Shown: piece by piece, positions 1-64,000 of the stretch
How positions within the stretch are numbered: position 1 is the stretch's first letter
How the letters are laid out: each line of letters starts with the position of its first letter
Assembly (NCBI GenBank): GCA_037445715.1
Contig: JBBIJZ010000003.1
Span: 19,935-83,934, forward strand
Reading direction: 5' to 3'
Source: Verrucomicrobiales bacterium
GTDB lineage: Bacteria > Verrucomicrobiota > Verrucomicrobiia > Limisphaerales > J093
Length of the DNA: 64,000 nt
Translations under genes and position numbers: made by a program
The notes under the pieces: model-generated
Database searches by the model: none
The model's input: the letters and a program-made list of their open reading frames with translations, nothing else
What the model was told of the DNA's origin: nothing

Positions 1-2602
1 TGTGCCAGCCCAGCCTGGCGGCCAGACGCCGCGCCAGCGCGCGCAGCTCCGCTGGGTCGAGCTCAACGCGGCGGACCGCCACGTCCAGCACGAACAGGAC
101 GATGGCCAGCCGCAGCAACCACGGCCAGAGCTCGTGTGGCTGCCAGGTCCGCCGACGGTCGAGGCGGAAGGGATCGTCCCGGGGCTGGTCCAGGGCGAGC
201 AACCGACCGCCGGTGATGTCGGCCAGTTGACGAAGCAGGGTGGTGTGAACGCCGGTTGTCTCGAGTTCCGGCGAATAATTCATACTGGCGCCCAGGGTCT
301 GGGCCGCGCGCACCGCGCCCCCTTCCCAGTGTTGGAGGTTGACGAGGTACACCCCCGGCTCGCGCAGGGCGAACCGGCCGGCATAGCGGCCGGGACCGGT
401 CTGGTCCAGGGTGACAACCTGCCGTGCGCCGGTAGGGCTGAATACGGCCGCGCGAAGTTCGAGGAAGTTCAGTTCGTTGCCCGCGGCATCCAGCGCCTCG
501 ACGCTCACATGGCCTTCGCCGCTCTCGACGGCGACTTCCGCGGCGAAGCCCGGGTTGACCGTGCGGCGCAGGCTCCAGTCCAGCACCTGGCGCCAGAACG
601 CGGCGTACCCCGGCCAGGCCAGCCAGTGCTGCGCCCACCGCGCACGGGCATCCGAGGTGAAGGCGACCACCCGCCCCAGACCATATTGCCAGTGGGCCAG
701 CAGCGGTGTGCCCCGATCGGTGAGGAGCGGGGTCTCGGCGCGCGGCTTGGGCTCGGTGATTACGTGGCCCAGCAAGGGCGGGGCCGACGCCCAGTCCAAG
801 CCGCGGGTCACCTCGGTGGGCAGCACCAGCCGCGGCTGGAAGGGTTCCTCGTGAATGGCGGTTTTGAGCACCACCGCCGCCTCCTGGAGGAACGCCTGCG
901 GCACCTGGTCGAGGCTGCGGGCGTGGATGAACCGGCCGCCGCCCAACTCGGCCAGCAGGCTGAGCCGCGCCGCGTCCAGGTCGTCGCCGATGCCCACGGT
1001 GGAGAGGGTGATGCGCGCCCGGGCCATGGCGCGGGCCACGCCCTCGAAGTCGCCGGGGGTGGATTGGCCGTCGGTCAGGACGATGACGTGCTTGAGCGCG
1101 GCGGGGGCTTGGATGAGGAGCTGAAGGGCATGTGCGAGCGGGGGATGGAGGCTGGTGCCGCCCCCGGCCTGGATGCCGCTGATCTGCCTCCGGAGGTCGT
1201 TGCGGCGGGCCGCCGGCTGGAGGTCGGCCACCACGCTGAACGTGCTGTCGAAGGCGATGACGGCGACAAGGTCGCGGTCGGAGAGCGCGGAGATCGCGGC
1301 CAGGGCCGCCTGTTTGGCCACCTCGATTTTTTCGCCGGACATGCTGCCGGACTTGTCCAGCACCAGCACCAACGCGCCGGGGGGCAGAAGCTGCTGGCTG
1401 CTCAATTCCGACTCGACGGGCAGGAGGTCGTTGAGGCGCGAGCCACGGTAGCCTCCCGCCCCGTAGGCGCGGTCGCCGCCCACGCAGACCAGGCCCAGCC
1501 CGAAGTCGCGCACGGCGGTCTCGAGTTGCGCGTCCGACCCGGCGGGGAGATCGCCGGCGCTGACGTTGCCGAGGACGAGGGCATCGTAGCTCCGGAGCTC
1601 GGCCAGCGAGTCCGGCCAGGCGGGCGGTGTGCTCACCACCACGCGGGCGCCCCGCGCGCCGAGCACCGCGGCCAGCGGGGCCTCGGCGACCGGGTCGCTG
1701 GAGACCAGCAACACGCGCGGTTCCCCGCGGACCTCGGTGAAGCCGAAGGCCCGGTTGTTCCGGGGCCGGCTGTCCCGGTCGGTCTCGACCTGAACTTCGT
1801 AGGTGTAAAAGCCCGGCTCGGTCAGGGTCTGGGGAAAGGCCAGGAGGTTTTTGCCTGCCTCGAGGGTGAGGACTTGTCCGCCCAGGAGATGGTGATTGCG
1901 GAGAAGGCGCACCGTCACCGGCCCCGCCTCATCGGCGTGGAGGAAAGCCTTGACCTCGAAGCTCTGGCCCTGCTTGACGTCGGCCGGGGCCAGCAGCCGC
2001 TGCACCGAGACGTCCGGGGCGCGCTCGGCCGGCAACGGCACGGGGAAGACACCCACCTGTTGCGCGCGAGCCAGGGCGGCGGCACGGAGGGCATCGCCCT
2101 GGTTTTCGTAGCCGTCGGTCAGCAGCACCACCCGCCGCTGGCCGTGCTCGGGAAAAGCGGCGGTGGCCAGGCGCAGGGCCGCACCGAGGTCGGTGCGTTC
2201 GCCGGGAACGACCGTGGCGACGCGCGCCAGCCGCAAGCCGGGCTGGAGGGAGGCCTCGATGCGTGCCTCGCCGCCATAGACGATCACCCCGGCGCGGTCG
2301 TCCGCGGGCATGGCACGGGTGACCTGCCGGACCCACTCGAGGGCGTCCCGCTGCCGGGCAGGGGGCACACTGTCCGAGTGGTCGAGCAGGAAGAAGACAT
2401 GCAGGCGGTCGAGCGGTTGCAACCAGCGGGCCCCGGCCAGAGCGCCGATCCAAAGCCCGGTCACTGCCACCCGCAACGCGCAGGCCATGCCGCGTCGCCG
2501 CACGGAGAGCGAGCTGTCCGACCGAAAGGTCAGCCAGCCCAGCCAGGCCAGCACCGGCGGCAACAACCAGAGCCATTGGGGATGGGTGAACTCGATTGGC
2601 AT
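1..2602 (-). CDS. VWA domain-containing membrane protein (BatA-like N-terminus, two vWA/MIDAS domains); C-terminal end runs off the window
   Basis: Absent from the ORF track because there is no in-window stop. My translation of the minus strand from ATG (complement of 2600..2602) is open for 867 codons. It begins MPIEFTHPQWLWLLPPVLAWLGWL (BatA-type N-terminal TM motif). DxSxS MIDAS motifs occur in FFLLDHSDSVPP and LVLDKSGSMSGEKI, and VIVLTDGQSTPGD follows. A late TM segment reads LWPWLLRLAIVLFVLDV. Confidence 0.8.
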   Translation of the reverse strand, partial: MPIEFTHPQWLWLLPPVLAWLGWLTFRSDSSLSVRRRGMACALRVAVTGLWIGALAGARWLQPLDRLHVFFLLDHSDSVPPARQRDALEWVRQVTRAMPADDRAGVIVYGGEARIEASLQPGLRLARVATVVPGERTDLGAALRLATAAFPEHGQRRVVLLTDGYENQGDALRAAALARAQQVGVFPVPLPAERAPDVSVQRLLAPADVKQGQSFEVKAFLHADEAGPVTVRLLRNHHLLGGQVLTLEAGKNLLAFPQTLTEPGFYTYEVQVETDRDSRPRNNRAFGFTEVRGEPRVLLVSSDPVAEAPLAAVLGARGARVVVSTPPAWPDSLAELRSYDALVLGNVSAGDLPAGSDAQLETAVRDFGLGLVCVGGDRAYGAGGYRGSRLNDLLPVESELSSQQLLPPGALVLVLDKSGSMSGEKIEVAKQAALAAISALSDRDLVAVIAFDSTFSVVADLQPAARRNDLRRQISGIQAGGGTSLHPPLAHALQLLIQAPAALKHVIVLTDGQSTPGDFEGVARAMARARITLSTVGIGDDLDAARLSLLAELGGGRFIHARSLDQVPQAFLQEAAVVLKTAIHEEPFQPRLVLPTEVTRGLDWASAPPLLGHVITEPKPRAETPLLTDRGTPLLAHWQYGLGRVVAFTSDARARWAQHWLAWPGYAAFWRQVLDWSLRRTVNPGFAAEVAVESGEGHVSVEALDAAGNELNFLELRAAVFSPTGARQVVTLDQTGPGRYAGRFALREPGVYLVNLQHWEGGAVRAAQTLGASMNYSPELETTGVHTTLLRQLADITGGRLLALDQPRDDPFRLDRRRTWQPHELWPWLLRLAIVLFVLDVAVRRVELDPAELRALARRLAARLGWH

Positions 2603-2701
2603 GCGGTTCGTTTGCCGGAGGTTACCTCTACCACAGGCCGGCGTGGGGGCAACGTTTCTGCGGCGCGGCGCACCGCCCGTCCCGCGGCGGCTTGCCCGGC
2701 C

Positions 2702-3616
2702 TCAGGTCTGAACCACCGCCTGGAGCATGGGGCGGAAGCGGCACAGGCGCGTCAAGCCGGCCTCTCCGAGCACGAGGAGCGCGGTGGACAGGGCGTCCGC
2801 CTCGAGGGCGGAAGGCAGGACCACCGCCGCCTGGAGGGTGCGGCGAACCGGTTCGCCGGTGCGCGGGTCCAGCACGTGGCCCCAGGGCTTGCCCGGCAAG
2901 AGGACGACCAGGCCGCCCACGGCCGACACGCCCAGGGCGTTGTCGGCCAGCTCGAATTCGGCCAGCCAGGGTTCTGCGGTTTGCCCCGTTCGGGCCGGCT
3001 GCAGGTCGGGGGCAGCCGCGGGGGGCAGGGCCACTTTCCAGGGCCGGCCGTCGGGCTGGTGGCCGAGGGCGAAGACACTGCTGGTCCCGCCGTGGATCAG
3101 ACCGCGAGTCACGCCGGCTTCGCGCAAGATGTCCACCGCCCGGTCCAGGGCATAGCCCTTGCCACAGGCGCCCAGATCGAGCCGCACGCCGGGATGGGTG
3201 AAGTGCACGGTGAAGTCGGCGGGGTTGAGTTCGACCTTGTCCATCCCCACGCCCGCGCGGACCTCGGCCACTTCCGCCGGCGTCGGCTCGCGGACCTCGC
3301 CGCCGCGGAAGCCCCACAGGCGCATGAGCGGTCCGATGGTGGGGTCAAAGGCGCCCTCGGTGAGTTCCCAGAGGAGGCGGGCCTGTGCGAGGAGGTGAAA
3401 GACCGGCGGGCTGACCTTGACCGGGCCGGCGGCGGCTTCGCGGTTGAGGCGGGCGATTTCGCTGGTGGGGCGGAAGAGGCTCAGTTGGGCCTCGAGCCGC
3501 TCGATTTCGTCCAGGGCTTCCTCGCCGGCGGCGCGCAGGGCGGGTTCCCGCTCGCCGGGCAGGACCAGCTCGAAGCGGGTGTTCATCGCCCGGCGGGCAA
3601 GCAGGACGGTGTTCAC
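2702..3616 (-). CDS. apbE: FAD:protein FMN transferase (ApbE family)
   Basis: 304-aa ORF. ApbE-like stretches: MNTRFELVL, FRPTSEIARLN, GAFDPTIGPLMRLWGF, LDLGACGKGYALDRA, HVLDPRTGEP. Confidence 0.88.
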   Translation of the reverse strand: MNTVLLARRAMNTRFELVLPGEREPALRAAGEEALDEIERLEAQLSLFRPTSEIARLNREAAAGPVKVSPPVFHLLAQARLLWELTEGAFDPTIGPLMRLWGFRGGEVREPTPAEVAEVRAGVGMDKVELNPADFTVHFTHPGVRLDLGACGKGYALDRAVDILREAGVTRGLIHGGTSSVFALGHQPDGRPWKVALPPAAAPDLQPARTGQTAEPWLAEFELADNALGVSAVGGLVVLLPGKPWGHVLDPRTGEPVRRTLQAAVVLPSALEADALSTALLVLGEAGLTRLCRFRPMLQAVVQT

Positions 3617-3679
3617 AGACAGCCAAGAAAAAAGGCTTCGCGGCAGGACCGCGAAGCCCGGTTCACTTCACAGGGCCGG

Positions 3680-5056
3680 TCAGGAAGGCTTCAGCACGCC
3701 GTAATACGCCGGCTCGACCTTGCGGCCGGAGCCGTCGGTGATGGTGCGGGTCTTCTCGTCGTAGTGGCAGGTGATGCCCATGCGATCGGACATTTCGCCC
3801 AGGGAGACGACGGTTTGGACCCGGATGGCCAGCTCGATGTTGGCGTTGGGCGCCTTGCCGGAGCGGATGCAGGCCAACCAGTTGGATTCGTGCACGCCGA
3901 TGTCTTCGACGGGCTCGAGATTGGGATAACGCTCGGGGTCAATCTCGTCGGTGAACGGCCGCTCGGGCTTGAGTTCGACGGTGTTCCCGCCGATGTAGAG
4001 CGTGGCGTGGTGGCCGCGAATGATGTCGGGCAGGCCCTGTTCGTTGACCGAGGAACTGCAGACCATGAGGCTGTAGCCGCTGGGGAATTCGGCGATGAGG
4101 GTGATGCACTCGGGCACGTCGCGAATGGGGGTGCCGGGGGTGTTTTTGTCGGTCAGGATTTTCTTGGTGCCGAGGGCGGCCACGCGCACCGGGAATTCGG
4201 GATTGCCGGTGGCCAGCAGCAGGGGATGCAGGCGGTGCGGGAACAGGTCGCCCAGCAAGCCCGCGCAGTAAGGGTAGTATTTGCGCCAGCGGAAGAAGTG
4301 GTCGGGATTGAATTCCGGCCGGGTCTTGATGTTGGGGCCCAGCCACTCGTTCCAATTGATGCTGTCGGCCTTGAGGTCGGGTTCGATGGTGTAATTCCAT
4401 TCGCCCTTGGGCGAATTGCGCATGTACGAGCCCTGGCCCAGGACCAGCGGCCCGATCTTGCCTTCCTTGACCAGCTCGGCGGCCTTGTGCCACTTGGCGT
4501 CCGAGCAACCCTGCGAACCGACCTGGAAGACCTTGCCGGTGGCCTTGACCGTGTCCCAAACCTCCCAGGCCTCGGGCAGGTAGCGGGCCATCGGCTTCTC
4601 CACGTAGATGTGCTTGCCGGCCTTCATGGCATCAATGGCCACGCGGGCGTGCCAGTGGTCCACCGTGGCGCAGATGACCGCGTCAATGTCCTTGTTCTCC
4701 AGCAACCGGCGGTAGTCGTCGTAGGTCTTGGCGTCGCCGCCGACCTTGGCCCGGGCCATTTCGCGCCGCTTCTCCCACAGGTCGCAAAAGGCGGCCAGGG
4801 CCACGTTGTTCTTCTCGGCGTTGGCCTTCATCTTGTCCACGTGGAGCTGGCCTTGCGGCCCGAGGCCGACAAAGCCGACCACGATGCGGTCATTGGCGCC
4901 GATGACCCGGCCGGTGGCCGGCGCGGTACCCTGGCCGTACACGGGGGGCTTGAAGAGGTTCGCGGTGGCGGCCGCGGCCGTGGCGGCGGCGGTGGTTTTG
5001 AGGAAGCCCCGACGGGTTTGGAGGGCGGCCGGCGCGGTTTTTTGTGGCGTTTGCAT
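3680..5056 (-). CDS. Gfo/Idh/MocA family oxidoreductase with twin-arginine signal peptide
   Basis: The track ORF is 3680..5209. I trimmed it to the internal ATG at complement 5054..5056 (MQTPQKTAPAALQTRRGFLKTTAAATAAAA, a Tat motif). Rossmann stretch VGFVGLGPQG, then HIYVEKPMA typical of the family. Confidence 0.85.
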   Translation of the reverse strand: MQTPQKTAPAALQTRRGFLKTTAAATAAAATANLFKPPVYGQGTAPATGRVIGANDRIVVGFVGLGPQGQLHVDKMKANAEKNNVALAAFCDLWEKRREMARAKVGGDAKTYDDYRRLLENKDIDAVICATVDHWHARVAIDAMKAGKHIYVEKPMARYLPEAWEVWDTVKATGKVFQVGSQGCSDAKWHKAAELVKEGKIGPLVLGQGSYMRNSPKGEWNYTIEPDLKADSINWNEWLGPNIKTRPEFNPDHFFRWRKYYPYCAGLLGDLFPHRLHPLLLATGNPEFPVRVAALGTKKILTDKNTPGTPIRDVPECITLIAEFPSGYSLMVCSSSVNEQGLPDIIRGHHATLYIGGNTVELKPERPFTDEIDPERYPNLEPVEDIGVHESNWLACIRSGKAPNANIELAIRVQTVVSLGEMSDRMGITCHYDEKTRTITDGSGRKVEPAYYGVLKPS

Positions 5057-5252
5057 AATCAGATGGTCCGCAAAAGTGCGTTGTTGGACGCAGCCTAAGC
5101 CGTGCCTGTTCAGCGTCAACCGCGAAGGCGGCGGCCGCGGGGGATGAGTCGCAAACCTCCCTTGCGGTGGGCGCACCTTCCGAACGGGGGGCGAATACCG
5201 GCGGGGCACGTTTCAAGATTGATTCGCCACGCCCCTGCCCCCAACTTGGGCC

Positions 5253-6122
5253 ATGCGCGTGATCACTTCCGTGGTCGCCATGCAACGCCGGGCCCTGGGC
5301 TGGCGTCGCCGCGGCGTGCGGGTGGGGTTCGTGCCCACGATGGGGTACCTGCACGCGGGGCACCTGAGCCTGGTGCGCGCCGCCCGCCGCCGCGTGGGCC
5401 CGCGGGGGGTGGTGGTGGTGAGCATCTACGTCAATCCCACCCAGTTCGCGCCCCATGAGGACCTGGCCCGCTATCCGCGCGACCTGGCCCGCGACCTGCG
5501 CCTCTGCCGGCAGGCCGGCGTGGACGTGGTCTTTGCCCCCACCGATGCCGAGATGTACCCCCGGCCGCCGGGCGCCGAGTACAGCACCTACGTGGTCGAG
5601 GAAGCCCTGTCCCGCGGCATGGAAGGCGCCGCCCGTCCGACCCATTTCCGCGGCGTCACCACGGTCGTGGCCAAGCTCTTCAATCTGGTGCTGCCGGACG
5701 TGGCCGTCTTCGGCGCCAAGGACTACCAGCAGGCGGCGGTGGTGCGGCGGATGGTGCGCGACCTGAACTTCCCCGTGCAAATCCTCGTGGCGCCCACCGT
5801 GCGCGAGCCGGACGGCCTGGCGATGAGTTCGCGCAACCAATACCTCGATGCCGCAACGCGTCCCCAGGCCACCGTGCTCTGGCAGGCAATTGAAGCGGTG
5901 CGCCGGCGGGTCCGCGCCGCACCGGCGGGCCTGCCGGCGGCGCGCCTGAGCCGGTCGGTCCGGGCCCTCGTGGCCCGGGCGCCGGCGGCCCGGCTGGACT
6001 ACGTGGCGTTCTTCGATCCGGACACGCTGCAGGCCGTGCGGACCGTGCGGCGCGGCGCGCACATGGCGCTGGCGGTTTATCTGGGCTCCACCCGGCTCAT
6101 TGACAACGCGCGGCTCGACTGA
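5253..6122 (+). CDS. panC: pantoate--beta-alanine ligase
   Basis: 289 aa. Motifs: VPTMGYLHAGHLSLV (HxGH), VSIYVNPTQF, AMSSRN. Confidence 0.95.
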   Translation: MRVITSVVAMQRRALGWRRRGVRVGFVPTMGYLHAGHLSLVRAARRRVGPRGVVVVSIYVNPTQFAPHEDLARYPRDLARDLRLCRQAGVDVVFAPTDAEMYPRPPGAEYSTYVVEEALSRGMEGAARPTHFRGVTTVVAKLFNLVLPDVAVFGAKDYQQAAVVRRMVRDLNFPVQILVAPTVREPDGLAMSSRNQYLDAATRPQATVLWQAIEAVRRRVRAAPAGLPAARLSRSVRALVARAPAARLDYVAFFDPDTLQAVRTVRRGAHMALAVYLGSTRLIDNARLD

Positions 6123-6128
6123 GGCTTC

Positions 6129-7739
6129 ATGGAAACTCCCCGGCGGTTTGATCACCTGGTCATCGGCAGCGGCATCGCGGGTCTGTTCTACGCCCTCAAG
6201 GTGGCCGACCACGGCACCGTGGCGCTGGTCACCAAGAAAACCAGCGCCGAGTCCAACACCAACTACGCCCAGGGCGGCATCGCCTCGGTGATGAGCCCCG
6301 AGGATTCCTTCGAGCTGCACGTGCAGGACACGCTCACCGCCGGGGCCGGCCTGTGCAAGGAGGAGGTGGTGCGCACCGTGGTGCGCGAAGGCCCCGAGCG
6401 GGTGCGCGAACTCATGGCCCTGGGCCTGCAATTCACCGAGCGCGAAGTGCCCGGTCAGCCCGGCCGCCGTGAGCTGGACCTGGGCCGGGAGGGCGGGCAC
6501 TCCAAGCGCCGCATCGTCCATGCCCGGGACATGACCGGCCGCGAGATCGAGCGGGCCCTGGTCGCCGCCGCCGAACACCACCCGAACATCCGCATCTTCG
6601 AGAACCACTTCGCCGTGGACCTCATCACCACGCACAAGCTGGGGGTGGACGGCGTCAACCGCTGCCTCGGGGCGTACGTGCTGGACAAGGCCACCGGCCG
6701 GGTGGAGGTCTTCGCCGCGCCGGTCGTGGTGCTGGCCACCGGCGGCTGCGGCAAGGTGTACCTCTACACGACCAACCCCGACATCGCCACCGGCGACGGC
6801 GTGGCCATGGCCTACCGGGCGGGCGCGGCCGTGGCCAACATGGAATTCATCCAGTTCCACCCCACCTGCTTGTACCATCCCAAGCTCAAATCCTTCCTCA
6901 TCAGCGAGGCCGTGCGCGGGGAGGGCGCCGTGCTGCGTGGCCCGGACGGCCAGGAATTCATGGCCCGCTACGACCCCCGCAAGGAACTGGCCCCGCGCGA
7001 CATCGTGGCCCGCGCCATTGACAGCGAGATGAAACGCACCGGGGCCGACCACGTCTGGCTGGACATCACCCACAAACCGGCGCCGTTCATCATCCAGCGC
7101 TTTCCCAACATCTACCGCACCTGCCTCGAGGTGGGTCTGGACATCACCAAGGAGCCCATCCCCGTCGTCCCCGCCGCCCATTACCAGTGCGGCGGCGTCC
7201 TCACGGACCTCAACGGCGCCACGGAGATCGCGGGACTGTATGCCATCGGCGAAGTGGCCTGCACCGGGCTGCACGGCGCCAATCGTCTGGCCAGCAACTC
7301 GCTGCTCGAGGCGCTGGTCTGCGCCCACCGCGCCGCCCGCCAGGTCCTGGAACGCCCGCTGCCGCCCGGCGACCTGCCCATCCCGCCCTGGCAGTCCGGC
7401 AACGCCCAGAACCCCGACGAGCTGGTGGTCATCTCGCATCTCTGGGACGAAATCCGCCGCCTGATGTGGGACTACGTGGCCATCGTGCGGACCAACAAGC
7501 GCCTCCAGCGCGCCGCCAACCGCATCGCCAACCTGCAGGCCGAAATCCGCCAGTACTACTGGGACTTCATCGTCACCGCCGACCTGCTCGAACTGCGCAA
7601 CATCGCCATCGTGGCGGACCTCATCGTTCGCTGCGCCATGCAACGACCCGAAAGCCGCGGCCTGCACTACAACCTCGATTACCCCCACCCCGATCCCGCC
7701 TGGGCCCAGCGCGACACCGTGGTGCGGCGCGGGGTGTAG
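6129..7739 (+). CDS. nadB: L-aspartate oxidase
   Basis: 536 aa. FAD motif VIGSGIAGL, then [47 protein letters not shown]. Confidence 0.95.
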
Positions 7740-7750
7740 CCGGTGTAATC

Positions 7751-7835
7751 CCACAAACCGTAGTGGGCCGTGGCGCAGTGCCTCCCGCCTGCTCAACTTC
7801 GGTCTTTGGGTTCAATCGCGCAGCGGGGTCGTCTC
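7751..7835 (+). repeat. Copy A of a ~50-90 bp intergenic repeat family (core 7765..7813)
   Basis: The core gggccgtggcgcagtgcctcccgcctgctcaacttcggtctttgggttc matches the reverse complement of 13880..13928 at 45 of 49 positions (manual alignment). Weaker similarity continues on both sides. Confidence 0.75.
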
Positions 7836-8115
7836 ACGTTCCCGCCGTTTGCTTTGGCCCGGACACAACCCCCCATAGTGGCGCGGGCGACCCCGCCTGC
7901 CGTGAGGCATGCGGTCGCGATGCCAAAAAAGCTGAAAAAAAGATTGACACCGCGCGCCAAGATGATGACAGTCCACCCAGTCCTGCGCTGGAGGACTTAA
8001 GACGAGGTGAAGGATAAGACATTGCAACATTCAGACTGGGACTGCTGCGCCAAGGGGTGTGGCAGACTGTGGCTGCGCCCACGGCACACCGGCTTAGGAA
8101 CAGCGCAGGGCTTGT

Positions 8116-9420
8116 GTGCTCCCCCTGCGTGGCTCAACCCTTCCCGGCTTGGACATCCGTCCTTCGTCCCTGGTCGTTGATCTTGGTCGCCGTCTTCGTT
8201 CTGCGCTCCGCGTTCCGCATTCCGCTTTCCTGTTCATCGAGTTATTGATGGCGCTGGCACTCTGCGGTGTTTTGGCTCGCTCGCAGGTGGCCACTGCCGA
8301 GCCTACACCAAGCCCGGCTCAGAGGTATGCTGTGCCGGAGCCGTCGCTGGTGCGCGATCTTCTGCTGACAGAGGCGCGGGGCATTGTTGAGGGACCCGAG
8401 TCCGCTGCTCAGGCAAACCCTGTCCAGCAGCCTTGGACGAGAGACGGCAGCCAGCCGTTCCGCGACGCGATCGCTTCACACGTCCCGGTCAAGCGGCTGG
8501 TGTTTCGATATTCACGCAATCACATAACCGACCTTACCAATCCCAGGAAGCCGACGTACCCGCCGGGATTTGACGAGTTCGAAGGCGCGGTCCAACCTTC
8601 AGGGTACTACTTGTTGAAGCTACCTCACTCTAGCGCAAGGGTAGACAATCACAATCCCGTTGGAGAAACTCTGGCAAGCGGTGCTTCCTCCTGTTTCTGG
8701 TGGCAACTGAATGATAATTACGATTCCCTTCGCGTTGCCACAAGGAACAATGCCAAATGGCCTATGGATCCCGTAGCCGTGGTTTGTACGATGGACTTCG
8801 ACAAACTCGCCGAAGTCGCCCACTGCGGTATGCTACACATCGCAGACGCCGATATTCGTTGGTTGGATCCACGCCGCTTCCGCGCTGAATCCCAACGTTT
8901 CGGCATACTTGAAGGCCAGATTGCTTCCTTTGATGACACCGGTCGCCCAACGCGCCTTTGGTACCACTCGCCGACCAATTCTGTCATTGGCTCGTTCGAC
9001 ATCTGTTACAGTTACAAGGATGCGACGCTGTTCCCCCCATCCACTATGATTGTCCGTCGCACCGGCCCCGGCCAGAATCGGCCTCCCTACACCAACATCA
9101 TACTTTCCTACGACCCTGGACTTCAAATGGAGGCGACAAACGGATTTGTGCCATCGCAGTTCCGGCGCAAGAGCCAGCCGCTCGCTACTTTCATCGTATA
9201 TTCTAATTCCGTTCGCTACAAAGTGCTGCCTAACGGACAGTGGTATCCCGCTCCGGAGTCGGAGTGGGAGACGCCGGGATTGGCTCCTCGCTCGGCTACC
9301 ATGGCCGCGAGTTCCTTTACCTTCGCGCTTGCGGTTCTCGGCTTCGCTGCCACGGCTCTGGCCACGTGGCAGCGCGCCAAACAACCTAGGCCAGTAGAAA
9401 AGGAAAGACATAGAATATGA
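8116..9420 (+). CDS. Large pilin-like protein (prepilin-type N-terminal cleavage/methylation-like motif) with C-terminal TM anchor; function unknown
   Basis: 434-aa ORF starting at GTG 8116. Residues 34-50, PHSAFLFIELLMALALC, fit the class III signal motif (A|F-x-x-x-E5-LL). They parallel NSHAFTLLELL in the pseudopilin at 11893..12825. The C-terminus has a hydrophobic helix plus basic tail, FTFALAVLGFAATALATWQRAKQPR. The first ATG (8248) would cut the motif, so an upstream non-ATG start (GTG 8116 or TTG 8149) is likely. Confidence 0.6.
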   Translation: MLPLRGSTLPGLDIRPSSLVVDLGRRLRSALRVPHSAFLFIELLMALALCGVLARSQVATAEPTPSPAQRYAVPEPSLVRDLLLTEARGIVEGPESAAQANPVQQPWTRDGSQPFRDAIASHVPVKRLVFRYSRNHITDLTNPRKPTYPPGFDEFEGAVQPSGYYLLKLPHSSARVDNHNPVGETLASGASSCFWWQLNDNYDSLRVATRNNAKWPMDPVAVVCTMDFDKLAEVAHCGMLHIADADIRWLDPRRFRAESQRFGILEGQIASFDDTGRPTRLWYHSPTNSVIGSFDICYSYKDATLFPPSTMIVRRTGPGQNRPPYTNIILSYDPGLQMEATNGFVPSQFRRKSQPLATFIVYSNSVRYKVLPNGQWYPAPESEWETPGLAPRSATMAASSFTFALAVLGFAATALATWQRAKQPRPVEKERHRI

Positions 9421-9722
9421 AGTTCGTTCAACGTTCGGCACTCTTCTCCGGGGTGCTCCTGATTGTCGTGACAGCCAACGCCATCTGCTGGTTGAACAGT
9501 GTGACGGAGTGCCCGAGCGCCATCAGGGATGGTGGCAATCCATGCGTTCTCGATCCATGGCCACAGCCTTGGTACCCGATGGCGCGAAGTGCCGCCACCG
9601 GTTTCGCCACGCTCGCGGGCGATGGACTGAAGCACTGTCAATATAAGTGCACGGGACCAAACGGGACGTACACAACAAGATACTTCGAAGGTGTGAACGC
9701 TACCGGATCCAGTTGCCCGTAG
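9417..9722 (+). CDS. Small secreted cysteine-rich protein (about 79-aa mature, 6 Cys), unknown family
   Basis: 101 aa. Its start overlaps the upstream stop (ATGA at 9417..9420). Signal peptide MKFVQRSALFSGVLLIVVTANA. Six Cys occur in the mature part, which also has NGT and NAT tripeptides. Confidence 0.55.
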   Translation: MKFVQRSALFSGVLLIVVTANAICWLNSVTECPSAIRDGGNPCVLDPWPQPWYPMARSAATGFATLAGDGLKHCQYKCTGPNGTYTTRYFEGVNATGSSCP

Positions 9723-9740
9723 CCGCGCCCAATGACTCGC

Positions 9741-9768
9741 TCCGGGGGCGGTTGTTGCCACCCCCGGA
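9741..9768 (+). promoter_or_regulatory. GC-rich hairpin just downstream of the small Cys-rich gene (possible intra-operon attenuator or processing site)
   Basis: tccggggg(9741-9748) cggttgttgcca cccccgga(9761-9768). This gives a perfect 8-bp stem and a 12-nt loop. No U-tract follows. Confidence 0.3.
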
Positions 9769-9832
9769 AGCCTGCTGAGAAACGTCGTATGCCTGATGAC
9801 CGAATGGAGGGGGACGACCTTAGTCTCCGAGA

Positions 9833-10327
9833 ATGAAGCACTTCATCCTCATGGCAGATTCCCATTCCCCCATACCGGCCGAAGGTCCCACCCCGGCATC
9901 TTCCCGCCTGCACCTGGTTTTGGTCGCTGTGTTGTTGCTTCTTCTTGGCGGAGCCAAGCTGGCTGGCCTCTGGGAAGCACGGGCCTCGGAAGACGCAGCA
10001 ACACTCGATCCGGTGCTGGGCATTTCGTCCGTACGCATCAGCTTACTCATGGGTTTGCTTGAGCTGATTTGTGGCATTATGATCCTCGCGCTCTGGTCCA
10101 ACCTGACTGCAGCTTACACATGCACCATGCTTGGAATGGCGTTTATCAGCTACCGTTGGCTAATAGCGACGTTCAGCACGACAAGCGAACCCTGCGGCTG
10201 TCTGGGAGTGGCGCGTAGCTGGCTGGGCGCGCTGAGGCAATACGAAGACAATGTTCTGGCGGCAACGGCGGTGTTCATATTTGTGGTCGGTGTCTGTGCC
10301 TGGCTGCGTGAGAAGCGCGTTTTATGA
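9833..10327 (+). CDS. MauE/DoxX-like four-TM membrane protein with CGCxG motif
   Basis: 164 aa with four predicted TM helices. The motif EPCGCLG (Cys codons at 10193..10201) lies before the last helix, matching the DCGCFG signature I associate with the MauE family. The stop overlaps the next gene's start. Confidence 0.55.
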   Translation: MKHFILMADSHSPIPAEGPTPASSRLHLVLVAVLLLLLGGAKLAGLWEARASEDAATLDPVLGISSVRISLLMGLLELICGIMILALWSNLTAAYTCTMLGMAFISYRWLIATFSTTSEPCGCLGVARSWLGALRQYEDNVLAATAVFIFVVGVCAWLREKRVL

Positions 10328-11883
10328 GCATGAGACGTCATTGGAATAGTACGATCCCGTACTACCTGATAGTACCGGTGTTGTTTCTCTTGCTGGTAAG
10401 CAGGTGTCCGATTGAGAGCGCGCTGTCAATCGGAGGCGACGATGGTTTTGAGCTCGCGAAGTCACTACTCGTGGCCAGAGCGCCCGAAGCCGCGCGTGAC
10501 ATGTACAACGACCAGCCATGGTTGCACACACTGGTCATTGGTCAGTTGTTTCGATGGTTCGGACCCCACGCGAGTATTCCCCGCCTTGTGTCCGTCATCT
10601 CCGCCCTTGCCCTAGTTGTCGCCCTTGGCTACCTGGCGAGCCGCACCGGCGGGGGCCTCGAGGTGATTCTGGTGGGGCTGTTCTTTCTCTCCAGTGAATA
10701 CATCACGACGGCGGCGCTGGCAGCCATGGTCGAACTGCCTGCCGTGGCTTGGGCGATGGTCGCTTCGACCATTTTGATCGCCAGCGAGCGCAACCACTGG
10801 GGATTCCGGGGTATTCTGCTGTCTGGAATCATGCTTGGGCTGGCCTTGAGCCTTAAACTAACGGCCGTAATTGTGATTCCGGCAACGGCGGTGTACCTTC
10901 TGGCGCAGCGCAGGTTGCGGGCTGCTTTTTGGACATGTAGTGCCTGGGTAGCTATCGCTGCGGCCTGTTTCACCGGTGTAGCCTTGTTGAGCCCGAGGTG
11001 CTCGTTTGATGAGCTGTGGGGTAGCCATAGCTTGGCCCGCCAGGCTCTGTCGCCCGAGCAGATGAAAACCTGGGCTTTTCATGGTTACCATTTTGTAACA
11101 AACCCTGCCCTGACTTTTGCGGCCGGACTTGGCCTGATTCGCGCGGTTCGGAGGCGGGAAAAAGAACTGATTTATGCCACCGCGCTCCTCGGTACCGCGG
11201 TTGTCATTGCGATTTTTCAGCGCCCCTGGTGGGGGTACTACGTGATCCATTTTTACACTCCCATGTCCCTTCTCGCTGCAGCCGCAGCCGGCGACGTTAT
11301 GTACGCGGTGTTCTCCCGGACAAAGGCTTTCACTGCGGTGTTTGCCAGATCAGCCGCGCATGGCTTCGGGATTGAGCAGCCTGCGTCCCGCTCTGCCATG
11401 ACATTTGCCTGTGCTGTAGCAGGGCTGGCTATGATCATCGGTTTGTGGAGTGGATTTACATTACCGAGATGGCTGTACGAAATCGGGAGCATCGAACAAG
11501 TTCGCCGGGCTGAGAACAGCGTTGTGTGCAGAGCAATGCGGCAGTACGTCACCGAGGTGAAATGGTGTTATACACCAGAAAGGGAATACGCCTTTCACGC
11601 TGGTCTTTTGGTGCCACCCGAGTTGATTGTCCTGTCAATCAAGCGTTTCCTGACGGGGTCACTCACAAACAAGAAAGTTCTTGAAGTCCTTAAACGCTAC
11701 GAGCCCGAACTGCTGCTGTTGAGTAAGCGGGACCTGAAGTTGCATGGAGAGTTGTCACAGTGGGTTCGTCTGAATTATACGTTGGTTGAGCAAGAAGACA
11801 TTGTCGAACTGTGGGTTCGCCGTGAAATCGCCAGGAATCCCCTCGGCGCTAGTGACCCCCGGCTTGTCGCCTGGAAGCTTTGA
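10324..11883 (+). CDS. GT-C fold membrane glycosyltransferase (ArnT/PMT, GT39/GT83-like)
   Basis: 519 aa. It is polytopic (about 10 or more hydrophobic helices). The first loop has an acidic motif, SIGGDDGFELAKSLL, followed by NDQPWLHTLVIGQLFRWFG, which resembles the DE/PPL region of PMT_2/ArnT enzymes. A C-terminal soluble domain follows. Start overlaps the upstream stop (ATGA at 10324). Confidence 0.6.
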   Translation: MSMRRHWNSTIPYYLIVPVLFLLLVSRCPIESALSIGGDDGFELAKSLLVARAPEAARDMYNDQPWLHTLVIGQLFRWFGPHASIPRLVSVISALALVVALGYLASRTGGGLEVILVGLFFLSSEYITTAALAAMVELPAVAWAMVASTILIASERNHWGFRGILLSGIMLGLALSLKLTAVIVIPATAVYLLAQRRLRAAFWTCSAWVAIAAACFTGVALLSPRCSFDELWGSHSLARQALSPEQMKTWAFHGYHFVTNPALTFAAGLGLIRAVRRREKELIYATALLGTAVVIAIFQRPWWGYYVIHFYTPMSLLAAAAAGDVMYAVFSRTKAFTAVFARSAAHGFGIEQPASRSAMTFACAVAGLAMIIGLWSGFTLPRWLYEIGSIEQVRRAENSVVCRAMRQYVTEVKWCYTPEREYAFHAGLLVPPELIVLSIKRFLTGSLTNKKVLEVLKRYEPELLLLSKRDLKLHGELSQWVRLNYTLVEQEDIVELWVRREIARNPLGASDPRLVAWKL

Positions 11884-11892
11884 AGGTGTTGC

Positions 11893-12825
11893 ATGAGAGT
11901 GCGAATCACGGTCAATATAGCTGGCAGCCTCGTGCCCGGTCACACGATTTACAGAACATATGTTTCGAACGATCGATGCCAAGGCATGTGTAAACGGGAT
12001 CAATCATGTCTGTCGTCGGAGAGGATCGTGCCCCCTGTCTTCATCAATTCACACGCGTTCACGCTCCTCGAGTTGCTGGCGGCTGTAACCATCCTGGCGA
12101 TACTTGCAAGCTTAACCATGGCCGCGGTCCATGGAGCGAAGAAACGCGCCACGAACGCCAACTGCATTTCGAATGTTCGACAACTTGCTGTTGCACTGCA
12201 AACGTTTGTCACGACCACCGGACAGTATCCGTTGGACTTCAATCCCGGGCGCATATTCCCTGAGCATGGAGTAAGCTGGGAAGGTTCTCTGTTCAGCAAC
12301 GACGAACAGTTGGCGCTCATGGACCGGAAGACACCAGGGGGGTCTTACAAGGGCGTCCTGCGATGTCCGGCTCAACGCCAGCCGGCTGATTGGGTCCCTG
12401 TTCCTGGGCGCGGTGTTTATATGTATTACGGCTATAATCAGGATGGCCTTATTGGCCCACAGCCTGGAAACAGCCTGGGTTTGGGCAAGCACATCGAGCC
12501 GAGCGGTGCCGTTCGGCCAGTGTCGGAGAACGAAGTGGTGAAGCCGGTGGAGATGGTGGCCATCGGTGACGGTTTCCGGGGTTGGGGCGGAAGGATAGAT
12601 GATGGCACTCAAATGCTCGGGAGAGACGCGAGAATGCTTTCCCTTGTTTCCTTCGGTGGGGACAGGCGGGCGCGCGCGCGGCACCAAGAAACGGCTACGA
12701 TTGCGTTTTGTGATGGGCATGTGGCGCGGGTCAAACTCGATTTCCTGTTCAAGGATACAGCGGATGAGGCGCTGCGCGTGTGGAATCGCGACAATCAACC
12801 TCACCGTGACCGCCTGACGCCCTGA
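11893..12825 (+). CDS. Prepilin-type N-terminal cleavage/methylation domain protein with H-X9-DG C-terminal motif (pseudopilin-like)
   Basis: N-terminal motif NSHAFTLLELLAAVTILAILASL, then CISNVRQLAVALQ. The C-terminal RHQETATIAFCDGHV is an exact H-X9-DG. ATG 11893 is preceded by GAAGGTG, which looks like an SD sequence. An alternative ATG at 11986 would give a shorter leader. Confidence 0.85.
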   Translation: MRVRITVNIAGSLVPGHTIYRTYVSNDRCQGMCKRDQSCLSSERIVPPVFINSHAFTLLELLAAVTILAILASLTMAAVHGAKKRATNANCISNVRQLAVALQTFVTTTGQYPLDFNPGRIFPEHGVSWEGSLFSNDEQLALMDRKTPGGSYKGVLRCPAQRQPADWVPVPGRGVYMYYGYNQDGLIGPQPGNSLGLGKHIEPSGAVRPVSENEVVKPVEMVAIGDGFRGWGGRIDDGTQMLGRDARMLSLVSFGGDRRARARHQETATIAFCDGHVARVKLDFLFKDTADEALRVWNRDNQPHRDRLTP

Positions 12826-12873
12826 TCATGAATTGCTTCGGCAACTTTATCTGTAGCGCGGCGACCAGCGTCT

Positions 12874-13815
12874 TTGTTAGACACGTCGGGTAACGTTGTT
12901 CATGGTCCGTTCCGATGCCTCGCCAAGGCGTGGACTCTGTGTCATGCGGCTGCTTCGCCCAATGGTTGCCAGGAGCAGCAGGATCCCGTGAAGGTCAATG
13001 TAACTCTGCCGGTATACAATGAGGAAGCGCAGCTTGGGACGAACGTCCGCCGCGTTATCGAGTTCTTGCGGACGCAGGGGTGGGATTCGGAACTCGTGAT
13101 CGCGGACAACGGCTCGAGGGATGGGACACTGGAGATCGCCAGGGGCTTGGAGCAAAGGGCGTCGAGCGAAGCGCCCAGTACACTGATGTCAGATGAAAGA
13201 TCGGAGACAGAAGGACGGGGGCAGAAGCCAGATGATCGTGGAGGGAGAACCGAAAGCGGTGAGCCAAGGAATAAGGGCGAAGAGCAAAGAGGGAAGACCA
13301 ACGTCCGAGTCGTTCACCTCGATCTCGCCGGGCGGGGTCGGGCGCTGAAGACGGCGTGGCTGGCCAGCGAGGCGGAGGTGCTGAGCTACATGGACGTGGA
13401 TCTCTCGACCGAGCTCACTCATCTGCCTGCATTGATCGAAGCAATCAGCCGCGGACAATGCGATGTGGCGATTGGCTCGCGCTTGTTACCCGAATCGAAG
13501 ACCACTCGCGGCTGGAAACGCGAACTGCTCTCGCGCGGGTACAACTGGCTTTTGCGCCTGGCGTTGGGGTTGCGGGTTCACGATGCCCAATGCGGCTTCA
13601 AAGCCCTCTCGCGCGCGGCCGCCCGCGCCTTGTTGCCGCAGGTGCGGGACATTGGTTTTTTCTTCGACACGGAGTTGCTGGTGCTCGCGCAGCGGCAGGG
13701 CTACTGCATAGCCGAGCTGCCCGTACGCTGGGTGGATGATCCGGATTCGCGTGTCCGGTTGGCGCGCACGATTTGGGAAGACCTGAAGGGCGTCTGGCGG
13801 CTGCGCCGCCGGTGA
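12874..13815 (+). CDS. GT2 family glycosyltransferase, polyprenyl-phosphate sugar synthase type (Dpm1/GtrB/ArnC-like)
   Basis: Motifs: VTLPVYNEE, VIADNGSRDGT, SYMDVDLS (DxD), AIGSRL, RVHDAQCGFKAL. The track start is TTG 12874. GTG 12988 (VKVNVTLPVYNEE), preceded by AGGAG, is a more likely start. A charged insertion of about 48 aa (residues ~96-143) interrupts the fold. Confidence 0.85.
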   Translation: MLDTSGNVVHGPFRCLAKAWTLCHAAASPNGCQEQQDPVKVNVTLPVYNEEAQLGTNVRRVIEFLRTQGWDSELVIADNGSRDGTLEIARGLEQRASSEAPSTLMSDERSETEGRGQKPDDRGGRTESGEPRNKGEEQRGKTNVRVVHLDLAGRGRALKTAWLASEAEVLSYMDVDLSTELTHLPALIEAISRGQCDVAIGSRLLPESKTTRGWKRELLSRGYNWLLRLALGLRVHDAQCGFKALSRAAARALLPQVRDIGFFFDTELLVLAQRQGYCIAELPVRWVDDPDSRVRLARTIWEDLKGVWRLRRR

Positions 13816-13857
13816 GGGATCGTGGCGGAGTGCTGGGGCATGCCGAATGCCAGATTC

Positions 13858-13945
13858 CAGAAGCTCTGGACCCCGGACCGAACCCGAAGACCGAAGTTGA
13901 GCAGGCGGGACGCACTGCGCTACGGGCCAACTTCGGCTTTCGGAC
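13858..13945 (-). repeat. Copy B of the intergenic repeat family, inverted relative to copy A (core 13880..13928)
   Basis: The reverse complement of 13880..13928 matches 7765..7813 at 45 of 49 positions. Its arms ccgaagaccgaagtt and aacttcggctttcgg are themselves near-inverted repeats. Confidence 0.75.
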
Positions 13946-14569
13946 TGGACCGGTTGTTTCCGTGACCGCTGGCCCGACGGCCGGGCTTGGTGGTTTGTGA
14001 ATTATTTCACCAGGGAAAAAATGCTGGTCAATCCAGCCATAGTACATGCCATGCGCAGCAAGAGCGGCCTGATGGCCGCCGGCCAGACCGGCCTTGAGCC
14101 CAAGCCATGATCGACAAACTGTTGAAAAACAAGTGTTTGGGAAAACAAACCAGCAGAACTGGCTCTCTTTCAAACGCCTTGGGGCGGCCCTCCACGACCC
14201 GGAATGGGCGTTACCGGGCCTTTGGATTGGCGTATGGCGGTCTGGCGGCGCGTTCCAGGGATTTTGTTGTCAGGTCCAGCGTCACGATGGAGCGCAGTAA
14301 AAGCGTTGCGGCGTGTTACCGCGCTTTTGTAGCGCGGTACAAAGGTCTTGTTGCGCCGCACCAAACTTCTGGATGACGATCCAGTGGCCTTGGAAGGCCC
14401 AGGCGCATCCGGATTTTGCGTTGTCCTTGACAGACCGGTTTGGGTTGAATATGCAATCACACGCCACCAGGACAGACGAGGGCCAGGACGGGCGTCTGGG
14501 TCGCTTGCCTGCCGCGGGACGGGAAAACAACACAGTCGGCCAACCATCAACCTCCGGGAAGGGAACATC

Positions 14570-14935
14570 ATGCCAGTCGCACCCAAAGTCATCGAAGAGA
14601 GCACGAATCGCATCCTCCGGGCGTGGGAAACGCTCGCGGCGGACCAGACGTTCGCCGGGATGTCGCTTGAACAATTCAAGGAGAAGGTCAAGCCGTCCTT
14701 TGACGCGCGCGCGGCGATCGCGAGTCTGGAGCAGGAGATGACGGCGGCGATCAACCGGCGCGACGAAGCGGACCGGGAGACGCAGCGGCTGGCCGGCTTG
14801 GTGGTGAACTCGGTTAAGGGCGACCTGGCGTTTGGCGAGGACAGCGACCTGTACGAGGCGATGGGCTACGTGCGCAAGAGCGAGCGCAAGACCGGGCTCA
14901 CGCGCAGGAAGCCCGCGGCCGGGGCCCAACCGTAG
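14570..14935 (+). CDS. Hypothetical protein (121 aa, predicted helical or coiled-coil)
   Basis: Trimmed from track ORF 14348..14935 to ATG 14570 (MPVAPKVIEESTNRILRAW). I recognise no motif. The coding call rests on ORF length, non-repetitive composition and a GGGAAGGGAA purine tract upstream. Confidence 0.45.
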   Translation: MPVAPKVIEESTNRILRAWETLAADQTFAGMSLEQFKEKVKPSFDARAAIASLEQEMTAAINRRDEADRETQRLAGLVVNSVKGDLAFGEDSDLYEAMGYVRKSERKTGLTRRKPAAGAQP

Positions 14936-15264
14936 CCAGGGCAGTTCTGGCGGGGTGACGCGACAGCCCGTCGGGCGGGAAGCCCGGCGCTACAGCAGGC
15001 AGGGAAGCCTGCTGCTACCGGCGGGGCCTCCTGCCGCCCCGCCTGTTTGAAGGATTTCTGAGGAGCGAGCGCCGCGAGCCCCAAACTCTCCCTCCGGCCA
15101 AGACGCGGCGTGCCCTGCCGTGCCTGGAGATGGCCTCGCTCAGGCAGGGCACCGCTGTGTCGGCGTCGGTTGGGGGCCGGCCTCTGGCTCAGCAGCCGGG
15201 TCTGTCGCCCCTCGGCGAGGGGCGACCCACCTTGTCGAGCCGCAGGCTCGACGCTACACCAACC

Positions 15265-15315
15265 GCAATGGCAAAAGCCGAAATCCGAAGTCAAAGAAAC
15301 GCGGCAGGCGGGAAA
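15265..15315 (-). repeat. Degenerate third copy (C) of the same repeat family
   Basis: aagccgaaatccgaagt...gcaggcggga shares the CCGAAxxCCGAAGT arm (13 of 16) and the GCAGGCGGGA block (10 of 10) with copy B. The remainder has diverged. Confidence 0.4.
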
Positions 15316-15441
15316 GCGAAATGACCGCCCAAAACCGCCGTGGTTGACGGCTGTTGGGCAGCGCGTACCGTGCTTGCGCAACCGCGGACGCCCCGGGCAT
15401 CTGCCGCGTCCGCGGGCCGTGTCCGGTTGGGAGACTGAGTT

Positions 15442-18400
15442 ATGCCTGACGATTCTGTGCGTGCGCAGCCCGCGCCCCGACGCCCCCGTGCCTCGCGTCG
15501 GCTCAAGTGGGCCGGCCTCGTTTTGGCGGCATTGGTGGTCCTGCTGGTGGCGCTGTACCTGGCGTTGACCAGCAGCGCGGTGCTGAAGGCGGTGGTGCTG
15601 CCGCGCGTGGGCGCCGCCTTGAACGCCCAGGTGACCGCCGGGGACATCCTGCTGCGTCCGCTGTCCGAGTTGCGGTTGAAGCAACTGGAGGTCACGCCCA
15701 CCAACGGTCCCACGCTGCTGCGGGCGGCGGACGTGACCGTGCGCTACGACCTGTTCAGCCTGGTCCGGGGCCGGTTCATCCTTCCGGAAATCAGCCTCGA
15801 CCGCCCGGAGGTGAACGTGCAGGTGGCCGGCGACGGCCGGAGCAACCTCGACGCCCTGCTCGCCCGGCCCGCCCCCCCCACCCCGGCGCGGGCCGAGGTC
15901 CCGGAACTGGACCTGGGCACCCTGAGCCTGCGCGGCGGCAGTCTGACCTATTGCGTGGAAGACCCCGCCGGCGGCCGTCAGTGCTCGACCGTGACCAACC
16001 TCGACCTGCAACTGACCGGCCTGAAAAACGGCGCCACGGCCCGGCTCAAACTCGAGGCCCTCGCCGCCCAGGTCAACACGCACCCCGACGGCGCGGCCGA
16101 TTCACTCCGCGCCCGGCTTCAGACCGAGGCCACGGTGGGCCTGAGCCGCCGCCTCACCCTCGAACAAATCGAGGCCAACCTGCAGGCCCGTGTCACGCAA
16201 GCCACCGGCGCTCTGGCGCCGGCAGACCAGTTGTCCGCCTCCCTGGCACTGAACCTCACCCCGGAGGAACTCCGCCAGTGCCGGCTGCGCTTCGAGCGCG
16301 CGGGCCAGTCCCTGGGCGAGGCGCGCCTGTCCGGGCCGTTCCAGCTCGCGCGCAACGAAGGCCGCCTCAGCTTCCAAATCACCGCGGTGGACCGCGCCGC
16401 CCTGGCATTGATTGGCGCGCCGCTGGGCGTGGACTTCGGCGAGACGGCCCTGAGCGGCTCGGGTTTTGTGGACCTGCGCCAGCGCGGGCAGCGGCTCATC
16501 GCCAGCCTGAACCTCGAGGCCCGCCGGTTTTCGGTCAAATGGGCCGGCCGGACCACTCCGGTGCTGGACCTCCAGTTCGAGCTGCGCGGCAACGCCGATC
16601 TCGAGGAACAGACCGCCTACCTCGAGCGTGTGAGCCTGTCGGCCCGCTCCGGGGGACGTGATCTGCTGAACGTCGCCTCCCAGCGCGCCATCAACCTGGC
16701 CTGGAGCCGCGCCGAGCCCCGCGCCGCCGCGCCCGCGGTCGTCAACCTCGCACTCAATGACCTGCGCCTGGCGGACTGGCAGGCCTGGCTTCCCACCAAC
16801 GCGCTCGGGGGCGTGGTCAACGCGAGCGCCACCCTCACCAGCGCCCAGGACGGCCGCCAGCTCACCCTCGACCTCACCAACACCGTCCGCAGCCTGGGCC
16901 TGGCGGCCGGGGGCCTGGCCCTCCAGGACCTGGGCGCGGACCTGACCGCGCGCCTGGCCCTGCAGGACTACCGGATGTTGAACCTCGAACAGCTCGAGTG
17001 GGTCGGCAGCGAGGGCGGCACGGCGCTGGTGCGCGGCCAGGCCACGGCGGCGGTGGACCTGCGCGAGCTCAGCGGCAGTTCCCAGGTCCGTCTCGAGGGC
17101 GAACTGCCGGTCCTGCTGGCCCGTCACCCGGTGCCGGGACTGGACTTCACCAAGGGCCGCGTGCGCCTCAACGCCCTGCTCAACTGGGCCCGCGCCCGCA
17201 CCGCGGCCTCGTTGACCGCCCTGCTGGGCGACCTGGCCGGTCGCGCGGGCAGTTACCGGCTGGACGGTTATTCCGCCGAGTTCGAGCTGAGCGGCGACCT
17301 CGCCGGCGACAAACTCACGCTGCGGCGTCTGGGCCTCAGCGCCCGTGAAGGCACGCGCAGCGGCGGCTCCGGCGACCTCACCGGGCTGGTGGACGCGGCC
17401 ACCCAGACCGCCCAGTTCACCCTCAACCTCAGCGGGCTGAACCAGCTTGCGTTGCGGCCGTTGCTGGCCGGGTTGCCCGGCGGCGTGGAAGTCGCCGCGC
17501 TCCTGGTCAACGCCACCGGCCAGCTCCGGCACGATGCCCAGACCCGCCCCACGGGCCCGCCGGGCGACTTCGCGGCCTTTCAAGGCGTATTGACCTCCCT
17601 GGCCGAAGGCCGGGGAGAAACCACCTTCCGCTTCACGGCCGAGGTGCCGACCCTGGTCCTGACCAACCGCATCCGGGCGCGAACCGGCGCGCTCAACGGC
17701 CTGGCCCTGCAACTGGACGCCACCCGGCGCGGCTCGCAACTGGCGCTGGCGACCAACTGGGTCCAGCTCCCCACCACCGCGCGCGCCGCCACGAACCGGC
17801 TGAACTTCACCGGTATCTTTGACCTGGCCCCCACCAACCCCGCCCCCGCCACCGGCAGCGTGCGGGCAAACGTGCTGGACCTGACTCCGCTGCTGGACTT
17901 CGCCACGGTCCGGGAAAGCGCAGAGACCGCGCCCGCGCCGGGCCCCGAGACCGAGCCGGACCCGGTGGAACTGCCGCTGCGCCAGCTCACGGCCGAACTG
18001 CAGGTGGAGCGGTTGTACCTACGGGACCTGGTCCTGCGGGACTGGACCGCCCGGGCCGAGGTGCGCGACGGCCAGGTCCGCATCCAGCCCTGCACGCTGC
18101 GCGTGGACGACGCGCCGGTGTCGGCCACGGTCCGGCTGGACCTGACCCGGCCGGGCTACGCGTATGAATTCGGGCTGGACGCCGCCGGGGTGCACCTGGG
18201 GCCGCTGGTGGACACGTTCTCTCCCGAGTACGCCGGGCAAATCCAGGGCGATCTCCTGGCCAAACTCCAGCTCCGCGGGGCCGGCCTCACCGGCCCGAAC
18301 CTGCAACGTCACCTCCGGGGTCAGGCCACCTTGGACACCACCAACCTCAATTTCCAGATCGTCACCCCGCGCGCCAGGAAACTCCTGACCGCCCTGGCCA

Positions 18401-19029
18401 CGGCGCTCCGGCTCGAGGCCCTGGCCACCTCGCCGTTGGACACCCTCGGCGCGCGCCTGGAAATCGCCGAGGGTCAGGTGGCCGTTCGTCCGTTCACCGC
18501 CGGCAGTGCCGCGTTTCGGGCCACGGCCGAAGGCGTCATCCGCCTGGCGCCGGTGCTGACCAACTCACCCATTGACCTGCCCGTGCAACTGGCGTTGCGC
18601 ACGGACCTGGCCCGCCAGATCAAGCTGGCGCAGCTCACCCCTTCCACGCACACCAACTTCCTGAACCTGCCGCCGCTGGTGAAGATCAAGGGCACCCTCG
18701 GCGCGCCCGAAACCGAAATTGACAAGCTGCGCCTGACCGCGCTGCTGGCCGGCAGCGTGGGCGGAGCCCTCGGCGGCACCGCCGGCGAGGCGGTCCAGGG
18801 CGTGAGCAGCCTGCTGCAGGGCAATGTGGGCGCCGCCGTGGACTCCCTGGGCCAGTTGCTCCCCGGCCGTAAACCCGTCGCCCCCACCAACGCCCCGCCG
18901 GCGACCAACTCGCCACCGCGCACCAACGCGCCGGCGGCCGGGACCAACGCCCCGCCCGCGGCCCCGACCAATCCGCCGCCCCGGCCGAGTGTGCTGGACC
19001 TGCTCGAGGGCCTTCGCAAACGGAACTGA
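15442..19029 (+). CDS. AsmA family / TamB-like large envelope protein
   Basis: 1195 aa. N-terminal anchor WAGLVLAALVVLLVALYLAL, followed by an AsmA-like start (VLPRVGAALNAQVTAGDILLRP...ISLDRPEVNV). The body is long, beta-rich and low in Cys. The C-terminus has a Pro-rich TNAPP repeat tail. Confidence 0.75.
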   Translation: MPDDSVRAQPAPRRPRASRRLKWAGLVLAALVVLLVALYLALTSSAVLKAVVLPRVGAALNAQVTAGDILLRPLSELRLKQLEVTPTNGPTLLRAADVTVRYDLFSLVRGRFILPEISLDRPEVNVQVAGDGRSNLDALLARPAPPTPARAEVPELDLGTLSLRGGSLTYCVEDPAGGRQCSTVTNLDLQLTGLKNGATARLKLEALAAQVNTHPDGAADSLRARLQTEATVGLSRRLTLEQIEANLQARVTQATGALAPADQLSASLALNLTPEELRQCRLRFERAGQSLGEARLSGPFQLARNEGRLSFQITAVDRAALALIGAPLGVDFGETALSGSGFVDLRQRGQRLIASLNLEARRFSVKWAGRTTPVLDLQFELRGNADLEEQTAYLERVSLSARSGGRDLLNVASQRAINLAWSRAEPRAAAPAVVNLALNDLRLADWQAWLPTNALGGVVNASATLTSAQDGRQLTLDLTNTVRSLGLAAGGLALQDLGADLTARLALQDYRMLNLEQLEWVGSEGGTALVRGQATAAVDLRELSGSSQVRLEGELPVLLARHPVPGLDFTKGRVRLNALLNWARARTAASLTALLGDLAGRAGSYRLDGYSAEFELSGDLAGDKLTLRRLGLSAREGTRSGGSGDLTGLVDAATQTAQFTLNLSGLNQLALRPLLAGLPGGVEVAALLVNATGQLRHDAQTRPTGPPGDFAAFQGVLTSLAEGRGETTFRFTAEVPTLVLTNRIRARTGALNGLALQLDATRRGSQLALATNWVQLPTTARAATNRLNFTGIFDLAPTNPAPATGSVRANVLDLTPLLDFATVRESAETAPAPGPETEPDPVELPLRQLTAELQVERLYLRDLVLRDWTARAEVRDGQVRIQPCTLRVDDAPVSATVRLDLTRPGYAYEFGLDAAGVHLGPLVDTFSPEYAGQIQGDLLAKLQLRGAGLTGPNLQRHLRGQATLDTTNLNFQIVTPRARKLLTALATALRLEALATSPLDTLGARLEIAEGQVAVRPFTAGSAAFRATAEGVIRLAPVLTNSPIDLPVQLALRTDLARQIKLAQLTPSTHTNFLNLPPLVKIKGTLGAPETEIDKLRLTALLAGSVGGALGGTAGEAVQGVSSLLQGNVGAAVDSLGQLLPGRKPVAPTNAPPATNSPPRTNAPAAGTNAPPAAPTNPPPRPSVLDLLEGLRKRN

Positions 19030-19058
19030 CTCACGCCGCCCGAGCGGCCTTTACCCCC

Positions 19059-20435
19059 ATGTCTGCCATCCTGGACTACCTGCGCGAACACCACGAGCGC
19101 TTCGTGCGCGACCTGTGCGAGTACGTGCGCTTCCCGAGTGTCTCGGCCCAACCCCAACACCAAAAGGACCTGCGGGCCTGCGCCGAGTGGCTGGTGCAGC
19201 GCTGCCGCCGCATCGGCCTGGAAAGCGAGCTGTGCGAGACCGCGGGGCATCCGGTGGTGCTCGCCCGCACCCCGCGTCGCGCCGGGCGGCGGCGTCCGCA
19301 TTTCCTGGTGTACGGGCATTACGACGTGCAGCCGCCCGAGCCGTTCGAGTTGTGGCAGAGCCCGCCCTTCGAGCCGCGCGTCACCGACTCGGCGGTCTTT
19401 GCCCGCGGCGCCAGCGACAACAAGGGGCAGCACCTGGCCCACCTCAACGCGGTCGAGGCCTGGCTGGCCACCGGCACCGAACTGCCCTGCGACCTGACCT
19501 TCCTCATCGAGGGCGAGGAGGAGGTGGGCAGCCGCAGCCTGGCCGGCTTCTTGCAGGCCCGCCGTGCGGCGCTGCGCTGCGACGCCGTGGTCGTGTCCGA
19601 CACCGGCATGCCCGCGCCCGGCCTGCCGGCACTCACCTACGCCCTGCGCGGCATCGCCGCCGTGGAAATCACGGTCACCGGTCCCGACCGCGACCTGCAC
19701 TCCGGCATCTTTGGCGGCACGGTGGACAACCCGGCGATGGCGTTGTGTCAGATGCTCGCCCCCCTGCGCGACCGCCGCGGCCGGGTGAACATCCCGGGGT
19801 TTTACGACGAGGTCGCCCCGTTGAGCGCCTACGAGCGCCGGCAACTGGCCCGCCTGCCCTTCAACGCGCGGGCCTACCGCCGTTTCCTGGGCGTGCCCCG
19901 GCTGTTTGGCGAGACCGGTTACACCGCCTGGGAGCAGCGCAGCGCCCGGCCCACCGTCGAGATCAACGGCCTGACCAGCGGTTACCAGGGCGAGGGCAGC
20001 AAAACCATCATCCCCGCCTGGGCCCGCGCCAAGCTCACCTTCCGCCTGGTGCCCCACCAGCGGCCCGACCGCATTGCCCGCCTGGTGGTGCGGCATCTGC
20101 GTCGGCTCACCCCGCCCACCGTCCGCGCCCGGATTACCGTCGGCCACGGCGGCGAGCCGTACCTGCTGGACCCGCGCAGTCCGCGGGCGCAGGCCGCGCT
20201 GCGGGCGTTGCGGGCCGCGTTCGGCCGCGAGCCGGTCCTGCTGCGCGAGGGCGGCTCGATTCCGATCGTAACCCAGTTCCGCAAAATCCTCGGGGCCGAG
20301 ACGCTCCTGCTGGGGCTGGCCCTACCGGATGACAACGCGCATTCGCCCAACGAGAAGTTTGACCTGGGCAACTATGCCGCCGGGATGCGCCTGGGCGCCA
20401 CGCTGTGGCCCGAGCTGGCCGCCGCCGGCGACTGA
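19059..20435 (+). CDS. M20 family dipeptidase/metallopeptidase
   Basis: 458 aa. Motifs: VYGHYDVQP, ARGASDNKG, FLIEGEEEVGS, LHSGIFGG, AHSPNE. Confidence 0.9.
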   Translation: MSAILDYLREHHERFVRDLCEYVRFPSVSAQPQHQKDLRACAEWLVQRCRRIGLESELCETAGHPVVLARTPRRAGRRRPHFLVYGHYDVQPPEPFELWQSPPFEPRVTDSAVFARGASDNKGQHLAHLNAVEAWLATGTELPCDLTFLIEGEEEVGSRSLAGFLQARRAALRCDAVVVSDTGMPAPGLPALTYALRGIAAVEITVTGPDRDLHSGIFGGTVDNPAMALCQMLAPLRDRRGRVNIPGFYDEVAPLSAYERRQLARLPFNARAYRRFLGVPRLFGETGYTAWEQRSARPTVEINGLTSGYQGEGSKTIIPAWARAKLTFRLVPHQRPDRIARLVVRHLRRLTPPTVRARITVGHGGEPYLLDPRSPRAQAALRALRAAFGREPVLLREGGSIPIVTQFRKILGAETLLLGLALPDDNAHSPNEKFDLGNYAAGMRLGATLWPELAAAGD

Positions 20436-20614
20436 TTGGCCGCCCCGTTTCAGGGCGATTCGGTGGTTTGGAAGGTCGAAAGGCCGGGAGCGGAAGTCCG
20501 CCGGCCCGGGGCCGGAGTCCACGGCCGGCCGTTGACCGTTCGCACGGGTGCGTTGTCCGCTGAAATCGGCGGTCCGGGTCCGGCGGAGGTCCGGCCGTTG
20601 AGTCTTTGCCTCCC

Positions 20615-22654
20615 TCAGGTGACCCGCGCCCCCGGCACGCCGGGCAGGGCGTGGTCGGCGCCGTTGATCGGTTCTCCGGCGGCGGCGGCGATCAGCTTGC
20701 GGTACGTCGCCAGGGCCAGCAGCGGCCAACTGTTCCGGTACATGTCGTATTTGAGGTAGTACACGCGCGGGAAGCCGGTGCCGGTGGTTTCGTCCTCGGT
20801 CCAGGAGCCGTCGGGGTTTTGCGTGCGGGTGAGGAATTCGATGCCGCGGAGCAGGCTGGGGTTGTTGGGGTCGCCGAAGGTGCACAAGCCCATGACGGCC
20901 CAGGCGGTCTGGGAGGCGGTGCTGGGGCCGCGGCCCTTGAAAACGGGGTCCTCGTAGGTGTCGCAGCGTTCGCCCCAGCCGCCGTCCTCGTGCTGGACAC
21001 TTTCCAGCCAGGCGCCGGCCTTGCGGAGCCAGGGCTGGTTCATGTCCACGCCCAGGGTGTGCAAGCCGCGCAGGACCTGCCAGGTGCCGTAGATGTAGTT
21101 CACGCCCCAGCGCCCGTACCAGGAACCGTCCGGCTCCTGCTGGCGGCGGAGGTACTCGATGGCCCGGGCGACCTGCGGGTGATCGAGCGGGTATTTCTCG
21201 TGGCCGAGGACCTCGAGGATGCGCGCGGTGATGTCCGCGCACTCCGGGTCGAGCATGGCGTTGTGGTCGGCGAAGGGGACTTTCTCGAGGATGTTGTTGG
21301 TGCAGTCCTTGTCGAACGCGGCCCAGCCGCCGTCGCGGCACTGGAAGGTGAGCATCCAGTTCAAGCCGCGCCGGTAGGCGGCATCGCGCGCGGCGGGATT
21401 GTCGGTGGGCGTCAACCGCAGGGCCAGCAGGACCATGGCGGTGTCGTCCACGTCCGGGTTCCACTTGTTCTCGAACTCGAAGACCCACCCGCTGGGTTCG
21501 ACGGGGGCGGGGTTCTTGTGCTGCCAGTCGCCGCGGAAGCGGATTTCCTTGGTCAGGAGCCAGGCGGTGGCCTTTTGGAGTGCGGGGTGGTCGGCGGGCA
21601 CGCCGGATTCACGCAGGGCGATGGCGGCGATGGCGGTGTCCCAGACCGGGGAGAGACAGGGCTCCATCCAGACGTGCTCGGCGTTCTGGTGTTCGAGCTT
21701 CTTGAGATTGGCCTCGCACTGGAGCACCAGCGGGTGGTCGGCGGGGTAACCGAGGGCCTTGAGGGCGATGAGGGAGTTGAGGATGGCCGGGAAGATGGCG
21801 GCCAGGCCGTCGGACCCCTCGAAGCGTTCGATCATCCACTGCTCGGCGCGTTTGAGGGCGCGGCGGCGGAAGGGGTGGATGCCGGCGCGGGCCCAGAGTT
21901 CGGCGAACTTGTGGAGTTTGTCCAGGGCGAGGAAGAAGTTGCGCCAGGTGAACACGTGCGGCCAGGGGTCGCGGGGCAGGCGCAGGTCGCGTTCATGGTA
22001 GCCCTCCGGGAAAAGCTCGTTGATGTGGCAACCCACCGGTCGGGTGGGGCGGAAGTGGTTGATGATGGCCAGGGGCACGAGCATGGCGCGGCTCCAGTTG
22101 CTCATGTCCCAGAAGTTCACCCGGAACCATTTGCCGATGAGCAGGACCTCGCAGGGAATGGTGGGGACGTATTTCCAGGGGTAGAGGCCCAGCAGGGCGA
22201 GGTAGAGCTTGGAGAAGGTGTTCATGCGCGGCACCCCGCCCAGGCTCAGGGCCACGGCGCGGGCGCGCAACATGCGGGGGTCGGTGACCGGGACGCCGGC
22301 CAGTTTGAGGGCCAGGTAGGCCTTGATGGTGGCGTTCACCTCGGCCGGGCCGCCGTGGTAGATGTTCCAGCCGCCGCCGGGCAGTTGTTGGGACAGGATG
22401 TAGTTGGCGGCCTTGCGCTGCCATTCCGGGTCCACGCGGCCGTCCCAGTGCCGGAAGGCGATCATGTCGGACATGATGGTGGTGTCCACGATGAGTTCGC
22501 CGATCCAGTAGCCGTCCGGTTTCTGGAGCCCCAGCAGGTGTTGTTGGGCGCGCGCGATGGCGCGTTCGACGGCCGGCACCAGTTGGCGGGCGGCAGTCCA
22601 GGCGGTGGCGACCTGCCCGGCGGTCGTTTGGGTGGCGAGCTTGCTGGTCAGCAT
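20615..22654 (-). CDS. shc: squalene-hopene cyclase
   Basis: 679 aa. Contains the DxDDTA motif (WNPDVDDTAMVLLAL). Several QW repeats: QQEPDGSWYGRWG, QHEDGGWGE, QNPDGSWTE. Confidence 0.95.
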   Translation of the reverse strand: MLTSKLATQTTAGQVATAWTAARQLVPAVERAIARAQQHLLGLQKPDGYWIGELIVDTTIMSDMIAFRHWDGRVDPEWQRKAANYILSQQLPGGGWNIYHGGPAEVNATIKAYLALKLAGVPVTDPRMLRARAVALSLGGVPRMNTFSKLYLALLGLYPWKYVPTIPCEVLLIGKWFRVNFWDMSNWSRAMLVPLAIINHFRPTRPVGCHINELFPEGYHERDLRLPRDPWPHVFTWRNFFLALDKLHKFAELWARAGIHPFRRRALKRAEQWMIERFEGSDGLAAIFPAILNSLIALKALGYPADHPLVLQCEANLKKLEHQNAEHVWMEPCLSPVWDTAIAAIALRESGVPADHPALQKATAWLLTKEIRFRGDWQHKNPAPVEPSGWVFEFENKWNPDVDDTAMVLLALRLTPTDNPAARDAAYRRGLNWMLTFQCRDGGWAAFDKDCTNNILEKVPFADHNAMLDPECADITARILEVLGHEKYPLDHPQVARAIEYLRRQQEPDGSWYGRWGVNYIYGTWQVLRGLHTLGVDMNQPWLRKAGAWLESVQHEDGGWGERCDTYEDPVFKGRGPSTASQTAWAVMGLCTFGDPNNPSLLRGIEFLTRTQNPDGSWTEDETTGTGFPRVYYLKYDMYRNSWPLLALATYRKLIAAAAGEPINGADHALPGVPGARVT

Positions 22655-22694
22655 TGGGCGACTGTGGGGGGATTGGAAAAGGTCGTAAAGCGGA

Positions 22695-23987
22695 TTAACC
22701 GCGGGCGGCGCCGGGCTCCGCCGGCGGGGGCGGCGTCTGCGGCATCCCCGTGATGCGCCAGTCGGAGTCCTGCTTGACGTACAGGGTGCGGGTGGGGAAG
22801 GCGAAGCTGAGGCCGGCGGCGTCGAAGCGCGCCTTGAGGGTGAGGTTCATCTCCTGCATCCCGGCCAGGTAGGCCTTGTAGTCGGTCGAGTTCCACCAGT
22901 GGATGACCAGGAAGTTGAGCGAGAAATCGGCAAACTGGTTGAAGCTCACCCAGACGTCGGCGGTCATGGGGTGGCTCTTGAAGACCTCGGTGATGATTTC
23001 GCCGGCCAGCTTCACCTTCTCGGCGGGGGTGTCGTAGGTGATGCCGAGGGTCATCACGGTGCGGATGTTCGGGCGCTTGGAGATGTTGGTGATGCTGGCG
23101 TTGGCCATGGCCTTGTTCGGGATGGTGACCAGATGGCCGTCCAGATTCCGGAGCCGCGTGCTCCGCAGGCCAATCTCCTCGACCACCCCGTCGTAGCCCT
23201 CGACCTTGATGCGGTCGCCCACCACGCACGGCCGGTCCAGGAACAGGGCCACGGCGCCGAAGAGATTGGCCAGGGTGTCCTGGGCGGCCAGGCCCACGGC
23301 CAGGCCGCCGATGGACAGGCCGGCCAGGAGGGTGGTGACTTCCACGCCCAGATTCTGCGCGGTCACCAACAGGGCCAGGAGGAGGATGAAGTACTTGCCC
23401 ACCCGGCGCATCAACGGCAGCAGTTGCTTGTCCAGCAACGGCTCCTCGGGCCTCGCGCTGCGCTGTCGCCAGAACACCAGGAACAGGTCCAGGGCCTTGA
23501 TGACCATGTAGGTGATGGACCAGGCCACCACCACCCGCAGCCCCTTGGAGAGGTAATCCTGCACCACCGCCGGCCAGGCGAAGACCCGCAGGCCGAAGTT
23601 CAGCACGATGACAAAGGTCACCACCTTGACGGGCCCGTGCACCACCTGCAGCAGGATGTCGTCGTACCTGGAGGGGGTGCGTGCGGCCCACGCCCGGAGC
23701 CGGCCGGACACCAGCCGATTGACCAGGTACGCGCTCAGAAAGGCCAGGCCGATGTAGGCGAGAAAGGCCAGATACTTCCACAACGGCTCGCCGAAGACCT
23801 CGAGCCGCAGCGCGGGTACCTGCTCGAAGAACCGGCCCAACGCCTCGCTCGGCGCGTTGGCGGGCGGGCTGTTGGTAGCCGGGAGCGCTGCCGGACTCTC
23901 GGCAGCCCGCAGGTCCCAAGGACCGAATATCAGGACGGTCCAAACGAAGACCACCAGTTGCAGGAAGTTCCACTTGCCGCTGCGCAT
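22695..23987 (-). CDS. mechanosensitive ion channel family protein (MscS-like)
   Basis: Trimmed to ATG at complement 23985..23987 (MRSGKWNFLQLVVF). MscS core: LANLFGAVALFLDRPCVVGDRIKVEGYDGVVEEIGLRSTRLRNLDGHLVTIPN. Confidence 0.85.
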   Translation of the reverse strand: MRSGKWNFLQLVVFVWTVLIFGPWDLRAAESPAALPATNSPPANAPSEALGRFFEQVPALRLEVFGEPLWKYLAFLAYIGLAFLSAYLVNRLVSGRLRAWAARTPSRYDDILLQVVHGPVKVVTFVIVLNFGLRVFAWPAVVQDYLSKGLRVVVAWSITYMVIKALDLFLVFWRQRSARPEEPLLDKQLLPLMRRVGKYFILLLALLVTAQNLGVEVTTLLAGLSIGGLAVGLAAQDTLANLFGAVALFLDRPCVVGDRIKVEGYDGVVEEIGLRSTRLRNLDGHLVTIPNKAMANASITNISKRPNIRTVMTLGITYDTPAEKVKLAGEIITEVFKSHPMTADVWVSFNQFADFSLNFLVIHWWNSTDYKAYLAGMQEMNLTLKARFDAAGLSFAFPTRTLYVKQDSDWRITGMPQTPPPPAEPGAARG

Positions 23988-24101
23988 AGCTTTCCTCTCG
24001 CGAATCAAGATGTGGGGCGCGCGCCCACCCGGCCGCCGGAGAATCAGCAGCCGGCGGCCAGCCCCCCCCCCGTGGGCGCCGACCGGAGCGGGCACGGCGA
24101 C

Positions 24102-25541
24102 TCAACTTTCCACGAGCTGCGCCTCCGCCCGGCGTTTGCGGGCAATGGCGTGCGTGGCGTAGCCGTAAAACACCTCCGCGCACTCCATCAGGGTCTCCGA
24201 AAGCGTGGGATGCGGATGCACCGAAAGCGCCAGGTCCATCGCCGTGGCGCCCATCTCGAGGGCCACCACACCCTCGGCGATCAACTCGCCCGCGCCATGA
24301 CCCACGATGCCCACGCCCAGGAGGCGCTCGGTCTCCGGGTCCACCACCAGTTTGGTCATGCCGTCGGGCCGGTCAAAGGTCAGCGCCCGGCCCGAGGCCG
24401 ACCACGGGAACTTGGCCACCTCGACCGCCAGGCCCTTGGCCCGCGCCTCGGCCTCGGTCAGGCCGCACCAGGCCAGCTCCGGATCGGTGAACACCACCGC
24501 CGGGATGATGAAATCCTCCGCCGTGGCCGACTCGCCCAGGATGCGTTCGACGGCGATGCGCGCCTCGCGCGCGGCCTTGTGCGCCAGGAGCACCCCGCCG
24601 GCAATGTCGCCAATGGCCAGGATGCGCGGGTCCTGGGTTTGCTGGTACTCGTCCACCTCGATGAAGCCCTTTTCGTCGCGGGTCACGCGGGTGTTTTCCA
24701 GGCCCAGGTCCTCGGCGTTGGGCACGCGGCCCACGGCCACCAACACGCGGTCGTAAAGTTCCTCGCGCGTCTCGCCGCCCCACTCGAGCACCACCTTGAT
24801 CTGGGCGCCGCGGGTGGCCATCTCGCGCACTTTCACCCCGGTGCGGATTTCCTTGAAACGCCGGGCGGCGCGGGCGGCAATGGGCCGGGCCAGGTCGGGA
24901 TCGGCCCCGGTGAGGATCTGGTCGGCCGCCTCGACCACCACCACCTGGCTGCCGAGGGTGGCATAGACGGTGCCCAGTTCCATGCCGATGTAGCCGCCGC
25001 CCACCACCAGCAACGTGGGGGGGATGTCCTCGACTTCCAGGGCCTCGGTCGAGGTCATGATGCGCGGATTGCCCAGATCAAAGGCCCTGGGCATGGCCGG
25101 CTTCGAGCCGGTGGCCACGATGGCATGGTTGAACCGGATGAACTGCTGGCCCGTCGCGGTCTCAACCCGCAGCGTCTCCGAGTCCTCGAAGTAGCCGCGG
25201 CCGGTGATCACCTGCACCTGGCGGCGCTGGGCCAGTTGGGCCACGCCGCTGCCGAGCTTTTGCAGGATGGACTCTTTCCAGGCGCGCAGGCGGGCCAGGT
25301 CCACCTCCGGCGGGGCGAAGCGCAACCCCCAGTGCTCGGCCTCGCGGGCCACATTGATGACGTGCGCCGCGTTGAGCAGGGCCTTGGAGGGGATGCAGCC
25401 GCGGTTCAGGCACACGCCGCCCAGGCGCGGCTCGCGCTCGACCAGGATCACCTTGCGGCCGTGGTCGGCCGCGTAAAAGGCCGCCGCGTATCCGCCGGGG
25501 CCGGCCCCGACGACGACGATGTCCGTTTGGATGGGTTCCAT
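24102..25541 (-). CDS. lpdA: dihydrolipoyl dehydrogenase (E3)
   Basis: 479 aa. Motifs: VVVGAGPGGY, redox-active disulfide GGVCLNRGCIPSK, C-terminal HPHPTLSE. Confidence 0.95.
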   Translation of the reverse strand: MEPIQTDIVVVGAGPGGYAAAFYAADHGRKVILVEREPRLGGVCLNRGCIPSKALLNAAHVINVAREAEHWGLRFAPPEVDLARLRAWKESILQKLGSGVAQLAQRRQVQVITGRGYFEDSETLRVETATGQQFIRFNHAIVATGSKPAMPRAFDLGNPRIMTSTEALEVEDIPPTLLVVGGGYIGMELGTVYATLGSQVVVVEAADQILTGADPDLARPIAARAARRFKEIRTGVKVREMATRGAQIKVVLEWGGETREELYDRVLVAVGRVPNAEDLGLENTRVTRDEKGFIEVDEYQQTQDPRILAIGDIAGGVLLAHKAAREARIAVERILGESATAEDFIIPAVVFTDPELAWCGLTEAEARAKGLAVEVAKFPWSASGRALTFDRPDGMTKLVVDPETERLLGVGIVGHGAGELIAEGVVALEMGATAMDLALSVHPHPTLSETLMECAEVFYGYATHAIARKRRAEAQLVES

Positions 25542-25543
25542 GC

Positions 25544-26839
25544 TTACAAACGCACCAGATGTTCCTCGAACTGCTCGATGGCCCGCACCAGGTCGGTGAT
25601 GAACCGCGCCGCGCTGCCGCCGTCAATGACCCGGTGGTCGTAGGACAGCGCCAGGGGCAACAGCGGCCGGCCGGTGACCTGGCCGTCGCGCCAGACCGGT
25701 TTCACCGCCGCGCGGCCCACGCCCAGGATGGCCACCTCGGGCAGGTTGATGATGGGCGTGAAATGAGCGCCGCCGATGCCGCCCTGGTTGGACACGGTGA
25801 AGGTGCCGCCCTTCATGTCCTCGGCCGAGAGCTTGCGCTCGCGGGCCTTGCGGGCCAGTTCTTCGACCTCGCGCGCCAGCTCGAGGACGGATTTTTTGTC
25901 CGCGTCGCGCAACACCGGCACCATCAGCCCGGCCTCGGTGTCCACCGCCAGGCCCAGGCTGATGTAGCTCTTGAACACCAGGTTCTCGCCGGTGTCATCC
26001 AGACTGGTGTTGAAAACGGGATGTTTTTGCAGCACGCCGGTCAGCGCCTTGAGCAGGAGCGGGGTCACGGTCAATTTCACCCCCCGTTCGGCGTAGGCCG
26101 CCTGCCACGCCTGGCGCAATTCGTTGAGCCGGGTGAGATCGGCTTCGTCGAACTGCGTGACCCGGGGCACGGTTTCCCAGCTTTCGCTCATCCGCCGGGC
26201 GATGGTCTGCCGCAACGGGGACAACGGCTTGATGGTGACCGGCCCCCACTTGGCGTAATCGCGGGGCTCGGGCGCGGTGCGCGGCGGACGACCCGCGACG
26301 GCGGCGGCCCGGGCGGCCAGCCGTTGCAGGCGCTGGATGTACGCCCGCAGGTCGGCCATCTCAATGCGCCCACCCCGGCCGGTGCCCCGGAGGCGACTCA
26401 GCTCGATGCCCAGGTCCCTGGCCAGGCGGCGGAGCGTGGGCGATGCCGCCGGCGGTGGCCCTCCGGCGGGAGGTTCTTCGCCCGGCTCGGGCTCGGGTAC
26501 TGCTTCCGCCTCCGGGGCGGGTACCTGCGCCGCGGCGGGGGCCTTCGGAGCGGGGGCCGAAACCGGGGCGGCCTTCGCGGCGGCCGGAGCCGGAGCGGCG
26601 GCGCCGGATGCGCCGTCGAGGCTGATCAGCTTCTGCCCCACGCTGACCTTGTCGCCGGGCTTTACGAAGACGGCGCTGACCGTGCCGCCGGCGGGGGCGG
26701 GGATGCTGGCCACGGCCTTTTCGTTTTCCAACTCCAGGATGGGCTGGTCCTTGGCGATGGTATCGCCGGGTTTGACAAAGACGCTGACCACGACGCCGGA
26801 TTCGGCGCCTTCCCCCAACTTCGGCAATTTGACATCCAT
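25544..26839 (-). CDS. 2-oxoacid dehydrogenase E2 dihydrolipoamide acyltransferase (substrate class unresolved)
   Basis: Trimmed to MDVKLPKLGEGAESG (ATG at complement 26837..26839). Lipoyl motif LENEKAVASIPAP, a Pro/Ala linker, the E3-binding stretch ASPTLRRLARDLGIEL, and the catalytic motif DHRVIDGG. Confidence 0.9.
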   Translation of the reverse strand: MDVKLPKLGEGAESGVVVSVFVKPGDTIAKDQPILELENEKAVASIPAPAGGTVSAVFVKPGDKVSVGQKLISLDGASGAAAPAPAAAKAAPVSAPAPKAPAAAQVPAPEAEAVPEPEPGEEPPAGGPPPAASPTLRRLARDLGIELSRLRGTGRGGRIEMADLRAYIQRLQRLAARAAAVAGRPPRTAPEPRDYAKWGPVTIKPLSPLRQTIARRMSESWETVPRVTQFDEADLTRLNELRQAWQAAYAERGVKLTVTPLLLKALTGVLQKHPVFNTSLDDTGENLVFKSYISLGLAVDTEAGLMVPVLRDADKKSVLELAREVEELARKARERKLSAEDMKGGTFTVSNQGGIGGAHFTPIINLPEVAILGVGRAAVKPVWRDGQVTGRPLLPLALSYDHRVIDGGSAARFITDLVRAIEQFEEHLVRL

Positions 26840-27034
26840 AACCAGTTCGTGCTGAACCCGGGCAGACCCGACAGACGTGGCCGGCCGGCAGAAACCCACC
26901 TTAACGGCAGGCGCCTAGGCTTGCGAGCAGGCGCCGGACTGACAAGCAGATTTCCCGATCGGCCGCGCTAGCGGAGGGCTTGCACCCCGCCCGGGCGCCC
27001 GGACAATCAGCGCCACAACAGCGCGCCCCGGCCC

Positions 27035-27955
<921 letters not shown>

Positions 27956-28126
27956 GGCGCCGCCGGCCGGTCCGGACCGGTTGCCAACCGGCCGCGAACT
28001 TGTACTGGCCGGCCGGCGCGCGTCCCGACATCCTCCGCTCAGGCTCGCTCGGAAAACCGTGCTCAACGGCCCGGCCCGGCGCCGGCGCGGTTGGGCCGGA
28101 TTGCCCGAACCGAGCCCGGAACCGCC

Positions 28127-28318
28127 ATGAAACTGACCCGCTCACGTCAGGATCGCCTCCTCGCCGGGGTGTGCGGCGGCCTGGCCCGTTACCTGGGCTG
28201 GTCGCCGTTCCGGGTGCGGGTGGCCTATGTGCTGGTCTCGATCCTGAGCGTCGCCTTCCCCGGCATCCTGGTTTATCTGCTGCTGTGGTTCCTGATGCCC
28301 AAAGAGCCGGCGGACTGA
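28127..28318 (+). CDS. PspC domain-containing small membrane protein
   Basis: Trimmed to ATG 28127. LTRSRQDRLLAGVCGGLARYLGW..RVAYVL is followed by a TM helix. Confidence 0.8.
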   Translation: MKLTRSRQDRLLAGVCGGLARYLGWSPFRVRVAYVLVSILSVAFPGILVYLLLWFLMPKEPAD

Positions 28319-28553
28319 TGCCCCCACCGGAAGCCCCCTCCGGTCAGGCCCGGCGGGCGTGTCCTTTCTGCGCGGAGACGCTCAGGGGTGGTCGAGCCGG
28401 CTCACCCGCGGGAGACATATCACTCGCTCCTGGTAAAAGTGTCCTGGGCCAAAAACGCGCGGGCACGCTTCTGAGGCGACCGCGTTCAACCGTGGCCGAA
28501 GCCGCCGGGCCGCACTGGCCAAACGCCGCGTCTCCGTGCATGATTCCACGAGC

Positions 28554-29615
28554 ATGAAACCCGCGTGCGTCCGACGCTGGTGGACCGCCCCCCTGGCGGC
28601 GGCCGCGCTTGCCGCGCTCCTCGCCGGCCAGCCGGGCAGTCTCGAAGAGGTCCGCCCTTACTTGCGCACCGTCCGCGACCCCAACGGCACGGTCGCACTC
28701 GAGGTGGCCCTGCGCCGGCTGGAGCCGGTGCGCGGACGCGGTCCGGACCTGTGGCTGGCGGCGGTGACGCACCTGGGCACCAGCAATTACTACGCAGAAC
28801 TCCAGCGGTTCCTCGACGCCCAGGCCCTGGTGCTTTACGAGGCGGTGCGGCGCGACCCCGACGAACCGCCCGGCCCGCGCGAGGGTTACTCGCTCCAGGC
28901 CGACCTGGCCCGGGTGCTGGGCCTGACCTTTCAACTGGACGCCATCCGTTACGACCGGCCGCACTTCAAAAACAGCGACCTGAGCTACGACGACCTGGCC
29001 TGGTTTTTTGCGGTCAACACCAATGCGCCGACCGCGACCCCGGCCGGCGCCTCCGGGGTTGCGCCGTCGGCGGGTGCGGTCGAATTCGGCGCGCTGGTCC
29101 AGGCCCTGAACGGCGAAGGGTTGTTTGGCGGACTGGCCCGGCTGGGGGTCTCCGTGCTGGCGGCCAGTCCGCGCCTGCAAGCGGCCACGAAGGTGGCCAT
29201 GATCGAAATGCTCGGCCAGTTGCCCAACGACCTGACCCAGATCGAAGGCCTGCCCCCCGGCCTCCAGCGCCTGATGCGGGCGCTGGTCGAGGAACGCAAC
29301 GAAGCCGTCGTGCGCGACGCCCGCGCGGCGCTGGCCCGCCGTCCCCCGCCCGCCACGGTGGCGGTCTTTTATGGCGCCGGCCACATGGCCGACCTCGAAT
29401 ACCGCCTCTGCCGAGGCCTGGGTTACCAGCCGGCCGAGGACCGCTGGCTGACGGCCTTCGCCGTGGACCCGAGCGCCGCGGGGCTTTCCCGGTTGGAGCT
29501 GGATTTCACCACGCGTCTGGTGCGCGCCCAATTACGCGGCCTCCAACGGCGTCCACCGGACAACTCCACCAACGCGCCCGCCGCCTCGGACGCCGCCGCC
29601 ACTCCCGCGCGCTGA
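28554..29615 (+). CDS. Secreted protein, possibly TraB/GumN family
   Basis: Signal peptide MKPACVRRWWTAPLAAAALAALLAG. LWLAAVTHLGTSNYY...ALVLYE and the late VAVFYGAGHMADL resemble the GTxH...GAGHL pattern of GumN/TraB proteins. The assignment is weak. Confidence 0.45.
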   Translation: MKPACVRRWWTAPLAAAALAALLAGQPGSLEEVRPYLRTVRDPNGTVALEVALRRLEPVRGRGPDLWLAAVTHLGTSNYYAELQRFLDAQALVLYEAVRRDPDEPPGPREGYSLQADLARVLGLTFQLDAIRYDRPHFKNSDLSYDDLAWFFAVNTNAPTATPAGASGVAPSAGAVEFGALVQALNGEGLFGGLARLGVSVLAASPRLQAATKVAMIEMLGQLPNDLTQIEGLPPGLQRLMRALVEERNEAVVRDARAALARRPPPATVAVFYGAGHMADLEYRLCRGLGYQPAEDRWLTAFAVDPSAAGLSRLELDFTTRLVRAQLRGLQRRPPDNSTNAPAASDAAATPAR

Positions 29616-29665
29616 AGCCCCGGGGCCGCACGTTCCCGGCCGCCAGCGCCAGCGCGCATGAAGGC

Positions 29666-30124
29666 TCAGGTCTGACGGAATTCGCGCAGCAAGGCGGGGC
29701 GGGCCTCCAAAAATTGCGCCAGCGCCTCGATCTGTGCCAGCGTCTGCGGGCTCAGGCAATGCTCCCAGCCCTCGATGTCGCGCTCCTGGGTTTCCTCGTC
29801 CGTGCCCAGCAGGGCCAGGAACCGCTTGAGGGTGGCGTGCCGGTTCTTCATTTGCACCGCCACGCTCCGGCCCTTGGGGGTCAACAACAGCCCCCGGTAG
29901 CGCGTGTAATCCACATAGCCCGCCGCCGCCAGGCGCTTGACCATGGCCGTCACCGAAGGCCGGCTGACCCCCAGCACCCGCGCAATGTCCACCATGCGCG
30001 CGCCGCCGGTGCGGTCCATCAACTCGCCGATCCGTTCGAGGTAATCCTCGGTGCTGATGCTGGGGCGTCGGCCGGGAGCCGCGCGCGTGGGGGAGCGCCG
30101 TTGCTGGCGGGGACGGGAAGCCAT
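29666..30124 (-). CDS. DtxR/MntR family metal-dependent transcriptional regulator
   Basis: Trimmed to ATG at complement 30122..30124. STEDYLERIGEL..ARMVDIARVLGVSRPSVTAMVKRLAAAGYV (wHTH) is followed by a helical dimerisation region. Confidence 0.85.
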   Translation of the reverse strand: MASRPRQQRRSPTRAAPGRRPSISTEDYLERIGELMDRTGGARMVDIARVLGVSRPSVTAMVKRLAAAGYVDYTRYRGLLLTPKGRSVAVQMKNRHATLKRFLALLGTDEETQERDIEGWEHCLSPQTLAQIEALAQFLEARPALLREFRQT

Positions 30125-30551
30125 AAACAACTCGGCCCCAGACTGGCGTCGCCGGCCGCGGGCGTCAGTCTCAAAGTGCGGGCGGATCCCTCCGAGACGC
30201 CTCACCCCGGATGACCGGGGTCGTCGCACCGGTTTCCGCACCTGCGGAATCATCCATCTCCCCATTGCGGCGCGGGTCAACGCGGAGGATCGGCGGGATG
30301 GGAAACCCACGTTCCAGCCGACCGGGCAGTCGCGTGCTGCAGCCACCCCGGCCAGGACAAGAAACCCCGATGCGCTCCCGGTAGGGCGCCGCTGTGCCGG
30401 CGCCGCTGTGCCGACCGCACGGCCCTCCCGAAGCCCAAGGGCGCATCACCCCGGAGCTTCATCACCGAAGGCGCATGATGTCCCCGGCTTTTCTCAAGCC
30501 CGGGCTGGCGGTCCCTTGACAACGGCCGGAAGCGGGACTACAGAGGAGTCC

Positions 30552-31460
30552 ATGTTAGTCATGGCTAACAAATCGCGGCCCGCCGCCCTCCGCCGCCTGG
30601 CCGCCGCCACGCTCCTGGCCGGGCCGGCCCTGGGCCCGGACCCCCTTCCCGCCCGGGCCGAGGCCCCCTCCCTGCGCCACCCGGCGCCACGCGACCGGCT
30701 GCGCCCTCTGGCCACCGACCGCCCGGACAAAACCGAGTCGCCCCACACCGTGGACCCCGGCCACGTGCAGGTCGAGACCGAGCTGTTCCGCTTCGCCCGC
30801 GAGGACCGGTCCACCGCCGACGGCCCCCTCACCCGCGAGGAGTGGGCGGTGGGTCCAACGCTGGTCAAACTCGGGCTCCTGCCGGCCCTAGACGCCGGCG
30901 TGGGCATCGAGCCCTACCAGCAGGTGCGGGAAAGCGCGCCGGCGGAAGGCGCGGACTTTCCCGGGCGCCGCGTCACTCGCCAGGAGGGTTTCGGGCCGCT
31001 GAGCCTGCGCCTGAAGTGGAACCTCTGGGGCAACGACGGCAGCCGCAGCGCCCTGGCCCTGTTGACCGAGGTCAAGCTGCCCACCGGCCAGGACGACCTG
31101 GACTCCGGCGCCGTCGAGCCGACCTTGTTTCTGCCTTTCGTCCTCGAACTGGGCCGCGGCTTCGAACTGGGCGCCCAAACCGGCTTCGTCTGGGCGGGCG
31201 ACGCCGATGGTCGCGGGCACCACTTCGAGGCGGTGAACTCGGTCACCCTGGGCGTGGACCTGGGCCGGCGCTGGAGCGGCTACCTCGAATTCTGGTCGCA
31301 GGTGGACGCCTCCGACCCGGCCACCTGGCAGGGTACCTTCGACTTCGGCTTGAACTTTCTAGTCAGTGAGAACCTCAAACTGGACGCCGGCGTGAACTTC
31401 GGCCTGACCGACGCCGCGCCGGACTGGGAGCCCTTTGTGGGGCTGTCCTGGCGAAGATGA
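30552..31460 (+). CDS. Outer-membrane beta-barrel transporter (MetA-pathway/phenol-degradation-like family)
   Basis: Trimmed to ATG 30552 (MLVMANKSRPAALRRLAAATLLAG, a signal peptide). The N-terminal LATDRPDKTESPHTVDPGHVQVE fits that family. Alternating beta-strand pattern throughout, with an aromatic C-terminus (FVGLSWRR). Confidence 0.6.
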   Translation: MLVMANKSRPAALRRLAAATLLAGPALGPDPLPARAEAPSLRHPAPRDRLRPLATDRPDKTESPHTVDPGHVQVETELFRFAREDRSTADGPLTREEWAVGPTLVKLGLLPALDAGVGIEPYQQVRESAPAEGADFPGRRVTRQEGFGPLSLRLKWNLWGNDGSRSALALLTEVKLPTGQDDLDSGAVEPTLFLPFVLELGRGFELGAQTGFVWAGDADGRGHHFEAVNSVTLGVDLGRRWSGYLEFWSQVDASDPATWQGTFDFGLNFLVSENLKLDAGVNFGLTDAAPDWEPFVGLSWRR

Positions 31461-31540
31461 AAACCACCCAACCGAAAATGACCACCACGACAGAACAAGC
31501 CCTGTTCCCGGTCGGGACCACGCCGATGTCGCCCAACACC

Positions 31541-31603
31541 GCCTTCGGCCTTCGGATTTCGGCCTTCGGATTTCCGGCTTCTGACTCCTGACTCCTGACT
31601 TCT
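31541..31603 (+). repeat. Tandem heptamer array (CCTTCGG / ATTTCGG / CTCCTGA units)
   Basis: gccttcgg ccttcgg atttcgg ccttcgg atttccgg cttctga ctcctga ctcctga cttct. It lies between the barrel gene's stop and the next gene's start. Confidence 0.85.
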
Positions 31604-31608
31604 CCCTT

Positions 31609-32643
31609 ATGACCTCCTGGCTCTGGATTCTGTTGGCCGTCGCGCTGGTCGCGGCGGTGTGCTGGCCGCGACGCGGGTTGCTGGCGCGCGCGCGGGCCTC
31701 ACGCGAGCGCGCCGCCCGGGTATTGCGCGAGGACGCCCTCAAGCACCTGCTCAAGGCCGAGGCCAACGGCGAGGCCTCGAACCTGGCCAGCGTGGCCGGG
31801 GCCCTGCACCTGGGCCCGCGCCGCACCGCCGGCGTGCTGGCGGACCTGGAGCACCGGCGGCTGTTGGAATTCCGCGGCGGCCGGTTCCGGCTTACCCGGG
31901 CCGCCCGCGAGCTGGCCCTCCACATCATCCGCGCCCACCGGCTCTGGGAAAGCTACCTGGCCGAAAAGACCGGCTGGGGCGAGGCCGAGTGGCATCGTCA
32001 GGCCGAACGGCAGGAACACCAGCTCTCTCCGCAGCAGACCCGCGAGCTGGAGGCGGCGCTGGGACACCCCACGCGCGACCCGCACGGCGACGCCATCCCC
32101 CCGGCCGGGGAGGAGTTGCCGGCCGAGCCGGTGCAGCGGTTGAGCGACGTGCCCGCGGGGCAAACGGTGACCATCACCCACGTCGAGGACGAACCGCCCG
32201 AGCTGTACCGGCAACTGTCTGCCGCCGGACTCCGGCCGGGGGTGCGCGCGTGCGTGCTGGACAAGTCGCCCGCCGGCCTCCGCCTCTGGGCCGAAGGCAC
32301 CGAGCACTTCCTCGAACCGCTCCCGGCCCAAAACATCGCCGTCAGTCCGCTCGAGGACGTCCGCCCCCGGGAGCTGTTGGCCGAGGAATATCTCGTCCAG
32401 CTCCGACCCGGCCAGCGGGCGGTGGTGTTGGGACTTTCCCCGGCCTGCCGCGGCCCCGAACGCCGCCGGCTGTTGGACCTGGGCTTCGTCCCGGGCAGCG
32501 AAGTGGTGGCCGAAATGGCCAGCCCCCTGGGCGATCCCGTGGCCTATCGCGTGCGCGGCGCCGTCGTGGCCCTGCGTCGCAACCAAGCCGCCCAGATCCG
32601 CGTGCGCATCGAAAAACCCACCGAACAACCCCTTGCCGCATGA
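31609..32643 (+). CDS. Fusion protein: N-terminal TM helix + DtxR-like HTH/dimerisation domains + two FeoA (SH3-like) domains
   Basis: 344 aa. Hydrophobic N-terminus MTSWLWILLAVALVAAVCW. DtxR-like region ASVAGALHLGPRRTAGVLADLEHRRLL...IIRAHRLWESYL...HPTRDPHGDAIP. Two FeoA-like modules follow: LSDVPAGQTVTITHVEDE...LRPGVRACVL and LRPGQRAVVLGLS...LLDLGFVPGSEVV. Confidence 0.7.
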   Translation: MTSWLWILLAVALVAAVCWPRRGLLARARASRERAARVLREDALKHLLKAEANGEASNLASVAGALHLGPRRTAGVLADLEHRRLLEFRGGRFRLTRAARELALHIIRAHRLWESYLAEKTGWGEAEWHRQAERQEHQLSPQQTRELEAALGHPTRDPHGDAIPPAGEELPAEPVQRLSDVPAGQTVTITHVEDEPPELYRQLSAAGLRPGVRACVLDKSPAGLRLWAEGTEHFLEPLPAQNIAVSPLEDVRPRELLAEEYLVQLRPGQRAVVLGLSPACRGPERRRLLDLGFVPGSEVVAEMASPLGDPVAYRVRGAVVALRRNQAAQIRVRIEKPTEQPLAA

Positions 32644-33494
32644 ACGCCCCTTCCTCCCTCGCCCGCACCGCTCCCGACCCCACCGCCGCCGAGGCCTGCG
32701 CGCACTGCGACGTGTACCGCGCCGCCCGCCTGCGCAAGCTGGGCCTCAAGCTGGACCGCTGGGACCACGTGGTGGCCCTGGCCGGCAACCCCAACACCGG
32801 CAAGAGCACCGTCTTCAACGCCCTCACCGGCCTGCGCCAGCACACCGGCAACTGGCCCGGCAAGACCGTCGCCCGTGCCGAGGGCGGCTTCGAGTACGCG
32901 GGCCGCCGCTTCAAGCTGGTGGACCTGCCCGGCACCTACTCGCTGCTCTCGACCAGCACCGACGAGCAAATCGCGCGCGACTTCATCCTTTTCGGCCAGC
33001 CGGACGTGACGGTGATCGTGGCCGACGCCACGCGCCTGGAGCGCAACCTGAACCTGGTGCTCCAGGTGCTCGAAATCACCCCCCGCGCCGTGGTCTGCGT
33101 GAACCTCATGGACGAAGCCCGCCGGCTGGGCCTGTCCGTGGACGACCGCCAACTGGCCCGCGACCTGGGCGTGCCAGTGGTGCTCACCGCCGCCCGCCGC
33201 GGCGAGGGCCTGCCCGAACTGCTCCGCGCCATCGCCGACATCGCCACCGGCCGGGTCGCCTGCCGGCCGCACCGCCTGATGGCCGACCCGCCCGCGTTGC
33301 AGCCCGCCCTGCAGGACCTCGTCGCCCGCGTGCAGGCGGCCTTTCCCGGTCTGCCCAACGCCCGCTGGGTGGCCCTGCGGCTGCTGGCCGGCGATGAATC
33401 CATCACCCGGGCCGTGCGCGGCGGCGAACTGGGCCAGTTGACCGAACCGCCCGTGGCGGCGCCGCCCGCCCCCGCAACCGCACCCGGGACATGA
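32640..33494 (+). CDS. feoB: Ferrous iron transporter FeoB, N-terminal GTPase plus helical domain (separate ORF)
   Basis: The start ATG overlaps the upstream stop (ATGA at 32640). G1 motif [16 protein letters not shown], then DLPGTYSL, and NLMDEA (the NxxD G4 motif). About 43 aa precede G1 and include CAHC. GTG 32769 is an alternative start. Confidence 0.85.
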
Positions 33495-34921
33495 ACACCG
33501 CCGCTGCCTCCCCCTCCCCCGAAACCCTGCTGACCGCCGCCCGCCAGTGGCGGGAACGCATCCCCGGCGACCTCCACGAGCACGTGGTCGAGGCCATCTA
33601 CGCCGAGGCCGCGCGCATTGCCGGCCGCGCCGTGAGCCGGTCCGGCCGGGCCGCGGCGCGCCCCACGTGGGAACAGCGGTTGGACCGCATCGTGACCAGC
33701 CGCGTGTGGGGGTTCCCCCTCATGGCCGCGCTGTTCACGCTCATGTTCTGGGTCACCATCAGCGGCGCCAACGTGCCCTCCCAGGCGCTGGCCGGCCTGT
33801 TGGTGGACACGATCCATCCCTGGCTGCGGGCGTTAACCGCCGGCTGGCCGTGGTGGCTGCGCGGCCTCCTGGTGGACGGCGCCTACCTGGGCACCGCCTG
33901 GGTGGTGAGCGTGATGCTGCCGCCGATGGCGATTTTCTTCCCGCTGCTGACCTTGCTCGAGGATTTCGGCTACCTGCCCCGGGTGGCGTTCAACCTCGAC
34001 GCCCTGTTCCAGAAGGCCGGCGCCCACGGCAAACAGGCCATGAGCCTGATGATGGGCTTCGGCTGCAACGCCGCCGGCGTGGTGGCCACCCGCATCATTG
34101 ACAGCCCGCGCGAGCGGCTGCTGGCCATCCTCACCAACAACTTCTCCCTCTGCAACGGCCGCTGGCCCACCCAAATCCTCCTGGCCACGCTCTTCCTGGG
34201 CGCGCTGGCCCCGGCGCACCTCGAGGGGGTGGTGGCCGCCGCCGCCGTCGCGGGCGTGGCCGGCCTGGGGGTGGCCTTTGCCCTGGGCGTCTCCTGGCTG
34301 CTGTCCCGCACGCTGCTGCGCGGGGAAGTCTCCACCTTCAGCCTGGAACTGCCGCCCTACCGGCCGCCGCGGCTGTGGCAGACGCTGTACACCTCGTTGC
34401 TGGACCGCACCCTCATCGTGCTGGGGCGGGCGATGGTCTTCGCCCTGCCGGCCGGCGCGGTGATCTGGCTCACGGGCAACGTGCGCTGGGGCGACGCCAC
34501 CCTGGCCGAGCACGTGGTCGGGTTTCTGGACCCCCTGGGCTTCTGGCTGGGCCTCAACGGCGTCATCCTCCTGGCCTACCTCATCGCCATCCCGGCCAAC
34601 GAAATCGTCATCCCCACCATCCTCATGCTCACGGTGACGGTGAACGGCCTGACCGGCGTGGGCGCCGGCGCGGGGGTGATGTTCGAGCTGGAAGACGCCC
34701 GCTCGCTGAAGGACCTGCTGACCCAGGGCGGCTGGACCACCCTGACCGCGGTGAACCTGATGCTTTTCAGCCTGCTGCACAATCCCTGCAGCACCACCAT
34801 CTACACCATCTACAAGGAGACCGGCAGCGCGCGCTGGACGGCGCTGGCGACGTTGCTGCCGGTAGCCCTGGGCATGACGGTCTGCGCCCTGGTGGCCGCG
34901 GCCTGGCGCGCGTTCCAGTAA
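33491..34921 (+). CDS. feoB: Ferrous iron transporter FeoB, membrane permease portion (separate ORF)
   Basis: 476 aa. Its start overlaps the stop of the G-domain ORF (ATGA at 33491). Gate/nucleoside-recognition type motifs: [37 protein letters not shown]. Polytopic. Confidence 0.85.
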
Positions 34922-34933
34922 AACGGCCGGAGA

Positions 34934-35035
34934 ATTGACGATTGACGATTGCGGATGGGCCCCGCCCGCTCTGCCTTCGGGCTTCGGGCTTCGGCCTTCG
35001 GATTTCGGATTTCGGACTTCTGACTTCGGGGGCCC
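34934..35035 (+). repeat. Tandem ATTGACG x2 followed by an eight-unit CTTCGG heptamer array
   Basis: attgacg attgacg att (34934..34950). Then gccttcgg gcttcgg gcttcgg ccttcgg atttcgg atttcgg acttctg acttcgg (34973..35029). gggcccc and ggggccc flank the array as a 7-bp inverted pair. Confidence 0.85.
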
Positions 35036-35236
35036 TCGCCCTTCATTCGCCCGTCCAAATTCCCCGGCTCAAATCCCGGATTGGGGCCGCGGTGGGTTGC
35101 CATGCACCTTGACGCCCCGGCCCGGGGGTCTTTATCTATCGCGCCCGATGACCAAGCCCCCGGCGGCCCGCCGCTCATACGCCGTCCGTGCGTCGCGCCG
35201 GCCGCGAGCCGGGCGTAGGCCGGTCTGTCCCGACCC

Positions 35237-36646
35237 ATGAACTCCGCCCCTGCTCCGTCCTCCCCGGCGTCTGCGCCGCCCTTGGTGCCGCGCGAACATC
35301 GCCTGGCGTTTGTGCTGCTGACCACCTGCTTTGCCGCGTGGGGTTTGGCCAACAACATGACCGACCCGTTGGTGCGCGCGTTCAAGGGCATTTTCACGGA
35401 CCTGACCAACACGGAGTCGGCGCTGGTGCAGTTTGCGTTTTACGGCGCGTACTTCGTGCTGGCGCTGCCGGCGGCGTTTTTGATCAAGCGTTTCAGCTAC
35501 AAGACCGGCGTGCTGGTGGGGCTGGGCCTGTTCACGCTTGGCGCGCTGCTGTTTTACCCGGCCAGCCTGGCGATGCGGTTCGGGTCGTTTCTGGGGGCGA
35601 TCTTCGTGCTGGCCGGCGGGCTGTCCATTTTGGAGACCAGTTGCAACCCGTACATCATCGCCCTGGGCCCGGAGGCCACCGGCACGCGGCGGCTGAACCT
35701 GGCCCAGTCGTTCAACCCGGTCGGCTCGGTCATCGGCATGATGTTGGCGGGATTCCTGATCCTGCCCCGGATGAACCCGGCCACGGAAGCCGAGCGCAAG
35801 GCCATGGCGCCGGAGCTGCTGCGGCAAATCCAGACCGGGGAACTGGCCGCGGTGATGACGCCCTACGTGGGCACGGCGTTCGCGCTGGGGGGGCTCTGGC
35901 TGGCCCTCGCCCTGACGCGCATGCCCCGGGCCTCCGACGCCGGGCCGCGCATTGATTTCCTGCCCACGCTGGGACGCCTGCTGCGCAACCGGCATTACGC
36001 CTTCGGCGTGGTGGCCCAGTTTTTCTACGTCGCCGCGCAGATTTGCGTGTGGACCTTCACCATCCACTACATCGCGAAGATCGTGGAGGACGGCCGCGGC
36101 CAACCCCTGATTGACCTGCTGGAATCCTCGGGCATCAACCGCTTCGTGCGGGCCATCCGGCTGGTCGAGCCGGGCCGGGAAATGACCGGGCTGACGGTGG
36201 CCGGCATTTACCACATCTGCGCGATGCTGCTGTTTCTGGGCTTCCGGTTCATCTGCACGGCGTTGATGCGGGTCTTTCGGCCCAGCCTGCTGTTGGCGGC
36301 GTTTGCGGCCGTGGCGACGCTGCTGACCGTGGTGGTGATGATGTCGGTGAACCTGACCGGCGTGTTGTGCCTGATTTCGATTTCGGCCTGCATGTCGCTG
36401 ATGTTTCCCACCATTTACGGCATCGCCCTGCACGGCCTGGGCGAAGACACCAAGTTCGGCGGGGCGGGACTGGTGATGGCGATCCTGGGCGGGGCCTTGT
36501 TGCCGCTGTTGCAGGCGCGGATCGTGGACCTGAGCACGCCGGCGTTGTCCTACGTGGTGCCGCTGGTGTGCTTCCTGGTGGTGCTGGCCTACGGGGTGTT
36601 TGACCTCGTCAGCGAACGCGTGGCCCACGGCCAACCCCCGCACTGA
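35237..36646 (+). CDS. Sugar MFS transporter, FucP/GluP (L-fucose:H+ symporter) family
   Basis: 469 aa. WGLANNMTDPLVRAFKGIF...ALVQFAFYGAYFVLALPAAFLIKRFSYKTGVLVGL closely parallels the E. coli FucP N-terminal region as I recall it. Confidence 0.88.
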   Translation: MNSAPAPSSPASAPPLVPREHRLAFVLLTTCFAAWGLANNMTDPLVRAFKGIFTDLTNTESALVQFAFYGAYFVLALPAAFLIKRFSYKTGVLVGLGLFTLGALLFYPASLAMRFGSFLGAIFVLAGGLSILETSCNPYIIALGPEATGTRRLNLAQSFNPVGSVIGMMLAGFLILPRMNPATEAERKAMAPELLRQIQTGELAAVMTPYVGTAFALGGLWLALALTRMPRASDAGPRIDFLPTLGRLLRNRHYAFGVVAQFFYVAAQICVWTFTIHYIAKIVEDGRGQPLIDLLESSGINRFVRAIRLVEPGREMTGLTVAGIYHICAMLLFLGFRFICTALMRVFRPSLLLAAFAAVATLLTVVVMMSVNLTGVLCLISISACMSLMFPTIYGIALHGLGEDTKFGGAGLVMAILGGALLPLLQARIVDLSTPALSYVVPLVCFLVVLAYGVFDLVSERVAHGQPPH

Positions 36647-36674
36647 GCCGCCGCGGGCGAATGCGCCGGGCTGG

Positions 36675-37035
36675 CCGCCGGGCTGGTAGCCCGGCAGGAC
36701 GGGCCGGTTGCCCGTTCCCCCCCGGAGCGGCACAACGGCGGCAAGCCACCGCACTCGACGCGCCCCGCGCCGCCGTTGGGTCCCACGCACCGCGCGCCAG
36801 CGTTTGGAGTGCGCCAGCTTGCTGGCGCTGTCAGGGCGGCGCGGGGCATGGCAGCCGCGGCGAGCTGTGAACTCAATAGTCCCGCTGCCCTGGCGCCAAG
36901 GTTCATCCCGCGAGCCGGGATGCAAACGGCCCGCCAGGCTGGTAGCCCGGCAGGACGGGCCGGTTGTCCGTTCCCCCCGGAGCGGCACAACGGCGGCAAG
37001 CCACCGCACTCGACGCGCGCCGCGCCGCCGTTGGG
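36675..37035 (+). repeat. Two direct copies of a ~106-bp repeat (36675..36780 and 36931..37035, period 256 bp) with palindromic filler
   Basis: By manual alignment the copies differ by 3 substitutions and 1 single-base indel. Each contains the hairpin ccgggct-ggt-agcccgg. The spacer holds the palindrome gcgccagc-tt-gctggcgc (36811..36828). Confidence 0.85.
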
Positions 37036-37129
37036 GAATCGGCGTTTCCACCGCGGCAATCCATCGGGATACCTCAACGGCCGGTGCCGGTGATTCCACC
37101 ATTGACCCCGGGCGCCGGTTCCCCTTCCT

Positions 37130-38539
37130 TTGGGCGCCGTGAACCCCGTCCCGGACACCGCCCCGCCCCACCTCGAGCGCCGTTTCGGGCTTCTCCAGGC
37201 CACGGCGCTGAACATGAGCAACATGATCGGCATGGGGCCGTTTATCACCATCCCGCTGCTCATGTCGGCACTGGGCGGCCCGCAGGCGTTGCTGGGCTGG
37301 TTGGTGGCACTGCTGATCACCATCCCCGACGGGCTGGTGTGGAGCGAACTGGGCGCGGCACTGCCCGGCGCGGGCGGCAGTTACGTGTATTTGCGCGAGG
37401 GGTACGGGCGCGAGCGCTGGGGCCGTCTGATGGGGTTTTTGTTCATCTGGCAGTTCATCCTGAGCGGACCGCTGGAGATCGCTTCCGGCTACATCGGTAC
37501 CGCCAACTACCTGACCTATGTGTGGCCGGGCATGACGGCGGCACACGAGCGACTGATTTGCGTGCTCCTGGGGGTGCTGACCATCGCGCTGCTGTACCGG
37601 CGCATCGGTTCGATCGGCTGGATCACGGTCACGCTGTGGGTCGGCACGCTGCTGACCGTGGGGACAGTGATTGGGAGCGGCGCGGCGCACTTCGATGCGG
37701 CCCGGGCGTTTGACCTGCCGGAGGGCGCGTTCCGATTTTCGCTGGGGTTTTTGCACGGCCTGGGCGCGGCGGCGGCCATCGGCATCTACGACTATCTGGG
37801 CTACTACGACGTGTGCTACATCGGCGCGGAGGTGCGTGCGCCCGGGCGCACCATTCCCCGCTCGATCCTCATCAGCCTGGTGGGGGTGGCCCTGATTTAT
37901 CTGCTGATCAACCTCGCCATCCTCGGGGTGATTTCGTGGCGGGAATTTGTGCCGGCGGAAGATCATCCGGCGGCCCGGTTCATCGTGTCGGTCTTCATGG
38001 AACGGCTTTATGGCAGCACGGTCGCCAAGCTCTTCACGGCGCTGATTTGCTGGACGGCGTTTGGCTCGGTGTTTGCCCTGTTGCTCGGGTACTCGCGCAT
38101 CCCTTACGCGGCGGCGCTGGACGGCGGCTTTTTCCGCGCCTTTGCCCGGCTGCATCCCACGCGGCATTTCCCGCACGTCTCGCTCCTGACGGTGGGTGCG
38201 CTGGCCATCGGATGCAGCTTTTTCCCGCTGGACGTGGTGATCGCCGCGCTGCTGACCACGCGGATCGTCGTGCAGTTCCTCGGCCAGATCGGGGCGCTGG
38301 TGCTGTTGCGCCGGCACCGGCCCGACCTGGCCCGGCCGTTCCGGATGTGGCTCTATCCCCTGCCCTGTTTCGTGGCCCTGGCGGGCTGGCTGTTTGTGCT
38401 GGCCACGACCGACCCCCGGGTGCTGCTTTACGGGGCGGGGTCGCTGACCCTGGGGGTGCTGGCGTTTCTGGTCTGGGCGCGGCACAACCGCCGCTGGCCG
38501 TTCGCGCCCGCCGCCCCGGCCGGACCGTCCGGGACGTGA
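37130..38539 (+). CDS. APC superfamily amino acid permease
   Basis: 469 aa. ALNMSNMIGMGPFITIPLL...PGAGGSYVYLREGYG, with about 12 TM segments. The start is uncertain (TTG 37130 or GTG 37139). Confidence 0.85.
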   Translation: MGAVNPVPDTAPPHLERRFGLLQATALNMSNMIGMGPFITIPLLMSALGGPQALLGWLVALLITIPDGLVWSELGAALPGAGGSYVYLREGYGRERWGRLMGFLFIWQFILSGPLEIASGYIGTANYLTYVWPGMTAAHERLICVLLGVLTIALLYRRIGSIGWITVTLWVGTLLTVGTVIGSGAAHFDAARAFDLPEGAFRFSLGFLHGLGAAAAIGIYDYLGYYDVCYIGAEVRAPGRTIPRSILISLVGVALIYLLINLAILGVISWREFVPAEDHPAARFIVSVFMERLYGSTVAKLFTALICWTAFGSVFALLLGYSRIPYAAALDGGFFRAFARLHPTRHFPHVSLLTVGALAIGCSFFPLDVVIAALLTTRIVVQFLGQIGALVLLRRHRPDLARPFRMWLYPLPCFVALAGWLFVLATTDPRVLLYGAGSLTLGVLAFLVWARHNRRWPFAPAAPAGPSGT

Positions 38540-38652
38540 ACGCAGCGTTGCGCGCCCGGCCGTGCCGCCGTAATGCTTGCGCCGGTGCCCGGGGAGCGCG
38601 GCCCGCGGGGTCCGGTGGCCCCGCCCGCGCGGCCGGTGCGCCGTGGCAAATC

Positions 38653-39546
38653 ATGTTTCCCATTGTCGAAGCCCGCTGGCTGGCGCCGGACGTAAAGTGG
38701 TTCCGGATCCGGGCCCCGCTCATCGCCCGCAAACAACAGCCCGGCCAGTTCGTGATCGTGCGCGTGCACGAGCGCGGCGAACGCATTCCGTTGACCATCG
38801 CCGGCGCGGACACCGAGACCATCACCCTCATCGTGCAGGGCGTGGGCAAGACCACCAAACTGCTCAACACCCTCGAGGCCGGTCAGGCCGTGCGGGACGT
38901 GGTGGGTCCGCTGGGCCGGCCCTCGGAAATCCGCCGCTACGGCACGGTCGTGGTCATCGGCGGGGGCGTGGGCACGGCCATCGCCTATCCCACCGCCCGG
39001 GCGTTGAAACAGGCCGGCAACCGGGTGCTGGCCATCCTCGGCGGCCGCACCCGCGCGCTGGTGATCCTCGAGCCGGAGATGCGCGCCTTTTGCGACGCCG
39101 TGTACGTGACCACCGACGACGGTTCCTACGGCGAGAAGGGACTGGTGACCGACCGCCTCCGGGCCCTGGTCACCGGCCCGGAGCGGCCGGATTTTGTGCT
39201 GGCCATCGGTCCCATTCCCATGATGCGCGCCGTGGCCGAGGTCACCCGCCCGCACGGCATCCAGACGATGGTCAGCCTCAACCCGATCATGGTGGACGGC
39301 ACCGGCATGTGCGGCGGCTGCCGCGTGGTGGTGGGGGGCAAAACGTTTTTCGCCTGTGTGGACGGGCCGGAGTTCGACGCCCACCAGGTGGATTTCCAAA
39401 TCCTGGCCGCCCGCAACGCCATGTACCGCGAGGCCGAACAGCGCGCCCTGGCGGAGTTCCAGGCGCAGCACCCCCACCCGCCCGACCAGTGCCGGCTCAC
39501 CCGGGCGCACCCGGAACTCCTGCTTCCACCGGTCCCCGCGTCATGA
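38653..39546 (+). CDS. PyrK-like FAD/NAD(P)-binding oxidoreductase subunit with 2Fe-2S site (NfnA/SudB-like)
   Basis: Trimmed from track ORF 37813..39546 to ATG 38653 (MFPIVEARWLAPDVKWFRI). Motifs: GQFVIVRV, GGGVGTAIAYP, and the Cys cluster GMCGGCRVVVGGKTFFACVDGPEF. Confidence 0.8.
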   Translation: MFPIVEARWLAPDVKWFRIRAPLIARKQQPGQFVIVRVHERGERIPLTIAGADTETITLIVQGVGKTTKLLNTLEAGQAVRDVVGPLGRPSEIRRYGTVVVIGGGVGTAIAYPTARALKQAGNRVLAILGGRTRALVILEPEMRAFCDAVYVTTDDGSYGEKGLVTDRLRALVTGPERPDFVLAIGPIPMMRAVAEVTRPHGIQTMVSLNPIMVDGTGMCGGCRVVVGGKTFFACVDGPEFDAHQVDFQILAARNAMYREAEQRALAEFQAQHPHPPDQCRLTRAHPELLLPPVPAS

Positions 39547-40979
39547 ACTCGAGCAACCCGCTGCCCCCGAAGGAACGGATGCGCATCCCGCGCCAGCGGA
39601 TGCCCGAGCAACCGCCCGCCGACCGCCGCGCCAACTTCGCCGAGGTCAACCTCGGGCTGGATGCCGCGCTGGCCCGTCAGGAGGCCCTGCGCTGCCTGCA
39701 CTGCCAAAGCCACCACTGCTTCACCGGCTGCCCGGTGGGCGTGAAGATCAAGGACTTTGTCGAGCTGATCCTGCGCGGGGATTACCTGGCCGCCGCGGCC
39801 AAGATTCGCGAGGACAACGTGCTTCCGGCCATCACCGGCCGCGTCTGCCCCCAAGAGGACCAGTGCGAAGGCCAGTGCATCCTGGGCAAGCACGGCCAAC
39901 CGCTGGCCATCGGCTACCTGGAACGGTTCGTGGCCGACTACGAACGCCGCGTGGGTCAGGTGGGACTGCCCCCAAACGCCCCGCCCACCGGCCGGCGCGT
40001 GGCCGTCATCGGCTCCGGCCCGGCCGGCCTGAGTGCGGCGGGCGATCTCGTGCAGCGCGGGCACCAGGTCACCGTGTTCGAGGCGTTGCACGAACTGGGC
40101 GGGGTGTTGATCTACGGCATCCCGGAGTTCCGTCTGCCCAAGCACATCGTGCACGAGGAGATCGAGAATCTCCGCCGCATGGGCGTCGAGTTCCGCACCA
40201 ACGTGGTGGTGGGCCGCACCGTCACGGTGGATGAGCTGCTGGGCCGCGAGGGCTACCACGCCGTGTTCATCGCCACCGGCGCCGGCCTGCCGGTCTTCCT
40301 GAACATCCCCGGCGAACACCTCTGCGGCGTGTACTCGGCCAACGAATTCCTCACCCGGGTGAATCTGATGAAGGCCAACGAGTTTCCCGCCTGGGACGAA
40401 CCGATCTACGACTGCCGCGGCCGGGCCGTGGCCGTCATCGGCGGCGGCAACACCGCCATGGACGCGGTCCGCACCGCCCTGCGCCTGGGCGCCGCCACGG
40501 CCACGATCGTGTACCGCCGCTCGGAGGTCGAAATGCCCGCCCGCGCCGAAGAGATCAAACACGCCCGCGAGGAAGGCGTGCAATTCCTCACCCTGGCCAA
40601 CCCGGTCGAATTCCTGGGCGACGCCCGCGGCTGGCTCACCGGGATTCGCTGCCAACGCATGGCCCTGGGGGAGCCGGACGCCTCCGGCCGCCGCCGCCCG
40701 CACCCCGTGCCCGGCTCCGAATTCGAGATTCCCGCGCAGGTCGCCATCGTGGCCGTGGGCAACCGCGGCAACCCGCTGGTCCAGTCCACCACGCCCGACC
40801 TCAAAACCAACCCGCTCGGCTACATCGAGGCCGACCCCCAGACCCTCAAGACCTCCAAGCGCGGGGTCTTCGCCGGGGGCGACATCGTGACCGGCGGCGC
40901 CACGGTGATCCTGGCCATGGGCGCCGGCCGCCGCGCCGCCCGGGCCATTGACCAGTACCTGCGCACCGGCGCGTGGTGA
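39543..40979 (+). CDS. NADPH-dependent glutamate synthase beta-chain-like oxidoreductase (NfnB/SudA/GltD-like)
   Basis: Trimmed from track ORF 38577..40979 to ATG 39543, which overlaps the upstream stop. Fe-S Cys motifs [16 protein letters not shown] and [11 protein letters not shown]. Nucleotide-binding motifs [17 protein letters not shown] and [10 protein letters not shown]. Confidence 0.85.
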
Positions 40980-41119
40980 GCCGGGGCCGCGCCCCGGACC
41001 GACGTTGCCCCGGGCGGACCCCACGCGGCGGCACCTTCCCCTTGCGACCCCGGAGCGCGCCCAGACCACGCTTGCGAGCGCGGGGATTTGTGTCGAGTCT
41101 GACGGCCGCTTTTTGCGCC

Positions 41120-41758
41120 ATGAACATCGCCGACATGCGCCGGGACTACACGCGCGAGCCGCTCCACCGCCGCGACCTGAAGCCGGACCCGTTCGACCAG
41201 TTCGGCCTGTGGTTCGAGCAGGCCTGCGCCAGCGGCCTCATCGAGCCCAACGCCATGAGCCTGGCCACGGTGGGCGCGGACGGCCGCCCCACCCTGCGCA
41301 CCGTGCTGCTCAAGAAATGGGACCGCGACGGCTTCGTGTTCTTCACCAACCTCGAAAGCCGCAAGGCGCGGCAGATCGCCGAAAACCCGCACGTGGCGCT
41401 GTTGTTTCCCTGGCTGGCGCTCGAGCGGCAGGTGGCCATCAACGGCACGGCCGAACGCCTTTCGACCGCCGAGGTCCTGGCGTACTTCGCCACCCGGCCC
41501 TTCACCAGCCAACTGGCCGCCTGGGCCTCGCCCCAGAGCCGCGTCATTTCCGCCCGCGCGTTGCTCGAGGCCAAGTGGGCGGAGATGAAACGCAAGTTCC
41601 GCGAAGGCCAGGTGCCCCTGCCCTCCTTCTGGGGCGGCTACCGCGTGCACCCGCGCGACTTCGAGTTCTGGCAGGGCCGGCCCAGCCGCCTCCACGACCG
41701 CTTCCTGTACACGCCCCGGCCCGACGGCACCTGGCAGATTGACCGGCTGGCCCCGTGA
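41120..41758 (+). CDS. pdxH: pyridoxamine 5'-phosphate oxidase
   Basis: Trimmed to ATG 41120 ([11 protein letters not shown]). Motifs: [56 protein letters not shown]. Confidence 0.95.
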
Positions 41759-41811
41759 GAAACGCCCGCGGCCCGCGGGACGCTTGCCGACCCGCCCGCG
41801 GCGGCCCCGGG

Positions 41812-45765
<3,954 letters not shown>

Positions 45766-45838
45766 GGTCGGGCGCCAGCCGGCACGGAGCGGGCGCGCCT
45801 GGAATCTGTCAGGAAAACGCGGCGCTGGCAATTTGGAA

Positions 45839-45862
45839 ATCAACGAATCTGGATTCGTTGAT
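45839..45862. promoter_or_regulatory. Perfect 11-2-11 palindrome, candidate operator in the metH/DUF772-like divergent intergenic region
   Basis: atcaacgaatc tg gattcgttgat. Both 11-nt arms are perfectly complementary. The sequence is AT-rich against the GC-rich background. Confidence 0.4.
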
Positions 45863-45939
45863 ATCAGAGTAGCGGCGCCCCGGAATTGTCACCGGCGTGT
45901 CATCGGTTTGTCACAGGACGGGGGCACGTTGCGGACGTG

Positions 45940-46500
45940 ATGAAGACTTGGTCCGACACACGGATGACGGTCCCGACAGAAGCAGCCAGTCGCACCAGCT
46001 CCGCCGCGTTGCGTTTCCCGGCCGATCTGCGGGAGTGGTTGGGTGCCGCGTGGCTGCTGACGCGGGTGCTGGAAGCCGTGAGCCACCTGGAGCCAGGGGC
46101 GCGCGGGCACGGGTTCCATCATGCGGGCGAAGTGTTCAACTTCAACCAGACGCTGGCCACGCTGGCCTATGCCTATCTGTGCGGTCTGGAAAGCTCCGAG
46201 CAGGTCGAGGAGGCGCTCGAAACCGATCCGGGCTTGCGCTACCTGGGGCGCGGTGTGCCGCTGAGTGCCGCGGCCATACGCCGGTTCCGCCGCCTGCACC
46301 GCGACGCGTTGACGGGGGTGCTGGCGCAGGTGCTCCGGCGGGCACTGGCCGAACGCCCGGGTCGCGTGGAGGGCCTGAACATCTCTGCCCCCGCCGCCGG
46401 TCACGCAGTGACACCCGCACTCCCGGAACTTTGTGCCGCCGAAGCCGGGGCGCGACTGAACCGGGCGGTTTTTGCGGACACGATGGCGCTGGACGTTTGA
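45940..46500 (+). CDS. Stand-alone transposase N-terminal (DUF772/IS5-IS1182 type) domain protein with no DDE domain
   Basis: TLATLAYAYLCGLESSEQVEEALETDPGLRYLGRGVPLSAAAIRRFRRLHRDALTGVLAQVL follows the LLYAY..G..S.R.IE......FR.L......P..S.I..FR pattern of DUF772. The ORF ends after about 187 aa. The start is uncertain (45886, 45940 or 45964). Confidence 0.5.
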   Translation: MKTWSDTRMTVPTEAASRTSSAALRFPADLREWLGAAWLLTRVLEAVSHLEPGARGHGFHHAGEVFNFNQTLATLAYAYLCGLESSEQVEEALETDPGLRYLGRGVPLSAAAIRRFRRLHRDALTGVLAQVLRRALAERPGRVEGLNISAPAAGHAVTPALPELCAAEAGARLNRAVFADTMALDV

Positions 46501-46656
46501 GGCGGCATCCCGGGGGCATTGCACAACTTCCCGCGCTGGTGGACGCCGCCGGCGGTGTCGCCACCAGGATGACCCTGGTGGTGAAACGCGGCTGCTCCCT
46601 GCGTCGGCCGTTTCTGCCATTGAGCCGGGAACCGGATTTGGGGCACAGTGGGGCCG

Positions 46657-47679
46657 ATGAATGCTGGAACGGACAAAACCGCCGCCCGGCCCCGGGCCAA
46701 GGACAGCCCAGTGGGTCGCTGGCTCTCGTATCGCCCGGAGATCAAGGTGCTCGATTGCACCATCCGGGACGGCGGTCTGATGAACAACCACCAGTTCCCG
46801 GACGAGATCGTCAAGGCCGTGTACGAGACCTGCGTGGCGGCGGGCATTGACTACATGGAGATCGGCTACAAGGCCTCCCGCAAGGGCCTCAAGGTGGGCG
46901 ATTACGGAGCCTGGAAGTACTGCCGGGAGGAAGACATCCGCCGCATCGTGGGCGACAACCCCACCCCGCTGAAGCTCTCGGTCATGGCCGATGCCGAGAA
47001 GTGCGACTACAAGGAAGACATCCCGCCCAAGAAGGACAGCGTGGTGGACATGGTGCGTGTGGCCACGTACATCAACCAAATCCCCACCGCGCTGGACATG
47101 GTCAAGGACGCCCATGACAAGGGCTACGAGACCACCCTCAACCTCATGGCCGTCTCGACCGTCCCGGACCGCGAGCTGGCCGAGGGCCTCGAGCTGATGG
47201 CACAATCCGAGGCGCGGGCAATCTACGTGGTGGACAGCTTCGGCTCCCTGTACAGCGAGCAGGTCAATTACCTCGTCCGCAAATACCTCAGCCATTGCAA
47301 ACCGGCCGGCAAGGAGGTGGGCGTGCACATGCACAACAATCTCCAACTGGCCTTCGCCAACACCATCGAGGGCATCATCCAGGGGGCGAACTTCCTCGAT
47401 GCCACGCTGGCGGGCCTGGGCCGCGGGGCCGGCAATTGCCCGATGGAGCTGCTGCTGGCCTTCCTGCACAACCCCAAGTACGACCTGCGGCCCGTGCTGG
47501 GCTGCGTGCAAAATCACATCGAACCGTTGCGGGCCCGGCTGCTCTGGGGCTTCGACCTGCCCTACCTGCTGACCGGCTATCTCAACCAGCATCCGCGCGC
47601 GGCCATCAAGTTCAAGGAGGCCGAACTCTCCGGCGAGAAGGGCGACATCCTGCACTTCTACGACACGGTCACGGAGTAG
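46657..47679 (+). CDS. HMGL-like aldolase / pyruvate carboxyltransferase family protein
   Basis: Motifs: KVLDCTIRDGG, DYMEIGY, VVDSFGSLY, VGVHMHNNLQLAFANT, LAGLGRGAGNCPMELL. The track start is GTG 46648; the first ATG is 46657. Confidence 0.8.
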   Translation: MNAGTDKTAARPRAKDSPVGRWLSYRPEIKVLDCTIRDGGLMNNHQFPDEIVKAVYETCVAAGIDYMEIGYKASRKGLKVGDYGAWKYCREEDIRRIVGDNPTPLKLSVMADAEKCDYKEDIPPKKDSVVDMVRVATYINQIPTALDMVKDAHDKGYETTLNLMAVSTVPDRELAEGLELMAQSEARAIYVVDSFGSLYSEQVNYLVRKYLSHCKPAGKEVGVHMHNNLQLAFANTIEGIIQGANFLDATLAGLGRGAGNCPMELLLAFLHNPKYDLRPVLGCVQNHIEPLRARLLWGFDLPYLLTGYLNQHPRAAIKFKEAELSGEKGDILHFYDTVTE

Positions 47680-47810
47680 GCGGCCGGCCGCGCGGGCCGG
47701 CGCCGCATTCCCGCCGACGCGAAATCGCCCGGCCATTTGCGCCGGCCCGGCCCTGCCCGGCACCCGTGCTGGAGATTGCGGCCCGGTTCAGGGCCTGCGG
47801 TGAAGACACA

Positions 47811-47845
47811 AACGCCCGGGACGGCGTGCTGCCGCCCCGGGCGTT
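47811..47845. terminator. Candidate bidirectional intrinsic terminator between convergent genes
   Basis: aacgcccggg(47811-47820) ... cccgggcgtt(47836-47845) gives a perfect 10-bp stem. On the plus strand gcggatttt follows it. On the minus strand tgtgtcttc follows it. Confidence 0.5.
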
Positions 47846-47884
47846 GCGGATTTTAACCCGGCGACTCCGACAGCCGGGACCGGC

Positions 47885-50800
47885 TCACTTCTTCAGCCGG
47901 AAGAACTGGTTGCCCGCGCCGATGGCCACGGTGGTGGGGTTCTGCGTGCCCACGGTCGTCCACGGGCCGGTGATGGCCGGCGCGGATTCGAGCGTCCAGC
48001 CGGAGCCGGCCGGGGCCCAGCCGATGGTCACGTTGTTGCCCGTGCGGCTGATGCTCAGGGCCGGCGCTTCGCCGCCGCCCACCGGGGTGGTGGGGTCCTC
48101 GGCCGGCGCCGGGTGGCTGAACACGGTGTAGAAGTTGACCTCGTTGGGCGAGTTCGGGCCCTCCTCGGGCCGGTTCTCGTAGTTGATCTCACCCTTGGCC
48201 GCCACGCAGATCTGCTTGGTGGTCATGGCCACGGTCATCTGGTATGTGCGGATGCCCGTCTTGGCATTGTTGATGAAGGGGAAGAAGCTCCGCGTCAGCG
48301 GGGTGAACTTGGTGCCGTCGAAGGCCAGCACGCGCGCGGCGACCTGCTGTTTCTCGTACCCCGCCGGCTGCGACACCCAGGCGATGGTCAGACGGTTGAG
48401 GGCGTCCACCGCGCCGTTCACGCGGTCGAAGTTACCGGTGAAGGCGCCTTCGTTGACGTCTGCCGCGGCCACGAACTGCCGGGTGCGCGCGTCGAAGGCC
48501 GCCACCTTGACAATCTGGGTGTTGAGCGGCCGGCCGGCGATGTACACGTAGGGGCTGTTGATGTGGCCCAGCAAGCGGGTGCCGTCGCCGCGACCGGTGT
48601 CAAAGGCAATGCCGGAGGCGGCCTGGTCCACGGTGCCGAGGCGGTTGCCCTCGTTGTCGAAGAAGTGGATCAGGCGCACGCCGCTGGTGCCGTCTTCGGG
48701 ACGGGCGCGCACGGCGAAGCCGCCCTTGAACGGCGCCACGTTGGACCAGATGTCGCCCTTGGCCACGATGAAGGTCTCCTTCACCACGCTGCCATCCGGG
48801 GCGAAGATCGTGGCCGCCACGCAGTCGCCCTCCGGATTCCGGGTCAGCGACTTGTCCTCGACCACCGACACGAAGTTGCCGTTGTCCAGAGCGACGATTT
48901 CGCCGCCGAATCGGGTGATCTGGTTGCCCGGGGCCACGCCGGAGGTGAGCCGGCCGTTGGCCGAATCCAGCGCCTTGCTCAGCGGCGTGGGCGTCAGGGT
49001 GGCCGTGTCGAGGCGATAGATTTGGATGGTGCCGTAACGGCCGTCAGGCAGGCGGTCAAAGCCGAGGTTCCAGCGGTTGTCGGACTGGAACTCGGGGATG
49101 CCGTGCGGGGAGGCTTCGGCGCCGACCATGTAGTTCACGGCCCCGGGGCGCATGTCACCCGCCACGCGACCGGGGTTGCCGTTCTGGCGGGAGAGGTTGA
49201 TCTGGCCTTTGAACGGCTGGCCGGCGTCGGTGTAGAAGCCTTCCGCCAGTTTCATGAGGCCGCCGGTGACCGGCTGCAACGCCACGACAAACCGCTGGTT
49301 CGAGAAGGTCCCGTCGTCGGCGAAGGTGTTGCCCTCGATCAGGAACGTACTGGTCCCCAGCGTGCTGGCGTAGGGCTCCCAGTTGCCCAGGGCGTTCTGG
49401 TCATGCTTCACGATGGGCGTGTCCGGGACGATGCGCGTGAGGCCCTCGGCCTCGATGCTGCCCGGGGTGAAGGTCGAGAAGATGCGCAGCGCAACCACCC
49501 GCAGCGGCTCGCCCGAGAAGGGGTCGAGCGTCTCCAGATCGTTGCGGCTTTCCCACACCACGGCCACCTGGCCGTTGCGCCAGGCCACCCGCGGGTTGTT
49601 GGCCTGCAAGGGGAGCAGGTCCGGCGACTCCTTTTCGCTGATGTAGAAGGTGCCGCCCACCGGGTTGCCCGCGGAATCGAAGCGGCGTCCCATGACCGAG
49701 TCATAGACGTTGTCCGGCGAATACTTGCCGCTGAAGATCACAATGACGTTGCCGTCCGGATCAATGGCCGCGTCCGCCCGGCCGACGGAGGTCATGTCCG
49801 GCAGGTCATCGGCCACGTTCTTGGACCAGCGGACGGTGCCGTCAGCGTTGAGCACGGTCACCCAGGCCCCGGGCCCGTACGAGCTGACCGCCACGTAGGC
49901 GTCCTTGCCATTGCCGTGGAACCCGGCGCCGTCCCCGCGGCCACCGCCGCCCGCCTCGGGATGACCGGTGATGTCGGCCAGCACCAGGTCGCCCGTGGTG
50001 GGGTTGCCGGCGTTGTCAAACATGCGGACCACCACCGGGCCGTCGTGGGCCTTGTAACGGATGGCGAAGCCGTTGCTGACCACGCCCGAGCCGTGCCACA
50101 TCTCGGCGTTGCCGACGAAGTTGGGCGACTCGCTGACCAGCGTCTCCTGCTTCACCACGTTGCCCTGCGGGTCCAGGATGCGGAAGATCACGTGGCGGAA
50201 GGCGGAGTCGCCGCCAAAGACGTCAATCAGATCCTGGCTTTGCCGGCTCTCGCCCACGATGAGGATGTTGCCGTTGGACAGGTAGTCCCAGTCGCCAATC
50301 CGGATGTCCCCGGAGCGGCTGGCGTAATCCACGCTCACCCCGGTCAGGATTTTGACCGGCTGCCCGGCGTTGCCGAGCAACTGCACGGTTGGGTAGTCGC
50401 CCGTGTTGTTGCCGTCGTAGGCGGCCAGTTCCGAAACTTCGAGGTCCAACTGCCATGACGTGGCGCCCATGCCCACGCCGTCCCCGAACAGGTTGGCCTT
50501 GATCTTCGGCCCCCAGGAATGCCCGCCCCCCACCGCGCTGCCGTTGCTGCGGAAGTAGGACAGGAAGCGCGTGGTGATGGTCCCGGCGCTGTCGGGGGCC
50601 AGGGAGGTGGTCTCGGTTGGCGGCGTCACCAGCGCACCGGCCGAATCATAGATGGTCCACACGGCGCCGAGATTGGCCACGCCGTCGCCATCGTCTTCCC
50701 AGCCGATGATGACATTGCCGTTGTTGGCGATGGCCACGCCGAGGCTTTCGGTGTTGCCGTTGTTGATCTCGTCAATCTCGAGGGTTTTGCGGTTGATGTA

Positions 50801-50917
50801 GATGGTGTCGGTCTTGGGAGTCAGCCCGTTGTCTTGCGGGGCGCCAGGGATGGCCTGGCCCCACGCCACGGCGCAGCCCAGGGCTGCCAGGGGGTACAGG
50901 ATGTTTTGAGTCTTCAT
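47885..50917 (-). CDS. Large secreted repeat protein (propeller-like blades) with C-terminal FFRLKK-type domain; function unknown
   Basis: 1010 aa. Signal peptide MKTQNILYPLAALGCAVAWGQA. Recurring blade-like units: NGNVIIGWEDDG, NGNILIVGESR, DGNVIVIFSGKY, NGQVAVVWESRND, NGNFVSVVEDKS. The C-terminus reads LSISRTGNNVTIGWAPAGSGWTLESAPAITGPWTTVG...GNQFFRLKK. Confidence 0.75.
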   Translation of the reverse strand: MKTQNILYPLAALGCAVAWGQAIPGAPQDNGLTPKTDTIYINRKTLEIDEINNGNTESLGVAIANNGNVIIGWEDDGDGVANLGAVWTIYDSAGALVTPPTETTSLAPDSAGTITTRFLSYFRSNGSAVGGGHSWGPKIKANLFGDGVGMGATSWQLDLEVSELAAYDGNNTGDYPTVQLLGNAGQPVKILTGVSVDYASRSGDIRIGDWDYLSNGNILIVGESRQSQDLIDVFGGDSAFRHVIFRILDPQGNVVKQETLVSESPNFVGNAEMWHGSGVVSNGFAIRYKAHDGPVVVRMFDNAGNPTTGDLVLADITGHPEAGGGGRGDGAGFHGNGKDAYVAVSSYGPGAWVTVLNADGTVRWSKNVADDLPDMTSVGRADAAIDPDGNVIVIFSGKYSPDNVYDSVMGRRFDSAGNPVGGTFYISEKESPDLLPLQANNPRVAWRNGQVAVVWESRNDLETLDPFSGEPLRVVALRIFSTFTPGSIEAEGLTRIVPDTPIVKHDQNALGNWEPYASTLGTSTFLIEGNTFADDGTFSNQRFVVALQPVTGGLMKLAEGFYTDAGQPFKGQINLSRQNGNPGRVAGDMRPGAVNYMVGAEASPHGIPEFQSDNRWNLGFDRLPDGRYGTIQIYRLDTATLTPTPLSKALDSANGRLTSGVAPGNQITRFGGEIVALDNGNFVSVVEDKSLTRNPEGDCVAATIFAPDGSVVKETFIVAKGDIWSNVAPFKGGFAVRARPEDGTSGVRLIHFFDNEGNRLGTVDQAASGIAFDTGRGDGTRLLGHINSPYVYIAGRPLNTQIVKVAAFDARTRQFVAAADVNEGAFTGNFDRVNGAVDALNRLTIAWVSQPAGYEKQQVAARVLAFDGTKFTPLTRSFFPFINNAKTGIRTYQMTVAMTTKQICVAAKGEINYENRPEEGPNSPNEVNFYTVFSHPAPAEDPTTPVGGGEAPALSISRTGNNVTIGWAPAGSGWTLESAPAITGPWTTVGTQNPTTVAIGAGNQFFRLKK

Positions 50918-51121
50918 GGTTTCCGAGCCTTACAGGGTTGCTTGCGGTTTTACCGTCATGGTGACCGTTTCAACCTATTCCGCCTTTCCATCTGATGTGC
51001 AAGGAGATTTTTAGAGTTCAGGCTCCGCCGCGTTTGCCCGCCGCCATCAAAAAAATGTTGGGTCCGCGTGGCAAGGGATCGGCAGGAGAGCCCCTCTCGC
51101 GGATGAACCGGGCGAGTTGGC

Positions 51122-51535
51122 TCAAGGGCGCGGCGGTTCCAGCCGCGGGGCCGCCGCAGTGAACCGCTCCAACTGCCGCGCTTCGACCGCTGCCAGCCAA
51201 TCCGCCACCTGCCTGCGCAGCCGGGTCAGGTCCAGGCCCGCGTAGCGGGCGGGATAGCCCTCCCACTGCTCCCCACACCGGCGCAACAAGGCCCGGGCCG
51301 GCCCCGCACGGCCCTGCTGCAAGTGCACAAACGCACCCGCCAATTGGATCAGCCCCTGGTAAAAGCGCGCCTCCGCCCCACCCCGCACCGCCAGCCACAG
51401 CGGCTCGAGCACCTCGTGCGCCTCGAAGTACCGCCCTGCATTGAAGCAGGCAAAGAAGGCATGGTAGGCCGCGAGTGCGTCCTCGGCAGACCTGGCGGGC
51501 CGCACCGGCAACGGGGTGTCAACGGGTCGGTACAC
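51122..51535 (-). CDS. DUF309 domain-containing protein
   Basis: 137 aa, GTG start. FNAGRYFEAHEVLEPLW...FYQGLIQLA is the DUF309 signature. Confidence 0.8.
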   Translation of the reverse strand: MYRPVDTPLPVRPARSAEDALAAYHAFFACFNAGRYFEAHEVLEPLWLAVRGGAEARFYQGLIQLAGAFVHLQQGRAGPARALLRRCGEQWEGYPARYAGLDLTRLRRQVADWLAAVEARQLERFTAAAPRLEPPRP

Positions 51536-51628
51536 CCGCGCAAAGAAGCACGGCTCGCCCGCCCGTCAACCGGCGGCCCGGTCACCGGTGATCTTGTTGG
51601 CCGGCACGCGCTGCGCTAGCGTGGCCGC

Positions 51629-52342
51629 GTGGACCTCGCTGCCAATCTGGAACACCTGCGCCGCCGCATCGCCACCGCCTGCGCGCGGGCCGGGCGCGAC
51701 CCGGCCGCGGTCACGCTGTTGGCCGTCAGCAAGGGCCAGCCGCCGGAGGTGGTGCGGGCCGCGGCCGACCTGGGGTTGACCTTGTTTGGCGAAAACAAGG
51801 TCCAGGAGGCCCGGGCCAAAATCCCGCTCTGTCCCGGCCGTCTGCATTGGCACCTGGTGGGCCACCTCCAGTCCAACAAGGCCCGCGACGCGGTGCAATG
51901 GTTCGAGATGATCCAGAGCCTGGACCGCCTGGCGCTGGCGGCGGAATTGCAGAAACAGGCCGAAAAGGCGGCCAAGAAAGTGCCGGTGCTCCTCGAGGTC
52001 AACGTCGCCGGCGAAGCCAGCAAGTTCGGCTACCGTCCCGAGCAACTGCTGGCCGAACTGCGGGACCTCAACGCCTTTCCCCGCCTCGACATCCAGGGCC
52101 TGATGACCCTGGCGCCGTGGACGCCCGACCCGGAAAAAGTGCGGCCGGTCTTTCGACGCCTGCGCGAGTTGAAGGCCGAGTGCGAACAGCGGCTGGGCGC
52201 CCCGCTGGCGCACCTGAGCATGGGCATGAGCGGCGACTTCGAGGTGGCCATCGAGGAGGGCGCCACGCTCATCCGCATCGGCACCGCGTTGTTTGGGCCG
52301 CGGCCCGCGCGCCCGCCGGCCGCCGCGCCGGACTTGCATTGA
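51629..52342 (+). CDS. yggS: YggS family pyridoxal phosphate homeostasis protein
   Basis: 237 aa. Motifs: LLAVSKGQ (PLP lysine), FGENKVQE, WHLVGHLQSNK, LSMGMSGDFEVAIEEGATLIRIGTALFG. Confidence 0.9.
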   Translation: MDLAANLEHLRRRIATACARAGRDPAAVTLLAVSKGQPPEVVRAAADLGLTLFGENKVQEARAKIPLCPGRLHWHLVGHLQSNKARDAVQWFEMIQSLDRLALAAELQKQAEKAAKKVPVLLEVNVAGEASKFGYRPEQLLAELRDLNAFPRLDIQGLMTLAPWTPDPEKVRPVFRRLRELKAECEQRLGAPLAHLSMGMSGDFEVAIEEGATLIRIGTALFGPRPARPPAAAPDLH

Positions 52343-52393
52343 AGCCCGCGCGGGGCCCCGGCAAATGCAGGCGGGACGCCTGCTCCACAAGGC

Positions 52394-52732
52394 TTGAAGC
52401 CCGCGCGTGCCGGGCCCTACCCTGCCGCCGTGACCGTTGAGTGGTTCAAGGACGAAGTGCGCCAGGCGCTCCAAAGGTACGAGCGCCATGTGGTGTGCCT
52501 CGAAAAGACGCCGGACCAGGTCCGGGTCTCGCTCGAGTCGCTGCTGCGCAAGGCCATCAAGGCCTACCAGGAACGCGGCCCCGGCCTGCGGCACGGCATC
52601 GCGCTGGACCGGCACCTCACCATCATCCTGAGTCAGACCGAGGGCGACCGGCCCCAGTGCGGCATTTACTTCAACCTCCACTCGCCCTACCTGAAGCCCT
52701 CCGGCAAGACCACCTCGCCCACCGGCGTCTGA
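52394..52732 (+). CDS. Hypothetical protein
   Basis: 112-aa ORF with non-repetitive composition (VEWFKDEVRQALQRYERHVVCLEKTPDQVRV...). It lies on the same strand between yggS and the IMPase-family gene. No motif recognised, and the start is uncertain. Confidence 0.4.
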   Translation: MKPARAGPYPAAVTVEWFKDEVRQALQRYERHVVCLEKTPDQVRVSLESLLRKAIKAYQERGPGLRHGIALDRHLTIILSQTEGDRPQCGIYFNLHSPYLKPSGKTTSPTGV

Positions 52733-52737
52733 CCCTC

Positions 52738-53541
52738 ATGCTCGAATTCCTGGTGGTAAGCGCCCGGGCCGCCGGGGCGGTGCTCGAAACCCACTTTGGC
52801 CGGCTCACCTCCGTCCGCACCAAGGAGAGCGCGGCCAGCGTGGTCACCGAGGCCGACCTGGCTGCGGAACGCTGCCTCTTCGCGCGCATCCGTTCCCGTT
52901 TCCCCGAAGACGGTTTCCTGGGGGAAGAAACCGGCTTCCATCCCGGCCGTTCGGACCGGGTGTGGGTGGTGGACCCGCTGGACGGCACCTCGAACTTCGT
53001 GGCCGGGCTGCCGTGGTTCGGGGTGATGATCGCCGCGGTCGAGGCGGGAGAGCCCCGCGAAGCGGTGTTGTACCTGCCCGCCCTCGGGGCCACGTACACC
53101 GCGCAAGAAGGCCGGGGCGCCCGGCGCAACGACGCGCCCCTGACGGTGAGCCCGGACGCGGACCTGGCCCGGGTGCTGATCGGTTTCGGGCTGGACGGCA
53201 CGGCGGACGCGGCGACCCTGCGCCGCCAGGGGCTCTTGTTGGCCGCGGTCGCGCAGCACTGCCGCAACGTGCGGGCCACCAATTCGCTGGTGGACTTCTG
53301 CTACACCGCCGAGGGGCACCTGGGCGGCACCATCAACTTCAACTGCAAGCTGTGGGACCTGGCCGCCCCCACCCTGCTGATTCGCGAGGCCGGCGGCGTG
53401 GTCACCGACCTGGCCGGGCGCGCGCCGGATTTCCGCGTGGGCGCGGAGGCGGCCACGCGCACGCACACCGTGCTGGCGGCGGCGCCCGCCCTGCACCCGC
53501 AGTTGCGCGCGCTGGTGGAAGCGGTCGGGACCGGCCTTTGA
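52738..53541 (+). CDS. Inositol monophosphatase family protein
   Basis: Trimmed from track ORF 52441..53541 to ATG 52738. Motifs: FLGEE, WVVDPLDGTSNF, WDLAA. Confidence 0.85.
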   Translation: MLEFLVVSARAAGAVLETHFGRLTSVRTKESAASVVTEADLAAERCLFARIRSRFPEDGFLGEETGFHPGRSDRVWVVDPLDGTSNFVAGLPWFGVMIAAVEAGEPREAVLYLPALGATYTAQEGRGARRNDAPLTVSPDADLARVLIGFGLDGTADAATLRRQGLLLAAVAQHCRNVRATNSLVDFCYTAEGHLGGTINFNCKLWDLAAPTLLIREAGGVVTDLAGRAPDFRVGAEAATRTHTVLAAAPALHPQLRALVEAVGTGL

Positions 53542-53603
53542 GAACGGCCCGCTCCGGGCCGCGCCCTTCTCCGGGATTGCACGGTCGCCCCCGAGACCCC
53601 GGC

Positions 53604-55763
53604 TCAGGCAAGGCCGCCGCCGGGCAGTTGCAGGCTCCATTCCTCGACCAGGTCGCGCGGCAATTCCCCCAGGAAACGCGAGGGTTGCTGCATCACGTCG
53701 CCCCCGTAAGCCCCGCCGGCGGTGCGGATCAATGGATAGGTCAGGTACAGCTCGTCGCGGGCGCGAGTGATGGCCACGTAAAACAGCCGGCGCTCCTCCT
53801 CCTCGTTCTCCCCGTCCGCCAGCGAACGCGCGGAGGGAAACAGGCCTTCGCAGAGCATGATCACAAAGACCACGTCGAACTCGAGGCCCTTGGCCTGGTG
53901 AATGGTGGACAGGCGCAACCGTTCCTGGGCCTGGGCGGGGGCGGCCTCGGCCTCGGCCTCGAGGTTGGTCAGCAGGGCCAGTTGGGCCAGGAACTCCTCG
54001 GGGCCGGCAAACTGCCGGGCGAAGTCGGCGAGTTGTTCCAGGTCCTCGAGCCGCGCCCGGGCGTTGGCGTAATGTTCCTCGAGGTGTTCCGCATAACCCG
54101 CCTCGAGGACCAGCCGGATCATTTCCACCGCGGCGCCGCGCGCGGGCGGCGTTTCCAACTGCGCCATCGTGGCGGTGAACTGCGCCCAGGCCCCCTGCGC
54201 CTTCTTGGGCACCTGGGCGGCGAGCCCCTGCAGCGCCGTCGCCACCACGGGCGCGCCGGCCGGCGGCGCGGGAGACGCCGCGTATGCCGGGGCCGCCCCG
54301 CCCGCCGCACCCGGTCCGGCCGTGCCTTCCGGATTCCAGACTTCGTCCACGGAGGGTTCGGTACCTGCCGCGGGCGGGGGCGGCGGGGGGAAATCGTGCG
54401 CGGCGAAGGCGGTCCACAACTTGTCGGCGGCCTTGGGGCCGATGCCGGGCAGGAGCTTCACCAGGCGTTTGAAGGCCATTTCGTCGCGCGGGTTGCACAC
54501 CAGCTTGAGGTACGCGGCCACGTCCTTCACGTGGGCCTGCTCGAAGAACCGGATGCCGCTGGTGATGCTGAAGGGGATGTGGCGCCGGGTCAGTTCCAGT
54601 TGCAGCTCGAGGGCGTGGAAATGCGAGCGGTAGAGCACCGCCATGCGGTCCAGCGCCACGCCTTCTTCGTGCCGCTCGAGGACGCGCTGGGCCACAAACG
54701 CGGCCTGCGTGTGCGCGTCGCCGCAGGCCACCAGGGCCGGGCGGGTGCCGCTGCGGCGCACCGCGCGCAGCTCCTTCTTGTGCTGATGTATGTTGGCGGC
54801 GATGGCGGCGTTGGCCAGGTGCAGGATTTCCGGGGTGCTGCGGTAATTGGTCTCGATGCGATACACCGCCGCGCCCGGGTGGCGCTCGGGAAAGCGGAGG
54901 ATGTTGTGGAAGTTGGCGCCGCGCCAGGAGTAGATGCTCTGGGCGTCGTCCCCCACGGCCATGACGTTTTGGTGCGGGGCCACCAGCAGGTCCACCAGGT
55001 CGCTCTGGAGCTGGTTGGTGTCCTGGTATTCGTCCACGAGCACGTGCTGGAAGCGGCGCTGGTACAACTCGCGCACCGGGGCGTGTTCCTGGAGCAACCG
55101 CAGCCAGAGCGCCAGCAGGTCGTCGAAGTCCATCACGTTGGTGGCGCGCTTGCGTTCGGTGTACCGGCGGGCCAGGTCGGCGAGGGGTTCGAGGAGCCCG
55201 GCGAAGTACGGGTAGTGCCGCTCGATGACCCGGGCCAGCGGTTGGGCGGTGTTGACCGCCAGGGAAAACAGGTCGCCCAGCACGTCCGCCTTGGGAAAGC
55301 GGGTGGCCTTCACGTCAATGGGGGCCTCGCCCAGGCAGGCGTTCAACAGGTCCCGGGCGTCCTCGCGGTCCAGGATGGTGAAATCGCGCCGGTACCCCAG
55401 CAGCTCGGCGTGACGCCGCAGGATGCGGTGGCCGATGGCGTGAAAGGTGCCGCCCCACAGGCCGCCCAGGTCGCGGCCCAGCAGCTCGGCCACCCGGCGC
55501 ATCATCTCGCGGGCCGCCTTGTTGGTGAAGGTCAGCAAGAGGAGGCGCTCGGGGGCCACGCCGTGCTCGATGAGCCACGCCACGCGATAGACCAGCGTGC
55601 GGGTCTTGCCGGCCCCGGCTCCGGCCAGCACCAGCGCCGGTCCCGGCGGGGCGGTGACGGCCGCCAGTTGCTGGGGATTGAGCTCGGCCGCGTAATCAAT
55701 CTGCAGGCGGCCCTCGCTCCGGAACGGTTGCAGCACGTACTCGCGTGACACGCGCTGATTCAA
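53604..55763 (-). CDS. UvrD/PcrA/Rep family ATP-dependent DNA helicase
   Basis: 719 aa. Walker A AGAGAGKTRTL, then LTFTNKAAREM, VDEYQDTN, TIHQAKGLEFD, VAITRARDELYL. The accessory domain carries a Pro/Ala-rich insertion. Confidence 0.9.
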   Translation of the reverse strand: MNQRVSREYVLQPFRSEGRLQIDYAAELNPQQLAAVTAPPGPALVLAGAGAGKTRTLVYRVAWLIEHGVAPERLLLLTFTNKAAREMMRRVAELLGRDLGGLWGGTFHAIGHRILRRHAELLGYRRDFTILDREDARDLLNACLGEAPIDVKATRFPKADVLGDLFSLAVNTAQPLARVIERHYPYFAGLLEPLADLARRYTERKRATNVMDFDDLLALWLRLLQEHAPVRELYQRRFQHVLVDEYQDTNQLQSDLVDLLVAPHQNVMAVGDDAQSIYSWRGANFHNILRFPERHPGAAVYRIETNYRSTPEILHLANAAIAANIHQHKKELRAVRRSGTRPALVACGDAHTQAAFVAQRVLERHEEGVALDRMAVLYRSHFHALELQLELTRRHIPFSITSGIRFFEQAHVKDVAAYLKLVCNPRDEMAFKRLVKLLPGIGPKAADKLWTAFAAHDFPPPPPPAAGTEPSVDEVWNPEGTAGPGAAGGAAPAYAASPAPPAGAPVVATALQGLAAQVPKKAQGAWAQFTATMAQLETPPARGAAVEMIRLVLEAGYAEHLEEHYANARARLEDLEQLADFARQFAGPEEFLAQLALLTNLEAEAEAAPAQAQERLRLSTIHQAKGLEFDVVFVIMLCEGLFPSARSLADGENEEEERRLFYVAITRARDELYLTYPLIRTAGGAYGGDVMQQPSRFLGELPRDLVEEWSLQLPGGGLA

Positions 55764-55874
55764 GCTCCGCGCCCCGGGCTGACCAGCCCGGAATTGAATC
55801 GCCGGGGTAATCCGTTGAGGCCGGGCCGCCGTGACGGGGCGCCGAGTGCAAGGGCTGCCTGTGGCCCCTTGCGC

Positions 55875-56903
55875 TCAGGCGTGGCCGTGGTGGTGGATGA
55901 GCAGCATCTGGCGGGGCGGCCGCCGCGGGGTGGGCGGCACTTCCGGGCCGTAGCCCAGGCGCAGGAGCACCTGCGGCCAGCCCAGTTGGCCGGTCAAGGT
56001 TCCCAGGGCGGCGCGCAGTTCGGGCACCTGGATGGGCGCATTGAGAATCGTGGCCCAGACGTTTTCCGCCCGGGCGGTCAGCAAGACGCGTTGCAACGCC
56101 TGTCCGGCCTTGAGCCAGGCCAGCGGGGTGTCGGCCTCCGTGCCCAGCACGGCCAGCATCGGGCTTTGCAACACCAGTTCGCGGTCGCGCGCGGCCTTTT
56201 GCTTGCCGAGGTTCAGGGCGCGCAGGCCCAGCGGGCCGGCCAGGGTTGCCCAGTCCGGGAGACCCAATTCGCGAAGTGCCACGCCGTCGGTAAAGGCGGG
56301 CCGGTTCCGCACCCACGCGGCCAGTTCCTGGCGAAAGTGGCCGTCCGTCCATTGGACCCGGTGGGCCTGGGCGAGGAGGTCGGCTACTTCGAGGCGCCGG
56401 GGCTCGTCCCGGAGGCACGTCAGCCAGGCCCCCTCCTGGGCGGCGGCGTTTTGCAGGCGCAGGCAAAGGTCATCCGGCAGCGGGTCGGGCAGAAACGGCA
56501 GGCGATTGGAATGGCGCCGGGGCAGGGCGTGAAAGAGCAGCACATCCTCCGCGCCGGTGTCCGCGCGCAGACCCAGGTGGAACCGGGCCAGGAGATTGGC
56601 CTCGGCGGGGTCGGGTTGCAGTTCGACCCGGTAGGCGTGGCCGAAGTACTCGGCCGCCACGCGCAGGTTGAAGACCACCGCCCCGACACTGAGGGTCAAC
56701 TCGCGATCCCGGGGGTCCGCCACGCGCAGCGCGCGGCGGCGGTCGGCGTACACCGCCAGATCGGTCACGCCGATGCGGAACAGCCAGGGTTGCGTGTTGA
56801 GTCGGGACGGCGCCAGAACGGCATAGCTCAACAGGTATTCAAGCTGGTCGCTGGCGTAGCCATCAGCCGGAAACTCTTCAGCAGAGACTTCCCACGGATT
56901 CAT
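55875..56903 (-). CDS. Nitroreductase family protein (Acg-like two-domain type)
   Basis: 342 aa. LSYAVLAPSRLNTQPW.F and RHSNR are nitroreductase-fold motifs. The length and the duplicated fold resemble Acg-type proteins. Confidence 0.7.
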   Translation of the reverse strand: MNPWEVSAEEFPADGYASDQLEYLLSYAVLAPSRLNTQPWLFRIGVTDLAVYADRRRALRVADPRDRELTLSVGAVVFNLRVAAEYFGHAYRVELQPDPAEANLLARFHLGLRADTGAEDVLLFHALPRRHSNRLPFLPDPLPDDLCLRLQNAAAQEGAWLTCLRDEPRRLEVADLLAQAHRVQWTDGHFRQELAAWVRNRPAFTDGVALRELGLPDWATLAGPLGLRALNLGKQKAARDRELVLQSPMLAVLGTEADTPLAWLKAGQALQRVLLTARAENVWATILNAPIQVPELRAALGTLTGQLGWPQVLLRLGYGPEVPPTPRRPPRQMLLIHHHGHA

Positions 56904-57146
56904 TGTTTCACCTCCTGTTTCCGGGTGGATTCAAGGCGGGCTCCCGCAAGAACGCCAGCTTTTTTTCCGCCCCTGGCCGAACTCCGCGCCTAAAAAATTG
57001 TCACCGCCGCCGGGCCGGCCGGCGAACAGCGGTCTTTCCCAACACCCCCAAGGGCAGTTGCCCCGGGGGCGCGGCCTTCCCCTGCCCCTTCCCGCCGTGG
57101 GCACTTGCAGCGGCGACACCTTGCGGTAGCCTCGGGCAAGCGACTC

Positions 57147-57662
57147 ATGGCGTCCGCACAAGCCCAGTACGACGAGGCCCTCCTGGCCTTCAGCCGAGGC
57201 GACTTCGCCGAAGCCGCCGCCTGTCTCGAGACCCTGCTGGCCAGCGAACCGGACCACTTCGAGGCGCGGCTGGCGCTGGGTCTGGCTTACTACCGGCTGG
57301 GTGACGCCGCCCGCGCCATCGCCGAAGGCCACAAAGCCGAACAATTGCAGCCCAACGAACCGCGGGTGCACACCAACCTCTCGCTCTTTTACCTCAGGGC
57401 CGGCGACAAAGCCCGTGCCGAGCATCACGGCGCCCGTGCCCGCGTCGCCTCCTGGCGCGACCAGCTCCGCCAGGGCCCGCCGGCTACGCCCACCCCGGGA
57501 GCCGCCCCGGACACCCCGCCGCCGCCGGTGCCCGAACATTTCCCCGAAATGCCGTGGAAGAAAAAGCCCCCGGCCCCGCAGGCTCCGGCCGCGGGAGCGT
57601 CCCCCGCACCGGAGGCGACGCCGGACCGGACCGCGGCCTCCAACTCCAAACTCACCCCATGA
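57147..57662 (+). CDS. TPR repeat protein with Pro-rich C-terminal tail
   Basis: Trimmed to ATG 57147. TPR-like helices: YDEALLAFSRGDFAEAAACLETLLASEPDHFEARLALGLAYYRLGD. Confidence 0.7.
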   Translation: MASAQAQYDEALLAFSRGDFAEAAACLETLLASEPDHFEARLALGLAYYRLGDAARAIAEGHKAEQLQPNEPRVHTNLSLFYLRAGDKARAEHHGARARVASWRDQLRQGPPATPTPGAAPDTPPPPVPEHFPEMPWKKKPPAPQAPAAGASPAPEATPDRTAASNSKLTP

Positions 57663-57940
57663 AAACCGCCTACGAACTGGCCATGGAACGCCTGGCCAAA
57701 CAAGACCCCATCGTCACCCTCACCCCGGAGCAAAAACAGGAAATCGCCGAACTGGAATCGCGCTACAAGGCACGTCTGGCCGAGCGGGAAATCAGCGCGC
57801 GCGAAGCCATCGCCCGCGCCGAAGCGCAGGGGGATTTCGAGGCCGCGGAAAAGGCCCGACAGGAATTCGCCGCCGAGCGCCGCAAACTTCAGGAAGAACT
57901 CGAATGCAAAAAAGAGGCGGTCCGGCGGCGGCAAAGTTAA
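57659..57940 (+). CDS. Hypothetical small coiled-coil protein
   Basis: Trimmed to ATG 57659, which overlaps the upstream stop (ATGA). The 93 aa are charged and helical (MKTAYELAMERLAKQD...). Confidence 0.5.
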   Translation: MKTAYELAMERLAKQDPIVTLTPEQKQEIAELESRYKARLAEREISAREAIARAEAQGDFEAAEKARQEFAAERRKLQEELECKKEAVRRRQS

Positions 57941-58323
57941 GGCCCTGCCGCCCCCGTCCTGCCGGCTGACAATCATTTTCAGCGCAGCAGCCAAAACGGC
58001 GCCGCGGAGCAACCGGGCCGTCTGCGGCGGCAATTTGCCCCCACCTTGCCCCCGGGTGGAACGGCCTACCAAGCCGTTGTCGGCGGCAACCTGCCGCCGA
58101 GACGACGCCGGTGGTGTACCCCCTCGCGCGCGGCCGCAGGTGTCCCCGCCGTGGCCGTGGCGTTGCCTATCCGCGGGCCGGCCCCACCCGCCGACCGTGT
58201 CGCCACACCGCCACCGGCCGGCAGACCCGCCCCCACGGCCCCGTAGCCGCGGCTACGCTGGAAGCCGCGACCTACGGCAGGCGGGGCTTGACCCGTCCCC
58301 GCCGCAACCGTTCCAATTCAGCC

Positions 58324-60711
58324 ATGCACACTCCGCTTCGACGCCTCCTTGGCCCGTCCCTGGCCCTGGTCACCGCCGTGGCCGCCCTGGCCCAGAACCC
58401 CGTGCCCAATCCCTCCTTCGAGCAGGCCGAAGGCCGCGAGAGCCGGCGGCCGCGCGGCTGGCGGACGGAGACCTGGGGCGGCGAGGGCACCTTCTCCCAC
58501 GCCAACGTGGGACGTACTGGCAACCGGAGCGTGGAGCTGGCCTCCCAGTCGGGTGCGGACATCGCGTGGGCGGCCAACGTCCCGGTCGAGCCGTACTCCC
58601 GCTACCGCCTGTCCGGCTGGATCAAGACCGAGAACGTCACGCCGCTGGGCGACGCGCGCGGGGCGCTCTTCAACCTGCACAACCTCCAGGGCGTGGCCAC
58701 ACCGGCGGTCACCGGCACGCGCGACTGGACGCGGGTGGAGACCGAATTCGAGACCGAGGACCAGACCAGCGTGCAGTTGAACTGTCTGCTGGGCGGCTGG
58801 GGCCGTGCCACGGGCCGGGCCTGGTTTGACGACGTCAGCCTCGAAAAGCTCTCCCAGCGCGAGCCGCCCACGCCGCGGATCACGGTGGACGCCGCGCGGG
58901 TGGGCGAGCCGCTTTCCGCCTACGTGTACAGCCAGTTCATCGAACACCTGGGCCGCTGCATCTACGGCGGCATCTGGGCGGAGATGCTGGAGGACCGCAA
59001 GTTTTACCATCCCATCACCCCGGAATACCGGCCGTACACCTCGCTGCGCGACACCCCGTTCCCGGTGGTGGGCCGGTCCCCGTGGCAGATCACCGGCGAC
59101 ACGGCCGGCGTCACCATGCGCACGAACAAGCCTTTCGTGGGCCGCCACTCGCCCCGCGTGCAGGCCGGCAGCGGGCTGCGGCAAAACGACCTCGGTCTCA
59201 CCGAGGGCAAATCCTACACCGGCTACGTCTGGCTGAAGGCCGATCCGGCGGCCGGCGCCGACGCCCGGGTGACCTTGAGCTGGGGCGACGAACGCGGGCC
59301 GGGCGATTCCATGACCTTGTCCGCCCTGGACGGCGAGTACCGCCGCTACCCCTTCGACTTCACCGCCACGCGCACCTCGGACAAGGCCTGGGTCGAGTTG
59401 AAGGTGGATCAGGGAGCGGTGTTCATCGGCACCGCCTCGCTCATGCCGGGGGACAACGTGGAGGGGATGCGCGCCGACACCCTGGCGTTGCTGCGCGAAC
59501 TCAAGGCCCCCATCTACCGCTGGCCGGGCGGCAACTTTGTCAGCGGCTACGACTGGCGCGACGGCATCGGTGACCGCGACCGCCGCCCGCCGCGCACCAA
59601 CCCCGCTTGGACCGGCGTCGAGCACAACGACTTCGGCATGCATGAATTCGTCCGCTTTTGCCAACTGGTCGGCGCCGAGCCGTGGATCACCGTCAACACC
59701 GGCTTTGGCGACGCCTACTCCGCCGCCGCCCAGCTCGAGTACTGCAACGGCGGCCCCGACACCTACTGGGGCGCACGCCGCGTGAAGAACGGCGCGCCAC
59801 AGCCCTTCGGCATCCGCTTCTGGGGCATTGGCAACGAAATGTGGGGCCCCTGGCAGCTCGGGTACATGTCCCTGGACCATTACATCCTCAAGCAGAACTG
59901 GGTGGTGGACAAGATGCGCGAGGTGGACCCGCACATCTTCTGCATCTCCTCCGGCAACGCCGGCCCGTGGAGCGAGGGCCTGCTGCGCCGCTGCGCCGAC
60001 CACATGGACGCCATCGCCGAACACTTCTACTGCCAGGAGCGGCCCGGCCTCATGGCCCACGTGCGGCAGATCCCGGACAACATCCGGGCCAAGGCGGACT
60101 TCCACCGCCGGATGCGCGCGCAGATGGCCCACCTCAAGGGCAAGGACATCCGCATTGCCATGACCGAGTGGAACTACTGGTACGGCCCGCACGTCTTCGG
60201 CGAGCTGGGCACTCGGTACTTCCTCAAGGACGCCCTGGGCATCGCCGCCGGCGTGCACGAGTACGCCCGGCAGAGCGACCTCATCCACTCGGCCTTCTAC
60301 GCGCAGACCGTCAACGTCATCGGCGCCATCAAGACCAGCCGCCGCAACGCCGCCTTCGAGACCACCGGCCTGGTGCTCAAGCTGTACCGGCACCACTTCG
60401 GCGAACTGCCGGCCGAGACGCGGACCGAGGGGCTGATTGACGCCCAGGCCGCCTGGAGCAACGACCGCAGGACGCTCACCCTCGGCGTCGTCAACGCCTC
60501 CCTCCAGCCCCAGACCATCCCGCTCACGCTTACCGGGGCCAAACTCAAGGGGCCGGGCCGCCGCTGGCAGATCGCCGGCACCGATCCCCGGGCCTACAAC
60601 GACCCCGACCAGCCGCCGAAGGTCGTCATCGAGGAAGCCGCGGCGACCTTCGGAGACACGCTGACCGTCGCCCCGTGCAGCGTGACGCTGTTTGCGTTCG
60701 AGGCGGAATAG
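58324..60711 (+). CDS. alpha-L-arabinofuranosidase (GH51) with N-terminal carbohydrate-binding-like module
   Basis: Trimmed to ATG 58324 (signal peptide MHTPLRRLLGPSLALVTAVAALAQ). GH51 motifs: SQFIEHLGRCIYGGIWAE, YRWPGGNFVSGYDWRDGIG, WGIGNEMWGPWQLG. The N-terminal region looks CBM4/9-like (NPSFE...WFDDVSLE). Confidence 0.85.
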   Translation: MHTPLRRLLGPSLALVTAVAALAQNPVPNPSFEQAEGRESRRPRGWRTETWGGEGTFSHANVGRTGNRSVELASQSGADIAWAANVPVEPYSRYRLSGWIKTENVTPLGDARGALFNLHNLQGVATPAVTGTRDWTRVETEFETEDQTSVQLNCLLGGWGRATGRAWFDDVSLEKLSQREPPTPRITVDAARVGEPLSAYVYSQFIEHLGRCIYGGIWAEMLEDRKFYHPITPEYRPYTSLRDTPFPVVGRSPWQITGDTAGVTMRTNKPFVGRHSPRVQAGSGLRQNDLGLTEGKSYTGYVWLKADPAAGADARVTLSWGDERGPGDSMTLSALDGEYRRYPFDFTATRTSDKAWVELKVDQGAVFIGTASLMPGDNVEGMRADTLALLRELKAPIYRWPGGNFVSGYDWRDGIGDRDRRPPRTNPAWTGVEHNDFGMHEFVRFCQLVGAEPWITVNTGFGDAYSAAAQLEYCNGGPDTYWGARRVKNGAPQPFGIRFWGIGNEMWGPWQLGYMSLDHYILKQNWVVDKMREVDPHIFCISSGNAGPWSEGLLRRCADHMDAIAEHFYCQERPGLMAHVRQIPDNIRAKADFHRRMRAQMAHLKGKDIRIAMTEWNYWYGPHVFGELGTRYFLKDALGIAAGVHEYARQSDLIHSAFYAQTVNVIGAIKTSRRNAAFETTGLVLKLYRHHFGELPAETRTEGLIDAQAAWSNDRRTLTLGVVNASLQPQTIPLTLTGAKLKGPGRRWQIAGTDPRAYNDPDQPPKVVIEEAAATFGDTLTVAPCSVTLFAFEAE

Positions 60712-60817
60712 CCCGCGGCGGCCGCCGAACGCACCGGCATGAACCTGAACGCCGCCGGTCGCGCCGGCGTGAACACGGCGCAACTGCAGCGACCACATCG
60801 CGCCCGCGTCGGCGGCC

Positions 60818-62098
60818 TTACCAGAAGCGCGTCAAGTCGGGCTTGGTGGCCGCCAGGATTTCGCGAATCACGGCGCGCTCTTCGGCCGGCAGGTGCCGGA
60901 AGGCCGGCGGCGGCGCGGCCGCGTTCAACACTTCGCCCAGCCCCCGGGCCACGGCCGCGTACAAGGCCGGCGGGAGCGCCGCGAAGGCCTGCGAATAGAT
61001 CATGTAGCTGCACCGCCAGGTGAACAGCCGGGTGCGCAGGTCAAAGTCCTTGAGGCTGCGGCCGTGGGCGTCGGGGCGGCGGTGGCGGAGAAACGCCTCG
61101 GCAAAGGCGCTTCCGCCGCGGATGCCCTCCGGCGGAAAGGCGGCCTCGCCGCAAAACAGCAGGTACTCGAGGATGCGCCGGGCCTCGCTTTCGACCACCC
61201 GCCGGGCCGCACCGACCGGTTCGTCGCTCACCGGCTCGCCCCGCTCGCGCTGGAGGTTTTGCTGATAGGCAAGCCACTGGCGGACCCGCAGGGTGCCGGT
61301 CACCAGCCGGTTCATCATGCCTGTTTGATGTTCGAGCACCAGCAGCGCCACGATGTCGCTGTCCGGCCGCAGGTAATCGGTGACCGGAAAGAAGCGGCTC
61401 AGGTTGGTGAGGTTCGCCCCCGCTGCGCGGTCCAGCACGGCGTCGCGGCCCTGCAGGTGCGCGGTCACGTTGCCCAGGTGCCGGAGCGACCCGCTCAGGC
61501 CGGTCACGTACCACCCGCCCCAGCGTTCGGCCAGGGGGCTTTCGTGGCCGATGAGGAAACTGCCCGCCGCGGTCAACGGTTCGCCCGTGGCGTCGGGGAA
61601 CACGGAACGCACAATCAACCCGGGCCAGTGGCGGGTCAGCGCCGCCCCGTGGCACGACAGGCAATCCGGGTCGCGCTCGATGCGCATTCCTGCGCGATCC
61701 CGCGGGTCCACCCGGTAAAACGCCACCCCGAGCACCGGGTCGGTCACGGCCACCTCGATCAACCCGCCCGGCACCCAGCCGACGTAGCAATCCTCGGAGA
61801 AATAGACGGCGCGCGGCCGGCGCGGGCCGATCAACGCGCGCTGCAGGCTGGTCTTGGAAAACACCAGCACCTGCGACTCAACCGGGACCCCCAAGACGTC
61901 CAGCACCGCGCGCAGCCGGTCGCGCTCGGTGGTCCCCGGCGGCGACCACGTGCCCGCGGTCAGGCGCGCCTGCAACGCGCTCACGGCGTTGCTCGCCGGC
62001 GTGGCGGAGTACCGCAAGGGCGGCTGCTCGTACTCGGCAGGGCCTTGCGCCCACGCCACCGGCAGCGCCAGGGCCAGCCAGAATCCCCGGAGGTGCAT
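60818..62098 (-). CDS. Secreted hypothetical protein with a single CxxCH haem-binding motif
   Basis: 426 aa. Signal peptide MHLRGFWLALALPVAWAQ. The only CxxCH is in DPDCLSCHGAAL. I recognise no other family motif. Confidence 0.6.
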   Translation of the reverse strand: MHLRGFWLALALPVAWAQGPAEYEQPPLRYSATPASNAVSALQARLTAGTWSPPGTTERDRLRAVLDVLGVPVESQVLVFSKTSLQRALIGPRRPRAVYFSEDCYVGWVPGGLIEVAVTDPVLGVAFYRVDPRDRAGMRIERDPDCLSCHGAALTRHWPGLIVRSVFPDATGEPLTAAGSFLIGHESPLAERWGGWYVTGLSGSLRHLGNVTAHLQGRDAVLDRAAGANLTNLSRFFPVTDYLRPDSDIVALLVLEHQTGMMNRLVTGTLRVRQWLAYQQNLQRERGEPVSDEPVGAARRVVESEARRILEYLLFCGEAAFPPEGIRGGSAFAEAFLRHRRPDAHGRSLKDFDLRTRLFTWRCSYMIYSQAFAALPPALYAAVARGLGEVLNAAAPPPAFRHLPAEERAVIREILAATKPDLTRFW

Positions 62099-62211
62099 GG
62101 GCCGGGAGCCTTGCCGGCGCGCGCGGGCTTGTCCAGCCGGCAGCCCGCCAAACCTTGATTCACGTCATTCCCCGGGCCGGCACACGCCCGGAACGCGGGC
62201 GGAAGCCATCT

Positions 62212-62868
62212 TCAACGCTCGATTCGCTGACCGGAGCGAGACGGGTCGGCCTTCGACCGCTCGGCGCGGCCGGACCCGGTCATGCCCGGAAGGGTGCCGG
62301 CCAGGCCGATTCGCGGTTGGGGCGCTGAAGCAGCAGTGGCGTTGGGAAGGGACGCCACGGCCGGGACGGGCTCCGTGGAGGCGGATGGCGTGGCCGCCTT
62401 TGCGACCGTTTCCGCCCGGGAGGGTGGCCGGGCCGGGAACGCCGGCCTGCGCGTCCGGAGCGCCAACGCCCCGGGTAAGGCACGGCCCGGGCCGGCGTAA
62501 GCGGGAAACGGAGCCGCCGCGGTGCGGGCACCGCCGGCCACGCCGTTGAGGGGCACGCCCGCGCTGCTGAAGAACTGTCCGGCCACGGCGTTGGCCTCGC
62601 CCATGAACGTGGGCCGCGTCACGCCGAACAAGCCGCCAGCCCCGGCGGTGGGGGTGCCGATGCCGCCCGCCCCCATGCCCACCGCGATCCCGCTGCCGGC
62701 CAGCGGCGCCACGTTCACGCGCGCGAGCGTCGGCCCGCCGTACCCACCGCCCCAACCGGACGCGGCACCGCCGCCGTACCCGGTCCCGCCGGTCCAGGGT
62801 TGTGCCAGCAACGTCGCCGTCCCGGCGAGCAGGGCGACGGTCCGGGTCAGGGAGTTTCGGAAGGTCAT
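62212..62868 (-). CDS. Gly/Ala-rich secreted hypothetical protein
   Basis: Trimmed to ATG at complement 62866..62868 (MTFRNSLTRTVALLAGTATLLAQP). Gly-rich stretches such as GGTGYGGGAASGWGGGYGG. Third-position GC bias is consistent with coding, but low complexity makes the call tentative. Confidence 0.4.
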   Translation of the reverse strand: MTFRNSLTRTVALLAGTATLLAQPWTGGTGYGGGAASGWGGGYGGPTLARVNVAPLAGSGIAVGMGAGGIGTPTAGAGGLFGVTRPTFMGEANAVAGQFFSSAGVPLNGVAGGARTAAAPFPAYAGPGRALPGALALRTRRPAFPARPPSRAETVAKAATPSASTEPVPAVASLPNATAASAPQPRIGLAGTLPGMTGSGRAERSKADPSRSGQRIER

Positions 62869-62938
62869 GGCGACAAACTCCACCCGCCGGCGCAGGACTG
62901 CAAGTGCCCGTGCGCTGCCTTCGGGTCGGCCCGGTGGT

Positions 62939-63418
62939 TCACGGGGTGACGGCCAGGCGTTCCTCGTGGCGCTCGGGCTTCATGAGCACGCCCTGTTCCT
63001 TGTAGGGTTTGAGGATGAAGTGGGTGGCGGTCGAGAGCACGCCCTGGATGGTCGCCAGTTTTTCCGACACAAACATCGCCACCTGGCGCAGGTCCTCGCC
63101 CTCCACCTCGACGAGCAGGTCGTAGGCCCCGGACATCAGGTAGCAACAGCGCACCTCGTTGAACCGGGCGATGCGTTCGGCGATGCGGTCAAACCCGCCC
63201 TCGCGCTCGGGGGTGATCTTGACCTCGATCACCGCGCGCACGGTGTCCACCCCCAGCTTCTCCTCGTTGAGCACCGCCCGGTAACCCAGGATGATGCCCT
63301 CGCGCTCGTAGGCCCGGATTTTCGCGATGACCTCGGCCTCGCTGAGCCCGAGCAGGGTGGCGATTTGGGCCGGGCGCAGCCGACCGTCTTCGTGCAGGAG
63401 TTTCAGGAGCGGATCCAT
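62939..63418 (-). CDS. Lrp/AsnC family transcriptional regulator
   Basis: 159 aa. HTH RPAQIATLLGLSEAEVIAKIRAYE, then an AsnC-type effector domain (AVIEVKITPE...YLMSGAYDLLVEVEG). Confidence 0.9.
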   Translation of the reverse strand: MDPLLKLLHEDGRLRPAQIATLLGLSEAEVIAKIRAYEREGIILGYRAVLNEEKLGVDTVRAVIEVKITPEREGGFDRIAERIARFNEVRCCYLMSGAYDLLVEVEGEDLRQVAMFVSEKLATIQGVLSTATHFILKPYKEQGVLMKPERHEERLAVTP

Positions 63419-63603
63419 GCCGGAACGCTAGGCCCGAGGGCCCGGTTTTGCAGCACATTTCTCGAACAGCCCGTCGGTCGCTACCCGGGGCGCCGGCGCG
63501 GGCCGGCGCCCGGTGCCGCCGGGAAAAGGATTGCCTTTCAAACCGCCGCGGCGCAAATTTGGGCAGGCTCGGAGCCAAAACGTTCTCATCCCACCTTGTT
63601 GCC

Positions 63604-64000
63604 ATGAGCGAAGCCCTGAACCGCCGCGAGTTCCTCAAGGTAACCGCGCTGGCCGCCACCGCCGCCGCGCCCACGGCCTTGCACGCGGACCCGGTGCTCA
63701 ATCTGCCCACGGACCCGTTGCCGCCGCCCCGCGCCAGCCTGCCCCAGGGCCGCATCGGCGCGCGGACCTTCAGCCGCCTGATGCTGGGCGGCAACCTCAT
63801 CGGCGGCTACGCCCACGCGCGCGATCTGACCTACGTCTCCCACCTGATGAAGCGTTACAACACCGACGCCAAGATCGCGGAGACGCTCGAGCTGGCCGAG
63901 ACGCACGGCATCAACGCCGTCAACAGTTGGGTCCGCGACGGCGCGGAGCACTTCGAGCGCCACTGGAAGCGCGGCGGCAAAATGCAGTGGATCGCCCAGG
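63604..64000 (+). CDS. Tat-signal protein of unknown function, 3' end beyond window
   Basis: Absent from the track because there is no in-window stop. My translation from ATG 63604 reads MSEALNRREFLKVTALAATAAAPTALHA...RIGARTFSRLMLGGNLIGGYAHARDLTYVSHLMKRYNTDAKI... and stays open to position 64000. Confidence 0.6.
   Translation, partial: MSEALNRREFLKVTALAATAAAPTALHADPVLNLPTDPLPPPRASLPQGRIGARTFSRLMLGGNLIGGYAHARDLTYVSHLMKRYNTDAKIAETLELAETHGINAVNSWVRDGAEHFERHWKRGGKMQWIAQ

Follow-up and report, generated by a model that had tools for sequence, protein, structure and literature searches.

A 7.6-kb insertion of foreign composition in the nadB-asmA spacer of a verrucomicrobial lineage carries a candidate Gtr/Arn-type glycosylation cassette

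The window analyzed here, a 64,000-nt stretch of DNA considered over its full length, contains a compositionally distinct segment between nadB and an asmA-like gene (Table 1). Its cargo consists of six co-directional, tightly packed genes (i1-i6): start and stop overlap by 4 nt at two of the gene junctions, and gaps elsewhere measure 9-110 nt. A previous sequence-only reading had described a low-GC island at this position, holding pilin-like proteins, glycosyltransferases and orphan small proteins between housekeeping flanks. This content was borne out by the presence of a prepilin (i5), a GT-C (i4) and a GT2 (i6) glycosyltransferase and an orphan ORF (i7), and the positions given for the nadB stop (7739) and the asmA-like start (15442) are both correct.

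Table 1. Features of the nadB-asmA region (positions in the window).
Feature	Coordinates	Strand	Remarks
nadB (L-aspartate oxidase), left flank	6129..7739	+	Pfam FAD_binding_2 (1.9e-100) and Succ_DH_flav_C; GC3 0.92, host composition
Inserted segment, 7,595 bp	7740..15334		not in seven related genomes; GC 59.1%
Decayed copy of ~85-nt hairpin repeat	7749..7815	+	starts ~10 nt past nadB stop
i1, exported protein	8116..9420	+	N-terminal signal/anchor, beta-rich LolA/LolB-like domain (predicted fold), C-terminal TM helix, basic tail
i2, small secreted protein, six Cys	9417..9722	+	start overlaps i1 stop by 4 nt; signal-like hydrophobic segment, residues 8-26
i3, MauE/DoxX-like small polytopic membrane protein	9833..10327	+	Pfam MauE 9.5e-7, 29.6 bits (cut-off 27)
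i4, GT-C membrane glycosyltransferase (PMT_2/ArnT-like)	10324..11883	+	start overlaps i3 stop by 4 nt
i5, prepilin-type (class III signal) H-X9-DG/DUF1559-like pseudopilin	11893..12825	+	Pfam N_methyl 1.8e-5
i6, GT2 of polyprenyl-phosphate sugar synthase type (Dpm1/GtrB/ArnC/AglJ-like)	12874..13815	+	Pfam Glycos_transf_2 2e-19
Full hairpin repeat copy	13866..13950	-	arms of TTCGGNN heptads, ~28-nt loop CCGTAGCGCAGTGCGTCCCGCCTGC
Low-GC (58%) stretch, no convincing gene	13951..14569		no frame with coding GC pattern
i7, 121-aa orphan ORF	14570..14935	+	GC1/2/3 0.65/0.46/0.88; host-like codon composition
GC-rich spacer, right end of insertion	14936..15334		GC 68.9%
Conserved asmA upstream region (TTGACG...GTACCGTG)	15335..15441	+	kept right of insertion; aligns with L086, L087, L090, L091, L092
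asmA-like/DUF748 gene, right flank	15442..19029	+	Pfam DUF748 6.4e-20, AsmA 1.5e-14; GC3 0.90, host composition

The product of i1, for which a gene caller places the start at 8248, has no match in Pfam, NCBIfam or PDB sequences. Its family is small, a search of 1.84 billion proteins giving 102 representatives at E<=1e-3. An AF2 model generated from a 45-sequence alignment (pLDDT 82.5) was compared with the PDB using Foldseek, and the top 26 hits were almost all LolA/LolB, together with one uncharacterised protein (E down to 2.7e-5). The similarity to LolA/LolB is modest (TM 0.40-0.55 normalised to target) and the rmsd high. The protein is membrane-anchored, with a predicted LolA-like fold, a fold used for carrying acyl chains across the periplasm. 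The translation of i2 shows two N-x-T sequons; a C[YW]xN...CP motif is also visible, and homologues up to 39% identical occupy the same position in L085, L095-L099, L107, L108 and L110-112. At least three hydrophobic segments are present in i3; in L093, L100, L102, L106, L108 and L110-112, a homologue is encoded immediately ahead of the GT-C gene.

The PMT_2 match of i4 (3.8e-6, 27.7 bits) falls just above the 26.1-bit cut-off. The protein contains at least eight hydrophobic segments and an invariant GGDDxFEL motif (G37 G38 D39 D40 x F E L) just past TM1; its best homologues are 30-42% identical, and no sequence relatives, solved ArnT included, were found in the PDB. The likely start of i5 is a Met at ~11986. 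Its translation shows AFTLLELL and H-QETATIAFC-DG, with matches to TIGR02532 IV_pilin_GFxxxE (23.6 bits, cut-off 16.3) and to the GspG N-terminus (5.7e-7). A low-complexity insert is present in i6 around residues 96-140. None of its best NCBIfam matches reaches the equivalog cut-off (AglJ, 9.5e-15; dolichyl-phosphate hexose transferase, 1e-10; ArnC; PpgS), and PHROG returns a GtrB-like match (1.1e-15). The GT2 encoded after the GT-C gene in L085 and L096-L102 shares 44-60% identity with i6. Pfam and NCBIfam profiles detected no GtrA, SMR or MATE flippase in the island.

Translated ORFs from both strands of the low-GC stretch downstream of the cassette yielded no credible Pfam match, the two hits obtained being at chance level (E 0.06-0.09) and far below cut-offs. 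The i7 product has no match in Pfam, NCBIfam, PHROG or PADLOC, nor among plasmids, phages and all fetched loci. The spacer that follows contains weak repeat-like motifs at 14994-15022 and ~15270-15312, and a palindrome at 15199-15231.

Three copies of one repeat family had been proposed at 7765, 13880 and 15268. Alignment of the left copy with the right one and with a copy in L092 upholds the first two, which are 92% identical over 50 nt in inverted orientation (7764-7813 and 13880-13929). The 15268 locus matches at motif level only: it has just CCCGCCTGC...ACTTCGG in common with the pair (three loci, against 0.05 matches expected), and its alignment as a repeat copy is not significant, at most marginal against shuffles. 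The predicted RNA fold of the full copy at 13866..13950 (-43.6 kcal/mol, z = -4.55) was equalled by none of 200 shuffles. The left copy has a mutated 5' arm and folds no better than shuffles (z 0.16). The copy in L092 (15169-15221) is 94% identical over 54 nt and lies in an unrelated intergenic region. The repeats are a host-lineage hairpin element and not island-specific ends; the inverted copies could have served as recombination substrates for the insertion, or could be later arrivals.

Between nadB and the asmA-like gene (7740-15441), GC content is 59.3%, compared with 69.8% in the rest of the window; 7.6-kb windows outside the insertion average 69.6±0.9% (n=413), with a minimum of 67.1%. 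Codon and oligonucleotide composition deviate as well: GC3 is 0.62-0.72 in island genes versus 0.875±0.054 in the flanks (31 ORFs; z = -2.8 to -4.7), and tetranucleotide frequencies of the island correlate with those of the remaining window at 0.61-0.68 versus 0.87±0.04 (z = -5 to -7). The low-GC island and the deviation sought in all three measures are therefore confirmed. Hand counts reported for three lines inside the island were reproduced (56.7, 55.0 and 55.0%), while of the two flank lines put at 73%, one gave 73.3% and the other 75.0%. The proposed extent of the drop, 7740-15441, requires adjustment: the GC block is real, but the insertion stops at ~15334, and its right ~770 nt (i7 and the spacer at 14936-15334) are host-like in composition although they belong to the insertion. 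The low-GC block proper accordingly spans ~7816-14569, and the insert may be composite.

Comparison with related genomes revealed an empty site, as the sequence-only reading had proposed to check. In all seven relatives (7/7), nadB is followed directly by the asmA-like gene at a distance of 70-195 bp, with AsmA-like proteins 28-87% identical to that of the window. The order panC-nadB-asmA-M20 is common to five of them, with nadB-asmA gaps of 117-194 bp and AsmA identities of 87% (L086), 84% (L087/L088), 85% (L090), 74% (L091) and 66% (L092); nadB also adjoins asmA in the distant L006 and L009 (AsmA ~30% identical). Orthologues of the asmA-like gene are 48-87% identical, NadB from Limisphaerales/Verrucomicrobia MAGs is 75-81% identical to the window's nadB product, and flank DNA from the three closest genomes (L086, L087, L090) is ~88-89% identical. 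DNA homology with close relatives stops at 7732, within nadB. Upstream of asmA, 15335..15441 was aligned to the nadB-asmA spacers of L086, L087, L090, L091 and L092. The last of these provides the exact junction, nadB-TAG followed by TTCCTGC and CCGCCGTGATTGACGCCTGTTGGGCAGCGCGTACCGTGCTTGCGCAA, which matches window positions 15335-15380 and places the insertion between the stop codon of nadB and a conserved TTGACG...TACCGT box. A target duplication was not found at the insertion, nor was any integrase, transposase or tRNA. These results show that 7.6 kb of foreign-composition DNA inserted into the nadB-asmA spacer of a verrucomicrobial, Limisphaerales-like lineage after its split from the sampled relatives.

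The same module was identified in about six other metagenomic backgrounds, the nearest relative showing only 36-43% protein identity. The i1-i2-i3-i4 block, with or without prepilin, GT2 and GtrA genes, is syntenic in L081-85, L093-L108 and L110-112, and all loci with at least 2.5 kb of sequence ahead of the GT-C gene contain an i1 homologue there. L081-85 and L110-112 have GtrA genes in the vicinity of the cassette, and a GtrA-like ORF, read by eye only, lies upstream of i1 in L093; no GT2 was found next to the cassette in L110-112. In L081-83, the cassette has transposase genes of the IS3 and ISL3 types as neighbours. Wherever flanks were readable, cassette GC was lower than that of the flanks (0.34-0.40 vs 0.46-0.53 in L081-84, 0.57-0.64 vs 0.67-0.72 in L100-102, 0.50-0.56 vs 0.63-0.67 in L110-112). 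Since the cassette falls below every sampled host, the GC deficit could in part be intrinsic to it and not a clock of recent arrival.

Empty sites, deviant composition and recurrence of the cassette in unrelated backgrounds support the earlier proposal of horizontal acquisition. An unlikely alternative is that a long-term resident cassette, intrinsically low in GC and maintained so, moved from another chromosomal site. The 8-12 GC points by which the cassette lies below its flanks in each background with readable flanks would fit such a move, as would the host-lineage hairpin copies at and inside the insertion and the host-like composition of i7 and the right spacer, but resident genes would keep a GC3 of 0.62-0.72 in a 0.875 genome only with difficulty, neither the 64-kb window nor ~130 kb of close-relative DNA contains a paralogue of any cassette gene, and no homologue found exceeds 43% identity (60% for the GT2). 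Deletion of an ancestral segment from the relatives is far less probable still: absence can in principle come from loss, though nothing specific points to it, and the segment is missing from all seven relatives, which span a range of distances and have a compact spacer free of visible cassette remnants, the L092 junction is seamless, and the segment itself is compositionally deviant. That DNA of another organism was joined into the contig during assembly is conceivable for a metagenomic contig but just as improbable, given that two joins would be needed, each restoring perfect synteny exactly at one intergenic spacer, and that the repeat family found both at the block's left edge and within it is common to L092. 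The insert is reminiscent of mobile insertion cassettes or small islets devoid of a recombinase: it is a compositionally deviant accessory block in an intergenic spacer, repeat copies in inverted orientation lie close to its ends, and it contains no transposase. It differs from these in having no target-site duplication, and in repeats that are a hairpin element also present in L092 instead of IS-type terminal repeats, one of them (13866-13950) internal.

Three-component Gtr systems comprise a GtrA flippase, a GtrB GT2 Und-P-glucose synthase and a GtrC/Gtr* GT-C transferase (PMC11127046; PMC8035078). The island likewise pairs a GT2 of polyprenyl-phosphate sugar synthase type with a polytopic GT-C in one small accessory operon that is horizontally mobile and atypical in composition for its host, and GtrA genes go with the cassette in other genomes. 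Unlike Gtr systems, it has no GtrA, SMR or MATE flippase and no prophage genes, and it includes four extra conserved partners (the LolA-fold, Cys-rich, MauE-like and pseudopilin proteins) absent from those systems. Similarity to the ArnC/ArnT pathway for lipid A aminoarabinose is seen in i4, which falls in PMT_2, a family that includes ArnT-like enzymes, and in the N-terminal ArnC-like match of i6 (NF007986, 3.3e-7); a lipid acceptor would also fit the LolA-fold partner i1. However, all matches lie far below equivalog cut-offs, ArnA, B, D, E and F genes are missing from the island, and nothing found exceeds 42% identity to i4, which has no sequence match to solved ArnT. In mycobacteria, Ppm1, GT-C mannosyltransferases and LprG-LppX form a glycolipid pathway whose genes are not a mobile cassette. 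The island may be likened to it in bringing together a polyprenyl-P-sugar synthase, a GT-C and a LolA-like-superfamily carrier for a lipid-anchored product, but this is an analogy of parts, with no detectable sequence relationship, and i1 is TM-anchored and not lipidated.

The cassette most resembles Gtr/Arn-type three-component periplasmic glycosylation, and we infer that it acts as an extracytoplasmic glycosylation module dependent on a lipid carrier. The soluble GT2 i6 would load a sugar onto polyprenyl phosphate at the inner membrane face, the lipid-linked sugar would be flipped, with a host flippase and the MauE-like i3 as candidates for this step, and i4 would use the periplasmic loop that holds its invariant DD motif to transfer the sugar to an acceptor in the envelope. 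Judging from the other conserved proteins, i1 (LolA-like fold), i2 (Cys-rich) and i5 (H-X9-DG pseudopilin), this acceptor may be a lipid or lipid-anchored molecule, or the co-encoded pseudopilin. A competing possibility, which we consider a good deal less probable, is that the target of glycosylation is the cassette's own pseudopilin i5 or the small secreted i2, and not a glycan or lipid, as in pilin glycosylation by TfpW-type GT-C enzymes. A dedicated H-X9-DG prepilin gene directly follows the GT-C gene both in the window and in L110-112 (42-44% identical up to the C-terminus), prepilin genes adjoin the cassette also in L100-102 and L096, T2SS E/F/G genes lie nearby in L110, and i2 offers its two sequons. 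Such adjacency is weak evidence, because PVC genomes hold very many prepilin genes; moreover, no prepilin detectably adjoins the cassette in L093, L094 or L108, and the modeled LolA fold of i1 would point to a lipidic ligand.

Taken as a whole, a foreign insertion carrying a Gtr/Arn-type extracytoplasmic glycosylation cassette is the likely explanation for this locus. As a kind, the island is ordinary; its cassette is an uncharacterised one which, judging from its gene content, probably adds sugars to a component of the cell envelope.

A 1-kb sliding profile of the window shows one deep GC trough, at 54–63% from ~8000 to ~14500 with ~70% on either side. The trough lies between nadB (6129-7739) and an AsmA/DUF748 gene (15442-19029; hereafter asmA), and ORF and domain calls returned both flanking genes as the sequence-only reading had described them. 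The intervening segment (7740-15441), proposed in that reading to be a low-GC island on the basis of five hand-counted GC values that agree with recomputed ones within two points, has a GC content of 59.3%, versus 69.8% in the remaining window; the lowest 7.6-kb window outside it has 67.1% GC (mean 69.6±0.9%). ORFs in the segment have GC3 values of 0.62-0.72, versus 0.875±0.054 in 31 flanking ORFs chosen by the same selection rule (z = -2.8 to -4.7), and the tetranucleotide correlation to the remaining window, computed over 4-kb windows, is 0.61-0.68 inside the segment versus 0.87±0.04 outside (z -5 to -7). GC profile, GC3 and tetranucleotides thus all bear out a block of deviant composition and codon usage.

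Comparison of the nadB-asmA junction among relatives revealed an empty site in seven genomes at graded distances. NadB shares 75-81% identity with its counterparts in MAGs of Limisphaerales and other Verrucomicrobia, and the AsmA-like protein is poorly conserved, with close relatives at 87, 85, 84, 74 and 66% identity. The order panC-nadB-asmA-M20 peptidase is found in the closer relatives L086, L087/L088 (GCA_964466945.1), L090, L091 and L092, with a nadB-asmA gap of 117-194 bp. The flanks of L086, L087 and L090 share ~88-89% DNA identity with the window, with homology ending at 7732 and restarting at ~15547, and nadB is directly followed by asmA also in two distant MAGs (L006 and L009; AsmA ~28-32% identical). 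Given empty sites at such graded distances, a single gain on the window's branch is the parsimonious explanation. In L092, the nadB TAG stop is followed by 7 nt and then by CCGCCGTGATTGACGCCTGTTGGGCAGCGCGTACCGTGCTTGCGCAA, which corresponds to window positions 15335-15380; the insertion therefore spans 7740-~15334 (7,595 bp), with the nadB stop on its left and, on its right, a TTGACG...TACCGT box that is conserved ahead of asmA. No target-site duplication was seen at the insertion junctions in the comparison with L092. The right ~770 nt of the insertion are host-like in composition, and the insert may therefore be composite.

Truncation of NadB by the insertion was considered and rejected, as NadB has the same length (536 aa) in L092, where the site is empty. 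The length of the NadB C-terminus varies among close relatives (window 7690-7739; L086:9826-9883; L087:9826-9883): the protein has 552-553 aa in L086 and L087, as against 536 aa in L092 and the window. The extra tail of L086 and L087 is Pro/Ala-rich and is a variable feature; in both genomes, the nadB stop overlaps the TTGACG box that precedes asmA. The neighbourhood carries several strain-specific indels. In L086, the closest relative, an additional ~2.5 kb (L086:14994-17503) that includes an AIPR (abortive-infection-type) gene separates the M20 peptidase gene from the squalene-hopene cyclase gene, the window counterpart (20435-20561) comprises ~125 bp only, and different genes follow M20 in L087.

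The layout of the insertion is given in the table below. Its cassette genes encode a protein with a putative LolA-like fold (i1), a Cys-rich secreted protein (i2), a MauE-like protein (i3), a GT-C glycosyltransferase (i4), a pseudopilin (i5) and a GT2 glycosyltransferase (i6). Their common direction, the 4-nt start/stop overlaps of i1/i2 and i3/i4 and gaps of 9-110 nt suggest that i1-i6 form one operon. None of the libraries and loci searched contained a homologue of the small ORF i7, near the right end; its stop is directly followed by a perfect 7-bp hairpin (AGCAGGC-AGGGAA-GCCTGCT, ~14995-15014).

Features of the insertion between nadB and asmA, in window coordinates
Feature	Position	Remarks
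Decayed hairpin repeat copy	7749-7815	
Six co-directional genes, i1 to i6	8116-13815	
Full hairpin repeat copy	13866-13950	Orientation opposite to left copy
Low-GC DNA without credible gene, 619 nt	13951-14569	
i7, 121-aa orphan ORF	14570-14935	GC3 0.88, host-like
GC-rich spacer, 399 nt	14936-15334	

A search for signs of mobility, namely an integrase or transposase, a tRNA target or direct repeats at the flanks, yielded only the inverted hairpin-repeat copies. No recombinase domain was detected in any island ORF with Pfam or NCBIfam, tRNA and Rfam scans across the whole window returned nothing, and no direct repeats flank the junctions. The non-coding parts (7770-8082 and 13598-14935, both strands) gave no credible Pfam match to a decayed integrase or transposase, the two matches obtained being at chance level (E 0.06-0.09) and far under cut-offs. 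Promoter and terminator consensus scans over the island showed no excess above shuffles, PADLOC returned no defence-system match, and the sole PHROGs match was a GtrB-like one for i6. Neither i7 nor i4 had a plasmid match, and i7 had no phage match.

The sequence-only reading had placed three copies of a repeat family at 7765, 13880 and 15268. The first two hold as a pair (7764-7813 and 13880-13929; 50 nt, 92% identical, in inverted orientation), and the third does not align as a copy, having only the motif CCCGCCTGC...ACTTCGG in common with them (three loci versus 0.05 matches expected). Extended, the repeat is an ~85-nt element in which two arms of TTCGGNN heptads pair and enclose a loop of ~28 nt; the fold of the full copy is far more stable than that of shuffles (z = -4.55), and the 5' arm of the left copy is mutated. 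L092 has a further copy (L092:15169-15221; 94% identity over 54 nt) between its M20 peptidase and nitroreductase genes, where the window has none, and the AsmA protein of this relative is only 66% identical to that of the window. The hairpin element is exceptionally well conserved but differs in position between genomes, resembling in this a REP/MITE-type element, and its presence at an unrelated place in L092 marks it as a dispersed host-lineage repeat rather than an island-specific terminal repeat. A role of the 50-nt inverted repeats as transposon ends was rejected on the same L092 copy, the lack of a target duplication and the internal position of one copy. The hairpin repeats may have mediated the insertion or may have settled afterwards.

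Two other repeat types were noted in the window. Tandem TTCGGNN heptad arrays (e.g. GCCTTCGGCCTTCGGATTTCGGCCTTCGG), with the same heptads that form the hairpin-repeat arms at the island, are located at 31527-31607 and 34959-35039, each 40-100 nt past the stop of a gene on the + strand, one encoding a Phenol_MetA_deg-like outer-membrane protein and the other a FeoB-like protein; they have no Rfam match, and their folding is not clearly above shuffles. A ~106-nt direct repeat (36675-36780 and 36931-37035; 96-98% identical, 256 nt apart) lies between an MFS transporter gene (35237-36646) and an amino-acid permease gene (37130-38539), with a folding energy no better than shuffles.

Homologues of the GT-C protein i4 are few and distant (30-42% identical), and the arrangement i1-(i2)-(i3)-i4 is present in every locus that reaches far enough upstream. 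In L085 and L096-L102, the gene after i4 encodes a GT2 that shares 44-60% identity with i6. GtrA genes occur near the cassette in L081-85 and L110-112, and a GtrA-like ORF, read by eye only, lies upstream of i1 in L093. In the closest cassette relative (L110-112; GCA_021823625.1), i1-i2-MauE-GT-C-prepilin follow the window's order at 36-43% identity and adjoin GtrA and T2SS E/F/G genes. Neighbouring genes elsewhere, comprising PVC-style prepilins, sulfatase, fucosidase and T2SS genes, suggest that the hosts belong to the Planctomycetes-Verrucomicrobia (PVC) group. Wherever flanks are available, cassette GC lies under flank GC: 0.34-0.40 versus 0.46-0.53 in L081-84, 0.57-0.64 versus 0.67-0.72 in L100-102, and 0.50-0.56 versus 0.63-0.67 in L110-112. 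IS3- and ISL3-type transposase genes abut the cassette in L081-83. The cassette thus behaves as a transferable, persistently low-GC accessory unit. In L081-L084 (e.g. L081:270-9039, from a low-GC organism), the cassette region looks like a larger mobile glycosylation locus, in which a GtrA gene, a prepilin gene and two distinct PMT_2/GT-C genes precede transposase genes of the IS3 (rve) and ISL3 types.

The segment between nadB and asmA is an insertion of foreign composition with a cassette that recurs elsewhere, and the horizontal acquisition put forward in the sequence-only reading is supported by this recurrence together with the deviant composition and the seven empty sites. Flank-gene orthologues are 84-89% identical, versus at most 43% for the cargo (60% for GT2), whose matches carry no taxonomy labels. 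Loss of an ancestral segment is most improbable, as it calls for precise deletion many times independently among the relatives, and we give just as little credence to an assembly chimera, in which synteny would have to be restored by two separate joins. Relocation of a resident cassette within the genome is favoured by the low GC of the cassette in every host sampled and deserves somewhat more weight than these two, but is still unlikely. Under horizontal acquisition, a small glycosylation islet of this sort is ordinary as a kind; its specific gene set is without a characterised member.

The LolA/LolB superfamily is characterized by an unclosed beta-barrel with a helical lid, forming a hydrophobic cavity. 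A word-indexed protein search with i1 returned only i1 itself, and an exhaustive HMMER search of 1.84 billion proteins identified only 102 representatives of its family, none of which has a Pfam domain. Throughout the family, a signal/anchor is combined with an FRDFLxxPPWIK motif, a beta-rich domain and, at the C-terminus, a TM helix plus basic tail. An AF2 model of i1 built on a 45-sequence alignment (pLDDT 82.5, versus 36.6 for single-sequence AF2) was compared with PDB folds, and almost all of the top 26 matches were to LolA/LolB (probability 0.99-1.00, E down to 2.7e-5), with a TM score of only 0.40-0.55 (target-normalised) and an rmsd of 7-11 Å; no sequence-level match to the superfamily was found. 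An alternative reading of i1 as a prepilin, based on AFLFIELL upstream of the called start, was rejected, since the family has ordinary signal/anchor N-termini and the conserved FRDFLxxPPWIK. The i2 product (101 aa) has a signal-like segment and six cysteines, and i3 is MauE-like by Pfam. Prepilin-type H-X9-DG/DUF1559 pseudopilins combine a class III signal, with a G/A-F-T-L-x-E motif, and a C-terminal H-X9-DG. Both elements are present in i5, which reads HA|FTLLELL and, in exact form, H-QETATIAFC-DG in translation; TIGR02532 and N_methyl score above cut-offs, and DUF1559 just below (23.1 bits versus 23.3).

The i4 protein (519 aa) scores just above the Pfam PMT_2 cut-off (27.7 bits versus 26.1) and has at least eight hydrophobic segments, with TM1 at 15-33 followed by an invariant GGDDxFEL at residues 37-44. 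These features correspond to the GT-C component of Gtr/Arn-type three-component systems, and the architecture fits the description of GT-C fold transferases as proteins of 7-13 TM helices whose catalytic acidic residues lie in an extracytoplasmic loop following TM1 (PMC11127046). The i6 product, with a Pfam GT2 match at 2e-19, is a soluble glycosyltransferase of this family. The families that it matches best (AglJ, dolichyl-phosphate hexose transferase, ArnC, PpgS and phage GtrB-like proteins), all under equivalog cut-offs, would place it, at family level only, among polyprenyl-phosphate sugar synthases of the GtrB/ArnC/Dpm1 type. Pfam and NCBIfam detected no dedicated flippase (GtrA, SMR or MATE) in the island, where the MauE-like i3 is the only small polytopic protein. 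The GT2/GT-C pair probably operates as in Gtr/Arn systems, with a polyprenyl-phosphate sugar made in the cytoplasm and then flipped, and i4 using the lipid-linked sugar to modify an envelope acceptor. Unlike those three-component systems, the cassette combines GT2 and GT-C with no recognisable flippase, a defining component, and is therefore best filed as a variant working like a Gtr/Arn system rather than as a member. The conserved, putatively LolA-fold partner i1 suggests, from its modelled fold, a lipidic or lipid-anchored ligand, and the dedicated pseudopilin i5 suggests a pilin-type substrate or scaffold. Tentatively, the cargo could be an undescribed envelope module, maybe PVC-restricted and distinct from classical Gtr/Arn, in which the GT-C enzyme, the membrane-anchored LolA-fold carrier i1, the small, disulfide-rich and secreted i2, the MauE-type i3 and the dedicated pseudopilin i5 would glycosylate and hand over a lipid-anchored or pilin-type surface component, and which would spread between genomes as a cassette that stays low in GC and has no recombinase of its own.

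The insertion is mapped precisely and its empty sites are graded, which makes this island of an uncultured verrucomicrobial lineage a clean textbook case that adds little new on horizontal transfer. Its modest extra value lies in the cargo, a conserved five-to-six-gene module linking a GT-C glycosyltransferase, a putative LolA-fold protein and an H-X9-DG pseudopilin. Planctomycetes and Verrucomicrobia carry very large numbers of H-X9-DG pseudopilin-like genes, and we know of no role for them; the combination of a pseudopilin and a glycosylation enzyme in one cassette provides a concrete, testable handle on that role. The cassette is also relevant to how the cell surface varies between strains, for example in recognition by phages or predators.

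Follow-up and report, generated by a model that had tools for sequence, protein, structure and literature searches.

Does a prepilin-type gene that lies between two glycosyltransferase genes belong to a system dedicated to pilin glycosylation, or do the transferases serve another acceptor? This question is raised by three genes within the 64-kb stretch of Verrucomicrobiales DNA that was analysed here (referred to as the window). The first-pass annotation had described them as a same-strand cluster in which a GT-C enzyme and a polyprenyl-phosphate-sugar GT2 bracket an H-X9-DG pseudopilin, and had suggested that the latter is glycosylated. All three ORFs were indeed recovered on the + strand at the coordinates given to them; they make up the 3' half of an operon of six genes (8116-13815).

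The GT-C protein (10324-11883, + strand, 519 aa) scored 27.7 bits against Pfam PMT_2, which is 1.6 bits over the gathering score of 26.1, and weakly matched ALG3 as well. Its AF2 model (pLDDT 70, pTM 0.67) predicts around 11 TM helices with the N-terminus inside, plus a periplasmic C-terminal alpha/beta domain of 120 aa. The annotation had offered structure or profile searches as a way to refute its GT-C assignment, and the structure search places the model inside the GT-C superfamily: the best 23 Foldseek matches in the PDB were all GT-C enzymes, with ArnT on top (5f15, E 1.9e-7, TM 0.54), further matches to STT3/AglB, ALG12/9/3, EmbB and Pmt4, and then to PimE and AftB, while matches outside the GT-C enzymes had a probability below 0.2. 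Periplasmic loop 1 contains an acidic GGDDxFEL motif, in which E43 is invariant and D39 nearly so among 60 relatives, and an NDQPW motif. The family profile matched 2347 representatives at a cutoff of E<1e-3 and 726 at a cutoff of E<1e-30, largely over their full length; in profile searches against the PDB sequences no solved structure was detectable. Neither profile searches nor the AF2 model revealed a TPR or other pilin-binding domain. Judging from the profiles and the predicted fold, the protein is a member of a new ArnT/PMT_2-like family.

The GT2 (12874-13815, + strand, likely starting at GTG 12988) is, by its best matches, of the Dpm1/ALG5/ArnC type, in line with the function initially ascribed to it. 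It matched PF00535 (2e-19), its best solved relative was the DPMS of Pyrococcus (5mlz, 1.5e-11), followed by ArnC, and its best NCBIfam matches were AglJ, dolichyl-P hexose transferase, ArnC and PpgS, each under its own cutoff. The protein consists of the catalytic domain alone, lacks a TM segment and carries a charged low-complexity insert of around 45 aa. Orthologs with 53-62% identity were found in L007, L005, L049 and L053, and the elements DNGS, YMDVDLST, AQCGFK and FFDTELL are invariant among them. GtrA_DPMS_TM genes adjoin the orthologs in L007 and L049-52; no GtrA-like gene was found anywhere in the window.

The pseudopilin (11893-12825, + strand) likely starts at ATG 11986, or possibly at 11893. 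Scores were above threshold for N_methyl (PF07963, 24.5; GA 21.2) and TIGR02532 (23.6; cutoff 16.3), and just under it for DUF1559 (23.1 versus 23.3) and TIGR04294, the H-X9-DG model (14.8 versus 19). The sequence contains the literal motif, H-QETATIAFC-DG. Cleavage would occur between HA and FTLLE, with Ala instead of Gly at position -1. The window contains no other prepilin-type gene; the nearest relative of this one is the pilin beside the GT-C in L006.

The 5' half of the operon encodes three further proteins. The first, unk (8116-9420, + strand), probably has its gene-caller start at ATG 8248 (390 aa); it is a type-I-anchored membrane protein of 390-434 aa with a signal peptide, a beta-rich extracytoplasmic domain of around 330 aa, a C-terminal TM helix and a basic tail. 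Homologs occur directly upstream and in the same order in at least 20 loci, and in alignment A4 the residues Q107, W143, Y245, Y247 and S310-N311 are invariant. No match was found in Pfam, NCBIfam or the PDB and the AF2 model was unusable (pLDDT 39.5). Because the protein could not be modelled and lacks a recognizable domain, it could serve as a subunit and not as a substrate. The second, smC (9417-9722, + strand), is small and secreted; it has a signal peptide and six Cys that are conserved in a 15-sequence alignment (C..CP..C..CxYxC..C), and is located between unk and MauE in the window, L005-L010, L012, L019, L046, L049 and L053, among others. This is the protein that the first-pass annotation had mentioned as an alternative acceptor. 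The third (9833-10327, + strand) is a MauE-like (DsbB-type) protein with four TM helices (PF07291, 29.6 bits; GA 27) and a periplasmic C-G-C-L-G motif; C-[PG]-C-L-[GA] and the Glu in TM2 are invariant among homologs, and the Lys in TM1 nearly so. MauE can replace DsbB through its CXC site, and the CXC, the TM1 Lys and the TM2 Glu have been shown or proposed to be catalytic features of the MauE oxidase (bioRxiv 10.64898/2026.03.05.709764). Both unk/smC and MauE/GT-C show a 4-bp overlap of stop and start codon, and natural MauE::GT-C fusions are present in five representatives of the family (P0016, P0033, P0073, P0117 and P0142).

The operon is Verrucomicrobial and lies on a horizontally acquired island, located between nadB and an asmA-like gene. 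GC3 is low in all six operon genes (0.62-0.72, with 0.62 for the pseudopilin) as compared to the flanks (0.90-0.92), and in the relatives L068 and L071 the site is empty, with nadB directly abutting asmA. The island is bordered by a 50-nt inverted repeat whose arms (left 7764-7813; right 13880-13929, 65 bp past the GT2 stop) are 92% complementary. Only these two copies occur in the window and none appeared in 100 shuffles; the repeat was absent from the other loci and the GTDB representative genomes searched. Integrases or IS elements adjoin the modules, which are clearly mobile.

Around 50 related loci, almost all from Verrucomicrobiota, were compared. We found a constant four-gene core of unk, smC, the MauE-like CXC protein and the GT-C, ordered as such in 21 non-redundant loci, mostly within one clade of the GT-C tree, with L036 and L038 apart. 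Mirror-tree correlations with the GT-C were high for unk (r=0.79) and MauE (r=0.81; Mantel p<0.0005), and whole modules have been duplicated within one genome, that of Limisphaera sp. 4302-co (L013, L023 and L029). The invariant partners of the GT-C (unk, smC and the MauE-like protein) lie outside the region on which the first-pass annotation had focused. Around the core the accessories vary and include GT2, GtrA, a second GT-C and a pseudopilin, the other GT-Cs being of the PIG-V, PIG-M or GT87 type. GT2 is located next to GT-C in L005, L053-55, L026, L033 and L044; in many related loci the two are non-adjacent.

The pilin gene is one of these variable elements. Prepilin ORFs were 4.1-fold enriched near the clusters (11 in 125 kb versus 9 in 423 kb of far flanks, a background of about 0.02 per kb; Poisson p about 1e-4), which bears out the expected co-occurrence in part, but such a gene is present at only 8 of the 21 core-carrying loci and at 11 of 49 loci overall. 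Its place is directly downstream on the same strand in the window, L006, L036 and L038; in L044 and L049 it follows the GT2, and in L053-55 it immediately precedes the operon. L007, L009, L013, L019, L024 and L029 have no prepilin within 1.5 kb of the cluster (10-kb flanks, contig permitting). The arrangement with the pilin between GT-C and GT2 does exist in the window, yet no other locus showed it. Moreover, the cluster-linked pilins are non-orthologous and can hardly be aligned to one another beyond the N-terminal helix. As a partner of the GT-C the pilin is not conserved.

How then should the pilin be viewed? That the transferases form a dedicated glycosylation system with the adjacent pseudopilin as principal acceptor would agree with its position between GT-C and GT2, its island codon usage, the enrichment and recurrent adjacency described above, and the fact that L036 (MauE-GT-C-pilin) and L044 (GT-C-GT2-pilin) keep the pilin in the absence of unk or smC. 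There is also a precedent in TfpW of Pseudomonas aeruginosa, a pilin arabinosyltransferase encoded beside pilA (bioRxiv 10.1101/2020.04.19.049825), itself a GT-C enzyme that carries DDX in its first periplasmic loop. Yet the loci named above without a nearby prepilin, the shifting position and non-orthology of the linked pilins, the far tighter linkage and co-divergence of unk, smC and MauE with the GT-C, and the lack of a pilin-binding domain make this quite improbable. Since genes of the DUF1559 type abound in these genomes and are mobile, the pilin gene may instead be a passenger that landed by chance or hitch-hiking and is functionally unconnected with the transferases. The background density is not negligible, and facultative occurrence, variable position, high divergence and the mobility of the modules all fit. 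We nevertheless consider this somewhat unlikely, as the enrichment is significant and reappears on several distinct branches of the GT-C tree, and as the shared strand and short gaps within the operon suggest co-transcription.

The acceptor could also be something other than a protein. ArnC/ArnT, GtrABC, LgmAB and CsbB/YfhO are precedents for the decoration of envelope lipids or glycans, and most characterized bacterial GT2+GtrA+GT-C systems act on these. In such a reading GT-C and GT2 decorate lipid A, the LPS core, O-antigen or another envelope glycan, and the upstream proteins are accessory subunits or unrelated cargo. The GT-C has its closest solved fold in ArnT, a lipid A transferase, the GT2 is ArnC-like, and the extra GT-Cs and GtrA in related loci are typical of glycan-building clusters. 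This would leave unexplained why each paralogous GT-C in one genome has its own co-diverging set of unk, smC and MauE and why the transferase occurs fused to a disulfide oxidase; in addition, the window contains no arn, lgm or O-antigen genes. On balance a non-protein acceptor appears unlikely.

The combination of an ArnT/PMT-like GT-C, a lipid-sugar synthase, a DsbB-like oxidase and secreted proteins therefore makes maturation of envelope proteins probable. We tentatively favor, as the best explanation, that the operon is an island-borne cassette for periplasmic protein maturation, in which a GT-C/MauE unit glycosylates a co-encoded envelope protein. Its most likely function is glycosylation from a lipid-linked sugar coupled to disulfide formation in co-encoded envelope proteins, the pilin being one possible acceptor. 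Going by its family, the soluble GT2 would make a polyprenyl-phosphate-hexose on the cytoplasmic face. The lipid-linked sugar would then be flipped, a task for which related loci, unlike the window, have a GtrA-like gene. In the periplasm the GT-C and the MauE-like oxidase, translationally coupled here and fused elsewhere, would act as a unit to move the sugar onto the envelope protein, whose disulfides would be formed during the transfer. The likeliest acceptors would be the co-diverging module proteins, unk and/or the six-Cys smC, and the pseudopilin may be a recurrent, facultative extra client or an alternative acceptor. What we infer here is the kind of sugar donated, the protein nature of the acceptor, and the choice among the candidate proteins.

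The cassette would add a new version to the known three-component periplasmic glycosylation systems, which combine a polyprenyl-P-sugar GT2 with a small membrane protein of the GtrA type and a GT-C (GtrABC, ArnC/ArnE-F/ArnT, CsbB/GtcA/YfhO, Ppm1/Pmt). Shared features are the DPMS/ArnC-like GT2 beside a polytopic GT-C, the acidic motif in periplasmic loop 1 of the latter and the GtrA_DPMS_TM genes in orthologous loci. The GT-C of the window differs in belonging to a separate family, undetectable by sequence against any solved GT-C, and the partners conserved with it are an oxidase of the MauE type and two secreted proteins, with no GtrA in the window.

The eukaryotic oligosaccharyltransferase carries thiol-oxidoreductase subunits (Ost3/Ost6, TUSC3/MagT1), and here too a GT-C catalytic subunit, with STT3 among its best structural matches, would be coupled to a thiol-disulfide oxidoreductase for Cys-containing substrates. 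The likeness is a functional analogy only: the coupling here consists of an adjacent or fused MauE-like CXC protein, which is a DsbB-like quinone-type oxidase with four TM helices and not a thioredoxin-fold subunit, and the donor is probably a polyprenyl-phosphate monosaccharide and not a pyrophosphate-linked oligosaccharide.

With TfpW the GT-C shares around 11 TM helices, the N-in topology, a DD motif in loop 1, a periplasmic C-terminal domain and a neighboring gene for a type IV pilin-like protein. It lacks the TPR domain, however, its C-terminal domain comprises just 120 aa, the neighbor is a DUF1559/H-X9-DG pseudopilin and not a T4aP major pilin, the link to the pilin is facultative, and genes for D-Araf biosynthesis are absent. 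The oxidase, finally, resembles the MauE described in the preprint cited above in its PF07291 match above threshold, its four TM helices, the CXC between TM3 and TM4 and the conserved TM1 Lys and TM2 Glu, and differs in having Leu after the CXC where Phe is usual. Whereas MauE is described there as forming disulfide bonds in general, the one found here serves a glycosyltransferase specifically and is in some cases fused to it.

The three same-strand ORFs in 10324-13815, described in the first-pass annotation as a GT-C transferase and a GT2 with a pseudopilin gene between them, are present as described and form the 3' half of an operon of six genes. The other three genes, upstream of these, encode a protein called unk or unk434 (8116-9420), which has a signal peptide, a beta-rich domain of ~330 aa and a TM anchor at its C-terminus; the small secreted protein smC (9417-9722), in which six Cys residues are conserved; and a MauE-family membrane protein (9833-10327; PF07291, 29.6 vs 27 bits). 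At two gene junctions, unk/smC and MauE/GT-C, the stop codon overlaps the following start codon by 4 bp. No match to unk was found in Pfam, NCBIfam or the PDB, even with a 15-sequence profile, and its AF2 model, based on 9 sequences, reached a pLDDT of 39.5. Considering its N-terminus (..SAFLFIELL..), unk434 was also evaluated as a second prepilin, which was rejected as the homologues have ordinary signal peptides. A MADH-like reading (heavy subunit, Cys-rich light subunit and MauE) was dropped too, neither unk nor smC having a match among the Pfam and NCBIfam families.

The MauE-like proteins have four TM segments, and in their alignment a periplasmic C-[PG]-C-L-[GA] sequence in the TM3-TM4 loop and a Glu in TM2 are invariant, while a Lys in TM1 is nearly so. 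It has been reported that MauE can replace DsbB in E. coli with a periplasmic CXC as the active site, which lies at the same position as the motif found here, and the conserved Lys and Glu were remarked upon as well (2026 preprint, bioRxiv 10.64898/2026.03.05.709764). The protein thus has the features of a DsbB-like, disulfide-forming MauE, and a redox role is putatively assigned to it. Moreover, five natural MauE::GT-C fusions were identified among the representatives of the GT-C family (P0016, P0033, P0073, P0117 and P0142). In these, the 4-TM MauE domain (residues ~14-140) is located N-terminal to the GT-C part and is detected by a custom HMM but not by the Pfam MauE model.

In a word-indexed search the GT-C appeared to be an orphan, with 5 relatives recovered (and 0 for unk). 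This view was abandoned as an exhaustive profile search uncovered a large family, with 2347 representatives at E<1e-3 and 726, mostly full length, at E<1e-30. A set of 22 GT-C sequences was used for locus retrieval, an alignment of 60 being too diverse. In this way, 40 loci were fetched from GTDB genomes, nearly all of Verrucomicrobiota, together with 17 metagenome loci, and these were scanned with HMMs based on the window and the loci closest to it. Among the GTDB-genome loci, up to three GT-C paralogues per genome were found. The order unk-smC-MauE-GT-C (the core) was recovered in 21 non-redundant loci, most of which group in a single clade of the GT-C tree (L036 and L038 stand apart). Pairwise GT-C distances correlate with the corresponding distances for unk (r=0.79) and MauE (r=0.81; Mantel p<0.0005), and the paralogous modules of Limisphaera, of which isolates have as many as three (L013, L023, L024, L029), were duplicated as whole units. 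The region 3' of the GT-C gene is variable and may contain GtrA, a DPMS-like GT2, a second GT-C (of the PIG-V, PIG-M or GT87 type) or a prepilin gene; in some loci the GT-C gene is followed by nothing but an integrase gene or IS element. Genes for IS transposases (rve, ISL3) or tyrosine integrases flank several modules (L001 9212-11243, L007 15473-16561, L009 11806-12939, L018 12884-13837), which is consistent with a mobile cassette. In the marine-type loci (L005 41-2990; L049 296-5764) a further, incomplete set stands ahead of the module. It comprises either MauE or a fragment of a GT-C, together with GtrA, a PIG-V-like GT-C and a truncated GT2 copy, and resembles a tandem duplication or assembly repeat.

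Within the window the operon stands out by composition, the GC3 of its six genes being 0.62-0.72 and that of the flanking panC, nadB and asmA-like genes 0.90-0.92. The closest relatives of NadB (75-81% identity) were found in Verrucomicrobiae and Limisphaerales, and in two of these relatives nadB is directly followed by the asmA-like and M20 peptidase genes (L068 10657-10875, where 218 bp separate nadB from the beginning of the asmA match; L071 11584-12424). Given this gene order, the 7.7 kb between nadB and asmA in the window, the whole block at ~7740-15440, is an insertion. The six genes are framed by a 50-nt inverted repeat (arms 7764-7813 and 13880-13929; 92% complementary) that occurs in the window in these two copies only. 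It follows that the pseudopilin gene arrived together with the transferase genes. The repeat was not found in the related loci or in GTDB representative genomes, where a 20-mer gave chance matches only, and no transposase gene is located between the arms; they could be scars left by recombination or the termini of a mobilisable element. Outside the right arm and inside the inserted segment lies an ORF (14348-14935, + strand) with an intermediate GC3 of 0.77. Neither Pfam nor NCBIfam gave a match to it above threshold, the fetched loci contained no relatives, and it may constitute a second, separate insertion. The intergenic regions of the window had no relatives in the fetched loci, Rfam gave no match in the window, and a scan for promoters and terminators stayed at background level. 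The flanking host DNA also encodes a squalene-hopene cyclase (20615-22654, - strand) and a XerC/D-type tyrosine recombinase (27035-27955, + strand), both seemingly ordinary and without relation to the island.

The assignment of both transferases by the first-pass annotation was corroborated. The 519-aa GT-C product (10324-11883) matched Pfam PMT_2 (PF13231) marginally, at 27.7 bits with a gathering score of 26.1, and ALG3 weakly; at E<=0.01, 12/22 of its close relatives matched PMT_2, and others matched ALG3 or GT87. The AlphaFold2 model, made with six homologues, was of moderate quality (pLDDT 70, pTM 0.67) and showed ~11 transmembrane helices followed by a 120-aa C-terminal alpha/beta domain (residues ~400-519). 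The protein is thus polytopic and, by the positive-inside rule, probably N-in. In a Foldseek search of the PDB with this model the 23 best matches were all GT-C enzymes, including ArnT (5f15; E 1.9e-7, TM 0.54), STT3/AglB, ALG12/9/3, EmbB and Pmt4, with PimE and AftB next in the list and unrelated transporters and other non-GT-C proteins at a probability <0.2, which places the product inside the superfamily. PDB chain sequences gave chance matches only, both in a single-sequence search and with the 22-sequence profile, so that membership is based on Pfam and the fold. Two motifs, the acidic GGDDxFEL and NDQPW, are located in the first periplasmic loop, and in an alignment of 60 relatives E43 and Q64 were invariant and D39 nearly so.

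The GT2 product (12874-13815, with a probable GTG start at 12988) matched PF00535 at 2e-19, contains a DxD motif (YMDVDLST) and has no transmembrane segment. Its polyprenyl-phosphate-sugar type is indicated by the best matches to characterised synthases: the closest solved relative is the dolichyl-phosphate mannose synthase of Pyrococcus (5mlz, 1.5e-11), with ArnC second, while none of the best NCBIfam matches (AglJ, Dol-P hexose transferase, ArnC and PpgS) reached its equivalog cutoff. The fold of the GT-C and this adjacent DPMS-like GT2 are the two features that suggest a polyprenyl-phosphate-linked sugar donor for the GT-C. Orthologues of the GT2 in L007, L005, L049 and L053 are 53-62% identical. 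A GtrA gene adjoins the orthologous GT2 gene in L007 and L049-52; no GtrA-like ORF was found in the 64-kb window. After its DNGS motif the GT2 of the window carries a charged low-complexity insert of ~45 aa (residues ~57-105 from GTG 12988). A different insert occurs at the same site in the GT2 of L053 (5154-6155), and none in L007, L005 and L049.

The middle gene (11893-12825) is the only prepilin-type gene within the 64-kb window. The prepilin part of its earlier description as an H-X9-DG prepilin holds above threshold (PF07963 24.5, GA 21.2; TIGR02532 23.6 vs 16.3), and the sequence contains a literal H-X9-DG motif (mature position 208), but the family profiles remain just under threshold (DUF1559 PF07596 23.1 vs 23.3; TIGR04294 14.8 vs 19). 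The cleavage site HA|FTLLE (12052-12057), with Glu at +5, has Ala instead of Gly at -1, a feature shared by 7/18 of the prepilin-type ORFs at the loci (the window, L021, L023, L029, L036, L040 and L044). Counting ORFs with a strict motif and >=100 aa to the stop, we found 11 in 125 kb of cluster-proximal and 9 in 423 kb of distal flanking sequence, a 4.1-fold enrichment (Poisson p ~1e-4). Nevertheless, a prepilin gene was nearby in only 8/21 of the core-carrying loci, and none was present within 1.5 kb of the cluster in L007, L009, L013, L019, L024 and L029. Its position varies as well: between the GT-C and GT2 genes in the window only, directly after GT-C in L006, L036 and L038, after GT2 in L044 and L049, and directly upstream of unk in L053-55. 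The cluster-linked pilins can barely be aligned to one another beyond the N-terminal helix. Considering these data, the link with the pilin is real but facultative, and the pilin fits better as a recurrent accessory client than as a defining partner. In L006 (8694-14429), the closest related module is followed after about 4 kb by a T2SS/T4P-like operon consisting of a gene for a GspE/PilB-type ATPase and three more pseudopilin genes; nothing comparable was found in the Pfam annotation of the window, which covers about its first 30 kb.

The reading we favour, to which we give slightly less than an even chance, is that of a periplasmic maturation cassette with the cognate unk and/or 6-Cys protein as the most probable acceptors and the pseudopilin as an optional one. 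In such a cassette the GT2 would charge polyprenyl phosphate with a hexose, the lipid-linked sugar would be flipped before transfer, and the GT-C and the MauE-type oxidase would act on a co-encoded envelope protein, which would receive the sugar while its disulfides form. The main rival is a non-protein acceptor, for instance lipid A or LPS, in line with the ArnT-like fold and with precedent; it leaves the co-diverging protein partners and the fusion with the oxidase unexplained, and we consider it rather unlikely. The proposal of the first-pass annotation, a glycosylation system dedicated to the pilin, accounts for the enrichment of prepilin genes near the clusters but not for the many core loci that do without, and is more improbable still. 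The pilin might also be a mere passenger, which is compatible with both the maturation cassette and the non-protein acceptor.

A bolder and doubtful extension of the maturation cassette is a bacterial protein-glycosylation machine in which the GT-C is physically coupled to the DsbB-like MauE, mostly by adjacency and in some cases by fusion, and which joins glycosylation and disulfide formation on dedicated envelope clients, including PVC-type H-X9-DG pseudopilins. If true, this machine, previously undescribed, would be the prokaryotic equivalent of those OST complexes that contain an oxidoreductase, and would offer the first biochemical handle on the DUF1559 pseudopilins. If the model holds, it would define a sizeable uncharacterised GT-C family (~700 clusters at 50% identity), largely Verrucomicrobial and with a fixed partner set, and provide the first case of a glycosyltransferase with a dedicated MauE/DsbB-type oxidase, sometimes as a fusion protein. 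It would also imply that envelope-modification cassettes travel between genomes as islands, and the compact 6-kb mobile operon, being heterologously expressible, would permit a direct test of the glycosylation of PVC pseudopilin-like proteins or unk/smC.

Among the known enzymes, Pmt (GT39) differs from the GT-C of the window in its MIR domain and its C-terminal PMT_4TMC module: Pfam detected neither in the GT-C, only PMT_2, and the C-terminal domain of the AF2 model has the 120-aa alpha/beta fold instead. With respect to ArnT (GT83), the GT-C has no sequence match in the PDB, either as a single protein or as a profile, and no arnA/B/D/E/F-like genes were found among its neighbours. For a GT-C that is encoded beside a pilin-type gene and has a DD motif in periplasmic loop 1 (DDX in TfpW), TfpW is still a valid precedent. 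However, TfpW possesses a large, periplasmic C-terminal TPR domain, of which Pfam found no match in the GT-C of the window, whose C-terminal domain extends over residues ~400-519 only, and the partner of TfpW is a major pilin, whereas the neighbour here is pseudopilin-like. The logic of periplasmic glycosylation by GT2, GtrA and GT-C is known, and the system of the window is a variant of it, in which the partner set and the fusion are new; it is set apart by a new GT-C family, a dedicated DsbB-like MauE partner, two secreted proteins and a recurrent pseudopilin, all of them on a mobile island.
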